Assembly: GCA_029953675.1 (NCBI GenBank)
Contig: JAMWBK010000002.1
Location: 930,001 to 994,000, forward strand
Source of the DNA: Rhodosorus marinus CCMP1338
Lineage: Eukaryota; Plantae; Rhodophyta
DNA length: 64,000 bases
Direction: 5' to 3'
A program made the position numbers and the translations under genes. Below are positions 1-64,000 of the stretch, piece by piece; within the stretch, counting starts at the first letter, position 1, and each line of letters begins with the position of its first letter. The notes beneath the pieces were generated by a model, which was not told the origin of the DNA, ran no database searches, and saw nothing but the letters and a program-made list of their open reading frames with translations.

Positions 1-44
1 GTCTTGTCTCTCGCTTCTCAGAATAGTTAGGCTCTGAATAAACG

Positions 45-483
45 GCGACGTTGTCGTCGAGCCAGGACCAGTGCACGAGGAGCTACCTCATCGAGCACCT
101 GATATCTACGGGAAACACGGGCGAACGCACCGGACGTTATTCTTCGATGTCGTAGTTACCAGCCCTCTCCAGACGGCCTTCCTGCGACGTACAGCTAGCT
201 ACACGAACTGCCCTCGCTGCCCACACTGTCTCTCAATAAAGGGAAAGTCAGTAAATATCGCGCCGCTGTGGCTGACCCAGAGGATTTTATCCCGATCGCC
301 CTCGAGACCCATGGAACACTCGCGACCTGTACGATGGCAGACCTTGCTTGGCTCACGAGACACCGTCACTCCGACCGCAGCGCCCTCAATAGAGCCCTTG
401 CCGCTATGAACCGCACGCTGTGGAGAGGCAATGCCTGGGTTGCCCTCAATAGAGGAGAGAGTGCTAACCCCAGTACTAGGTAG
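45..483 (+). mobile_element. 5'-truncated, frameshifted 3' end of an RLE-type non-LTR retrotransposon (family F)
   Basis: Two overlapping frames give PDI..(x)..FDVVVTSP and DFIPIALETHG...LNRTLWRGNA, the PD-(D/E)xK restriction-like endonuclease motifs also seen in families B and C. Confidence 0.8.
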
Positions 484-571
484 TTGGTGATTATTTCGGT
501 AGTCGTCACATAGTTATGACTCCCCTTTGCCTTTCGTAGGATACCCATCCGGGTTCACAGTAAAACCTTCA

Positions 572-1145
572 GGTTTATTCAGAGCCTAACTACCCTGAGA
601 AGCGAGAGGCACGACGCTGATGACGCGCGTCTACAAACAAAGCAGCATTTGAGCGCCACAAGGTCAAAGAAAGCTCCGTGAGCAGACTATCGAGACGCCC
701 TGGGTCGTTGCGAAAGATACGTCGCAGCTAGCGAGAACCTACACTATCTATCAAGCCAAAGCATTCAACAATGAGGGGGACAAACAGGTATGTCACTGCA
801 GAATCGCGCGAAAAGTAGGGTTTGACATCGCTGCTGCGTACTCTGATTCCTTCGCATGCCGCATGGACCGAGCTCCAGCTCCTCGACGCCGAGCGGACGC
901 TGCAGGTAACTGGTCGCCTGAGGACAAGGGATGGAGAGGTCAATGTACAACTGCGACGGGCATTTAGGTCAGACACAACGAGATCCCGGTCACTCTCGTC
1001 AGCAATTTCCGTTGCCGCCGCCAGAGGGACCTCATACTCCACTTCTCGGTCGTACCGAGCGGTTGAGAACGAAGGTAGCGGAAAAGCTAGCAGTAAAGCT
1101 CCTTCACGTTATTCAGAGCCTAGCTAGCCTGAGAAGCAAGCAACA
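572..1145 (-). mobile_element. RLE non-LTR 3' fragments (family E), two 3' ends in tandem; a third family-E 3' end lies on + at 1-43
   Basis: Minus frames give DRDLVVSD..., YLFVPLIVECFG and LSLTLWRSNAALF. The motif CTTCTCAG..TAG.TAGGCTCTGAATAA occurs at ~14-41 (+), ~574-603 (-) and ~1110-1139 (-). Confidence 0.75.
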
Positions 1146-1149
1146 AGAC

Positions 1150-2685
1150 GCTGAAAACCAAGGTTGGGTATAAGGTTTTTTTTTATCTGAGGTGGGCACG
1201 ATTGAGCTTGTTCGCGATCTTGGTGTGGTTCGCCATCTTTCTGCGGCTGTTCCTCGCCTTTCCCGGCGTCTCCTGGTCGTCCGCGAAGGGGTTTTTGGGT
1301 GGTTTTGGCCTGGGAAGGTGGATTGGTTTAATTTTTGGTGTTTGTGTTTTGCGCGGCGATATTACGGTCATCGGCTGTGTTTGTGGGGTACACCTGAGCA
1401 CACTCTTCCCCGGCGTCCCTCTGAATCTGCGCTTCAGATGGTTTCATCAACTGCCTCTCCTACATTCCGCTTAATCACTCCGCAGTCAGTGGAGCTGCGA
1501 CTCGGGAGATTCGGCACACTCGCCGAGCTGCCAGGTTGCACCAAGGCTACTGCGGAAGCCTTAGTTGTCCAAATTGCTCGCGCTGTTGATGCTGCTGCTG
1601 AAACCAACCGCCTCGCGGTGACGTCTACGCTCACTGCTTTTGCCGATGCCCCGTGTCCCGGCGCGACGACGGCGGCCGCGGTTGTCCCATTTGTGCGTGT
1701 CCCATCTGCGATAAACTGGGTTGGTTGCTTGTCCGGCCTGATGAGGTTCTGGCTCTGCTTCGGTCCGCTCCGAAAGGTCGTGCACCTGGTCCCTCAGGAC
1801 TCCGGGTCGAAGTTTTTCACTGGTTGGTTGAAGAGGGACTGGACGCCATTGCGCGGGTACTGGAGGGTCTTGTCAATGGGGACTATTTTTGCCCAACTGG
1901 TCCTCTTGCCCAAGGCTGGACATTCAGACCAGACGCCTCCCTTGCCCAATCGGGATGTGCGATGCATTGCGGAAGCTGGCGAGCCGCTTTCTATCGCGTC
2001 AGCTCACTAGGGAGGACAGGGTTGTTTTAGTGTTGACCGAGGTCGGTGTCGGCTATTCAGATGATGATGATCCGTTTATTCAGGTCCTGTAGTTGGACGG
2101 TCTCCGCGATGAGCCCTTGGGCACACTTTCGGTGGATTTCGCCAACGCGTTTAACAGTGTGTGCGATTTTACCCGCACTTGAGGTAGTTCGTCAGCTCTT
2201 CCCATCTGGCTTCCAGTTCTCATCATCATCCAGTTCTTACGTCGCGCATATGGTAAAGCGCCAAACGAGCCCCGATTTGTCACCTTGGGTGCCGAGAGCC
2301 ACAGTTTTGCGGTTCATACGGGTGTGCGGCAGGGCGATCCCTTAGGGCCGTTCCTGCACGCCCTGTGGATTGCAACTGGTGCTGTTGCGGCTGAAACATC
2401 AGTATCCGCGGGTCCGCGCAGTCGCCTTCCATGACGATGTGACGCTCCTTGGCACCCCGGACGATCCGGACGATCTGGTGCCGGCCTACGATTTTCTTGG
2501 CGAGGTGGCTTTCTTGGTGGGGTTGCGTATGAACCATGCCAAGTGCGATTTTTTGGGGGGGTCTCTCTGCACCGCGGACGCGGTTCCACCCGGGTTTCGA
2601 GACATTTGGCGCGCTGAGGGCTTCATTCTGTTCGGTGTCCCCGTGGGCACCCCGTTATTTATCGAACGCACCCTCTCCGCTCAAA
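1150..2685 (+). mobile_element. Degenerate CRE-like non-LTR retrotransposon, ORF1 remnant plus reverse transcriptase
   Basis: Frameshifted RT motifs: RAPGPSGLR, QGDPLGP.L, AFHDDVTLLG, GFILFGVPVGT. Confidence 0.8.
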
Positions 2686-2919
2686 TAGGGAGCGCAGAAA
2701 CTACAGTTTTCGGGTTCGGGTGGAAGAAGAATACTATCGAGTATCCTCAGGAAGAGCGAAGAAGGCCTTACTGGTCTCAAACATTTTGGAGCTTTCCTCG
2801 TCAGAGAGGGCCTTCAAAAAGAAGAAACCGTGGCTCTGAGCAGCACGGCGCAGAGATTTTATTTTTATCGCCTCGGCCTCGTTAAAGCCCTCGCCCATGT
2901 CAATCGTTTGAATATCCAT
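2686..2919 (-). pseudogene. Internally deleted duplicate of the 2OG-Fe(II) dioxygenase at 4747-5969
   Basis: Near-identical to exon 1 (MDIQTIDMGEGF...ALPED), joined directly to last-exon sequence (RYSIVFFFHPNPKTVV). Confidence 0.9.
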
Positions 2920-4330
2920 CGTGCTCGTCCTAGTCAAATGTACTTTCGGTGGTCAAAAAAATCGAACTTACGTTTCCTCCAACTCGCGTTTCAACTCTGA
3001 TCAGCGGAATAACACTTCGTATTTCCGGTTACTTGCACTCAGGCAAGGCAACTCTACACCCAGAACTTTCTCATTTTATGCCTTTTGTCACACGGCTCCT
3101 AGCCAACAAACCAGCTGCACCAAGTCCGCCCAGGTTCCTAAGCGGAGATCACAAAACAATACGCCCACGCGCTACAATAACAGCTCCATAAACAATTACA
3201 TCAACAGCTCCTTATCGCCACATTGGTAAAAATTGTAAATTTAAGGGGAATGTTCACAATGTAGCTGATCATATTATGGAAAACTATCATCCCACTCCGG
3301 AGGGGGGTGTGCCCACTGTTGGAATTCTGGCTCTTGCAGTGAATAATGATCACTTCTGAGATGGACAAACTGTCACTCTCAATCTAATGGTTTTTCTATA
3401 TGCATGGTGAACTTTAGCAACCGTCGATTAGGGACAAGTGCTCTGCGTTTAGGGCTCTTCGAATTCACTGTCAGCGCCACGTTGATGTCGCATCAACCGG
3501 AGATACAGGAAAAAAGGTATAAATGAGTAGGTCCCAAACGGGACAGAAAAACTGGGACACATCTCGATTTAGTTCTAGTAAATGAATTAATTAATTTTCA
3601 GTGGCTTAGAAAGGAAAAAATTCTGTTTTCGTTTTGGTTGGGCGTCAGGAGTTGGTCAGTATCCGCGTCTTCGAAAAGTCTGCATTCCCCACGTTTCGGA
3701 GCGAGCGGCGTAGGGTGTGGAGGCTATATTACCTCAGCAGCAGCAGTTGCTTTCCTGGGGAAGGCCTTGAAACTTGACGAACAAATGAATTCTTAAGAAG
3801 CCTCACTCATATGAAATCGCTTTTATTTTTAATTTTTTCTCCGGTTTTCCCGAGTGCGCACGGATGGTTGCGGGGGTTGCTTCTTGAGTAGAATGTTCCA
3901 CCATGTCGGGCGGGACGAGGCGGAAAGATTCTCATCTGATTTTAGTTTTGCTTTGGCGAACAAAAGATGTAGAGAGAGACTAATTAAAGAGTCGCTGCGA
4001 CCAGCGAGACTAATTAAAGAGTCGCTGCGACCAGCGAGATACACGAGTTTCAGCAGACTTAATGAACGTCTATATTTAGTTTTTTGGGGGGCGAGATCCT
4101 TGTGTGTCAGTGCAGTGGCCAAAAGTTCGGCGTCTTCGAATAGATTTCATCCCACGTTTCGGAGGGAGAGCACGTTATGAAGATTAGCAACAGTCGCTTC
4201 CTAGGGAAGGCCTTGAATCTTCACGAACGTTTGGTTCCCAGACAAGCCGTTTTACGTTGAATCTTCACGAACGCTTGGGTCCTAGAGAAGCTGTTTATGG
4301 ACTCCCCTCCAGTTGTTGTTTTGTTTCTTG
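2920..4330. repeat. Diverged duplicate of the upstream region of dioxygenase 1 (cf. ~5970-6790), with an internal repeat
   Basis: 2920-3240 closely matches 5970-6270. Shared blocks such as CCCAAA.GGGACAGAAA.CTGGGAC and CTTGAATCTT.AC recur. CGTCTTCGAA..CCCACGTTTCGGAG occurs at ~3666 and ~4131. Confidence 0.75.
3976..4039. repeat. 30-bp tandem duplication
   Basis: GAGACTAATTAAAGAGTCGCTGCGACCAGC x2. Confidence 0.95.
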
Positions 4331-4746
4331 GAGGATTTCCACACCCGGATCGTCATTGTTGCGGTAGTTGGTCTTAGGTAGGGTGCTCGTCTTGTCGGGG
4401 AGGGGCTGAAACGACTTTGATTTGAGGTTAGTTTTCTTTTGAAACAGACTAGAGAATAGTTGAGAGGCTCCGCGACTTGCTTGATACCCAAAAGAGTCTC
4501 AGGAGACCTAGTTCGTATCAAGAGGTCGTAGACATATCACCCTGAGCTGTACCGTAGCAAATTAAAGCAGGCGTAAAATTTAAGAAGTTTACAAGTCCTG
4601 AGGGCTTCTAAATGGACTTCCATTTGTGCGCGAGTAGCAAACGAAGGTTGGGGTTTATTCAAGGTTATTTGATTTTGTGTTTGTGAGCTGTACAAGATTG
4701 TGATCGTCTGCGGATACCTTCTGTGGGTATATGCGAGCTTGGTCGC

Positions 4747-5969
4747 TTACACAGGCGGAGCTTGTTTAGTTGCCTTGAATCGAGAAAGCAAATGTTCCTC
4801 GCAGGTTATCCCCGGGTACATCGGTTTGCCGCAATTAGGGAGCGGAGAAACTACAGTTTTCGGGTTCGGGTGGAAGAAGAATACTATCGAGTATCTGTCC
4901 AAGCCTGTCTTGTTCACCACCTGTACGAACGTGGGCTAGGAAGGTCAGGATTAAGGCTGTACGGTTGGGATAACTGGGGGGGGGTTGGGCTTACTCTGTG
5001 ACGTGAGGATTTATACGTGTCGTTGGACCACCTCTGGAGCATATCTCCGACGTTACAGATGAGCGTACCCTTAGGCTCTATGACGTCGAACCATTGGCCG
5101 TTTTCTTCTACTTGGAGTCCGGGCTGTCCATCTGTGAGAAGGAGAGTAATCATACCCCAGTCTGTGTGCGCTCCAGCAGCCAGCACTCCTTGCTCCACAT
5201 CGGACTTCTGTTCGATTTCACAAGAAATATGGCTTTGCTGAGTGGTTGTCCGTTTTTGATAGCTTGAATCAGTTTTCTCACCTCTGCAGCATAGTGGAGC
5301 ATCCTTAGAATTGCAGGAGATTTCTCAAAAGTGTGATCAAAGTAGTCTTCAGATAGTCCGAAGGAAAGAGCGATGATCCTGTTGAGCCGCTTGGATAGTT
5401 CGAACATCCTTTCCTTGTACCTGAAGGGGGGATAAACAAGGGGTGGTATGGTCAGATCGAGTTGCTTTCGGTGAGGGTTGCGGCTAGGATCTTGCTTACC
5501 TGGTCACTACTTGCCGCATTTCGGGCATGTGAGTATCGGGGAACGTATTTTTATTATAAAACGGGGGCTGTATGGTTTGATCTTCGAGTTCAGGTCCAAC
5601 ACAAAAGGCTGCAGGGGAGAAATTGACAACTCGAAATTGATATTCAGCTATAGCTTGCTCCAAAAGGATGCATGTTGGGCGTCAGATATAGTTGTTACCT
5701 TCCTTTGTGTCTGGTCGAGACTGATTTCCGGGGTCTAGTAGCTGCCACCCCGGACCAAGGTAGCCATGGGTATAGTCTGTAGACTCCTGCTTTTTCACGT
5801 CCTCAGGAAGAGCGAAGAAGGCCTTACTGGTCTCAAACATTTTGGAGCTTTCCTCGTCAGAGAGGGCCTTCAAAAAGAAGAAACCGTGGCTCTGAGCAGC
5901 ACGGCGCAGAGATTTTATCGCCTCGACCTCGTTAAAGCCCTCGCCCATGTCAATCGTTTGAATATCCAT
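4747..5969 (-). CDS. 2OG-Fe(II) dioxygenase 1 (DIOX_N plus 2OG-FeII_Oxy, IPNS/flavonol-synthase-like), 5 exons
   Basis: HGFF N-terminal motif, GAHTDWG (HxD), RHRVV and RYS. Four GT-AG introns: after DTKE, before YKERM, after YAAE, after HR. Confidence 0.92.
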
Positions 5970-6991
5970 CGTGCTCGTCCTAGTCAAATGTACTTTCGGT
6001 GGTCAAAAAAATCGAACTCGTGTTTCCTCCAACTCGCGTTTCAACTCTGATCAGCAGAATAACACTTCGTATTTCCGGTTACTTGCACTCAGGCAAGGCA
6101 ACTCTACACCCAGAACCTCCTCATTTTATACCGTTTGTCACACGGCTACTAGCCAACGAACCAACTGCCCCAAGGCCGCCTAGGTTCCTAAGACTTGCGG
6201 AGGGTGAGAAAACAAAACAATACGCCCACCAACTCCAATAACAGCTCCCATCGCCACATTGGTAAATTTGTAAAGATAGAATGCTCATAATGCAACTGAT
6301 AATCTGGGGAAAACTAGCCGCCCAGTCCCGAGGATCATCGACATCTTCGACTCCACTGTCACCCGCGATGACGCATCAAAACCTAAAGATACATGAAAAA
6401 TGGTAGAAATGAATAAGCTCCCAAATGGGACAGAAACTGGGACGTCCGCATTGTAGCGCTAGTAAGTGAGTTAATTAATTTTGGAAGATGTCTATTTTTG
6501 GTTTTGTTGGTTCCCTCGCGAACATCGCGTTGCGGTGAGAGGAACGGGGAGGGGGAAGGTGTTATCCTACGGTAATAAACATATTCATTCAATAAATAGC
6601 GGTTATGGAGGGTATAAGCGAGTTCCGGTCCGAAGAACCCCTGTCATCAGCATCGCGGTCATCATGCGTTGTTCAGAATACCATAAATACAATGTACAGG
6701 GCTAGCAACTTGTTCTTTCCTAAAAAAAACTTGAATCTTGACCAGCGTTTGGATTCTTTCGAAGCTATTTAGAGGTTCCCCTCCATTGCCCCTTTTTCCT
6801 TCCTCGCTAGTGTACAGCGGACTAGTCAAATTCAGAAAGAGTCTGCTTTTGTAGGTGGTACTGCTTGAGGACAGTAATCTACGACCCTTTGATTGGGTTC
6901 TTTGCTAGTCTAAGCTAGTAAAGTCCAGTCTAAGGTTTCCCTCTTTAGTTCTTCCGTGATTCTACGCCCAAGAATTTGTGCGGAGTAAACT

Positions 6992-7355
6992 TTCTGGAAG
7001 ATTGGATTGTTTGCCCACCTCAACTGCTGATGGAACCATTGGACGCTGATCTTAGAGTAGTACATTAGAATAGAACATGGTTCTTGATGTCCTGGTAATA
7101 CTGTCTGATCCACAGCAGCTCTTAGCTCGAATTCGGAATTTCTGAAGCTGACTGTAGGCAGAGCGGTTGGCAGTGAACGTTCTGGAAGATTGGATTGTTT
7201 CCCCACCTCAACTGCTGATGGAACCATTGGACGCTGATCTTAGAGTAGTACATTAGAATAGAACATGGTTCTTGATGTCCTGGTAATACTGTCTAATCCA
7301 CAGCAGCTCTTAGCTCGAATTCGGAATTTCTGAAGCTGACTGTAGGCAGAGCGGT
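6992..7355. repeat. ~176-bp block duplicated in tandem (period 188 bp)
   Basis: TTCTGGAAGATTGG...GCAGAGCGGT at 6992-7167 and 7180-7355, only a few substitutions. Confidence 0.95.
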
Positions 7356-8135
7356 GGTTCACGACAGAGGGGATGAAAATATGAAGATCCACGAGAACAA
7401 ACTAACAACAATAGTAACGTCGGTAGTATCAAACCCTATGGAATCAATTAGTGTAGTATCAATCACCATGGATGGTACATTAGATCTGCTTCTGATTTGG
7501 ACTACCTTTGACATAGAGTCAGTGGGTTTCATCCCCGCGACCTGTGTCATTGGAGACCTTTTAGAGTGGTTATATCCCGCTCTAGCTCGAATACCGTGTT
7601 CAGGGGGTTTCTGAAGAGATTTAGATTTACAGAAACCCGTATGTTTGCCAACTTTGCATGTTGAGAGTCTATGAAAACCTGCGCTTGGTACAAAGAAGCG
7701 GACAAGGCATTCCACTCGGGCCGCTTAGCAGACCCCCTCAGCATCTTAGATGCGTATTCGTCATCTGAAGTATGCGTGCTTAATGCATTTTCCTCATTTA
7801 CATGTTCTTTACAATATCCAGAGATCGGATTTAATGTCTACGAAGTTTTCAAGCTTTGTGCACGGTAGAGAAGACTAAGCTGCTGGAATTAGCAGCAGCT
7901 ATCCAGTCACATTCGGAATCCGTCCTTCAAACGGCCGTCTGTGGAGTCTGTTGACTTTCCAGAGAAGGGCTTATCATGTCTTCCTTACGCGTGCGCTGGT
8001 AAAACCGGCATCAGTCAGAGACAAACATCTCCTCAGCGAACCAAATCCTCTGCAAAAGAAAGCCGGGTACCATCGCGCACAAGCGTTTACGCGGATCGTC
8101 CAAGATCCTCGAATTCCGGAATGAAGCCAGGGACC

Positions 8136-9374
8136 TTAAGATGCAATGCTATCCGGTCCTGTAGCCTCGATCATACTTGCAATATAATCTTCGCACTTTA
8201 TGTCCCTATACTTCGGTGTTCCACATGTTGGCAATGTGGCAATGACCCAGTTTGGTTTGGGGTTCAGAAAGTAAGGAATTGCAAAACGGTCGACACCCTT
8301 CATGTTCGCGACCTGAAGAGTATAATCGTGAGATCTGTTAGAATGTTTCAAGTTTGTGGAAATAGGTCTGATTGATCGCAGCAACAAGATCGTACCCTGT
8401 GCCTAGTCGACTTGTACTTGTTGTTAGACCATCGTTCAAGCATGTCTCCGATGTTGCAGATAAGGGTTCCTCTGGGCTCCTTCACGTCCAGCCATTGTCC
8501 ATCAACTAATATCTGAAGTCCTGGTTGGCCATCGGTGTACAGCAACGTTATCATTCCCCAGTCTGAATGTGCTCCCGCGCCAAAAATCCCTTGCTCAGGA
8601 TCAGATTTCTGTTTTGCAAAGAGAAGCTCAAAGGATTCAGCAACGAAAATGACAAGGGAATTGATTCAAGGGGGTGTACGGTTATGCATGGATTACCTCA
8701 GGGAAGTAGTGAATAGGTCTTAGACATGACAATGATCCATCGAAAACCTTGTGGTTGAAGTAGTCAGTGGGCATGCCAAGCGAGTATCCGATGATTTCGC
8801 TTAACCTGACCGATGTTTCATGCATAAGCTTGCAGTACCTGACATGGAGTATCATTGGAGCAGACCAAAATGAGTACTGGTGAGCAGCTACAGCTGAGGT
8901 TTTTGGCTGCTACCTACTCTTCAATGAATTTCCTGAATCCAGGCAACTGTTCGTCGGTTGGCCACTTGTTCGAACCAAACAACAACGCCTCGCCAGAGTC
9001 CGCCGTTTTCTCCGGGCCTACCGCGAAGACTGCCCACACACAAGGTTAAAAAAGTTTAAGAATTGATTTCGTGGTGTTGTTTTAGGATAATTGCAGAGCA
9101 TACTCTCTTTCGTGTCCCCCTTAGTCTGATGCTTGGGGTCAAGTTTCTGTCCTCCGTAAGGGATGTACCCATGACCATCATCAACAGTCAACGACCGTTT
9201 CTCTTCTTCTGAAAGTGCGAAGAAGCGCTTCATGTGATCCAGGGCGCCTGAAGTAATTTCTTCAGGGATGCCCTTAATCGCGAAGAAGCCATGCCTCTCG
9301 CAAGCATGCTTTACAACTTTCGCGCACTCTTCAAAACTCTGGTCCAAGTCTACGATCGGTATCTCTAGCTCCAT
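8136..9374 (-). CDS. 2OG-Fe(II) dioxygenase 2, 5 exons
   Basis: MELEIPIVDL...HGFF, GAHSDWG, TRHRV, RFA in place of RYS. Four GT-AG introns at the same positions as gene 1. Confidence 0.9.
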
Positions 9375-11911
9375 TTTGTTCTGTTACGTGCTATTCTCTT
9401 ATGATCTCACTCTAATTCTATTCTCTCGAACGAATTTCCCGGACGCGGTCGCCCATGAACTTTTGGACGACCGTCGATTGCCTTTTTATAGCCGAGGACG
9501 TTCCGTCGAGCTCAACGTTTCGAGGAGTCTGGAGGCCAGCGACGTGGAGGACAGAGCGAACAAGTGCATTGAAAGTGTACTCGAGATTCGTCGATCACAT
9601 GGCAATCGCGCAAACCAAAGAAACAGTGCGTCAGATTTGTAGCAAACGTCCAATGACATCAACTCCCGTCCAAATTTCGCATCCCATCCACTGGTCTTCG
9701 ATCGAGGCAAAGCGGAAACCTCCAATATTGGTATTTTATAATACCTTGGATTATGGAGCATTCAGTCAGCGTCGAATCTGGTCTACTCCAAAGCGGGTTG
9801 CACGGGTCCAGTGGTACCCGTGCAACCGCTTACATCAACTATTCAAGGAGGCGATGGAACAGGGCGAACAATGCTAAAAGTAGACCTCGAAGAATGTTTT
9901 TTAAAAGTTTTTGACTTGTTTGATTCTGTTTTTGGGGTGGTGCTGGCACATTTATTTTTTGTATACGAATAGCTCAATTGCGTACAACAGTCAGCCGATC
10001 CTAGGAAACTGGTTTCTATTTCGGGGTGCTCTGGGTTTGAGCATTGTATTATGTAGCAGAAGAAAACATACAGTTTTGAATTTCGTTTATTTATAGATGG
10101 CCAATAATCGCTCCAGATCGTTAACGACTCTGCAACCGAACTGCGAGATTCCAACATCCTGTGTTCTTTTTTTGGTCTCTTCGGTCTTGAAGAAAAACCG
10201 CCCAGACCAAATTGATTCCATTGGTTACGTTTTCCCCTTCCTCCCCCACCCCCCACGCCGCTCGCATAAATTGGGTAGTTAACGTAGTTTGTGTATTTCC
10301 ACCTACGCTCCCCGTTCTACGAGTGAGCTATCGTACTTTTGGGGTATATGCCCTACCCAGGATTTGTTCTCAAAGAACTTCTGTGGAACCTTTTTCCCAG
10401 CTTGCCAATGTAATTCGTTCCAAATACTAAGAAGAAACAACACATAATATGATCAAAGTGGAGTGAAATCCTCTCCATAGCATTCTTCGCCAAAACCAAA
10501 GCCCTGCAATAAAAAAAATTAGCGGACAGTAACCTCCTACCGCCCCGTGCATCCTTTTTGCAAGACCACTCATGCACTCGCTCAAACACCAAACGTAACT
10601 GGTTATCCAGAAATGCATAAGTCTGAACTTTGCGGTGAGCAGATATAACAATGTTTTGTTTTTTTTTCTCGCGGACCGCCGGGAACCATTCGAAAAAATT
10701 CTTACAGCAATGACAAAACCGCAAAACGAGTTTTCACATGATTGAAGCAGAGCGGATCTCCCCAAAAAAACCAAATCAAATCGAGAAGCTAGAACTCGAA
10801 TGTCGTGCTGACAGTACCTGTTCACAGCTGTGGTGATCCCGACCTCCTCCTCCCATCGTCTCTGCAGCATCAAAAGTTGGCTCCGGTGATCAGCACGAGA
10901 ATCTCAGCTTACATCGTTGTCAAACCACGGGTTGCCATTTTTCCCTGCTCATCCCAATAGGTTTGGTAAATATTCCTTGGACGAAACTCCTAAACTATCC
11001 TCGAGTTCTCAGTGTACTTGGCCAAAGTAGGCCCTTGCACGAAGCCGTGCGGGTTTCTCGAATGGAAACGGTCACCCTTTAAATTCTAACTTGAAATTGG
11101 TTTCTTGGATTCTCAGATCGCTAGGCCAAGCTATTAGTCACCTTCCCTTAAAAAGCCCACGAATTTTGAGGGATTGGTTCGGTCTTACAAAGGCCTCACA
11201 AAGAAAGAAAATTGGAACTAATGTCGAGGCTTCCAAAAATGGCCAAGAATCAGGTAGCAATACCTCAAGACGCAGTGTAATCAGCATCTTGTTTCCCCAC
11301 TTTCAGTTGCTGGCCTCTGAGGTTTTTTGTGACCACATGATGATGTGATACTTCTTTGTCAACATTACTAACACGAACAAAAACTAGAGCCAATTCATTG
11401 TATGCGTGACCGATGAGGCCTGGAAACTCTTTCAGATTTCTCCCGGAACATAGAATAGTTTATCCGTGTACCGGTCAAAAAAAAAAATAGGAGTTGAGAC
11501 CTTGCGGGTTGTGAAATATCGTTGGGGGTTGCCAAGATTAGCTTTCTTTGGCCAAGAGGTTGTTTGGAGATAGCTGGAGAGTATTTGGCTAATTTTGGTA
11601 TCCGAAAAAAAAGAGGAAACCAGGAGGGTGGGGGAGCCTTTGGAATATAAGATTGACAAGAGAGTGGGGTTTGCTTGGCCCTGGAATTGTTTAAAAAACT
11701 TGCATAGGGAATGGGGCATCTTCTTCTTGTTTCCGCCGTATGGACTCGGAAACTATAAAGGGCGTTTGTTCAAGTGTTGATGAAAGGCGATGACGTCCTG
11801 CAAGGATCCACGGGGCGGTAGGAGGTCACTGTTTGCTATTTTTTTTATTGGAGGGTTTTGGTTTTGGCGAGTGGGTGGACTAGCCTGATTGAGCGTGAAC
11901 TATCGGGAAGA

Positions 11912-14900
11912 ATGAGAGGTGGTGTGTCTTCGAGGTTGGCAGTGCTTTTCGCACTGTTGTTCACTGCAGGACTGGCTGTGAACTTCAACGATCCACAGTT
12001 CGAGCTCACGACCGTGGATTCAGATGTGTCGACCCCGATCGGAACGGTTTTCGTCCATGGCGATAAGGAGAAGTACCTTCTGTTGGAGCTTAGTGGTGTG
12101 GTGTGGTTGTATGTCAACAATGTGAAGCAGGAGCAACCGTTCTTAAATATTTCTTCACAGGTTGCCTTCTATGGTGCTCGGGGACTAAAATCCTGCACCT
12201 TTGACTACGATTTCGACAATTACCGGTACCTGTACTGCAGCTACGTGAACAAGCCGCCCCAAGGTGATGCCTCTAGTCCTACTACTGGAAGCGTGTCTCG
12301 ATTCGTCGTCAACAGCGCCTTCACCAAGGCGACATTCCAGAAGGTTATTCTTGGCACAGTCACCAGCTCTCCGGGATGTTTGAACACGACGTTGAATCCT
12401 ATCGAGGACGACGTTATTTGCATCGATCGAAACAAGCACAGCATGGGAGGTATGACGATGGACAAGGAAGGACACTTGTACGTGGCAATTGGCGACGACG
12501 GATCGAGTGCAGGTTTTATTCCGGAGCTCATGGTAGTGCAGGAGAATGGGTATTTGACTGGGAAAATTCTGAGGGTAGACCGGAACGGCAAGGGAGTGTC
12601 CGGGAACCCGTGGTTCACCTCTGGGGTTTCGAAGAACGAGAACATCGCGAAGCAGTGGAATCTGGGTATTCGAAACGCGTGGCGATTCCACTATTCTGAA
12701 GTTGATGACGTTGTGTACTCGATCAACGTGGGAGAAGCTTCTTGGGAGAGTCTGTACGCGCTGGAAAAGGGAAAGAATTTTGGATGGCCTTGTACCCAAG
12801 GACCTATATACGACTTGCCCATGATGAACTACACTGTCTGCCAAGAAATCCAGGACGGGAAAATCGAAGCTGGATTTAACTCGATCTGGGATTATGCGCA
12901 TTTCTTCGGGGAACCCGCGGGAACCTGTATTGTGGACGTGATGCAGAATACCAACCCTGATTGGCCGTCAGAGTACAGCAACTGGCTGTTCGTGGTTGAC
13001 TACGACAATGACTGGATCTACAGGCTGAAAGTGAACTCTACATTTGATATGGTGGAGGGGCCCATTGAGTTTGCCAGTGGGGTTGGTTCGATCGTGAATA
13101 TGCAGCCGCATCCGGATGGCTATGTCTACCTTACATCGTATAAGCTGAATACGCTTTACCGCATTGAGTACGTCGAGGATACGAGCCCGCCTGAGGTGGT
13201 TGAATTCGTTCCCTACGATGGAAGCACTGGGGCGCCAGTGAACCAAACGGTGGATGTGAGGTTCAGCTTGCCCATGGACTCGGATACTTTGGATGCCGCA
13301 ATTGAGCTCAGCGAGAAAGCAAGCGGGGAAACCGTTCCTGTAAAGATCAACTTTCGATACGAGCAACTCACGGCGAAAGTGGTACCAGAGTCAGTGTTGA
13401 AGGAAGACACGGAGTACGAAGTCAAAGTGACGAAAGCCTCGTCCGTAAACGGCGTTGATATGACGTCAACGTTTACCTCTACTTTCAGGACAAACGGATC
13501 TTACAACTTGGAGGTCTCTGACATGGAGATCAAAAAGTCTTCGCCCGAGGATATTACTCTGGACGAGCAGATCGGCGGGGCAGAGATTTCTATCCGGGGC
13601 ATCAAGTACGGAAAGGGAATTGGCTTCCCATCCGTTCCGTCGACGGTCAGAGTAGATATTCCGGACACCTGTAAGCATTTTCGGACTTCAATCGGAGTTG
13701 ACGATGTCGCTGGGTTCCCAATGACGGGAGCGATGAATTGTTTGGTGACAGTCACGAAAAATGGAGACCCCACGGTCGTTTATGAGACGCGGGATACGTT
13801 GCTGAGATATCTCGGCCAGGTAGGAGTGAATGAAGACGTCAGTGGGCAAAAGTTGGATCTGGAATGCATCCTGCCGAGCGCTGGTCCTTCCGACACTACC
13901 GTCGGCTCATGGGGTGATCCTCAACTCTTTTGCAACGGATATGACACAGACCCGGTAAAAGTTGTATCGATACTGCCAACCAGTGGAACCTTACCGTATG
14001 ATGATCCGACTTTCACGATCACGTTCGATAAGCAGATGAACCATAAGCATGCCTTCGATGCCATTTTCATTGAAACCCAGTCAGCAAACGTGACCGCGAC
14101 CAAGACGTTCAATGAGGACTCGACGGTGCTCAAAATCACAGTCAACCCTCCGTTGCTGACTAGCAACAACTACCAACTTTTCCTGAACGTGGGCGCTCGA
14201 GATGTGTACGGAAATCCACTTGCAGAAGCGCAAGAGATTATATTTAATATTGCGACGCCGGCTCCTGTTGGATCAACAGTGGATGCCACCGCTGTGGAGC
14301 CCGCCGACGTCAGCGGAAAGGGTGAACATGAGATATCCTCTGATTGCACAGTGCTGGACAAGGCCATGACCTATCCCAGGAACGAAAAAGGTTTTGGTGT
14401 CAGGGGAGAGGCGAAACTCAGGTTCACGCTGGACTCCTGTACCTCAGCCATTGTAGCATTCGGCAAAAGTGCAGCGCATGCCGATGGCCGGGAATGCGAC
14501 CTCCGCGTCAAAACTTCCGGCCTTGTAGCCAAGGATTTGTTCAATGACTCTGATCTAGCGAAGAGGATCACGATCGATTTGAAGGGCGAGAACACGTTGG
14601 AGTTTGTTAGCAAGTCGTCGCGCGCCACGTGTGTATTTGAGGTTGAATCGCTGGTATGCAACGGAGAGGAGGTGAACCTCTTCGATCTGTCGCTCGAGAG
14701 CCAGGAGGGCAAGTGGAAGGTGGACCGGACACCGGATGGAAGTGCGCTGCAGCTTTTCTTTTCCTCCGTGGAGATGGATACGTGCATCAAAGTGAATCCG
14801 GTGCAGAGGAATTTGCACTTCCAACTTGATGGTTTATGCTCCTCCGTGTCAGCGCAAGTTGGTGTGGAAGCGGAATCGGTCGGAAACGGAGACGTCAGGT

Positions 14901-15661
14901 TCAGAGTTGAGGGTGATGGAGAAACACTAAGTGGAGAGAAATGCAGACGGACGTTGAGCAAAACCGACGGCGTAAAGACGATAGAGTGCGACATCACGGA
15001 CAAGAAGGAGGTTGTTCTTCGCGTCGGAGCAGCGAATTCCGGTGTTGGGGAGGAGGTGGCTATCATTGGCGATCCAGTATTTGAGTGCGCATCCAACTTC
15101 GACAAGCCACGTTGCGTTATTACCAAGTTCCCAAGCACATTCACGGTTGGCGAGGAGCTGAAGTTCAGCGGAGTTGCCTACGGCAGTGCTGGGAAAGAGC
15201 TGCCGGAAACCAGCGTTGCATGGTTTATCAATCGACTCCACTGCACTCACGGCGATTGCACCAACCGAGCGGAAGCAACGATCACGGGCACGCTGGAGGG
15301 TAGTTGGATGGTTGATAACTATCAAGACTTTAGCCGGATCGAGATTGAATGTCGCGTGCTAGACAAGGGCGTTTATGCATCTTCGACTGTGCTCGTGGAG
15401 CCGGAGACTATTGAGATTAGCTTGGATACGGAGCCTTCAGGCCTCCCAATGTCATTTGGTGGGAAGGTTGGCCATCCAACTCCGTTCACGGAGCAGGTGG
15501 TCATTGGCACAACGCTTGGATTCGGTGGCCCGGAGGAATTGTCAACTGTTGGTAGGGAATTAGAATTCCGAAAGTGGCTTGACGATTCATCGGAACCTGC
15601 GTTCCGGACGCTGACCTTTACCGAAGATGTTGAGACTTCCTTCGTTGCCAGATACAGATAG
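11912..15661 (+). CDS. Secreted multidomain protein: glucose/sorbosone (PQQ-type) dehydrogenase beta-propeller, Big_5-like Ig domains, NPCBM/NEW2-like domains and a C-terminal Ig/PKD-like region; intronless, 1249 aa
   Basis: Signal-like LAVLFALLFTAGLA. GSDH motifs LYVAIGDDG, GKILRVD..G.GVSGNPW, GIRNAWRF and NVGEASWE..GKNFGWP. Ig-like PPEVVEFVP.DG..GAPVNQTV.VRFS.PMD. NPCBM-like SIRGIKYGKGIG...FRTSIGVDD. Confidence 0.85.
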   Translation: MRGGVSSRLAVLFALLFTAGLAVNFNDPQFELTTVDSDVSTPIGTVFVHGDKEKYLLLELSGVVWLYVNNVKQEQPFLNISSQVAFYGARGLKSCTFDYDFDNYRYLYCSYVNKPPQGDASSPTTGSVSRFVVNSAFTKATFQKVILGTVTSSPGCLNTTLNPIEDDVICIDRNKHSMGGMTMDKEGHLYVAIGDDGSSAGFIPELMVVQENGYLTGKILRVDRNGKGVSGNPWFTSGVSKNENIAKQWNLGIRNAWRFHYSEVDDVVYSINVGEASWESLYALEKGKNFGWPCTQGPIYDLPMMNYTVCQEIQDGKIEAGFNSIWDYAHFFGEPAGTCIVDVMQNTNPDWPSEYSNWLFVVDYDNDWIYRLKVNSTFDMVEGPIEFASGVGSIVNMQPHPDGYVYLTSYKLNTLYRIEYVEDTSPPEVVEFVPYDGSTGAPVNQTVDVRFSLPMDSDTLDAAIELSEKASGETVPVKINFRYEQLTAKVVPESVLKEDTEYEVKVTKASSVNGVDMTSTFTSTFRTNGSYNLEVSDMEIKKSSPEDITLDEQIGGAEISIRGIKYGKGIGFPSVPSTVRVDIPDTCKHFRTSIGVDDVAGFPMTGAMNCLVTVTKNGDPTVVYETRDTLLRYLGQVGVNEDVSGQKLDLECILPSAGPSDTTVGSWGDPQLFCNGYDTDPVKVVSILPTSGTLPYDDPTFTITFDKQMNHKHAFDAIFIETQSANVTATKTFNEDSTVLKITVNPPLLTSNNYQLFLNVGARDVYGNPLAEAQEIIFNIATPAPVGSTVDATAVEPADVSGKGEHEISSDCTVLDKAMTYPRNEKGFGVRGEAKLRFTLDSCTSAIVAFGKSAAHADGRECDLRVKTSGLVAKDLFNDSDLAKRITIDLKGENTLEFVSKSSRATCVFEVESLVCNGEEVNLFDLSLESQEGKWKVDRTPDGSALQLFFSSVEMDTCIKVNPVQRNLHFQLDGLCSSVSAQVGVEAESVGNGDVRFRVEGDGETLSGEKCRRTLSKTDGVKTIECDITDKKEVVLRVGAANSGVGEEVAIIGDPVFECASNFDKPRCVITKFPSTFTVGEELKFSGVAYGSAGKELPETSVAWFINRLHCTHGDCTNRAEATITGTLEGSWMVDNYQDFSRIEIECRVLDKGVYASSTVLVEPETIEISLDTEPSGLPMSFGGKVGHPTPFTEQVVIGTTLGFGGPEELSTVGRELEFRKWLDDSSEPAFRTLTFTEDVETSFVARYR

Positions 15662-16119
15662 ATACTCTCTATAGAGCATTTTTAAGGTTAAGGGTTAAGC
15701 GCAGTAGCTTGCTGCGAGGACTCACAGCTTTCTGTATCGACACAGCCTGTAGCTGGATGCCCGAAGTCCCTGCACTCGATAAAACTAAATATTGACTGAT
15801 CGTACCATACCTCTGCCATCCTTGCCTTGCTTTCCCGTATCACGGGTTTCAACGACCCTGAACCCCCGCAAGCGACTGCACCATCGCGAAAATTGGTGTT
15901 ATGTCGAGCGAAAACTCCCTCTACCGACGTGATGCGTTGTTGGGCATATATCCCAATAGCCGCAGCTTTCCCTATATCTGCACTGTTCATTCTTGAAGGC
16001 TTGCATTACTATTTCACAACTAGAACGCCGTCTGCAGAACTTGCGGAACGTCAACGCTTGCCGCTGCTAATCAAGTACAGAAAGAGATTCCGTCGGCGTG
16101 AAGAATTGCAAGCTAGAAT

Positions 16120-16280
16120 AAGTCGCGAACGCCCGGACCGGCTTCAATCTTTGTTTACTCGCATGAGTTTCTTGCTGTGGCGTATGAACGCTGCGTTGTT
16201 ATTGGAGGCCCGCGACCTTCGCGGGGCTTAGTCTTTTTTCCCCTCGGTTTTTTTTTTTTTTGGCCTCCGATTAAATCATT
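16120..16280 (+). mobile_element. Short 3' end of RLE family D, tail-to-tail with family A
   Basis: RERPDRLQSLFTRMSFLLWRMNAALLLEAR and 3' UTR match the 35150-35755 copy. Confidence 0.85.
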
Positions 16281-17545
16281 CCTTTATTGGCTTTATTGGC
16301 TTTATTGGCTTTTTTTGACTTTGGCTTTATTAGCATAGCCTGAGGCGCTACGCATGGAGAGAAAAGCAACTAAGAACTAGGTAGGGAAGCTTGCAACCCG
16401 AGACGCCGGTGGCGCGCCTCGGCAAGCATGTGGCTGAAATATCGCCACAAGGAGACACTCAAACGCCGCAAGAGCATCAAGTATTCAGTAGGATGCTCAG
16501 CAAAACATTTCCGCAGCCATTCCAGACCCGACTTGTCCACATGACAAAAGCTTTCCACAATAAACGGCTGGAACCGGTGAGCGCGACCCTCTGCACAAGG
16601 TAGACTTCATTACCGAAACTACTGGCCATCTTGAGCACAAAGCGGACGCGCAAACGCTCGTACGCGTGGACCTCAATCGAGAGCTATGGCGTGGTACGGC
16701 TCGCTTAGCGATCCATGCCATGCGCAAAGATAATCATGTTCGGACGATGTTCCCTATAGAAAGTAGTCTTCTACCCCACTCTGGGGTCTCCTTAGCGTAG
16801 CCCCTCCTGTTCTCCCCTAGTCTCCCTAGCGCTACATTCGGTAGTTGGAATAAATGAACAAGGTAGACTGGCCATGCTCTCGGCATACTGTCGTTCTTTC
16901 ACCCGACGAACGACTGAAGCGGCTGCACCCCGGCGGCGGCCGGCGGCGGACGGCAGCGGTGAGGTGGGCGCTGGCCACAGGGCAAGTAATCGCGAGGTCC
17001 ACATATGCTGAGCGCCTGGCGGCAGCGTCTGAGACGAGAAAATCAGCGATACAGCGAGGCGGAGTGGTGTCCGAGACTGATCGGGGCAGTTCCGACTCAA
17101 CCTCGACCGTATGCCCTACCCGAGTCAGACATTCGCTGAGGATGTACTTGAGGCGAGTGTGACGCCTCGTACGGAGACCTCTCAACAGTCCGCAGGAACC
17201 CAAGAAGTGGTAGCCACAAGCGTCAATCCGACTCTCACATCCCTGACAGAAAGACGGCCGATTAGAGTGCCACGGAGCCTGTGGCAAACCTAGATAGACC
17301 CGGGCGGCAGAACGGAACTGGAAGGCATCGAGACGGTGACCTGGTGAAGACGGTAGAGTGGTTAACCACAATTACGAGAGGTGGCCGCCCATACCGCGGA
17401 GGCGAGCGGCGGTGGTAGGTGGCGTGAGGGGAGAAGTGAGCAAGATTGAGTGAGCGGCACTGTGTTGGCCCCATGCGAGGCTACGTTGAATCACATCAGT
17501 GCGGGAGCTCCACAATCGGCTCAAGCCCGGGTAATCTGTAGGCTG
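16281..17545 (-). mobile_element. 5'-truncated family A element (Zn knuckle plus RLE), interrupted by a family B insertion; (AATAAAGCC)n tail
   Basis: Near-identical to 43650-44600. CQGC..RIDACGYHFLGSC, IADFLVSD and VDLAITCP motifs. Confidence 0.92.
16607..16857 (+). mobile_element. ~250-bp 5'-truncated family B insertion with 12-bp target-site duplication
   Basis: Matches the B 3' end (25290-25544). ACAAGGTAGACT flanks it at 16595-16606 and 16858-16869. Confidence 0.92.
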
Positions 17546-18480
17546 GCATGTGACGACATGAAGTCCACGTGAGCAATGTATTAGGGCGGGATCCCTAGCG
17601 CACGGCAGAGGACAGCAGTGAAGTCCGAGGGGGCCACATCATCCTGTCATGGTGGGCGCACGTTTCGGAGTGTAACAAGGACCGGTGTGGTCTCGGGTCC
17701 CCAGGCAGAGCCCCCGACAGTGGCGTGCAATTGCCTCAGGGCGGCTAGCTGTGTCTGGGGCCCCGGTCATCCGACAGGTCGAAACGGAGTCTCGGATCCA
17801 CGAACTGGGGTCTGGTGGACCGCACGCTCAGCATATGCTGGCCGCGGAGCCCTGCTGTCGAGGACCGGGAAAAGGCCTGGGCATAGTCCACTGAGGGAGT
17901 GACACCTGTCGCATCGGAATGTTGATTGATGGTCTCCTGGTGATTGATCGTTGCTTCTTGTTGATTGATGTGGTGCTGTCCGTGCCCAGGGGGATTGTTG
18001 AAACTGGGCTCTGGCATCACTCTACCACAGATGAGGGGAGTCGGCCAGTTGGTACAGATGACTCGTTACGCCTTTGAGATCTTTGGTGCTCCCAAGCCGA
18101 GAATACAGTTTGAACGTGGCCTTGTAAAATTCCGCTGTATCTCCTTCCGCTATGCCAACGGCCTGGCAGAACTGGTCACATGCACGGAGCTGTTGCAGAA
18201 ACACAGCAGCTGGGTCTGCGGCAGCAGGAACTTCATCAGGGCTAGTCGGCAGAGCCCTGGGGCCCGATGGTTGTACGTTTTCCGCTTCCATGGGAATTTC
18301 AGTGTCCGTTGTAGTCTCGTTTAGATCAGTTTCTCCCGTCATCCGAGGTCCCGCTTCACGTGGGAGCGGGAGCAAAAGAGGCTCAGGGAACGGTTCGCGT
18401 ACCTGCCTCACTAGCATAATAATCTTACAAACTTACTTGTGAGCCTTATCCAATTCTTTCACTTATCACCCCAGACTAAC
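17546..18480 (-). mobile_element. 5' portion (UTR plus ORF1) of family C element
   Basis: MLVRQVREPFPEPLLL... matches 19920-20372. Downstream RQLHATVGG and ALGIP..IAHVDFMSSH are homologous to family B ORF1. Confidence 0.8.
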
Positions 18481-18639
18481 CGTTCCCACACCAACTACCC
18501 CAGAACAACCCAAAAAAACCCATTTTCCGATTTCTAGAACCTGGTAAAACGGGGAGAAAGGCAGCAGAAAGATGCGCCTCCCACCGAAAAGCAAATTTGC
18601 ACAGTAAAACCCGCCAAAAGAAGCCTAACGTAACCCCAG

Positions 18640-20455
18640 ATACCCCAGACGTAACCGGAAGCTTTCCTGGGCAGCTGCCTACTGCAGCGTAACACTACTC
18701 CTAACACTATCTAGGGAATGGCTTACCAGAACCCCGCTACCGGGGTCTCATGCTACGTTGAAAAGAAAATACAGGCACCAGCGGATTATCCAACTGGTCC
18801 ACACGCAGCGCGCCTAATGCTACCGCCGCGTTCCCTCGCCAAAGATGTCGGTTCAGCTGCGCCCGTACGCCGCTCAACTCCTCGCTGTGATGCAAGAGGT
18901 GCTTGCAACTATCCCGGAGAAACTCTTGTGTCATGATCCCAGTCCGCCCGAACGTCTCGATCGCAATCGGGATGAACTTGTCATCCGGTTTCTCGGCCGC
19001 CATCGCTTCCCTGTAATGTGCAGTCTTCCAGTTCTCAGCGATCTTCGCCGCGTAGCCGTTCTCTTCTTGACTACGCCGCAAGTACTTTCCTTGCAGTGGG
19101 GAAACCACCGTTATATCCAACGCGTACCTTTGCCTTGTCCGTGGATGTGTAGCTATAATATCAGGGCGCAGTCCGTAGTTCTCAAAATACCTCGTTGGTT
19201 CTTGTTCCACGTCTATAAAGTTCCATCGACTCAGCCACCGTGCCACTTCCCCACAGATCTCGTCGTGCCTCCGTTGCCAAAGTCCTGTAGACGTAGGACA
19301 GTGGTGAAACCTTTGGACCCCAGTAGGTCCGTGTCGGCTACGGCAACTCGTGCAGTTTTCAGTGGTTCGCAAACCCGGGATTGGTAGGCCCAGCAGTATA
19401 CGTACGTTCATCTGCATCTCCGCGGCGTTCAACTTCTTCGGCGTCAGCGTCGGTATTTCGCGCAGCCACACTCCCGATCCAGACCCCGCGGCTGACCGTA
19501 TTCGGGCGCGGTTCTCAGGAGACAATCGCAGATTGCTGACTAAGCGCTGGAATGCATAATGGTGTACCTCTCGTGAGAGGGATTGTTGAACGGAACCATT
19601 ATTCCAGGCTGCTGCCTCGTCTGCCTTGTCTCCAGGTGCGGTGGCTTGCGGTGGTTGCAGAGTAGTCAGTCTTAGGATCCGGGGCGGGGTGTCTGGTCCG
19701 AGACTTCGTCGTATTGCGGAGGTCGATTCATGGATCTGGTCCGCCAGCTGTGCAGTCGACCAGGGTAGCTCTGTCGAGGCCGATGTCTGTGACCTGCGGT
19801 CTGCCAAAACCTCCTGCTCGAGCTCAGTGAGGTATGGCCAGTCACCGTGGTTGCTGCGGAAACCGTGAACGCTTTACTCAAGAACTCCCTAGTGGAGCCC
19901 TGGGGAAGAGGACCCCAGTTTAACCCCAGACTGCTGCGTGCCCAGAAGGGGCCGAAGTAGTGGCTCCGCCTTGCCACATGTGCGGTTTCTTGGATAACTC
20001 TGTTAGACGTCTCGTGACACCTCGTAGCTCTGCTGTGCTGTTGATCCTCGAGTAAAGTTGAAATACTGCTTCATAGAACTTATCGACGTCTGACACAGCT
20101 ATGTCCAGGTCTTGGTAGCACCTGTCATAGCTGCGCTGCTTCTTGAGAAAGCTGGAGGCTGGATCATTAGCGGCAGTCGGCGGAGCCCTGAGCCCCGGTG
20201 GTTGTACTTCGTCCTCTTCCATGGTCCTTGCAGCGTGCGTAGTCATTTCATCTTGCGCACCTGTTGTAGTCTCGCGTAGAACAGCTTCTCCCATCGTCGG
20301 AGCTCCCGCTTCACGTGGGAGCGGGAGCAAAAGAGGCTCAGGGAACGGTCCGCGTACCTGCCTCACTAGCATAATAATCTTACAAACTTATTTTTGAACC
20401 TTATCCAATTCTTTCACGTATAACCAAACCGCAGAACCCCAGACTAAAGTAACTG
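18640..20455 (-). mobile_element. Internally deleted family C element: 5' ORF1 piece joined to Zn-knuckle/RLE C-terminus, no RT
   Basis: The 356-codon frame has CTSC..HHC, RRHDEI, LRPDII, LDITVVSP, ENWKTAHY and FIPIAIETFG. No RT motifs lie between the ORF1 start and this frame. Confidence 0.85.
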
Positions 20456-20499
20456 TAAGCTTTATTGGCTAACCCTGGGAAAAAAATCAGGAAAACGCG

Positions 20500-23400
20500 A
20501 AAGTTGAGGTGGTGACAATCAACAGGTTCCACTGGCTCGGAAACGTTGCCTGTAAGGCAGGGCTCCTAGTTGGAAAAAGAAGGTGGAATTTTGCTTGGTA
20601 TCCGAGACGCACAAGTCGTTTTGCACGTTGTACACGAGAAGAAGATCGGGCCGCGATGGATATTGGGCAAGGAGAGCCCCCGGGCCCCGAAAACCTTACT
20701 ACGGAGAGCTCTACGACAACTACAAAAGGAAAAGTTGCGGACGGAGGTCCGCCAAACGGGCAGCCGATGGCCGCGGTACCAGTGCCACTCTCTTCAAACC
20801 AGAGCGGGAATCTAGCGCCTTCTACAACAAATGGGGACTGTTTTGACTCCAAAACCTTCCTCGCCCGATGTTCCGCCATGACCACCGCGTACCTGCAACT
20901 GGAGACCCCGCAAGCCGAGATCAGTCGGTTCTTCCACCTTGTGGAAGAACTGTACACTCACGCAACTCGGAAGGAGGAGTTGCAGACCCTGAACTCACGA
21001 CTTCAAGAGTTATGCCAGATGCCCAACCGCAATGCCCAGCGCCCACGCCCGAGTATGCCCGGCAACCCCCGCCCTGCCCCAACGCCTACGGCCGCCGGCG
21101 TGAGATTCGCCTCGAGATTCGACAATCAACACACCGATAATGACTGCCCTGCCAATCAACTTTCTGATTCTGAGTTTCCGCCTCTGCGTGCTGAGGGGCC
21201 TCAGCTGCGTCGTGTGCCCGGCAGCTACGCTCACGCGGTTCGCGCTACTACCCCTGTGCTTCCTGTGCGTCGTGCTACCGTTTACTCACCCGCAAATGAC
21301 CTTACGCAGCAGCAAGGTCTGAGGCACTTGCACGCAGCGGTCGGTGCTACTACATGGACACTTGATACAGCACCAGTCCTCGGCACATTTACCAACCTCC
21401 GGCCCCCCCGAGCTCATCCAACGTCACCACGGGACCTGTCAGCATATCTCGCGAGAGCACTTGGGATGAACTCCCAACAACTCGTGCATGTGGACTACAT
21501 ATCCTCACACGTATTTGCAGTTCTCCATCCTGATGTTGTTCCACTGGTGCAGAGTGCCATAGACAGGGGTGTATTTCGCAAAGGCATGTTCGCTGCCTTC
21601 GCCACACGCCCGGAACAGTACCAGATCAAGTTTGATACTACTCGGACCCCGAAAGGCTCTCTCCTGGTCGGCTTCACTGAGAGCCGCGGTTTGACAGAGC
21701 AGGAGTACTCGACATTTGTGTTGCGACGCGCGGACGAACAAATGGAGAGATTGCGGAGTCAGATTTCCAGGAGACCAGTCGGATTCCGGATCATGAACCT
21801 CGTTTTCCAGGCTATCGATGATCGTATAGAGTGTTTACAAAGCTTGGAAAAGCCTATCCATACACCACGGTCTGTTGGCGATGCCGCTGGGAACGGGAGA
21901 AAGGAGCCCGCTGAGTCCCCCGCTTCGAACCTGGCTACGGCGGACGATTCCTCGCAGGGTTTGGATGCTCAGGTCTCGGCCACGGTCTGTTGGCAATGCC
22001 GCTGGGAACGGGAGAAAGGAGCCCGCTGAGTCCCCCGCTTCGAACCTGGCTACGGCGGACGATTCCTCGCAGGTTTTGGATGCTCAGGTCTCGGCCACGA
22101 GTTCGCACGAAGGGCCACTAGACAACACCCCGGAAGTTCGCCAAAGCGACTCTCCAACAACACCGCCTCACCGACCCTCTTCATCGTCACAGTCCAACCA
22201 TGAGGCAATGGACCTTGACTCCGCAAGTGCACCCGAACATGAGGCGGGCAGGCAGCTAACCGCAGCCGAGGGCGAGAGTCAGCAAAGCAAGAAACCCCGC
22301 GTTGAGACAGCTGAACAAGAGGACCCCTCTCCTCAAGCATGACGGGGCGTCGTCCGAGTTCTAATCCTCGCTCGCGTAAGAGACTCCGCCAACCCCAGTT
22401 GTTCTACATGGACGTGGACCGCTGGATTACTCGGCTTGACATGTTCCTGCAAAACCTCACTGAAAATGGTACCATTTGGTGGGCTCTGACTCACTCTCCC
22501 ACGAATACGCGAGAACACGTCCCTTCGGGACAAGTCCCAGCATGGAGCGCGCTGTTCAACTATGCCCTGGAACTAGCCCTGGATGACAGCGCCCCGGACC
22601 TGCGCCGCCTGCTCGTCCAGGTACTGCCTAGTTTGATGCTAGGCTACGCTCGCGATCTCAACCCGCCCGCCCAACTTGAGATGCTGCTTGAAGGTGACTT
22701 CGAATCCCTATGGGGTGCCCTTTCTGCCACGCGGCCGGGCCCAAATGCCGCTTCTTCTGGAACTCGTATCCCGCGCTCGTCGTTTTCCTGCCGTCATGTA
22801 CTCCATGAGGCGAAACATCGTCTCTCTCCCACGCAGCGCAGCACATTCTTTCGACTCCCCTCGCCCCCAGAACTCCGCAAACCTGGAAGGCCCTCGAAGA
22901 TCTGTTCCCGGACGTTCCCGACGCGGTCCTGCACCCCCAACTCGAAGAGTGTTTGTCTGCAAGGCTCACTGACCCTGCACCTCTACAAAGCCCTCAGTGG
23001 AACGCGCGTACCGCCTCGGATGAATCGCTCCTTGCCCTTCTCCAACGGCTTCCCGCGGGTATAAGCCCAGGCCCGAGTGGACTTCGTGTGGAACACCTGC
23101 AGGCTCTCGAACAACATGTACGCCCAGCTCTGGTCCGGTTTCTTCGCACGATTAGCACGGAACCTGAGAATTTGCCCGAGATCCTACTTCAAAGTATACG
23201 GAGTAGTCGCCTTGTACCTCTGGCTAAGAACCCCAACTCGGAGTCGGTGCCGTCTTCACCCCGCCTCCGCCCAATCGGTATTCCCGAGGTGCTACGTAAC
23301 GTTGCTTCGCAGTGGGTCCTACAACACGTCGTGCCCCGCGCTCGCGATTTTCTGCTGCCCACTCAGCTCGGTGTTGGAGTCTCCGGGGGCAGTGAAGCAG

Positions 23401-25544
23401 AACTTCACACAATCCAGGCTCACCTACATTACGAACCCGCTCACATTCTTCTGAGACTTGATCTGGAAAACGCATTCAATCGCGTCAATCGCCGGCTTGC
23501 AAAACGCATCCTCGAAGCGCGCTTTCCGGAGTTGCTCCCACTATATGTGCTTGGTTATGGTCCTGATTCTGCAAATGGTTCGTACCACTTTGGCTGGTTA
23601 CCCGAAGAAGGCTCCCTCTCCTCCGCGCGAGATCGCTTCTTCCTCCGCTCGCGTACTGGCGTTCAACAAGGCGATCCTCTTGCACCAGTGTTGCACGCCC
23701 TGGCTCTTTCGCCCTATCTTATGGCGATGCGCAGTCTCTTTCCCAACATCACGGTACTCGCGCTCCACGACGACGTCAGCTTGGTTGGCCCCTACTACCA
23801 CATTCAAGAGGCGTTTCACTGGAGTCAAAGAGTTTTGAGCTCGCTCGGCGCTCGATTGCAACCGGATAAGTGCGTTCTCTTCGGCCATAGGATCGATTCG
23901 CCGCGGTTTGTCAACCATGACTTTCCCGCAGTTGAGGTTACGAGGCAAGGCGTGATGCTACACTCTGTCCCAGTGGGCACGCGGGCCTTTGTCATCCGAG
24001 CCTGCCGCCAGCTGCAAAACACACACGCCAAGCTCGTCAAAGGGATTCAGAAACTCCCCGAAGGCGAGTTGCAGACGAAGCTGGCCCTCTTTCGCTACTG
24101 TGCTGGTCCGCGGCTGGACTATCACCTCCGGTGCCTGGCTCTCCCTTTTGGCGCGCTTCTTGCCACTGAGGCGGACACAATCACCATGCACGAGTTGGAT
24201 ACGCTGTGCGGAAGTCTGCTTACACTCCAAGGACTCCCACCGGAGGAGTTGAATACCGTGAAAGCCCAAATCCGCTTACCTGGCAAGTGGGGAGGGCTTG
24301 GTTTGGCTACGCGCGTTCGTATTCACCCGATCGCTTTTTATGCCGCGTGGCTCGGCACGCTTCAGAATAATTTTACTTGCAATGCCTTCCTGCGCCGTCT
24401 GGGTACGGCGTGTCGCGGGGCCGACCCCAGTGCCGAACATATTCTCGAGGATCTTGCCAGCTCAACGGATCAACTGGAACAACAGCTCTCCCTGGCTAGC
24501 CGATGGACAACTTCCCGCCTCAGCTCCCGCACCTCTGCTCGTATTCGAAAAATCGCTCTCTGGTCTACGGCGCTTCCACAGGTGATCCCGCCACTGCTTC
24601 CACCAACCCTCCGCTCGCAGGTCCTCTACAACAAATACTCTCTCAGGAGAGTCACCGTAGAGCGTTTGAGGATATCGTGGATAACTCTGCTCTCGACGAC
24701 CGCACCAGGGCTCGGATCCGATCCGCTTCTGGTGCCGGCGCTGGTGGCTGGCTTTGCAACCTTCCTAGCACAGGGTCTGAGCTCCTTTCCACTGAAGAAA
24801 TTCGCTACAGTCTACGCCTGCTTCTTGGCCTCCCGATACCTGGTCTCCGCACTACACCTGAATGCACTGTTTGTGCAAGGCCCATGCGGCGGATGGGACT
24901 CAGCGTCTCTTTCACTGCCCTACCTCGGCTGGGAATTGGACTCTGCGCCATAATCGCATTCGTGATGAGCTCGCGCGTCACCCTCGCCGGTGGCACATTC
25001 CTGATGTTCAGGTCGAGCCTTATGGGTTTTTTGAGGGTAGTCGTCTCCGCCCCGACATAGTCATTCGTCATCACCGCACAGGTAAGCAGTATGTCATCGA
25101 CGTCAAGGTGGAGTCCCCCTTACGGGCCCATCTCCTCGCCCGAGCCACCTGTCAATCTGGTTATGCGGCCGCCAACGCTGAAGCCGGGAAACGAGCGAAA
25201 TATCGGGATGCCATCGGTGATCATAATGACTTCCAGTTTGTACCCTTTGCCATCGAAGGCTTTGGACGACTTGGCCAAGCGGCCCAAGACTTCATTACCG
25301 AAACTACTGGCCATCTTGAGCAGAAAGCGGACGGGCAAAGGCTCGTATGCGTGGACCTTAATCGAGATCTATGGCGTGGTACGGCTCGCTTAGCGATCCA
25401 TGCCATGCGCAAAGATAATCATGTTCGGACGATGTTCCCTATAGAAAGTAGTCTTCTACCCCACTCTGGGGTCCCCTTAGCGTAGCCTCTCCTGTTCTCC
25501 CCTAGTATCCCTAGCGCTACATTCGGTAGTTGGAATAAATGAAC
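20500..25544 (+). mobile_element. Near full-length CRE-like non-LTR element, family B (ORF1; ORF2 = RT, CCHC and RLE), frameshifted
   Basis: ORF1 20509-22340. ORF2 from 22339 with SPGPSGLR, LRPIGI, LDLENAFN, GVQQGDPLAP, ALHDDV, LPGKWGGLG, CTVC..LFHC, RPDIVI, DVKVESP and FAIEGFG. Confidence 0.93.
21865..22094. repeat. 115-bp tandem duplication that frameshifts family B ORF1
   Basis: CCACGGTCTGTTGGC...GGTCTCGG at 21865-21979 and 21980-22094. Confidence 0.93.
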
Positions 25545-25693
25545 AAGGCAGCTGCCCGATAAAGCTTCCGGTTACACAACGTACACGACGACTTGTGTGT
25601 CTTTTATACCAAGCGAAACCCCACCTTCTTTCCCAAGTTCAACTAACGCAACTCCTACGGCTACCTACAGATATAGAACCAAGCCCTGAATAC

Positions 25694-26137
25694 TTAGCAG
25701 AACATCTCTTCCAGTTTCTTCGAGCACTTTTTATCCAGCGAGTAGGTGCTAGTCCCGCCACTGCCACCTTCGTCCTTGCAAATCTTCTTCTCACAGCCTC
25801 GCACCGAACCAGAGTTGGGGTACTCCTTCCCTTTACATCTTCTATGCCAACTAGGATCCTGAATCCAGGTGCCAGGACTCATGCAGTACCAGTCCTTGGT
25901 ATCAGGGTGCTGAGCTACGCACCAGTGGCCTTGCCCGCCCTTAGAGCAATTGCGCCTCATTCCAGAATTGAGTTTAGACCCGGTCAACTTCACGATTTGG
26001 CTCCTCACATAGTACGAATAGCGGTAGAGGCAGGAGGGTTTGATATCACAGCACTTCAAGGCTGGTTCCTCTGTGGCCCAATAGGCCTGCACAGCTCCAC
26101 AAAGCAAAACCATCGCAAAAACGATTCCAGTCTTCAT
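25694..26137 (-). CDS. Small secreted cysteine-rich protein 1 (147 aa, unknown family)
   Basis: Signal-like MKTGIVFAMVLLCGAVQA. 11 Cys in the mature part, all conserved in the paralog at 29221-29676. Confidence 0.8.
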   Translation of the reverse strand: MKTGIVFAMVLLCGAVQAYWATEEPALKCCDIKPSCLYRYSYYVRSQIVKLTGSKLNSGMRRNCSKGGQGHWCVAQHPDTKDWYCMSPGTWIQDPSWHRRCKGKEYPNSGSVRGCEKKICKDEGGSGGTSTYSLDKKCSKKLEEMFC

Positions 26138-26484
26138 CTTCATGAATATTTTGTGCAAGACAAATCTTGTGCAGACGGGCGTTGACCCTTTTTCAACGGT
26201 TCCTGCTATCAATGTCCACAAACATGCCACAACGTCCCTCTACCATGGACACATATACCTTTTCTCAACCGCACGTCTTCACCCGCAAAGTCCTACACCT
26301 AAGCATTTGCTCTGCATCAGCAGCAACAAATATTGCCTGTTTAGACACGGTCTTAGCTTGTTTTAATGCTACGGCTTACCAACGCCAGTGCGACAGCGTG
26401 CTTCCAGAATATCCCTCTCGCTTGTTTCCTTGTTTCCAAACACATTCCTGCGGCCTGTATTCTCGTTTTTTGGAAAATAATGTC

Positions 26485-26961
26485 AATCCTTGCTTTCCGG
26501 TGGATATTTTGGAAAAACTGATATCGTGCCAGGGTTGGAATTTCGTGGCAATATGCTAAGAAATTCCACCGGAGTAAGCAAGGGTTCTATTCCGCCAACA
26601 GGGAAATTTTTCCCATCAGAGCTCTACCCCTTAACGATGAAGATTCCCACGCCGCGAGAGATGGGTGACGAATGTCACATGCGAATTGTCGTTTGGCCTG
26701 GGAATCTAACTGAATCTGCATCGTTAAGGGGTAGAGCTCTGATGGGAAAAATTTCCATGTTGGCGGAATGGAATCCTTGCTTTCCGGTGGATATTTTGGA
26801 AAAACTGATATCGTGCCAGGGTTGGAATTTCGTGGCAATATGCTAAGAAATTCCACCGGAGTAAGCAAGGGTTCTATTCCGCCAACAGGGAAATTTTTCC
26901 CATCAGAGCTCTACCCCTTAACGATGCAGATTCCCACGCCGCGAGAGGTGGGTGACGAATG
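26485..26961. repeat. Direct duplication (~190 bp, period 287) with an interposed inverted copy
   Basis: 26485-26674 matches 26772-26961. 26712-26769 is the reverse complement of 26876-26932 with one mismatch. Confidence 0.9.
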
Positions 26962-28069
26962 GAAAAGATGTCTGCGTTGTTTTTATTTCCGCAAAACTCG
27001 GCTTTAACGGGCTAAGTGAATGTGTTTCAAAGTATTGCGACGTGAGCTGGATATTTTGGAATCAAGACAAAATCGCACCGAAGTTGGTACTCGTCGTAAG
27101 TCCGCAGCATTAAATAGGGCCTACTCGTTGGCGAAGGCGACTTAAATTTCCAACATGCGAAGATATTTGACGCCCACAAATATAATCGTTATCTTTTCGC
27201 AGACTCCATTGGATCTCGTTGGCTTGGGAGAGATTCCGCGGTTCAGTCAAGAGGCTCAAAGAGAAAAAAACTGAATGGACAATAGCTGAGGTTACACAAG
27301 TGGGTTAGGTGAACTGTAGCGAAGATCTGGCAAGGAGTTATGATAAAAGAACAATTATTTGTGGGTGTCACATGCGAATTGTCGTTTGGCCTGGGAATCT
27401 AACTAACTGTTTATTCGGAGGCTGAGGGAAAAAAAAATGATGATGATACAGTCTCTCCATAGAGATGACCTTTGTAAATCGAAGGGCATGTCTCGCTCTC
27501 CAATAGAAACGGACTTTTTCGGATAAAAAAAGGGGCGTTACGTGGAGTCTGGGCTAATAACCCCAACCTAATACTTAATGATCAGGGCTTGAACGGGCTT
27601 TGCATGAATACGACGGCGAGGACGACTTAATTTTCCAACAAGCGAAGATATTTGACACCCACAAATATAATCGTTTTCTTTTTGCAGACTCCATTGGATC
27701 TCGCTGGCTTGGGGAGAGATTCCGTGCAAATAGATGTCATCTGCACAGGCCAAACACAATCAGCTATCATCATCGTCTTCTTTCCCGCTTCTGTTTGGGT
27801 AGTTAGGCACCCTGAGAATCTGCCTATTCAGCTGTGCTTTTGACCAGCCCGTAGATTTTCTTGTGCTAAAATCATCAGCTTTTCAAGAGATAAAACGTCA
27901 GCCAAATAAGTCGCCTAACAAGCAAAAAGGAGCTTTTCGGTAGTAAAAACGAGGCAGACGAATGAAAAACTCCCTTTCAGGCGCAAGTGGGAAACTGCTC
28001 AGGAGCCTGGAGTTTTCTCGTATTCACTCAATGCCCGTTGAAGCCTTCCTCAGCAAGTGCTAGTCTGGG

Positions 28070-28295
28070 GTTACGGTGGGTTCCCCACTGCAAGGAAAGT
28101 ACTAGAGGCGTAGTCAAGAAGCGAATGGATACGCGGCGGAGATAGTTGAGAACTGGAAGATTGCACATTGCAGGGAAGCGATGGCGGCCGAGCAACCGGA
28201 TGACAGGTTCATCCCGATTGCGATCGAGACGTTCGGGCGGACTGGGAACATGACACAAGAGTTTCTACGGGATAGTTGCAAGCACCTCTTGCATC
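28070..28295 (+). mobile_element. Family C RLE fragment in the spacer of the inverted duplication
   Basis: SPLQGKY..RSQEANGYAA..ENWKIAH..FIPIAIETFGRTG matches the 18737-19807 frame. Confidence 0.85.
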
Positions 28296-29220
28296 CAATG
28301 GAGTCTGCAAAAAGATAACGATTATATTTGTGGGTGTCAAATATCTTCGCATTCTGGAAAATTAAGTCGCCTCCGCGACGAGTAGGCCCGCTTTAATGCT
28401 GCGGCCTTGCGACGACTACCAACTTAGGTGCGATTTAGGCGTGCTTTCAAAATATCCAACTGCCGTCGCAACACTTTGAAATACACTCACCTAGCCAGTT
28501 AAAGCCGAATTTTTCGTACATAAAACAACGCAGATATCTTTTTCCATTCGGCACCCATGTTTCGCGGCGGGAATCTGCATCGTCAAGGGTTGAGCTCTGA
28601 TGAGAAAATTTTTTTTTATTTCCCTGTTGGCGAAAGAGCCCTGCTTACCATCAATAAAGACCTTTATTGACACCCATAGCCTGAGGCACTGGTTTCCTTT
28701 GGCCTCCGAATGAACTATTCGGGTTGGAGGCAAAAAAAAAGAATTTTACCACAAAACGAGATCTCATCAAAATGCCTAGCTGGGGGCAAAAAAAAAGAAT
28801 TTTACTCCAAACGAGATCTGATCAAAATTGCCTCTACAAGTTCACGAATGGGGAAAGTAAGTACTGGCTGGATGAACGTGACGGGTGGGTGAAAAAACTA
28901 TTTTAGACCAACGCACCAAGGGTATGGGATATTCTGGAAGCGCCGCTATCTCACTGGCATTGTTAGCTGTCGCAATGCCACAGCTTTAAAGCTGGCTTTA
29001 TTTAGCATGGCAGAAATAAGCGAAATTTCATGCAGTCGATCCGGAGGGAATATTTGGGGTAACGACTTTGCGGGTAAAGACGAACAGTTGAGAAGGGTAT
29101 ATGTGTCCACGGTAGAGAGAGACGTTGTGAGATGCTAGTGTTCGCTGATAGCAGACACTGCTGAGAAACGGTAAAGGCCCGTGTGCACAAGATTTGTCTT
29201 TGCACAAAATATTCGTGAAG

Positions 29221-29676
29221 ATGAAGACTGGAATTGTTTTTGCGATGGTTTTGCTCGGTGGAACTGTGCAGGCCTATTGGGCCAAAGAGGAACCCGCCAT
29301 GAATTGCTGTGATATCAAGGCGTCCTGCCTCGGTCGGTACGGTAAATTCAATGGAAACGAGTATATTAAAACTGGTGTAGTGAATGGAGCCATAAGGCAA
29401 CAATGCACAAGCGAGGGACGGGGTCATTGGTGTGTGGCTGAAGTGTCTCATGCCAGCTCTCCATCGGGAGGGGGTTGGTACTGCGTGAGTCCTGGTTACT
29501 TCATGCGGTCCAATTTTCCGAGGTCTTGCAAAGAAGGCAAATGGCCCAACTCTGGCTCAAAGCGAGGCTGCGAAAAGAAAACTTGCAAGAGCGAAGGTGG
29601 TAGCAACGACGGAAGCAGCGGTGTACTGGACAGAAAGTGCGCGAAGGAGCTCGAGAGGAGATTCTGCGAGGATTAG
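29221..29676 (+). CDS. Small secreted cysteine-rich protein 2 (151 aa), paralog of 25694-26137
   Basis: MKTGIVFAMVLLGGTVQA signal and the same 11-Cys skeleton (CC-C-C-HWC-WYC-C-PNSGS.RGCEKK.C-C-FC). Confidence 0.8.
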   Translation: MKTGIVFAMVLLGGTVQAYWAKEEPAMNCCDIKASCLGRYGKFNGNEYIKTGVVNGAIRQQCTSEGRGHWCVAEVSHASSPSGGGWYCVSPGYFMRSNFPRSCKEGKWPNSGSKRGCEKKTCKSEGGSNDGSSGVLDRKCAKELERRFCED

Positions 29677-30179
29677 GATAAAAAAAATGTTAGCTTGATC
29701 GCACGCCTTCGACAGGGGGGGGAGGGTTGTAACCTCAGACACAGGGCTCTCTCCCTAGCTCTTAATTTTGGTCTCAGTCTTTGCGTAGCGCTTCAGGCTA
29801 TTTCAGAAAACCCACCATATTGAAGAAAACGTCGAGAAAACTCCGGGGTTTGCAACCCCCAGCTTAGGAACGGCTCGGAGATGGCGGGAGATTTGCGGTA
29901 GTTGACAGTATGACAGGAAGCGGAATTCTACACAAGAAAAAGCTCCCTGACTTGGGGCGGTCGCCGCATACCTGCTTGTCCAGCTTTGATCTCGCTCTGG
30001 CCCTTCTTTTGTCCGGCAGTGGACCATCAGAGTGAATATCCTCCCGTCATTTCGTGTTTAGACAGCAAGCGGATCCTCGTACTGGACAAGGGTTCGCAAA
30101 AAGTACTCTCGAATGCTGAGCAATTTAGGTCGGAAAAACGTTCCTCAGACAGTCCGATATTTGCGTCAGGTAAACACCT

Positions 30180-33100
30180 CGCGAGTGCACCCGAGTTTGA
30201 GGCGGGTAAGCAGCTAACCGCAGCCGAGGGCGTGAGTCAGCAAAGCAAGAAACCCCACGTTGAGGCAGCCGAACAAGAGGACCCTTTTCCTCAAGAATGA
30301 CGGGGTGTCGTCCGAGTTCTAATTCCCGCTCGCGTAAGAGACTCCACCAACCCAAGTTGTTCTTCATGGACGTGGACCGCTGGATTACCCGGCTTGACCT
30401 GTTCCTGCAAAAACACACCGAAAATGGTCCCATTTGGTCGGCTCTGACTCACCCTCCCACGAATACGCGAGAACACGTCCCTTCGGGACAAGTCCCAGCA
30501 TAGAGCGCGCTGTTCAACTATGCCCTGGAACTAGCCCTGGATGACAGCGCCCCGGACCTGCGCCGCCTGCTCGTCCAGGTACTGCCTAGTTTGATGCTAG
30601 GCTACGCTCGCGATCTCAACCCGCCCGCCCAACTTGAGATGCTGCTTGAAGGTGACTTCGAATCCCTGTGGAGTGCCCTTTCTGCTAAGCGGCCGGGCCC
30701 AGATGCCGCTTCTTCTGGATTTCGTACCCCGCGCTCGTCGTTTTCCTGCCGTCGTGTTCTCCATAAGGCGAAATATCGTCGCCTCTCCCAAGCAGCGCAG
30801 CACATCCTTTCGACTCCCCTTGCCACCAGAACTCCGCAAACTTGAAAGGCCCTCGAAGATCTGTTCCCGGACGTTCCCGACACGGTCCTGCACCCCCAAC
30901 TCGAAGAGTGTTTGTCTGCAAGGCTCATTGACCCTGCACCTCTACAGAGCCCCCAGTGGAACGCGCGCACCGCCTCGGATGAATCGCTCCTTGCCCTTCT
31001 CCAACGGCTTCCCGCGGGTATAAGCCCAGGCCCGAGTGGACTTCGTGTGGAACACCTGCAGGCTCTCGAACAACATGTACGCCCAGCTCTGGTCCGGTTT
31101 CTTCGCACGATTAGCACGGAACCTGAGAATTTGCCCGAGATCCTACTTCAAAGTATACGGAGTAGTCGCCTTGTACCTCTGGCTAAGAACCCCAACTCGG
31201 AGTCGGTGCCGTCTTCACCCCGCCTCCGCCCAATCGGTATTCCCGAGGTGCTACGTAACGTTGCTTCGCAGTGGGTCCTACAACACGTCGTACCCCGCGC
31301 TCGCGATTTTCTGCTGCCCACTCAGCTCGGTGTTGGAGTCTCCGGGGGCAGTGAAGCAGTACTTCACACAATCCAGGCTCACCTACATTACGAACCCGCT
31401 CACATTCTTCTGAGACTTGATCTGGAAAACGCATTCAATCGCGTCGATCGCCGGCTTGCAAAACGCATCCTCGAAGCACGCTTTCCGGAGTTGCTCCCAC
31501 TATATGTGCTTGGGTATGGTCCTGATTCTGCAAACGGTTCGTACCACTTTGGCTGGTTGCCCGAAGAAGGCTCCCCTTCCTCCACGCGAGATTGCTTCTT
31601 CCTCCGCTCGCGTACTGGCGTTCAACAAGGCGATCCTCTTGCACCAGTGTTGCACGCCCTGGCTCTTTCGCCCTATCTTATGGCGATGCGCAGTCTCTTT
31701 CCCAACATCACGGTACTCGCGCTCCACGACGACGTCAGCTTGGTTGGCCCCTACTACCACATTCAAGAGGCGTTTCACTGGAGTCAAAGAGTTTTGAGCT
31801 CGCTCGGCGCTCGATTGCAACCGGATAAGTGCGTTCTCTTCGGCCATAGGATCGATTCGCCGCGGTTTGTCAACCATGACTTTCCCGCAGTTGAGGTTAC
31901 GAGGCAAGGCGTGATGCTACACTCTGTCCCAGTGGGCACGCGGGCCTTTGTCATCCGAGCCTGCCGCCAGCTGCAAAACACACACGCCAAGCTCGTCAAA
32001 GGGATTCAGAAACTCCCCGAAGGCGAGTTGCAGACGAAGCTGGCCCTCTTTCGCTACTGTGCTGGTCCGCGGCTGGACTATCACCTCCGGTGCCTGGCTC
32101 TCCCTTTTGGCGCGCTTCTTGCCACTGAGGCGGACACAATCACCATGCACGAGTTGGATACGCTGTGCGGAAGTCTGCTTACACTCCAAGGACTCCCACC
32201 GGAGGAGTTGAATACCGTGAAAGCCCAAATCCGCTTACCTGGCAAGTGGGGAGGGCTTGGTTTGGCTACGCGCGTTCGTATTCACCCGATCGCTTTTTAT
32301 GCCGCGTGGCTCGGCACGCTTCAGAATAATTTTACTTGCAATGCCTTCCTGCGCCGTCTGGGTACGGCGTGTCGCGGGGCCGACCCCAGTGCCGAACATA
32401 TTCTCGAGGATCTTGCCAGCTCAACGGATCAACTGGAACAACAGCTCTCCCTGGCTAGCCGATGGACAACTTCCCGCCTCAGCTCCCGCACCTCTGCTCG
32501 TATTCGAAAAATCGCTCTCTGGTCTACGGCGCTTCCACAGGTGATCCCGCCACTGCTTCCACCAACCCTCCGCTCGCAGGTCCTCTACAACAAATACTCT
32601 CTCAGGAGAGTCACCGTAGAGCGTTTGAGGATATCGTGGATAACTCTGCTCTCGACGACCGCACCAGGGCTCGGATCCGATCCGCTTCTGGTGCCGGCGC
32701 TGGTGGCTGGCTTTGCAACCTTCCTAGCACAGGGTCTGAGCTCCTTTCCACTGAAGAAATTCGCTACAGTCTACGCCTGCTTCTTGGCCTCCCGATACCT
32801 GGTCTCCGCACTACACCTGAATGCACTGTTTGTGCAAGGCCCATGCGGCGGATGGGACTCAGCGTCTCTTTCACTGCCCTACCTCGGCTGGGAATTGGAC
32901 TCTGCGCCATAATCGCATTCGTGATGAGCTCGCGCGTCACCCTCGCCGGTGGCACATTCCTGATGTTCAGGTCGAGCCTTATGGGTTTTTTGAGGGTAGT
33001 CGTCTCCGCCCCGACATAGTCATTCGTCATCACCGCACAGGTAAGCAGTATGTCATCGACGTCAAGGTGGAGTCCCCCTTACGGGCCCATCTCCTCGCCC

Positions 33101-33522
33101 GAGCCACCTGTCAATCTGGTTATGCGGCCGCCAACGCTGAAGCCGGGAAACGAGCGAAATATCGGGATGCCATCGGTGATCATAATGACTTCCAGTTTGT
33201 ACCCTTTGCCATCGACGGCTTTGGACGACTTGGCCAAGCGGTCCAAGACTTCATTACCGAAACTACTGGCCATCTTCAGCGCTACTGACCATCTTGAGCA
33301 CAAAGCGGATGCGCAAACGCTCGTACGCGTCGACCTCAATCGAGAGCTATGGCGTGGTACGGCTCGCTTAGCGATCCATGCCATGCGCAAAGATAGTCAT
33401 GTTCGGACGATGTTCCCTATAGAAAGTAGTCTTCTACCCCACTCTGGGATCTCCTTAGCGTAGCCCCTCCTGTTCTCCCTTAGTATCCCTAGCGCTGCAT
33501 TCGGTAGTTAGAATAAATGAAC
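30180..33522 (+). mobile_element. Second family B copy, 5'-truncated at the end of ORF1
   Basis: Direct repeat of ~22225-25544 at an offset of about 7959 bp. Same 666-codon RT frame. Confidence 0.93.
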
Positions 33523-33794
33523 TAGCTAAAATTTCTACCGTCACGGGAGCCTCAGGGTGGACTTGAGGAGACCACTTTGCAATTCCGATTCCGGGGTGCC
33601 TATGGAGTGGCTGGACCAATAAGAGTCAAGCACCCAATTCCTTGGGGCGGGCGACGAAGGTAGCGACTCCTGAGGGCGATAGATTCCGGAGGGGTGATGA
33701 ATCCCGGAGGGCGATACATTGAACTATCCCAATCAGGTGATGGTTTTAGAACGAAGTAGTCGTCCATACGTTAGGATTAAATAGCTATATACGG

Positions 33795-34490
33795 CTTTAT
33801 TGGTGGTGGTCTTTACTGGGTCTTTACTAGCATAGCCTGGAGCGCTACGCAAGGCGTGAAAAGCAACTAAGAACTAGGTAGGGAAGCTTGCAACCCGAGA
33901 CGCCGGTGGCGCGCCTCGGCAAGCATGTGGCTGGAATATCGCCACAAGGAGACACTCAAACGCCGCAAGAGCGCCAAGTATTCAATAGGATGCTCAGCAA
34001 AACATTTCCGCAACCATTCCAAACCCGACTTGTCCACATGACCAAAAGTTTCCACAATAAACGGCTGGAACCGGTGAGCGCGACCCTCTACACAAGGCAG
34101 ACTGGCCATGCTCTCGGCATACCGTCGTTCTTTCACCAGGCGGACGACTGAAGCAGCTGCACCCCGGCGGCGGGCGGCAGCGGTGAGGTGGGCGCTGGCC
34201 ACAGGGCAAGTAGCATAGCCTGAGGCGCTACCCAAGGCGTGAAAAGCAACTAAGAACTAGGTGGGGAAGCTTGCAACCCGAGACGCCGGTGGCGCGCCTC
34301 GGCAAGCATGTGGCTGGAATATCGCCACAAGGAGACACTCAAACGCCGCAAGAGCATCAAGTATTCAGTAGGATGCTCAGCATAATATTTCCGCAACCAT
34401 TCCAGACCCGACTTGTCCACATGAACAAAGCTTTCCACAATAAACGGCTGGAACCGGTGAGCGCCACCCTCTGCACCAGGCAGACTGGCC
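33795..34490 (-). mobile_element. Two short family A 3' fragments fused head-to-tail
   Basis: Both end in ...RHRRLGLQAS.PSS* plus the 3' hairpin. Junction GGCTATGCTA|CTTGCCCTG at ~34210. Confidence 0.92.
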
Positions 34491-35149
34491 ATTCTTTTAT
34501 TCAGAATAAGTCCACTCTCGCCTATTGAGGCGCACCTCTGCTCGCGACCGTAGCGAGGCCTTGACCCACCCAAAAAAAAAACTGCGGCGTCGGGGGCGCG
34601 CCTCAATTTACGATACGGGGACGCGGTTTTCAGGAGCTGCACAGCTGTCCAGAGCCGCATTTGACTGTGCACCTCGAACGACCAAGAAGCGTCAGCACTT
34701 CATCGGCCGGATGTCTAGCACGTTTAAGGTTGACGATACGATCAACTAAAACGTGACACACTTGAACTATGGAAAACCGCCGGATCCGTCGCGGGAGTAC
34801 AAGCTTCGCGTGTTGCTGGGTTCACTGCGCGACAGTCTGCCAGTGGCACTAATAACAGACGATCCTGAACAATGTGAATTGCTCGTACAAACGCCAAGAC
34901 CAAGGATATTTTCTTCCCAAAGGATTTCAGGCAGGATTCTTGAATGAAAAGAATTTCTTCGTCGAAACTAGGCAGATTCTGCCTGAAGACAACCAACAGA
35001 TCAGATTCCGCGATGCCAACCGGGGTCCAAGTTTCCTCTGACTCTTTCTCGGGCCATCCCCACTTCGCGCAAATGTGGTCGTGGGGTCAATCTCATCGTA
35101 AACGCTTCGCGGGCCCAGGGCAAGACAAGCCCCTTTAAAGCTTTGGGAA

Positions 35150-35755
35150 TACAATAGGAATTCGCAGCACACAAGAACGAACGAATGGTTTAATCGGAGG
35201 CTGAAAAAAAAACCCCGAGGGGAAAAAAAGACTAAGCGCGGCGAAGTACTCGCGCCTCCAACATCAAAGCGGCATTCATGCGCCACAGCAGGAAACTTAA
35301 GCGGGTAAACAACGATTGAAGACGGTCAGGGCGTTCGCGGAACAACTCCCGAAGCCAGCGAGAACCAACAGAGTCCATGAACCCAAAGCACTCAATGATC
35401 AGGGGTACCAAGCGATGTGCTAGTGCCGAAGCACGAACACCAGGGGAAGACAAAGCCCCCGCGTATTTGATCTCTTTGCGGCGTCTCATGCTGGCGGCGG
35501 CAGATCCACGGCGCTCCCCCGCAGCCGGGAGATAACGACTAGCTTGAGGGTTAGGAACAGCAAGATCAACGTATGTGGTACGGCGGCTGTCGTCACAGGT
35601 GATCACCAGGTCGGCTACACGGCGTTCACCATTTTGAAAGTCCGCGACGGGTAAAGGTTTCTCACGTTCGATTTCCAGACCGGCTTGCCGGGCTATAGGC
35701 CGAAGTTCCCGGTATAACAGGTTCAAGATCCGTGTGTGGCGGCGGGTTCGAGCAC
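35150..35755 (-). mobile_element. 5'-truncated RLE element, family D
   Basis: RRHTRI, VADLVI, YVDLAVPNP, RRKEIKY and PLIIECFG. Confidence 0.88.
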
Positions 35756-36182
35756 CTTACACAAGACGGCTTATCTTCAACGAACCTGGAGGTAGGGAAC
35801 TGAGCCCGTCTATATTAGTGAGTCCGGGCGCTGGGTGACGTTGTCAGCTTCGAAGATAGTACGGCGTAGAGGGAAACCTAAGCCTCTCCATTTGATAGTA
35901 GGAATCGGAAGAAGGTATGAGGACTGATGCCGGTTGCTTTGTGCAGAAGGGGAGTGACAAGGATCGGTTTACAAAGATGTTGGTAACCATGGCTCGACTG
36001 TTTCCGACAGGTACCCAGTTGACTTGGGAATGGTGATCGCAAAGATCTGATCAGTGTACCAGGATTGGGTGCTTAACCTTGGCAAGTGAAAAACTCACCC
36101 GAGTACTTTATAGGTCGTGCATTCCAGTCTTCCAATCTGCTGCACACATCGCGACGGGTATTTGAGATGGTTCTGCATTATA

Positions 36183-36450
36183 TTGGGCTTTACTAGCATA
36201 GCCTAAAGCGCTACGCAAGGTGTGAAGAGGGAAAAAGAACTAGGGAGGGAAGCATACAGTTCCAGACGCCGATGGCGCGCCTCGAAAAGTATGTGGCTGG
36301 AATATCGCCACAGGGCGACAATCAAACGCCGCAAGAGCGCCAAGGATTCAGTAGGATGCTCAGCAAAATAATTCCGCGACCACTCCATACCCGACTTGTC
36401 CACGTGACCAGAACTTTCCACAATGAACGGCTGGGACCGGTGAGAGCGCA
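36183..36450 (-). mobile_element. Diverged family A 3' fragment
   Basis: QPFIVESSGHVDKSG...EARHRRL, hairpin and AGTAAAGCCC tail. Confidence 0.85.
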
Positions 36451-36925
36451 TTATGCTCAAGCCATTGTACGGATATCAGTGCTCGCTTTCAGCACTTGCT
36501 TTGAACGAATCTCAGACATCCGGTCCCCATCATGACAGCGCCCCCCGTCAAATAGAAGCGAGCTCTGTCCCGTCGAACTGGGGTCTCCTCCACCAAACCT
36601 CTCGTCCACTGCTCAAACCAGGCTATATCCAGCTCAACCAATTCCCAGTTAAGCGTCCACGGAATAGGGCCGTGTCCTATATTTCCCTTAGATAGAACAG
36701 AGAAGTCTGAAAACAAAGATCATGGCGAACATAAATACCAATAGCATCATTATATTTTTAACGGTAACACGAGTATCATAAAACCTCTTGAAATACGATA
36801 GCAATCCCCCTGTAGAATTTCAAAAATACAGGGCGAACGCCTATGAAGTATATTGCTTATGGTAAAAAGCATGGACCGTTTGGTCTGGAGCCAAATCGCC
36901 TCTGATTTCGCAGACTGTACGGAAC

Positions 36926-38509
36926 TCAAGGCAAAATGACGTTCCCGCTGGCATCTCTTGGGACGAACTCATCGCTGACCGCGACGAACGCGACTTTGTA
37001 CTCGACAAAGGACTGGTCTGGCATGGAATGGTCCTGATCGTGCATTTTGAGCTCGACTGGGGTTGCTTGCATCGAGAATACCGGCTGGGTGAGGAAGACG
37101 TGCTGGTTTGAGATTATCGGTTGAGGGTAGATGAAAGTGTTGGCGTCGAAGACGTCGAGCATAATTCTGTGCCACCAGTCCACGCCAAAGTCCAGGATCT
37201 CATTCCACACAGGGTTTAGCTCATTGTTCATTACGGTGCTCGTCTTCTGCTCCAAGTAGGTGCCATCCGCCCGGTAAGCCCTCACTCGGACGAAGGGGTC
37301 AGATGGCGTCGTGGCATCGAGTCTTCGCAGATTCATTCCATGCTTCACGTCCACCTTCAGAGAGCCGAACCGTTTCTCGCAGAAATCGCCGTAAAAACCC
37401 GGTCTGCACTCACAGATCGGAGCATTGGATCCGCTCCTACATCTCCCGCCGCTCATACACGGATTGGGGTAACAGTAATTTTTCGCGGGCTCTGCAACTA
37501 TCCTAACTGAGACTGAACTCGAACAGTCATACAGTGTTCTACAAAGCTTGACAACGTAGTCCCGGTGAATTATTTGCAGACGCGAGTAGGGGATGAAAAC
37601 TTCCGTAGCGTCCTCATCGAGCTTTGAGACCCTGATCTTCAAAGCCACCCAAGTGCCGACATCGAAGTAAATCGGCCCTGGAAGCGTCACCGGACCTGAA
37701 CCACGCGGTGCGCCAGAGGACCTGACCATCGGTGGAAACCGACCGGGAGCCATGTCCGAGACCTCAAAGCTTACCACAACCTCATTTTGAATGCGTTTTC
37801 GTGCAATAACCTCCACTGAAAGCCTCATACTTTGAGCCCTGAGGGGGCATCTATACATCATCATTAGACTCCTCACATCCCTGCCGCTGAGGGTGGTGAC
37901 AGGAACGAAGTCTAGATTGCTCAGGGTGGAAATTGTGTCCCTGCCGTTATTCGAGAGAAAATTGGAGCCATATTGCATAACAGAAATCCGATCGAAGTCA
38001 TGTTCGAGAGGATCCACTTTGCTCCAAGAGATCTTGTTCAACATTGCTCGATTCGACTTCGCGACGTTGCCGGGGAGAACCCGAAGGAATCGGTCTCGGT
38101 CAGGACGGTTATACTCATCAACAAGGCCCAGGGCGTGCCCCACCTCGTGGAATACCTGTGATCGGAGGGGGATCGATCCGGGGCAGTCTCGGTTTATGTA
38201 AACAGAGTGTTTCCCTGGACCGCGATATCCGACTTTGGTCTTATAGCATCTATTAAGATTCGACTTGAAGAGAAGTCCGGTTTCCGCCTGTTGAGAGTAG
38301 ATGAAGCCGAGACAGGTTTCATCCCGGATAAGACGCAAGACACCAACCACGTCATCTCTGGCCTCCGAATCTACGTTGTCATGAAATCCAAACTTGATCA
38401 CCTCAGTCGGCCACAGTCGTGAGGCGTCCCTCAAGCTCACCGCCGCTCGACTTTGAGCGACCAGAAAACACACAAATATCGACAGAATCCAGTTCACACT
38501 GAACTCCAT
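36926..38509 (-). CDS. Secreted astacin-like (M12A) metalloprotease with EGF and C2 domains; intronless, 527 aa
   Basis: Signal-like ILSIFVCFLVAQSRA. HEVGHALGLVDE..RPDRD zinc motif and SVMQY Met-turn. CYPNPC..GGRC..CECRPGFYG..C EGF. SDPFVRV..NNELNPVWNE..DVFD C2. Confidence 0.88.
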   Translation of the reverse strand: MEFSVNWILSIFVCFLVAQSRAAVSLRDASRLWPTEVIKFGFHDNVDSEARDDVVGVLRLIRDETCLGFIYSQQAETGLLFKSNLNRCYKTKVGYRGPGKHSVYINRDCPGSIPLRSQVFHEVGHALGLVDEYNRPDRDRFLRVLPGNVAKSNRAMLNKISWSKVDPLEHDFDRISVMQYGSNFLSNNGRDTISTLSNLDFVPVTTLSGRDVRSLMMMYRCPLRAQSMRLSVEVIARKRIQNEVVVSFEVSDMAPGRFPPMVRSSGAPRGSGPVTLPGPIYFDVGTWVALKIRVSKLDEDATEVFIPYSRLQIIHRDYVVKLCRTLYDCSSSVSVRIVAEPAKNYCYPNPCMSGGRCRSGSNAPICECRPGFYGDFCEKRFGSLKVDVKHGMNLRRLDATTPSDPFVRVRAYRADGTYLEQKTSTVMNNELNPVWNEILDFGVDWWHRIMLDVFDANTFIYPQPIISNQHVFLTQPVFSMQATPVELKMHDQDHSMPDQSFVEYKVAFVAVSDEFVPRDASGNVILP

Positions 38510-39680
38510 GTCCACAAAGTCCAGGTCCACAATCAAACACTTCTTTTCTGGCGAGCTTGTGAGCTTCAAACGCCGTCTTCCGAACGACACGAAACAGTGA
38601 TAGCAACCTTGATCAGACTTATACTCTCCTGGCTGGACGGGTTGGTCCCGTTCCGAGTTGTCAATTAAACCACCTTCCGCTCTTCAAGTTTACCTCTTCG
38701 CCCTCTCCCTATCACATCGCGGAGACTCGAGAGAGCCTGAGCCCCTTTCATAGAGTCCGCTTAGGGTTCCCTCCCTACTGGAAATAGCTCGTGAAAACCC
38801 TCTTGTAGATTCAAAAGCTCGAGGTACCATTCACCGCTCGCCTCTTCAGGAATGCAAGGGCGGTACCCATATCGCCGCCCGTTCCCAGCACTTTACTGTA
38901 AAACGGTTTTTCGTGATGGTGCAGCCTTGGCGGTGTCTAGGATCCCCAAAATCTATTCAAAAATCCCCTCCAAAAACACAAAAACGGGCGCTTGCTCGGT
39001 ACCCACCAACGTCCCAGACCGCAACTGGGTTTCTAATCTTTCCGCGTAGCCCTAGCAACATATCGGTATATACGTTTTCTAGTTAAACTGATATTGGCAG
39101 AGGTTGCCATAGGCATACTCCTCCTCCAATTCATGATTACATTGAAATGCTTAGCTCCTCCATCGATCGTTCTACCAAGACACTCTCCCCTTCTCCCAAG
39201 TCCAACGCATTCATGTCGATGAATGTGTTTTTCGGAAGGGCGCACACTATCGGTGGTTATCCCCAAAATTCCTACCCCATTTTTTTGAAGTTTCTATACT
39301 CAATCCAGTAAATGTTTGCTTTAAGTTTTTAGAGGGGAAAGGTTTTTTTTTCTCAAACATTGCGTTTTAGCACATTGAGTTGATATTACCATCCGTTCCT
39401 ATTAATTGAGAATTAAGTCCGTCTGTAGACCAATTGGATTTTTTTGAGAAGAGAGTTTTTGAATTTATTTTCAAAGCTTTTTGTGTGCAGTCTATGAGTT
39501 CGTGAGAAAAGAACAATTTAATTGGTCTTCTATTCGCGTGGAATATCTTCACGCGGCCAACGCGGAGAGCGCAATCAAGATCGAGCTAGTCAGGGCTGAA
39601 CATCATTTATTCAGCCGTGTTGGGTGTTAACCGAAAACAATGAACTGGTTTATAGCGGATTGAAACTGGAATTTGATGTT

Positions 39681-39740
39681 TCACTTATTCCAACTACCGA
39701 ATGTAGCGATGGAGGTATTAGAGGGAAACAGGAGGGGCTA
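39681..39740 (-). mobile_element. ~60-bp family B 3' UTR remnant next to the family A 5' region
   Basis: Reverse complement TAGCCCCTCCTGTT...CGCTACATTCGGTAGTTGGAATAAGTGA matches the B 3' UTR. Confidence 0.8.
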
Positions 39741-39749
39741 GCCGAAACG

Positions 39750-42700
39750 CGCTGCAGCGCTCGGGGAACGGAGGCAACGGGGTTGGGGATTGTGCGGTGA
39801 CCGGTTTGGCGGCGACTGATGCTGTGGCTCCAGGCTTCGCACCTGCTGTCCCAGGAACGGACTTCCCTGTGCTGGGCCAGTCCTCAGTGGGCCAGTCCGC
39901 AGGTAGCCAGCAGCTCCAGGCCCCGGCAGGGGGACGCGGTGGCCGCAAGGAGCGCACATCGTACGCCTCTGTGTTGAGGAAGGGCACCACTACTGCCCGT
40001 ATGGCGGCAATGCTAGAATTTCTACCATCTAGGGAGCCTCAGGGTGGACTTGAGGAGACCACTTTGCAATTCCTATGGGTGCGAAATGTTCGGCCCCAGA
40101 CCACACGAGGTCAGGTTCTGTCCATGCGGGATTTCAGGGACACCTTTGCGGAGTCCCTGGGTTGCAGTCGGGGCGATTTTTCTTCCCCAGCTATGAGGGC
40201 CGCGGTGTCCTCTTCTTGATTACGACAAGCGCGGCAAAATACCTGCAGGCTCTGCTGTTTCTCTGCCTACTTGTTAGTTATTGTGCCACTTTCAAATGAC
40301 ATGCTATTTTAGTAGTAACCATTTCTAATAGCAGAAACAGGTGATGCGGATGAAAACCTGACCACCAGCCGGCCCATACGCGTCTTCGGCCCATCGGGAT
40401 GGTGGAGAGTCTACGGAAGCTAGCCGGGAGGTGGCTATGTCAGCGCCTTCGGCAGCGAGTGACAGCTTTTATGGTACCCCTGCAAGTGGGGGTGGGTTTT
40501 TCGGGGGGTTGTGAACTGATTACACACGGGATCGAGCTGGAACGGGCCACGAGGCCGGATTGGGGAGTCTTGGTGATTGATTTTCGGAACGCTTTTAACA
40601 GCGTCTCGCGGACGCATGCGTTAGCGGTGATCAGACGGGTTTTTCCGGAGGCGTGGCCCTTTCTATCTGGTGTTTACGGAGGGGGGAGCCTCCCCTACTT
40701 GACAACGGAGGGCACTGTTTTTGAAGCACATACAGGCGTCCAACAAGGTGGCCCCAGACCACACGAGGTCAGGTTCCGTCCATGCGGGATTTCAGGGACA
40801 CCTTTGCGGAATCCCTGGGTTGCAGTCGGGGCGATTTTTTCTTCGCCAACTATGAGGGCCGCGATGTCCTCTTCCTGATAACGACAAGCGCGGCAAAATA
40901 CCTGCAGGCTCTGCTGGCCAAGCCTACGGAGCAGTGGTCTGAGAGCGCCCGCTGGCTGCGTTCCAACCCACAGGTTGTGCTACACTTTGATTTTGACCGC
41001 TTCTCCGGCACGTTCCTGTCGCCGGGAGAAACGGTAGGGCTCTCGCAGCAGGAGAGCAGCGTGAAGGCGGCAGCAATCCACTGGCTGCGCATTCAACGCA
41101 TTGAGCGCATCTTGTTGGAGCGGTTCCGGTCGGGCCCTGCTCACCTGCGCATAGCTGTTGCCAGCTTCTTCGATCTGGAGCGAAACCGTGTGCTGACTTC
41201 ACGATACAAGGCAGAGCTTCAGCGGCTGCGGGTTTTGGAGGGCTCTGCTCCGAGCACCACTTCCCGTGAGAGTGGCGAAGACGGGGAGCAAAGTGAGGGA
41301 ATGTCGGTGGAGGACGCCCCCACTACTTTGTTGAGACCCATGGAGGCCATCCCGCGCGCCGCGCGGAGTGGGCGACTGACCACGCTGGTCCGGCTAGGCG
41401 GAAAACGTGCGAGGACCGACTCCCCCGGGTCTAAGGGGGAGAAGCACGATTAGTTCACCGGGTACGGCTGCGAGGTCGCAGCCTATGGATCTCCAGTCCT
41501 ATGTCCTGAAGGAGCGCGGCGACTGGGGCGTTTGGCGTACACGCTTTCGGAGTTGGCTCCGGCGATGGCTTTCTTCAGAATGAGGCTCGCTTCCGCTCTG
41601 TGGCGGTATTCCTCCTGTCGTACTACCTCGGGGAGAGCTTTTAGTAGCGGGAACCATTCTTGACTTTGTCTTCACGAGCCTGGCTCGTAACATCCGGGAC
41701 ACGCACATGTGGGCATTTTTGGGGATCATGCCCCGTCTAATTCTGGCCCCTACTCACACATCGGAGCGCAGCTGGCGAGTCCGCGACCGACTGGCACTGT
41801 TCCTTAGGGGAGACTTCGAAGTACTAGAGCAGAGCTATTTGCACTCGTCGGCACCACACACCCATCGGGCTCGGCATGGCACCGTCCCGGCCGTGCGGGC
41901 TCGGGTACAGAAATCGGTAGCAGTGGGCGATTTGAGTCGAGCGGCGCGGGTTTAGGAGGGCCAGGCGCCTGTTATCCCCTACGATTCCAGCCCCGCTCAG
42001 ACGGTGTCGTCTTTGTTTCCTGCGTCCGACGTGGAATTGTTACCTCAATTCGAAGCATTCTTGGACCGTCCGGAGTTGGCCAGGTTTCGCATCGACCTGA
42101 TGCTCAGCGAGTCTGACTTGGAGGATTTGCTCCGTACCTCGCGGAGGGGACGCTCTCCTGGCCCCTCCGGACTCAGAACGGAACTCTTGCAGGCCCTGAG
42201 CCAGCCTGGCCAGAGTGCGCTTCGGAAGATCCTCAATAAACTGTTCAGGGCGCAACGGATGCGTCTGCCCCATGGGACCATCTCCGACGGGCACAGCTGT
42301 GCTTGCTCACGAAACCTGACCACCAGCCGGCCCACCCGCGTCTTCGGCCAATCGGGATGGTGGAGAGCCTACGGAAGTTAGCCGGGAGGTGGCTATGTCA
42401 CCGCCTTCGGCAGCGAGTGACAGCTTTTATGGCGCCCCTGCAAGTGGGGGTGGGTTTTTCGGGGGGTTGTGAACTGATTTCACACGGGATCGAGCTGGAA
42501 CGGGCCATTAGGCCGGATTGGGGAGTCTTGGTGATTGATTTTCGGAACGCCTTTAACAGCTTCTCGCGGACGCATGCGTTAGCGGTGATCAGACGGGTTT
42601 TTCCGGAGGCGTGGCCCTTCCTATTTGGTGTTTACGGAGGGGGGAATCCCCCCTACTTGACAACGGAGGGCCCTGTTTTTGAAGCACGTACAGGGGTCCA

Positions 42701-44603
42701 ACAAGGCGATCCTTGTGGGCCTGTTCTTCATGCCTGTGCTCTACAACTCGTGCTCTTACGTCTGGCGACCGAGGTACCAGACATTCGTATCTACGCCTAT
42801 CACGATGATGTGACATTGCTGGGTACCCCGGAGACTCTCGCTCAGGGGTCGACCCAGATTGAAGTGATTGCAAGTGGAGTCGGTTTGACGGTGGAAACCG
42901 GAAAGTGTCGTTTTCTCCCCCCGCGGGACGTATCGCTGGGCTCTCTGCCACCCACTCTGCGGCTCATAGGCGAACATGAAGGGTTCGACCATCACGGCGT
43001 CGCTTTGGGGAGTGACAACTATATCCAAGCCTCTTGTGAGCGAGTTCTGGCGCGGCACAAGCGTCTCACAGACGCCATTGAGCAGCTACCAGACAGCATG
43101 CTGCAATCGGCGTGCTTGCTTTCCCGCTTTTGTGCCGGTCCAAGACTCAATTATTGGCTGCGCAGCCTGCCCTCCGCCTGGGGCTCGTGGATCGCGGGCA
43201 GGGTCGACGAGCTGACGTTGAAACACTGGGGAATGCTCTTGGATGAGCCCCTCGATCTTGAAGCGGCCCCCGACAGGGACTTAATTCGTTCTCAGCTCGC
43301 TTTACCGTTGCGCTTAGGTGGATTTGGGGTCGCAGACCGCGGGCTTGTCTGCTCGCCTGCGGCGGTCGCCTCGTGGGCAACCGCGCTCCGTACCTTGGTG
43401 ACTTTTCGCATGCGAAGTGCCTGCCTTTTGGCGAGAGCACTGACCGGCTAAGATCCAGTGACCCTGCCGCCCGAGCTTTTGTCTATCTACGACGGTCTAC
43501 AACAGGCGTTCAGGAGGTGCAACGCCGTGCCGGATGAAAATCGTTCCCGATTTCGTTCCTGGAGGGAGCTGTTATGGGGACGAGCTGAGGCGAGTGAGGA
43601 TTCTCGCCTTGATCGAGTTCTTGCCGACGACGGAGAAGCTTGCCCCGGGTCACCTGTTACAGATTACCCGGGCTTGAGCCGATTGTGGAGCTCCCGCACT
43701 GATGTGATTCAACATAGCCTCACATGGGGCCAACACAGTGCCGCTCACTCAATCTTGCTCAATTCTCCCCTCACGCCGCCTACCACCGCCGCTCGCCTCC
43801 GCGGCATGGGCGGCCACCTCTCGCACTTGTGGTTAACCACTCTACCGTCGTCATTGAGTCATCGTCTCGATGCTTTCCAGTTCCGTTCTGCCGCACGGAT
43901 CTATCTCGGTTTGCCACAGGCTCCGTGGCACTCTAATCGGCCGTCTTTCTGTCAGGGATGTGAGAGCCGGATTGACGCTTGTGGCTACCACTTCCTGGGT
44001 TCCTGCGGACTGTTGCGAGGTCTCCGTACGAGGCGTCACACTCGCCTCAAGTACATCCTCAGCGAATGTCTGACTCGGGTAGGTCATACGGTCGAGGTTG
44101 AGTCGGAACTGCCCCGATCAGTCTCGGACACCACGCCGCCTCGTTGTATCGCTGATCTTCTCGTCTCAGACGCTGCCGCCAGACGCTCAGCATATGTGGA
44201 CCTCGCGATTACTTGCCCTGTGGCCAGCGCCCACCTCACCGCTGCCGCCCGCCGCCGGGGTGCAGCTGCTTCAGTCGTCCGCCGGGTGAAAGAACGAAGG
44301 TATGCCGAGAGCATGGCCAGTCTGCCTTGTGCAGAGGGTCGCGCTCACCGGTTCCAGCCGTTTATTGTGGAAACTTTTGGTCATGTGGACAAGTCGGGTT
44401 TGGAATGGTTGCGAAAATGTTTTGCTGAGCATCCTATTGAATACTTGGCGCTCTTGCGGCGTTTGAGTGTCTCCTTGTGGCGATATTCCAGCCACATGCT
44501 TGCCGAGGCGCGCCACCGGCGTCTCGGGTTGCAAGCTTCCCTACCTAGTTCTTAATTGCTTTTCACGCCTTGCGTAGCGCTTCAGGCTATGCTAGTAAAG
44601 ACC
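39750..44603 (+). mobile_element. Near full-length CRE-like non-LTR element, family A (ORF1 to 41453; ORF2 RT-CCHC-RLE ~41480-44555), with rearranged 5' part and several lesions
   Basis: SPGPSGLR, LRPIGM, IDFRNAFN, GVQQGDPCGP, AYHDDV, LPLRLGGFG, CQGC..HFLGSC, IADLLVSD and FIVETFG. Confidence 0.93.
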
Positions 44604-46580
44604 CACGATGACGTAACATTGCTGGGCACCCCTGACACCCTGGCTAGGGGACTGACCGCGATCGAAGCGATTGCACGTCGCGTCGGTTTGACTGTGGAAA
44701 CAGAAAAATGTCGCTTTCTCCCCCCGAGGGACGTGTCGCTGAACTCTCTGCCACCCACTCTGCGACTAATCAGCGAACGTGAAGGGTTCGAACACCACGG
44801 CGTCGGATTGGGGACTGACAACTTTGTCCAAGCATCCTGCGAGCGAGTTTTGGCACGGCAGAAGCAACTCACCGACGCCATTGAGCACCTACCCGACAGC
44901 ATGCTGCAATCGGCCTGCTTGCTTTCCCGCTTTTGTGCCGGTCCCAGACTCAACTACTGGTTGCGCAGCCTGCCTCCAGCTTGGGGCTCGTGGATCGCGG
45001 CTAAAGCCGACGAAATGACCCTGCAACACTGGGGAACGCTCTTGGATGAGCCCCTCGATCTTCAAGCTGCTCCCGACAGGGACTTTATTCGTGCACAGAT
45101 CGCTCTACCGTTGCGATTAGGGGGATTCGGCGTCGCAGACCGTGGGCTGGTATGCTCGCCAGCGGCGGTTGCCTCCTGGGCTACCGCGCTGCGAACGTTG
45201 GTGACCTTCCCGATGCGAAGTGCCTGCCTCTTGGCTCGAGCTTTGACCAACGAGGATCCAGTGACCCTGCCGCCCCCGCTTTTGACAATTTATGATGGTC
45301 TTCAACACGCGTTCAGGAGGTGCAACGCCGTGCCGGACGCAAATCGGTCCCGCTTTCGTTCCTGGAGGGAGCTGTTATGGGGACGAGCTGAAGCGATTGA
45401 GGATTGTCCCCTCGACCGAGTTCTTGCCGATGACGGAGAGGCTAGCCCCGGGTCCCCTGTTGCAGACTACCCGGGTTTGAGCCGATTGTGGAGCTCCCGC
45501 ACTGATGTGATTCAACATAGCCTCACCTGGGGCCAACACAGTGCCGCTCACACAGTCATGCTCAATTCTCCTCTCACGCCGCCTACCACTGCCGCTCGTC
45601 TCCGCGGCATGGGAGGCCACCTCTCGCACTTGTGGTTAACCACTCTACCGTCGTCATTGAGTCATCGTCTCGATGCTTTCCAGTTCCGTTCTGCCGCACG
45701 GATCTATCTCGGTTTGCCACAGGCTCCGTGGCACTCTAATCGGCCGTCTTTCTGTCAGGGATGTGAGAGCCGGATTGACGCTTGTGGCTACCACTTCCTG
45801 GGTTCCTGCGGACTGTTGCGAGGTCTCCGTACGAGGCGTCACACTCGCCTCAAGTACATCCTCAGCGAATTTTTGACTCGGATAGGGCATACGGTTGAGG
45901 TTGAGTCGGAACTGCCCAGATCAATCTCGGACTCTGCACCGCCCCGTTGTATAGCCGATCTCCTCGTCTCTGACGCTGCTGCCAGACGCTCAACATATGT
46001 GGACCTTGCGATTACCTGCCCCGTGGCCAGCGCCCACCTCACCGCAGTCGCCCGCCGCCGGGGGGCCGCGGCTTCAGCCCTTCGAAGAGTTAAGGAACGA
46101 CGGTATGCTGAGAGCATGGCCAGTCTGCCTTGCGCTGAGCTTCGCTCTCACCGGTTCCAGCCATTCATTGTGGAAAGCTTTGGTCACGTGGATAAGTCGG
46201 GTTTAGAGTGGTTGCGGAAATGTTTCGCTGAGCATCCTACTGAATATTTGGCGCTCTTGAGGCGTTTAAGTGTCTCCCTTTGGCGATATTCCAGCGACAT
46301 GCTTTCCGAGGCGCGCCATCGGCGCCTGGGGTTGCATACTTCCCTCCCTAGTTATTAGTTCATCTTCACGCCTTGCGTAGCGCTTCAGGCTATGCTAGTA
46401 AAGTCCAGTAAAGACCTATGCTAGTAAAGACCAGTAAAGACCAGTAAAGACCCAGTAAAGACCAGTAAAGACCAGTAAAGACCCAGTAAAGACCAGTAAA
46501 GACCAATAGAAAGACCCAATAGCAGCAATATGCAGGCTATGCTAGTAAAGACCAGACCAGTAAAGACCAGTAAAGACCAG
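44600..46580 (+). mobile_element. Second family A copy, truncated at the RT HDD motif, open frame to 46358, long reiterated tail
   Basis: Starts HDDVTLLG immediately after the upstream copy's 3' end. RT part visibly more diverged than the RLE part. Confidence 0.93.
46397..46580 (+). repeat. Irregular tandem array of ~13 AGTAAAGACC(C) units forming the family A tail
   Basis: Read directly. Includes re-entries of longer 3'-end pieces (TATGCT..., CAGGCTATGCT...). Confidence 0.95.
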
Positions 46581-47639
46581 TTGAAACAACGAGGTGTTCG
46601 GAGTAACTCGGTTTTTTGGTATTTCCACTTCTCATTTGAAGCTCTCGCGCGAAGTTCAGCCAGCTTAACGCCGAATCCCTCACTTCATTGTTTCACGAAA
46701 TGCTCACTCGCAAAGTAAGAATAGAGACCTCGAAATCATTGTGCAAGACAAAGTAGATACGGAAACGCGCGATTTTGATCGAAACCGGGCGGTTTTGAGA
46801 TAAGACGCGCGTTCCCACTAAAACTGAGGAAAATAAAACGACAAAAACAAAACAAATCCGAAATCCGGCTTAAAGCTAAGCAGCAGCTAAGCTTGTGAGC
46901 TCGAAGACAACAAACAGGAAAAGAAGGGGAAGTCGATCAGGTCATTCCATTTCCCCGTTTTTGTCAATTTCTTTTTATACTTAAGACAGCTGACTCAAAC
47001 CCCCCTCTTTCCGCCCTTTTCCAAAAACAAAAATAGAAGAAATCAATCCACGATGTCTATATATAGAAAACCTATCTGTTTTCAATCATAGCCAAAAGCC
47101 GTCCGTTCAAGTGCCAATCGGGGATTGGAGAATTGTTAGGACATTTGGTAGCCTAATCAGAACTGAGGGTGTAAAAGACGCGTGGTGAATGATCATTTGC
47201 TTATTAGTCAATCATTTAGTACACCGCTAGTCAATATGACGTTGTACACAACCTCTTTTCGTCAAGTGGATACGCTAAACAAAATCGCAACGAGATTTTC
47301 CCTTGGCCCCCCACAAAAACACGTAGGACACGCGTTAAATTATTATTTGTTAATTTCTGTAATGATGATATATCATTGGTTAATTTGTCCTTGGTATTAT
47401 TGACGGTGCGGCCCAAAACTTGGAAAGGGGGGCGAGATGCCCCGCCAGAGCAAAGCCCTACAAGGACTTTTGGCTGATATATTCAAGGCAAACTTGGCAG
47501 GACTTGCTTAAGGGAGGGAGAGGACGAGGGACCAGATGAGGGACAACCTGTAAGGGTATATATGCTGGTATACTGAGGCTTGTGACCCACCGTTTGCTTT
47601 TTTAAGGGAGACTCTGTGTGGTGTGGGGGAGTAGTGAAT

Positions 47640-48575
47640 ATGGATTTTCCGATCATTGACTTGAGCGACGGGTTCGATGAGCATGAGCAGGCTGAGAAGT
47701 TGAGATCCGCGTGTGAGGTGCATGGGTTCTTTCTGATCAAAGGGCTGCCCATGGACCAGTGCCGCGCTGTTTTGGAACAATCCATAGCTTTCTTCAGGTT
47801 GCCGATGGAAGATAAACTAAAGCTTGTCGAGGATGATGCTCATGGCTACGTACCTTTCGGAAAGATTACTCTTGATCCAATTAAGCAGAAGGAGCCGGAT
47901 ACAAGGGAGATATGGGCCTATGGAGCAGAGCGCTACGAAAACATGGACCATGATTGCGAAGCCTATGGTTACAACAGATGGCCAAGCGCAAAGCTTCTCC
48001 CTGATTTCGAAACTACGATGCTGAACTACAACGAGCTCATGCACGACACCTGCAGGAAGCTGAACCATCTCATCGCCCTCGCATTGGACTTGCCAGCGGA
48101 CTACTTCGACGACATGTTCGGACGTGATACAATTTCAGCCTTGAGGCCTGTGCACTACAGCGAACAAGTCTCTGACCCCGAACAAGGACGCTTTGGAACT
48201 GGTGAGCACTCCGACTGGGGCATGACAACGATCCTCCTCACTGATGGTAACCAGGGACTTCAAGTCAAGCTCAATGGAGTGTGGACCGATATTAAGGAGC
48301 CAGAGGGGACGCTAATCTGTAACATCGGTGACATGCTTGAGAGATGGACGAACGGAAGGTTTAAGTCTACCATGCATCGCGTGGTCAACAAGAGGGGTGT
48401 TGAGAGGTTTTCAGTGCCTTTCTTCCTCAATCCAAGACCGGAGGTGGTCATTTCCTCCTTGCCCACATGCGGGGCTTCGGACATCCCGGACATCGAGTGC
48501 GGTGAATACATTGTAAGGCGTCACAGGGAGTGCGGAGAACCCGAGAGGAACTCCATGAAGATTACTGCTGTATAG
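47640..48575 (+). CDS. 2OG-Fe(II) dioxygenase 3, intronless (311 aa)
   Basis: Single ORF with MDFPIIDL..HGFF, GEHSDWG, TMHRVV and RFS. Confidence 0.95.
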   Translation: MDFPIIDLSDGFDEHEQAEKLRSACEVHGFFLIKGLPMDQCRAVLEQSIAFFRLPMEDKLKLVEDDAHGYVPFGKITLDPIKQKEPDTREIWAYGAERYENMDHDCEAYGYNRWPSAKLLPDFETTMLNYNELMHDTCRKLNHLIALALDLPADYFDDMFGRDTISALRPVHYSEQVSDPEQGRFGTGEHSDWGMTTILLTDGNQGLQVKLNGVWTDIKEPEGTLICNIGDMLERWTNGRFKSTMHRVVNKRGVERFSVPFFLNPRPEVVISSLPTCGASDIPDIECGEYIVRRHRECGEPERNSMKITAV

Positions 48576-49268
48576 AAATAGTACCGAAAATTAAATTTGT
48601 TTTTATGAACTTGAATGAGGAGGAATAGCCCAGCCCTCAAATCTACAGACGTATTTGTATCAAACGTGTTCTCATCATGTTGCCGGGCATTCGCAGCCAG
48701 AGAAGCGAAACGGATGTTCGATGGCCTCACCCGTCGAAATGCATGGAATTCAATTCTAACCGGAAAACGGACTCAGAATTGATGGTGCCAATCCTGAATT
48801 CTGATTTTGATTGCCCTTCAATCACTCTCGAAGAGGACGTCGGTGACGTCTTTGGACCGAATGGTCACCGTTTGGCTCGCTTGTGAAGAACGATCTGTTT
48901 CCTTGCTAACCGGCGATAAGCATGAGAGCCCTGTGTGGCGCGGAGAACTGTGGTCATTTCAATCGTATCAGGTAAGCCTCTGGTGATCCCTTTGGCACTC
49001 CCCCTCAAGACAAAGATATCACCTGCTCGAAAAATAGCAGAGTAGATAGCCTGAAGGTGAGCGCAACTAGGTATAGCCAGCAATTAAAGCACGCAAAAAT
49101 TCGGCATCCGCTCAGAGTCGCCTTTTTGTTCAAAAAAGGACGACTGGAACACTACGTCACAGTCACTTTCCTCTCCAAGTCGCTCCTCCAAAAGTTCACT
49201 TTATCGTTTATATACTCTCAGTCAGCTCGAACACCATCTACAGTGGCCGCGGGCTTATTTTCCGGCTT

Positions 49269-50528
49269 CTACTTGTCGAAGTTCTCATGGGTATCCCGAT
49301 ACTTAGAAATGAGGTAGTCACCTGAGAGTATCGGTTCATATTTAGGTTCTCCACACCCGGGGAGGGGCGATACTAAAGCGTCAAATCGTGGGTCAAGGAA
49401 GAACGGGATCGAGTAGCGCTCTCTTCCAGTCGTGTTTACAACCTAAGCATTGTGTTCCAACAGCACTTGTATCAGAACAGCGCAATGCATACTTTCCCAC
49501 TCAGCTCGTAGGATTTCATGATCGTTACCCTATGAACAGTGGACCGGAAATAGCCGTTGGACCATCTCTCAAGCATGTCACCAATATTACATATGAATGC
49601 TCCGGGAGGTGCCTCAACGTCCTTCCATTCCTTGTCAACAAAAACCTGGAGACCGGGTTCTCCATCAGTCAGCAGGTAGGTAATATGCCCGTAATCTGAA
49701 TGCGCCCCTGCTGCAAATATCCCCCGTTCTGGTTCAGATTTCTGCCGAAGGGGTGATCAGAGCGTCGGTCATTAAGAACGTTTTCTTGGAACGTCTCAGA
49801 CGGTCCTTGGTTCGCTTACCTGCCCGGAGTATCGAAGCAAGCGGACGTACCCCATAGGTTTCTCAAATGCTTTGTCAAAGCAGTCTTCTTTCTGATTCAG
49901 TGCCATGGCCAAATACCTATTCACCTTTCTGCCCAGGTCACACATTCCCTCCTGATACCTGTTATGCAGACAGTCAACAAGATTCGCGTCAGAATTTGCG
50001 TACTTGTTGCTGTCCACAAGTGCGCCGCACTCAAAGAGGAACTTGACGCACTCCTCAAGTATTCTCCGAAAGTCCGGAATCAGGCGCTCATCGGGCCAGT
50101 TGTTCGGTCCCAGCAAACGAAACCTTCCTCGATCTTCTTGTGAAGGTTCCGAGCCGCAGTAAAACCCTAGGCATTAACAGATACGAATACACACGATTAA
50201 GAATCTGTTTCCTTGTAACTCAAGTCAATCTCTAGTCATTCTCACCCTCTTTCGTGTCACCACAACTCTGGTTTGCAGGATCGAGTCGTTCCTCACCAAA
50301 CCTGGTATACCCGCGGTGATATTCATTCACACTACAAAGCTCTTTGTCCTGATCTGAAAGCGCAAAAAACTGTCTGCTTACTTCAAGGATCCTACCCGAC
50401 GCGGCTCCATCTACGCCATGGCCAGTCAGAAAGAAAAAGCCATGTGTCGTACAACAATCCCTCAATGTCTCCGAGAGTGCCTTCTTGTCCACACCTTCGC
50501 TAAGGTCGATTAGCGGAATTGTGACCAT
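49269..50528 (-). CDS. 2OG-Fe(II) dioxygenase 4, 5 exons
   Basis: MVTIPLIDL..HGFF, GAHSDYG, TVHR|VV and RYS. Four GT-AG introns at the positions used by genes 1 and 2. Confidence 0.92.
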
Positions 50529-51391
50529 CGTGTTGACTGCGTCAAGGTATTGCGCAAACCCTAGCACGAATCTCTTTAGCTCGGACCACAGTGTGCCTCC
50601 CTCCAACCGTCATTCCAAGTGGGCTTTCAATCCATATGTATTCACGGCAAAGGAGAAGACAACAAATCAATCTAAATATTAGCATTTTAAAGGAAACTAG
50701 TTATCCTCTCATTTTCGACAAAATATCAATGTTCGATAGTTACGTGTTTTTTGAAACAATTTCCGCAGATATTTTGGGGGCGTGGGCCTGAGACAACGCG
50801 TGGAAAGTGCTCCGTCTTGCTGGAAAAAACCAGAGCACTTTCCCACGCGGCTGCGCATGGGGTTAGTGCTCTTGCGTTCTAGTCAAGTGGTTAGGTTTGA
50901 GCACGCTATGAAGGTGACAATCTATTCAAGAATTAAACTTTCTCTAGAATCTACAATAGAGGCAACAAGACCGGTATTGTATATCATGATCAATGTATCC
51001 TATTTGAATAGACATTTTCACGTGTTGGAGTACAATTGTATTCATCCAGCTGATGATACCTGTGCAGAGCAGGTTGTCTTTACGAAAGCCATGATCTAAA
51101 ACCAACGTCAAGTTGACCTTATGCAGACAAGCTAAACGCCAAGCACAGACGTAACAGCACGATCGTTTTTGTGCATTGTCAAAGTCATCTAGATGGGGAG
51201 GAAGGGCGAAAAAGTTCCAAGGAAAAGCCCTAAAGGTATGCTTCTACAGCGGTCCCGAACATTCAAAAGAAGATAGAGGCAGGTTTCGTATGGTGGGACT
51301 AAACAACTGTCCCGATGTCGCACATGTGGGAAAGAAGAAACACAACAATGTACACCAATTAAAGTGACAACTGTCCTTTCTCACGCGTCTA

Positions 51392-54300
51392 TGTTACAAC
51401 TCTTCGAACCAACTTGTCTTTTCCTCAATTCTAGGTCTCAAGATCTAGCAAAGCTAGGCCTTATATAGTCTCGGTTACTGTAAACTAAAACATACCTGAC
51501 AGTAAAGTAGAAATGTGGGGATCCTAAAACATTGACGTTTTACACTAAAATAGGTGCCTGACACTAAAACATAGACAGATTACTCAGCTGTCAGGGGAGG
51601 TTCTCACATTCCTCCCACAGAGTTTGGGCACAAAATCAAGACGTCGCAGGCAGAACATCGAGCATTCTTCGATAGTTGAGGTAGTGTCGTAGGCGTTGTC
51701 GAGAGAGGGTGTCCGTAGGATAGTCGTGTTCAGGGAGCCAAATAGCATCAGTCCACGATTCATTTTCGCGGTAGCATAGAAACTGGCGTGTGCCTTCATC
51801 GTCAGTACGCACGCTCAATACCGATAACACAGGTTGCCTCGGGTGTAGATTGGTTCGTACAGGAATATGTCGGGTTTCAGTTGTCCCAGGCGGTGCGCTC
51901 TTCAGTAAGGAAACATGGAATGTCGGGTGTACCGCATTTCATCAGGTAACTGTAGCGTGTACGCGACGTCCGAATGTTTCTCGATGATTGGAAAGGGGCC
52001 CAACCAGCAAGGTTGAAACCGCATAGGGCCTTCCGGAGGGAGGTTGCGCGTGGACAAATAAACCTTGTCACCAATGTTGAACACCCTGGTGTGACGCCGG
52101 AATTCGCGTGATCAGTATATATAACCCCAGTATATAACTCCTGCGCCAGGGCCATGGACTTGCGTGCGTCTGCAAGAATTTGTTGTTGTCGCTTCACGAA
52201 AGCAGTCGCCGCGTCGGCAAGGCTGGTAATCGCCGGGGTTGGGGTTGAGACGTACAAGTTCAAACGCGGATGCCCTCCGGTTAACAGAAAATACGGTGTA
52301 TATCCCGTACTGGCCGACGTATGGTTGTTGTAGGCCAGCTGAAGTAGGGGTGGACACTGCATCCATGTTGGACTGGTACAACAGCAAATTTGTTGGGTCT
52401 GATTCACCCGTTCCGTTTCCGTCTGTCCATCCGTTTCGGGGTGGTACTCGGTAGAGCGCAGCTGCTGAACTATGGGTGTCGCCAGAAAGTCGCTGTGAAG
52501 ACCTTATCACGATCTGTGACGAAGCTCCGGGGTAACCCAAACAAGGAAATGATGTGTGTGACAACAAGATCTGCCACTTCTTCTGCCGTCACCGTTTTTG
52601 AAGTCGGGATGAAAACGGCAAACTTGGTGAGACGGTCGACTACAACCATTATTGCATTATAACCGTTCACCGAGGGGAACCCGGTGATGAAGTCCATGGT
52701 CCAATCCACGGCCCGGTTCTCTGGGATTGGGAGCGGTTGAAACTCTCCCTGGTGGCGTCTCAACGGTTGTTCCCGGGCACATACCTCGCACTGTCGTACC
52801 CGAGCGAGCACATCCTGGCGCATGCTTGGCCAGTAGTATCGTCGGCGTTAGTAGTCGATACGTGGCCCGTGCCCCGAAATGACCAGCCGTCACTGATTTA
52901 TGGTGCGTATCAATGACCTCGGCGACGCGGTTGCCGGGTACACAAAGCCTTGCATGTAGAAACAGTAAGCCCTTCTTTCGTTGAAATCCTTCAAATTGCG
53001 CAGGGGTTTGAAACTGTTCGGAGAACTCTGCGTCGGCTCGGTAATCTTGACTCCAGTCTGCATCTGATGTGACGCGGATGGCCCGTAGTGTGCATCGCGG
53101 CTTAGCGCGTCCGCAATGTTGAGACTACCCCGTATATACTGGATCGTGAAGGAATAGGGTAATAGTACGTTGACATAACGCGCTAGTTGTCGCGTCAATG
53201 TCTTCTGTGTCTGCAGAAAGCGCAACGGATTATGGTCCGTACGCACCTTGAACTGCTGCCCGTCGAGGTATACGGACCATTGTCGTACTGCCAGTACGAT
53301 GGCATACAGTTCTTTCTCGTAGGTTCTGTAGCGCATTTCCGTTGCGTTGAAAGCTCGCGACATATACGCCACTGGCACCTCCTGATCTTGCCGCGTTTGA
53401 AAGAGAACACCGCCGACACCCGCGTCACTTGCATCCACTTGAACAATGAAAGGGAGCGTCGGGTCGACCATATACAGAATTGTGGTGATCGATATGGCCC
53501 GTTTTACTTCGTTGAAGGCGTTTTGCTCCTCCCGGTACCACTTCCACTGCTGATCCTTCTTGGTGAGTGCGTGCAGTGGTGCAGCCACCTGTGCAAAGCG
53601 AGGAACAAACCGCCGTAGAAAATTCGCGAAGCCCATGAACGCACGTACTTCTTTTACGTCTGTGGGAGCCTTCCAATTCTGGATTGCCTGCACCTTCTTA
53701 GGATCAGGGCGACGAGTGCCTCCCGCCAAGATTTGACCTAAGTAGCATACTTGGTGTACTCCGAACTGGCACTTCGAATGTTTGACGACTAGTTGATGCT
53801 GCTCTATTTGTCGTAGTACCCGTCGGACATCTTTCTCGTGGTCCTCCTCAGTCGCCGAGTAAATCAGGATATCGTCGACGTACAACACCACGCATTCGTT
53901 GATAAGGTCATCCCCAACACGTCCGTCAGGTAGCGAATGAACACCGAGGGTGCATTCTTCAACCCAAACGGCATGACATTCGACTGGTACTGTCCAAAGC
54001 ACGTCGTGAACGCAGTCTTTTCCCGTGATGATGGGTCAATAGGAAGTTTGCCAGTAGCCGGACCGGAGAAAACCGTACAATCCGAACCTGCCACTCACGA
54101 AACTCCTTCAATACAACCCTCGCGACCGCACACGCGAAGTATGGGACCGCTGAAACCTCTCATATGCTACATGTGCCAAGAGAAGTGGCACGTCAAGAAG
54201 GACTGCCCGCAGCGACTGGCACCTGTAGCATATGAGAGGTTTCAGCGGTCCCATACTTCGCGTGTGCGGTCGAGAGGGTTGTATTGAAGGAGCTCCGTGA

Positions 54301-55161
54301 GTGGCAGGTTCGGATTGTACGGTTTTCTGCTGCGTTGTCGTTTCAGAAACCGCCTCGGATATGCTGAGTGCAGTCTGTTTGGCCTCAACATAGCTTCGGG
54401 GGCGGCTGTAATACACGAAATCACGTTCCCGCACGGTTAAGCCCGCCTTGAGTCTTTCGAGCTTTTCGGAATCGTTGATGTGCTCCCCGAGCTGCATGAA
54501 GAGTTCATCGAGGTAGTCCATGAAGCGTGCAACGTCGGGGCCCCCTTGTCTGGCATTGCGCAGCTTCGCCCGTACACGTTCCACGTGATCTTGGGGCTGG
54601 AACTGTGCACACAGGGCCTGCTCGAAGTCGTCTAGCGACTCCAAGGTCGTTGGCAAACCATCTGACGATCGCGGAAGCCCTTGGTACCACGTCTGGGCCT
54701 GGTCCTTGAGGAAGAGACCCGCATACCGGACCGTCTGGCGCCCGGCGTCGTCAACGTTGTGGAGCGTTAGTCTGGGGAGCGTTTTTGGCGCCTCAAACGA
54801 CGCCAAAAACGTTTGAACCTTTGCAAAGTCCCGCCGCCCGTCGTATGGTTCGGGCTGAGGAATCGCAAATGTTGCCATTGTGAAGTCGGCTCCTGGTTTT
54901 CTCCCTTTCCTTCCCTTAATCGCCTTTTAGGCGATGAGACCACTTTGTTACAACTCTTCGAACCAACTTGTCTTTCCTCAATTGTAGGTCTCAAGATCTA
55001 GCAAAGCTAGGCCTTATATAGTCTCGGTTATTGTAAACTAAAACATACCTGACAGTAAAGTGGAAATAAGTGGATCCTAAAACATTGACGTTTTACACTA
55101 AAATAGGTGCCTGACACTAAAACATAGACAGATTGCACAGCTGTCAGGGGAGGTTCTCACA
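51392..55161 (-). mobile_element. Defective Ty3/Gypsy (chromovirus-like) LTR retrotransposon
   Basis: TG...CA LTRs at 51392-51608 and 54946-55161, TSD GTCTA on both sides, PBS TGGTCTCATCGCC and PPT GGGAGGAA. Gag; RT (MPFGL, YVDDILI); RNase H (DASD..E); integrase (MDFITG, VVDRLTK); chromodomain-like tail. Confidence 0.95.
54068..54327. repeat. ~104-bp inverted repeat (fold-back) inside the Gypsy gag/pol junction
   Basis: 54068-54171 is the reverse complement of 54224-54327 with about 3 mismatches. Confidence 0.95.
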
Positions 55162-55770
55162 GTCTATTGAATAGTGGATATAATTTAGCTCCTTTCATGC
55201 AAAGGAACGGCACCTGTGGGGTCTTGTGGAAACCTAGCAACTAGGCAACCCTTTGAAAGGTCTGAAATACAGAAGCTGACGAACAAGGACTACAGTAAAC
55301 ACAAGCGTGCTTGAACAACAGGTTGTAGCGCCTTTAGGGGTTTACTCTGGTTAGACAGTGGCTCCAGGTTTGCGTTTCCTCGTCCTCGGGATGTCATTGC
55401 AAACATTCGACAAAAGAAATGCTGCGTCCGTAAGTCTTATGCAAACACAGGGTGCGATAAGGTCTGCCATGCATTCGGAGATGAGAAGTGCGTTTGTTGG
55501 GCTATCTTATTGCTTTTCAAATTTTCGAGATGTAAAGATCTCTCATAGCTCGTTCGGACAGTCGCGGGTGTCGTCAGACGGATAGCGATCAACGGCACAG
55601 CGACTTGGTAAGCAACCCGCTGGTTGTACCAGGCCTATCACGAGCAGCAACAGAAGGACGGACACGGTCAGCTTTTCTATTGCCATGCAATTTCAGCAAT
55701 CGAACGGACAGAACCCATTCCGATCAAGACGAACATCGTTGTCCAGAGAAAAAACAGCTCGCCTTCAGGA

Positions 55771-56864
55771 TTAATTGTCTAGCAAGAAATTCGCGTGGAA
55801 ATCGATATGATCAGGAACGAATGTGCTGATGAAATAGTATGAATGGTCGTAGCCAGCCTGCATGTTGAACTTAAGGACCTGCCCCTTCTCGTTACAAGCC
55901 TGCTCAAACGCTTCCGGTAAAAGCTGTTTCTGCTGATAGAAATTGTCGCTTGAACCTTGATCGAGGAGAATCTTCAGGAGGGGAACATGAATTTGTGAGG
56001 AGGAGCCCTAGTTGATCGGAAGCGGGCAGACAATGCTGTACCTCAAACTTGAACGGCCCAAAACTTTTCATTAACTCCACCGCGTCATATTCAAGCCAAG
56101 CGCTCTCATCTGCTCCTAGATACCTATCCATTGAAGTATCATATATAAAACCTTCAGTCCCGTCGTTCTGAACTTGCGGGTCGACGTCGATACCTCGAAG
56201 GCATTCATGGAGCTTACCCTGTGAACGCTTTGACCCCCCACGCGCATTTTGAAGGATTGCAAATAGGAGCAAAAGCTGAGACCGATTTGTAAGATGTAGG
56301 ATTCTTCATTGCTATCGTCAGTGCTCCGTGTCCACCCATAGAATGGCCCATGATGGACACCCGGTCCGGGTCGATCGGAAAGTTGTCGAGAACAATCTTG
56401 GGGAGCTCAACGCAAACATAGTCGTACATTCTGTAGTTTTCAGACCATTTATCTTCTGTAGCGTTCAGATAGAACCCGGCTCCACTTCCAAAGTCGTACG
56501 AATCGTGTTCACCTGCCTCAAAGGAGCGTTCGATCAGAATCACAACTCGCAAACAACAGCTCCTCGTACAATGGGTGACGCCAATACCTGGTATATCAGT
56601 CCCACGAGGTGATGTATCAGGTAAAATAAGAGCAACCTTATGCTTCGCCGCACTGGAGAAGGCACCAGCCTTTTGGCAGAAATTTTCATCTGTGCAGGTA
56701 AGCCCTGAGAGGTAGTAAATTCCCGGAATTTTTGCATCCCCAGGAACGTCGCCAGGAACAAACACCGAGAACGTCATGCCCGTTTTCGTCGAAGTGGATT
56801 GATGCTCATACTGGCTCAAGATTCCACCCGCAACCTTCCATTTGCTCTTCACGTTGATGCCCAT
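55771..56864 (-). CDS. ESD: S-formylglutathione hydrolase (esterase D), 4 exons
   Basis: YYLSGLTCTDENF, PDTSPRG, GSGAGFYLNAT, GHSMGGHGAL, DQG.SDNF and GYDHSYYFI. Confidence 0.95.
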
Positions 56865-57821
56865 GCTGATCCCAACGCAGCTTCGGTAACAAGATTCGCT
56901 ATTCGAAGACCTCGCTGGACGACGATCTGATTTCCTATTGATGACAACAGACGAGCAAAATAGTGCTCGCCAACCCATACAGAGAGTGAGCGCTTCACAC
57001 GGGCACCGCTCTCACACCTGCCCTCCCACTAGATCAGCCTCCTCAATCAGCTTATCCACCAGTAATCTTGTTGCAAACTACGATTGCGAGCCAAATTTTG
57101 ACACAAAAATTCCAGATTAAGACCATTATTTATCTGAAATGAGTTTGAAATGAATAAGTATGAACGATGAAATCTAAATATTGTATAATTTACGTCGAAT
57201 GTCTCAACGTTCCCCATGCTGCTGCCGACCCGAGCTCCTAGTTCGCTATAACGATCGGCGGCTTTCATACCTCAAGTCGTCATTTGCTGCTGATCTATCA
57301 TCAGTGCGATCAGTGTGAGCTAGAAGCATTTCAACCTTTTTAATGGCCCCTCTAGAAACTGAAACGATGTGCTCCGAATAGTTGCAATGCTGCTTTTGAG
57401 CAGCATTGCAGCTTTTCTTGGCCCTGAAAGCGCTCACATTTCGTGGAGCTGCTCGGCATCTGGCAGGGTACACCAGAGCAACCAGAATCCCACCAGAAGG
57501 TCCCCTAGATTGTAAATCCGATGAAGCTTGGCACCGGGTCCAAGTAGGGACTCCCGGTTTGCGGGTTCGAGCTGTCTCCAATTTCCCCTGCGTCCGCGGA
57601 TCTTGGATCTTGCTAAAACCGCACGAGTCCATATTTTTGCTTCGCGGACGCATGAGGATTAATGTGGATCGTCACCGGAGCCGATAACGATGCCTAGACT
57701 CGCGACCCTTTGACGTTTGAAGCAAGTCATAGTACTTCGATTCCCGCGATCTCCAAGGGAACGAAAACACAGCAATCCATACTAAAAACTGTGATGGATG
57801 GGCTCAAGTCGAGCTCAGCAT

Positions 57822-59008
57822 CTAGCAGCGTACGTAGTTGCGGTAGATCTTTTGAATGAGGCTGTCCGAAACTGCGCTCGGAGGAAGGAGGCCCTCATCA
57901 GTGAGGAGCATCTGTATGTATTCCGGAGGCGTAAGGTCCACATGCGGGTTGAAGAAGTCAATACTTTGCTTGAGCTCCGGTTCGATGTCCTCAATCGGCT
58001 CCAGTTCGGAGGAGTCCGGCGCTAGGACTGCAGTCCCAAAATGGAATATGATCAGATGATAAACGTTTGAGGAGAGGGCGTTTTCTCGCTTCACCAGACT
58101 TGAAGGCATGAGCCCTACCTCTTAAGTCTTTTTGGTTCAGTGGATACAGTCTGATAAACTTGTACCTCTCCACGGCGACGTAAAGAGGCTTGCCAACAGC
58201 CTTCGCAGCCAAGGCTAGTAGAAACGTTCCAGTGGCATTCACCACCGCCCCGTTCTCCATTACTGCTTCAGCTCCGACCAGTACAACGTCAATCTGCTCC
58301 ACAAGCGAGCCTACGACCCATACGAAATTGCGAGCGCTTTAGATTTCTCTTGGAATGAAGGACTGGTCTTGGCCCTGCTCAGGACTCACCCACTGCAGAA
58401 TCTGGTAGAACCGTTGATCGGATACCGAGCTTTTGGAGATTGCGGACAATCTCGTAGCTCTTCCGTGTTGGATAGCCCAAGGCAACGTAGACCTAAAACA
58501 ACTTCAGCATTTCAGATAAAACCCTGGTTTGCTACAACTACACATGTATTCCTCTTACCTTGATATCCTTTGCAACTGATGATGCCAGAATGGCTTCCAC
58601 AGCCGATGAGCACGATGTCGTGAGAATCTGTGATCCATCTTGGATCAAGTTGTGTGCATATTTCGCAATCAGCTGATGACTCTCTACTATGCTGTCTCGG
58701 ACCGCCTCCCCAGCGGATACAATACACTTCTTCGCTAGTCCGACATCGGGCTGCCCACCAAAGCCGCTCCTTCCAGCAGCAGATATAAAGGTTTCCAGAC
58801 ACGCACGTATTTCCATGCTAGATCCAATCGTCGTGCTTTTTATCAGCTCCGCCGTATTTCCCAGCTCCTGCTCAAGGCCCATGATCGTCTCCGCGGTGAA
58901 ATTGGTGACCGAGTTGATCATGATCTGCACCGCCGCCTGGGCACCTTCCATTCCCTCATCAAGGTACTTCTGCAGAGACGCAGATACCTTATCAAGATCG
59001 TCGGCCAT
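57822..59008 (-). CDS. EIF2B1: Translation initiation factor eIF2B alpha subunit, 3 exons
   Basis: DVVLVGAEAVMENGAVVN..GT, YKFIRLYPLNQ.DL and DLTPPEYI..LLTD.G.L.PSAVSD.LI. Confidence 0.85.
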
Positions 59009-61648
59009 GCTTTCTGTCAAGCTCTGTCACATACGACTTCCCACTTCGACCCGTCTCCTCTCGCCCAGTTGCTGAAGTCGCAACCACATCCGCGCAGAGG
59101 TATGTCATAATCTGAGGATTAAAGCGTCAATGCCTTGCGGGCCATTTAGCCGTTTGGTTCAGTGGTAGAGGGATGCAAAACTACGCTTCCCCACTGCTGC
59201 ATGAACTGGCTCTTGCTATTGGTCATGTCCGGCCAAGGCCTAGAAAGTGATGCGAGGGCATGTGGCATCCGCTCCTCTATCCGATAACGATGTCTTAGGC
59301 CGCGAACAGGAGGGGACGAGTGGCCTATCCCAAACTCGTTTTCTCTAAAAGTTACTGCGTACGTCACAACCGGGAGTGGATGAAGTGACCTATCCCATCG
59401 CGGTTCGGAGAAACGCCCTGTTTAGCTGCGCACGGTGCTTTTGATGTTTGTGTTGACCGTGGTTGAGGACGCTCGTGGAGGGGTTTAGTCCTTGACGTCA
59501 GAGTTAAACGAGCTAGTCGGATTGGCGGCCATCCATCCTAAAGAGAAGCGAAGAGATCCTTACGGCAAGAGGACCTGGCTGGGAGCGGGACCAGAGAGAC
59601 TGGTCATACTTTCAGACGGTGGCACTGTACAGTGTCCCACGCCGATAGGACACCTCAACCAATAGGGCGCAGTAATTCTCTCCCGCGCAGCAACATCGAC
59701 GGAAGGAAGTTCGCTGAGCTTAGGGTCGCCCACGAGCTGTGGACTCTATAAGATGCTAAGAACACTGCCAAGCCGAGGTGCACACAATGCAGAGGCGAGG
59801 AGTTTAGTATCGGGAATCCAGCTATTCCAGAACTCCGCATTGGGGAAAAAAAAAAGAAAAAGGAACGAAGCACTTCGGTCTCTCCAAAAGAAAAGGAAAA
59901 GCCTCTCGTAGTGTCCCGGCTCATGTCCGTCGATGCCGATCTCAGGGATCCCCGGCCCAGACGTGGGGCTTTAAGCGCCCCACCCCCACCCATGTAGCAA
60001 AAACATACAACGTCCCAGTTGGGCATTCCAGACGCGAGTTTTCTTTAACTTTTCAAGTACTGTCCCTCCATCAAAATACGCGCTTTTCGGAGCAGTTGAA
60101 AACCCGCCAATAGTGACATAAGTAACTGATTAATATCACATAACCATCTGATTAATACGACATAAGCAAAGTTTTCTGGCCAAAACGATCCAAAAGTTGT
60201 TTTTTTATTAATGCAAACAAGGCGAAGATCTTTTCGTAGTTTTCTGAGCAAATAGGTTTTCAATTAAAGTTTGGCAACATTTTGAGGTTTGGCCCATTTT
60301 TACGAATTCGGTCGGTGGCCATATATTGAAATATGACTTCGCTCTTCTTTTTTCCAGAAACGTGCTAGCCGCGTGAACGGTTGGTACGCCTCCATTGACA
60401 TTCAGCAGAATGTTCTAGAACTCAGCTCTAACCTGTATACTCGGTAAAGATTATACGTTTCGAATTTGATATTTATGAATATTTAAGAACGATTCCTTCG
60501 TTGCTGAATACTATATTTGGTACGAGATATCCATTAAATCGATGCACGTGACCACATTTATTTCGGAAAAATGAGGGGTATGAATAAAAAGTTTCGTTTT
60601 TTTAACCAACGGAACAACCGTCGGGGCGCAGTTTCTTTCTCTTTTTTTTTTGGATGCTTCTGTACATCGATTATTTCTATCGGGTAGGACCTTCACGCTG
60701 CGAAAAGCGTGGTACTATTCATCCATCAAATACCTCCAATATATTCACAATTTCAATATAATGCACAATTTAAGCACTGGCAATCCCCTTTTACAGTCCG
60801 CAGATACCGTTTCTACGCTCTAGGTCACTCGCAAGTAGGATCAAGGGCATCTAAAATGTATCTAGAAAACAAAATTTATGGATTAAAACCATGTATTTAT
60901 TAAAATTATGGAGTACTTCCCCGACCTGGTAGACCAAACCACCAAATGATTTATTCCGTTCCAACCAAATATGAATAAAAATTTATGCCTCGTCATCACA
61001 CGAGCACCCCCCTTGCGCTATTCCTGCCCCATCGCGTACCATTCCCCTCCGCTCCCCCCTTTCCCCCTGGCTCTCCCCCCCCTCCCCAATTCCCACCAGG
61101 AACACGACTTAGTATTTCCTGTGAACATCTTGACAACCCAGGGGCCTGCAGTTATCCAGAAAAACTCAAATGTGCAAAAAATAAAAAAAACCTTGAGGTA
61201 TGAGAAACGTTGTCGCAGGCGCAAATGGTGATAATAACTTCTGGAGGGTTCTAGTTACGTCCTAGTATGACCCATGCGGAGGCAGTTGGATTTCTTGTAT
61301 GGTCATATTTGTTTCCTTTCGGAGGGGGTGGCAGCTGGGCCCCCTAAAAAGAGAAAAAAAAATTCCGGTGAAGAGCCGGGTATTCGGCAGCCGTAGGGAC
61401 ACAGAGCAATGATGAGTTTGTTTGGTTTACAAGCGCCTGGGTAGGGGGTATCAGCAACTTGCTTCTTTCGGTCGTAGGACGTGACGGCTGGTGAAGGTAA
61501 ATGTGTAGGGTGAAGCATTTACTAGTTGTAGCGGTGGGTGGAGCTGAGCCTGGTCGTGGTGGATGGGTAGGGAGGAAGCTGGTACTTGAATTTTGAAGAG
61601 CTGAGTGAGTGTTTGGTTTTGTCGTGGTAATTTAAGCGTAGAGAAAGG

Positions 61649-63233
61649 ATGAGTTTCCGAGGTCGGAGAAGCGGGCCTGTGAACAACACAAAGTTCTACA
61701 AGGTTTTAGGTATCGAGAGAGATGCGACAGATGTTGAGATAAAGAAGGCATACAAGAAGTTGGCCATCAAGCTTCATCCCGATAAGGGAGGAGATGAGGA
61801 GAAATTCAAGGAGGTAACGCATGCTTTTGAGATTTTGAGCGATCCTCAGAAACGAGAGGTATATGATCAGCTCGGTGAGGAGGGACTGCAGGATGGCGGA
61901 GGCGGGGGCATGGATCCCCATGACATCTTCGACGCGTTCTTTGGCGGAGGTATATTTGGTGGTGGTGGTGGAGCCAGGCGTGGTCAGAGGCAAGCGAAGG
62001 CCCCGGATGTACAGCATGTTTTGAAGGTATGACAGTTTACTTAAGCAGTGCATTGCTTTTCGTGAGTGATTCCGATGGCTAAGACTGACCGTTGGATCCT
62101 TTATGACAGGTGAAATTGGAGGACCTGTACAAAGGCAAGACCACAAAGCTGGCAATTACTCGCAACAGAATTTGCACGAAGTGCCAAGGCAATGGTGCCA
62201 TCGACACCTCAAAGGTTAGCACTTGTTCCGACTGCCGTGGAACTGGTATTCGCACACAGTTGCGCCAGATCGCACCCGGCATGGTACAACAGCTGCAATC
62301 CCACTGCACCACTTGCAACGGTACGGGCGAAGTCATCCCGCCTTCTGCAAGGTGTGGAAAGTGCTCGGGTGAAAAGGTGAGTTCTATCCATTTTGTGCTA
62401 CTGGAATTCACAGACTGTGGCTGGAGGCACAACTGTGCCGGAAACCGCTTTCCTGCACCGTCATGGCACATCTTTCGAACCTAAGACTCTTACCCGTTTT
62501 GCGTCTCGCTTTTGTGGTAGGTGGTACAAGAGCGTAAGGTGTTGGAAGTATATGTCGAACCTGGCATGGAGCATGGCCAAAAAATAACTTTTACTGGAGA
62601 AGCGCACGAAGAGCCTGGAGCTCTGGCGGGGGATGTGATAATGGTGCTCAAGCAGGAAGAGCATGATGTTTTTGAAAGAAAATCAGCAAATCTCATCATG
62701 GAAAAGTCCATAACGCTACTCGAAGCCTTGAACGGCTTTCAGTTTGTGATTGATCATCTGGATGACCGAAAGGTCGTCATTACATCTACGGATGTTATTA
62801 AGCCGGACGACCTGAAGAGTGTTCCTGATGAGGGTACGTGTGTCCACGCTGATGGCTTTTCATTGCAAGCTACTGGTGCCACGGGTGGTACTCCTATGAG
62901 TTTTCTGTACTGCTTTGAATTGGATCTGACTGGGATGTTTTCTTTGAATGCACAGGAATGCCGCACTACAGGAACACCTATGAAAAGGGATATCTTTTCA
63001 TTAGGTTCAAGATTGAGTTCCCTGTGAGCCTGAATCCTCATCAGAAGGGAGCGCTTGAGAACGTCCTTGGGCCCAGGCCGGCTGTTAAAATTCCCATCGG
63101 TGACAATGTTGACGAAGCGAAGATGATCGACTTCCAGAAGGGACACGCGGAACAACAGCGTAGGGGTGGGAACGCGTATGATGAAGATGAGGATATGGAT
63201 GGAGGACGGAGAGTAGAATGCGCTCATCAGTAG
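61649..63233 (+). CDS. DNAJA: Type I DnaJ/Hsp40 (Ydj1/DNAJA-like), 4 exons
   Basis: J domain with HPD, G/F-rich region, four CxxCxGxG-type repeats and C-terminal CaaX (CAHQ). Confidence 0.95.
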
Positions 63234-64000
63234 CTTGTATAATTTGCTGAATGCGGTTAAAACTTGTCCCCCATAGCGTCAGATGGTTTCAATGCATCTG
63301 TCTCTCGCTGAGGTATGAATAACTTGGTGATGGAGTTCCAGGAATCTGACATGTAAAATTAGGACTCTGAGCTTGGTTCGTGGTGGATCAAGCTCTGGAT
63401 GGATTGTTCAAATGGATAATAAACTGAGTCGCTTTTGAGACTACATAGTTTCCAGTTTTCTATGGGTTCTGGTTGAGCTTCTGGAGGCACACTCCACAAC
63501 TGCGCAAAGGACCGAGGAGTATAAAATTGGCAGCGTGTAACAACCAGCACCAACAAGCTGCTGGCACCCTCCTACAGCGGCGCTGTAGAGGCACAAGTCA
63601 TCGCAGAAAGATGACGTATTCACGACTTCCTCAGTAGACCCACGCTTATCAGTTCAGAAAAGAATAACCGGAGGAGAAACCTGGTTTTATTCTCGGGACT
63701 GCTTTGGGAAGAAAGCCCAGCAAATCCCAATCTTCCGTATCGATGCATTTCCTCTTACCTCCATGGTCAAAGTCAAGCTAATGGAACGCCAAGCAATCCA
63801 ATCCGTGCAACACTAGATAGCGACCATTGCCCAAACCCCAAACCACACAGCCCGCTGGCAAAGAAACATCGGAAAAACAAAATACGGACAGGAGCCAAAT
63901 CTCCCCCAAAACATTGTCCACGTGTCCCTTAAATACAAAATTATTTAAAACAATAAGCCCCACATATATTATTAATCGAGAAAATATTTTATTACGGACG

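Follow-up and report, generated by a model that had tools for sequence, protein, structure and literature searches.

Inverted gene pairs can be kept alike by arm-to-arm gene conversion, as in the hsp70 inverted pairs of Drosophila and the palindromes of the human Y chromosome. Fungal and oomycete SSCP families and conotoxin- and defensin-type genes combine a conserved 5′ end with a divergent mature part, and a signature of conserved signal and hypervariable mature peptide is usually taken as diversifying selection. Here, we describe a gene pair, A and B, that resembles both kinds of system and lies in a window of 64,000 nucleotides (the whole stretch of DNA analysed) from nuclear scaffold JAMWBK010000002.1 of the red alga Rhodosorus marinus. 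With a probability of about 0.62, A and B are old paralogs of a rare, undescribed secreted family whose 5′ ends were homogenised later and whose function we read as that of an extracellular module.

The two genes, their predicted signal peptides and the nearest retroelements are located as follows:

25694..26143, minus strand: coding sequence of gene A, 149 aa, secreted-type 11-Cys protein P0002, stop codon included (from the ORF, its translation, the GenBank model and family homology)
29221..29676, plus strand: coding sequence of gene B, 151 aa, secreted-type 11-Cys protein P0001, stop codon included (from the ORF, its translation and the GenBank model)
26084..26143, minus strand: predicted signal peptide of A, MKMKTGIVFAMVLLCGAVQA, with cleavage predicted before YWA by inspection against the von Heijne -3/-1 rule
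29221..29274, plus strand: predicted signal peptide of B, MKTGIVFAMVLLGGTVQA, by inspection as for A
22222..25544, plus strand: retroelement copy 1, RT-bearing (RVT_1 domain), 97% identical over 3343 bp to 30180-33522
30180..33522, plus strand: retroelement copy 2, the match to copy 1

Both genes lie within longer ORFs (25694-26230, minus strand; 29194-29676, plus strand), their actual ATG starts being at 26143 for A (MKMKTG...) and at 29221 for B (MKTG...); an in-frame GTG at 29215, upstream of the start of B, is the counterpart of the first ATG of A. The translations and the GenBank models, with one exon each (149 and 151 aa), bear out the initial annotation's account of two divergent, intronless ORFs, both of which are intact. 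The proteins share 54% identity (BLASTP, E = 5e-56), and a tblastn search of the 64-kb window turned up no additional copies or pseudogenes. Retroelement copy 1 ends 150 bp from the stop codon of A, and 504 bp separate the stop codon of B from the start of copy 2; the neighbourhood is TE-rich.

Both products look secreted. By inspection, each N-terminus shows the layout of a cleavable signal peptide (n-region, hydrophobic core, V-Q-A); that of A lines up with the hydrophobic N-terminus of every family member, and all single-domain members, again on inspection only, have a hydrophobic N-terminus and small residues at -3 and -1. The signal peptides had been called near-identical and the 11 mature cysteines conserved, and both statements hold: the signal region is ~90% identical and all 11 cysteines align, gene A having one additional Cys within the signal peptide. 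Each protein consists of a predicted signal peptide, a ~90-residue core with eight Cys, a Gly/Ser-rich linker and a short three-Cys tail, with all eight core and three tail Cys retained in both. The core follows the framework CC-x5-C-x~24-C-x8-C-x10-16-C-x14-C-x13-C, with GRxxWCVA...WYCxSPGxF. Mature A and B are basic (pI about 9) and of ~14.6 kDa. The odd Cys count, 11 or 13 and conserved across single-domain members, suggests one free or intermolecular Cys. AF2 run on two sequences alone gave a pLDDT of 38 and was of no use; a 15-sequence alignment yielded a usable, moderately confident core (pLDDT about 77-87), modelled as a small alpha/beta domain and followed by a disordered linker and a C-terminal helix.

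The initial annotation recognised no family, which stands in so far as no described family fits, but HMMER and tblastn revealed a small undescribed one. An exhaustive HMMER search among 1.84 billion representative proteins recovered nine true relatives (E 1e-28 to 5e-4), and reciprocal tblastn between members gave E values of 1e-8 to 1e-32. Membership comprises R. marinus A-D together with P0004, P0006-P0011, P0013 and P0023-P0025, the last three being the sole additions from word-indexed protein searches, which are lossy. At least two further R. marinus paralogs, C and D, lie on scaffold 11 (JAMWBK010000011.1); the resulting copy count of four is a lower bound, as it does not come from a whole-genome scan. 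About ten relatives outside R. marinus occur on eukaryote contigs from SRA data and metagenomes (Logan SRR2327xxxx, SRR19164831 and SRR32518362; ENA ERZ6863655, ERZ6863514 and ERZ26858540), where they lie next to secreted proteins that lack annotation or to a Ty3-like element. A single locus from the metagenome scan (L010) proved spurious, and our literature search found no description of the 8-Cys family. Across a 17-domain alignment, C1, C2 and C4-C7 are invariant, C3 and C8 are absent only from the domains of P0010, and the motifs WC[VA]A and W[YW]C-x-[SA][PA]G accompany the Cys framework. In relatives, the 8-Cys core is also found in three tandem copies and in fusion with a Kunitz-like domain.

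Paralog C is KAJ8901408.1 / NDN08_007254 (UniRef A0AAV8UIP8), and D is an adjacent gene of 138 aa. Like A and B, they form a local pair of intronless genes with a predicted signal peptide ending A-YWA, the 8-Cys core and the 3-Cys tail (11 Cys), at 39-42% identity to A/B. Unlike A and B, they stand in direct tandem, 3 kb apart and surrounded by housekeeping genes, are 77% identical to each other (omega 0.17) and lack 5′ homogenisation. C and D are transcribed in MMETSP cultures, with C-type transcripts in two MMETSP transcriptomes, whereas A and B are inverted, far more diverged, situated among TEs and without a transcript match: the database contains no protein from the MMETSP R. marinus transcriptomes that is ≥90% identical to A or B, nor any close relative from them.

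The initial annotation had also described mirrored upstream DNA forming an imperfect palindrome, and we recover it as inverted matches far above chance, of 85.5% between 26027-26292 and 29064-29331 (E = 8e-75) and of 86% between 26891-27214 and 28293-28612 (E = 2e-95). A more sensitive alignment gave colinear inverted blocks (27214-26861 with 28293-28648; 26432-25697 with 28909-29667), which delimit the parts of the palindrome:

26027..26432, minus strand: young inner arm, left, proximal block, with the 5′ flank, 5′UTR and codons 1 to ~39 of A, homogenised with its counterpart on the right
28909..29331, plus strand: young inner arm, right, proximal block, with the 5′ flank and first ~37 codons of B
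26861..27214, minus strand: young inner arm, left, distal block, matching 28293-28648 in reverse complement at 84% identity
28293..28648, plus strand: young inner arm, right, distal block, counterpart of 26861-27214
27215..28292, no strand: palindrome spacer, of repeat and TE debris
25697..26026, minus strand: old outer part of A, from codon ~40 on, with the core from C4 on and the 3-Cys tail, at 42-64% nucleotide identity to B
29332..29667, plus strand: old outer part of B, counterpart of that of A; similarity stops at the stop codon
26485..26961, no strand: recent local duplication in the left arm, of 190-bp units 99% identical and with internal inverted repeats

Within the spacer, 27615-27724 repeats 27130-27238 in direct orientation (92%), and the region 28073-28295 is the reverse complement of 18889-19111 (93%). 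The local duplication at 26485-26961 has only partial matches in the right arm, 26574-26674 corresponding to 28545-28648 (78%) and 26861-26961 falling within the distal block.

Divergence along the pair is strongly bipartite. Divergence is only about 10-16% (84-91% identity) in codons 1 to ~39 and in those stretches of about 1.2 kb of upstream sequence that can be aligned, whereas from codon ~40 to the stop, synonymous sites are saturated and constraint ranges from purifying to relaxed (omega about 0.15-0.35). Nucleotide identity is 85-95% over coding nucleotides 1-115 and 60-92% over the -280..0 flank, falls abruptly at 26029/29329 to 42-64% and is absent past the stop codon. Codons 1-39 have a pS of 0.15-0.28 (dS about 0.2) against 0.55-0.95 in the codons after them, a difference in synonymous changes with p = 2e-6 (Fisher test). 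Over the whole coding sequence, dN is 0.36, dS 1.0-1.2 and omega 0.30-0.36; past codon 39, dS is about 1.5-3.4 (saturated) and omega 0.14-0.32. Outside the young tract, A and B remain mutual closest relatives, with 47% amino acid identity against 38-39% to C, and the upstream regions of C and D are already unalignable at a dS of 0.78.

A 5′ tract this young beside saturation in the rest points to an old duplicate pair with a later homogenised promoter and 5′ ends; the colinear inverted arms are of uniformly low divergence and have sharp borders with far older sequence. In the history that we propose, an ancient local duplication would have produced A and B; much later, arm-to-arm gene conversion or a partial inverted re-duplication, alternatives indistinguishable from one genome, would have given both genes a common promoter, 5′UTR, signal peptide and 18 N-terminal mature residues; TE insertions into the spacer and both flanks would have come last. 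Since the promoter is common to both genes, A and B are probably co-regulated.

Considering function, we infer that the 8-Cys protein is a stable extracellular binding or matrix-associated module and not a toxin. This reading draws on the threefold tandem repetition and Kunitz fusion of the core in relatives, on purifying selection, low copy number and transcription of the sister paralog in ordinary cultures, and on a basic pI that would suit binding to the cell coat of red algae with its anionic sulfated polysaccharides. A tentative, rather doubtful extension is that the core represents an undescribed extracellular fold or domain, known to date from R. marinus and a few other eukaryotes only, that the odd Cys forms covalent dimers and that the co-regulated A and B have C3-C4 loops of different binding specificity. 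If so, they would be neo-functionalised recognition or adhesion modules, not products of drift.

The initial annotation had proposed toxin-, antimicrobial-, effector- or recognition-type proteins with loops under diversifying selection on a fixed signal and Cys scaffold; for A and B, this is unlikely. The pattern is superficially alike, with a signal region about 90% and a mature region about 47% identical, in small, basic, Cys-rich proteins from TE-rich surroundings, and the C3-C4 loop is nearly randomised between A and B (dN about 0.9-1.3, essentially unconstrained, although omega there is unreliable because dS is saturated). However, the per-region dN/dS comparison, which had been suggested as a check, gave values below 1 throughout (0.14-0.36), with the same caveat of saturated dS for a loop-only estimate; no window exceeded 1, the maximum pN/pS in any 20-codon window being 0.78. 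Synonymous sites are saturated just where the proteins differ, so that the loop differences reflect age without demonstrable acceleration. Moreover, the upstream non-coding DNA is as conserved as the signal end, which selection on the peptide leaves unexplained and which is absent in C/D; this indicates a 5′ conversion or replacement tract, without a selective contrast. The C3-C4 loop is itself strongly conserved in the C/D pair (omega 0.17) and has conserved positions family-wide, only about four copies, a lower bound, were found where a large, fast-turnover family would be expected, and R. marinus, a unicell, is free-living and is not known to have a host or prey. The conserved-signal/variable-loop pattern is best read as the product of later 5′-end replacement, and we find no evidence for diversifying selection of the kind seen in toxins; given the saturated dS, positive selection may have acted on a few loop sites.

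We consider it quite improbable, too, that A and/or B are silent, decaying duplicates among transposons whose differences are neutral drift. No transcript-derived database match exists for A/B, unlike for paralog C, a retroelement ends 150 bp from the stop codon of A, and A lacks the family-conserved G of the TG-x-Y motif and has F changed to W after SPG. Nevertheless, both ORFs are intact, 11 of 11 Cys and the core motifs are retained despite dS >1, omega is about 0.3 and clearly <1, and the 5′ regions have been kept homogeneous.

A relationship to known domains was pursued through the sequence and Foldseek comparisons that had been recommended, and no known family was matched in Pfam, PDB or BFVD. 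A Pfam scan of A, B and 14 family members gave no match. A PDB search with a 14-sequence profile gave nothing significant, the best hit, MD-2 (E 0.25), being chance. P2X receptor matches from a 2-sequence PDB profile (E about 7e-4, the sum of two weak stretches that overlap) disappeared with the 14-sequence profile and were therefore rejected as chance. Foldseek of the AF2 model, with its moderately confident core, returned no PDB or BFVD match with E < 0.7; a MANEC/PAN match (E = 4) is not meaningful.

That the family consists of highly divergent fibronectin type-II (FN2) or kringle-type domains, binding ligands as FN2 modules do, is very unlikely. UniRef calls C-type proteins 'Fibronectin type-II domain-containing protein', and C-[TS]-x-x-G-R-x-x-W-C ... 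W-Y-C resembles the second half of FN2. Yet none of 14 members matches Pfam fn2 (PF00040) even at E <= 10, and an HMM of nine Pfam-verified FN2 domains scores at most 8 bits, over a 13-16-residue motif only, against a Pfam cut-off of 22.2 bits. Comparison by hhalign gave a probability of 2.1% over 11 columns, and neither the PDB profile search nor Foldseek (no PDB match with E < 1) listed an FN2 or kringle chain. Of the four-Cys FN2 module, with its disulfides C1-C3 and C2-C4, just the C2...C3 motif can be aligned; the N-terminal half with the C-x-FPF aromatic cluster is missing, and the A/B core has eight Cys. The UniProt label on C, which probably stems from a PROSITE profile, rests only on the short C-T-x-x-G-R...W-C motif. 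Finally, a foldback chimera of long reads is extremely improbable: head-to-head inverted symmetry in a long-read-era assembly invites the suspicion, but arms 69-91% identical are too diverged for such an artefact, which would be near-identical, whereas these differ by 9-31%, with differing indels and repeats, and encode proteins just 54% identical.

Collectively, A and B bring to the secretome of early-branching red algae, itself very poorly known, an uncatalogued extracellular domain rich in disulfides. This domain has no Pfam entry and no PDB/BFVD structural neighbour, and its members number about a dozen in 1.8 billion representative proteins; the weak automatic 'fibronectin type-II' label on paralog C is corrected. 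The pair further illustrates, cleanly and on a small scale, a general pitfall: a partial conversion tract or 5′ replacement in an inverted duplicate can mimic the signature of diversifying selection. A and B have no bearing on long-standing questions and give no pointer to a toxin or a new mechanism.

Compared with described systems, A and B share with FN2 and kringle domains the C-T-x-x-G-R...W-C motif followed by aromatic-aromatic-C and the character of a small, extracellular, disulfide-rich, repeatable module, but their core spans about 90 aa against about 42 in FN2. With SSCP families and conotoxin- and defensin-type genes they share size, predicted signal peptide, fixed Cys framework, lineage restriction and TE-rich surroundings, besides the conserved 5′ end and divergent mature part; they differ in having no sequence or fold relationship, a low copy number, omega <1 and a conserved 5′ stretch that takes in non-coding DNA and for which gene conversion is the best explanation. 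Head-to-head arms, uniform low divergence and sharp transitions to much older sequence are common to A/B, the hsp70 pairs and the Y palindromes. Unlike in those systems, however, the converted or re-duplicated tract of A/B covers the promoter and first ~39 codons only, so that the proteins stay different while regulation and export signals are held in common.

The nuclear genome of Rhodosorus marinus, a unicellular stylonematophycean red alga (GCA_029953675.1; PMC10250338), carries a divergent gene pair, A and B, bracketed by two copies of a reverse transcriptase (RT)-bearing retroelement. Protein B has a single encoding locus in public assemblies, on the 3.48-Mb contig JAMWBK010000002.1. The features of the locus are as follows.

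25694–26143, minus strand: gene A, ORF of 149 aa with N-terminus MKMKTG; single-exon GenBank model
29221–29676, plus strand: gene B, ORF of 151 aa with N-terminus MKTG; single-exon GenBank model
22222–25544 and 30180–33522, same orientation: 3343-bp RT-bearing retroelement copies, 97% identical, bracketing A and B

The initial annotation, which reported two divergent intronless ORFs with near-identical signal peptides, fully conserved mature cysteines and mirrored upstream DNA, was confirmed in its observations and partly supported in its interpretation. Proteins A and B are 54% identical (E = 5e-56), and their signal-peptide-like N-termini differ at two of 18 common residues, corresponding to positions 15 and 17 of the 20-residue peptide of A. 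The start of A lies two codons upstream of that of B, the first ATG of A being replaced by GTG in B. All 11 cysteines of the mature parts align, and the mature proteins are basic (pI 8.7–9.0, net charge +5 to +9, about 14.6 kDa).

The mirrored upstream DNA is real and comprises two inverted matches, 26027–26292 against 29064–29331 (85.5% identity) and 26891–27214 against 28293–28612 (86%), which under sensitive alignment extend into colinear arms (27214–26861 = 28293–28648 and 26432–25697 = 28909–29667). An assembly foldback was ruled out because the arms differ by 9–31%. The ~1.1 kb separating the arms consists of repeat debris: 27615–27724 duplicates 27130–27238, and the fragment 28073–28295 recurs at 18889–19111. 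In the left arm, 26485–26961 contains a 190-bp unit twice (26485–26674 and 26772–26961, 99% identical), together with inverted repeats of 71 nt inside it, forming a structure of MITE-like or foldback type. This region shows only partial matches to the right arm (26574–26674 = 28545–28648 at 78%), and 26861–26961 forms part of the distal arm block.

Transposable elements abound in the window, whose sequence is eukaryotic; RT-bearing repeats lie at 18–25, 30–33.5, 40–46 and 52–54 kb. The ORF at 24862–25485, 3' of the RT, resembles by eye a CCHC plus PD-(D/E)xK restriction-like endonuclease, an arrangement like that of R2/NeSL-type LINEs, and a third retroelement copy (16602–16870) retains only the 3' ~270 bp, consistent with a 5'-truncated non-LTR insertion. 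A second RT-bearing repeat family (40354–46410, 16315–17540 and 33808–34495) occurs as tandem and inverted copies of 83–98% identity, with fragments dispersed across the window. Two further ORFs were recorded: an uninterrupted 1267-aa ORF (11858–15661, plus strand) with GSDH (glucose/sorbosone dehydrogenase), Big_5 (bacterial Ig-like) and NPCBM domains, a bacterial-looking architecture on a 3.5-Mb red-algal scaffold that may reflect horizontal transfer, and an intronless ORF (36926–38590, minus strand) whose product is an astacin metalloprotease carrying EGF and C2 domains, another protein of secreted or extracellular type close to the pair.

A word-indexed protein search returned nothing beyond A and B themselves. 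When 1.84 billion representative proteins were searched exhaustively with HMMER (E ≤ 1e-3), 12 matched: nine true relatives, A's own protein (P0002) and two low-complexity false positives that were rejected (P0005 and P0012). The nearest relative is C (KAJ8901408.1; E = 1e-28), an R. marinus paralog on scaffold 11 (JAMWBK010000011.1), where it forms a direct tandem (locus L007) with a second paralog, D.

6945–7361: gene D, 138 aa, 3 kb upstream of C
10001–10411: gene C

Their neighbours are housekeeping genes (FGGY kinase, ferredoxin, epimerase and Fe-SOD). C and D are 77% identical (dS 0.78, ω 0.17). Variants of C were found in two MMETSP transcriptomes, and C is therefore transcribed, whereas among MMETSP-derived proteins the database search recovered none near A or B. 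Relatives outside Rhodosorus occur only in SRA (Logan) and ENA metagenome contigs. The initial annotation had recognised no family; no described one matches, yet a small undescribed family does exist, and on sequence evidence A and B belong to this rare, uncatalogued family of secreted cysteine-rich domain proteins.

Divergence between A and B was estimated by the Nei–Gojobori, LWL85, YN00 and maximum-likelihood methods, which agreed. Over the whole comparison dN was about 0.36, dS 0.94–1.2 and ω 0.30–0.36, but the signal is strongly mosaic along the coding sequence. Codons 1–39 show pS of 0.15–0.28 and dS of about 0.2, whereas from codon 40 to the stop pS reaches 0.55–0.95 and dS 1.5–3.4 or is undefined, a significant difference in synonymous change (Fisher p = 2e-6). 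DNA identity is 85–95% over the first ~115 nt of the coding sequence, 60–92% over the 280 nt upstream and 84–86% in the distal upstream block; it falls suddenly to 42–64% at 26029/29329, and no similarity was detected 3' of the stop codons. Non-coding DNA does not remain alignable at dS >1.5, and the upstream regions of C and D are past alignment already at dS 0.78; the tract from the spacer to codon ~39 must therefore be of far more recent origin than the remainder of both genes. Outside this young tract A and B share 47% amino-acid identity, against 38–39% with C, and by this measure are each other's closest relatives.

The simplest history is thus that of an old paralog pair with a younger, homogenised 5' palindrome. 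An old local duplication would have produced A and B. After a long interval, one copy would then have received the promoter, 5'UTR, signal peptide and first 18 mature residues of its partner, either through gene conversion between the inverted genes or through partial inverted re-duplication. Subsequent local changes would include the 190-bp duplication of the left arm and the two 3.3-kb RT elements. The locus gives no evidence of a new mechanism. From their common homogenised 5' regions, A and B are predicted to be co-regulated.

The same mosaic bears on the proposal that the inter-cysteine loops evolve under diversifying selection. The contrast between near-identical signal peptides and very different loops is real, but it is accounted for by the different ages of the two parts rather than by demonstrable acceleration: from codon 40 to the stop, where synonymous sites are saturated, ω is 0.14–0.32 and pN/pS over 20-codon windows does not exceed 0.78. 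Comparison of A with B shows the loop between the third and fourth core cysteines (C3–C4) to be nearly randomised (dN 0.9–1.3); its synonymous sites are past saturation, so that ω >1 is not demonstrable there. This loop is well conserved between C and D (pN 0.11–0.17) and has family-wide conserved positions, kept by B and partly lost in A. Together with the low copy number of the family, this leaves the toxin, antimicrobial, effector and pheromone readings unsupported, though improbable rather than refuted.

All members share a core of ~90 residues with the cysteine pattern CC-x5-C-x~24-C-x8-C-x10-16-C-x14-C-x13-C and the motif GRxxWCVA...W[YW]CxSPGxF. One relative (P0004; L003 459–1412, Logan SRR23274232) consists of three tandem 8-Cys cores without the Cys-rich tail, and another (P0010; L009 348–1289, Logan SRR19164831) of a Kunitz/BPTI-like domain followed by two cores, which shows the core to be an autonomous, repeatable extracellular module. 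Single-domain members combine the core with a G/S-rich linker and a tail of three (rarely five) cysteines, giving odd totals of 11 or 13 in all of them; the conserved odd cysteine could be free or engaged in an intermolecular bond. Both cores of P0010 jointly lack C3 and C8, which hints at, without proving, a C3–C8 disulfide.

We infer that the features of A and B fit a stable module for extracellular binding or association with the matrix better than a weapon: the N-terminus carries a predicted signal peptide, the core is locked by disulfides and can be concatenated or joined to a protease-inhibitor domain, selection is purifying, the sister paralog C is constitutively transcribed in ordinary cultures, and the mature protein is basic. 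An obvious candidate partner is the alga's polyanionic coat of sulfated polysaccharide.

With the Pfam cut-off relaxed to E ≤ 10, none of 14 family members gave a match, and a PDB sequence profile search gave no credible match; a marginal P2X match from a two-sequence profile disappeared with a larger profile and was rejected. An AlphaFold2 model built from a 15-sequence alignment was moderately confident in the core (pLDDT about 77–87, residues 5–93), which it arranges as helix–strand–helix–strand–strand–helix, followed by an unmodelled linker and a C-terminal helix. Foldseek, the structural check proposed initially, found no neighbour of this model in the PDB (best E 1.7, TM ≤0.24) or BFVD. 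Within the Pfam, PDB and BFVD comparisons, the modelled core currently matches no known domain or fold.

UniRef names C-type proteins 'Fibronectin type-II domain-containing'. Membership of fibronectin type II (FN2) was rejected on three tests: Pfam, hhalign and an FN2 HMM of our own. Nine FN2 domains, each verified against Pfam fn2 (E 1e-14 to 1e-21), were aligned; hhalign of this alignment against the family core gave a probability of 2.1% over 11 columns, and the unfiltered nine-domain HMM scored ≤8 bits against the family, compared with the Pfam threshold of 22.2 bits, its alignment being confined to one short motif. The A/B family represents a new domain family for curators, whose core resembles FN2 only in the motif C-T-x-x-G-R...W-C.
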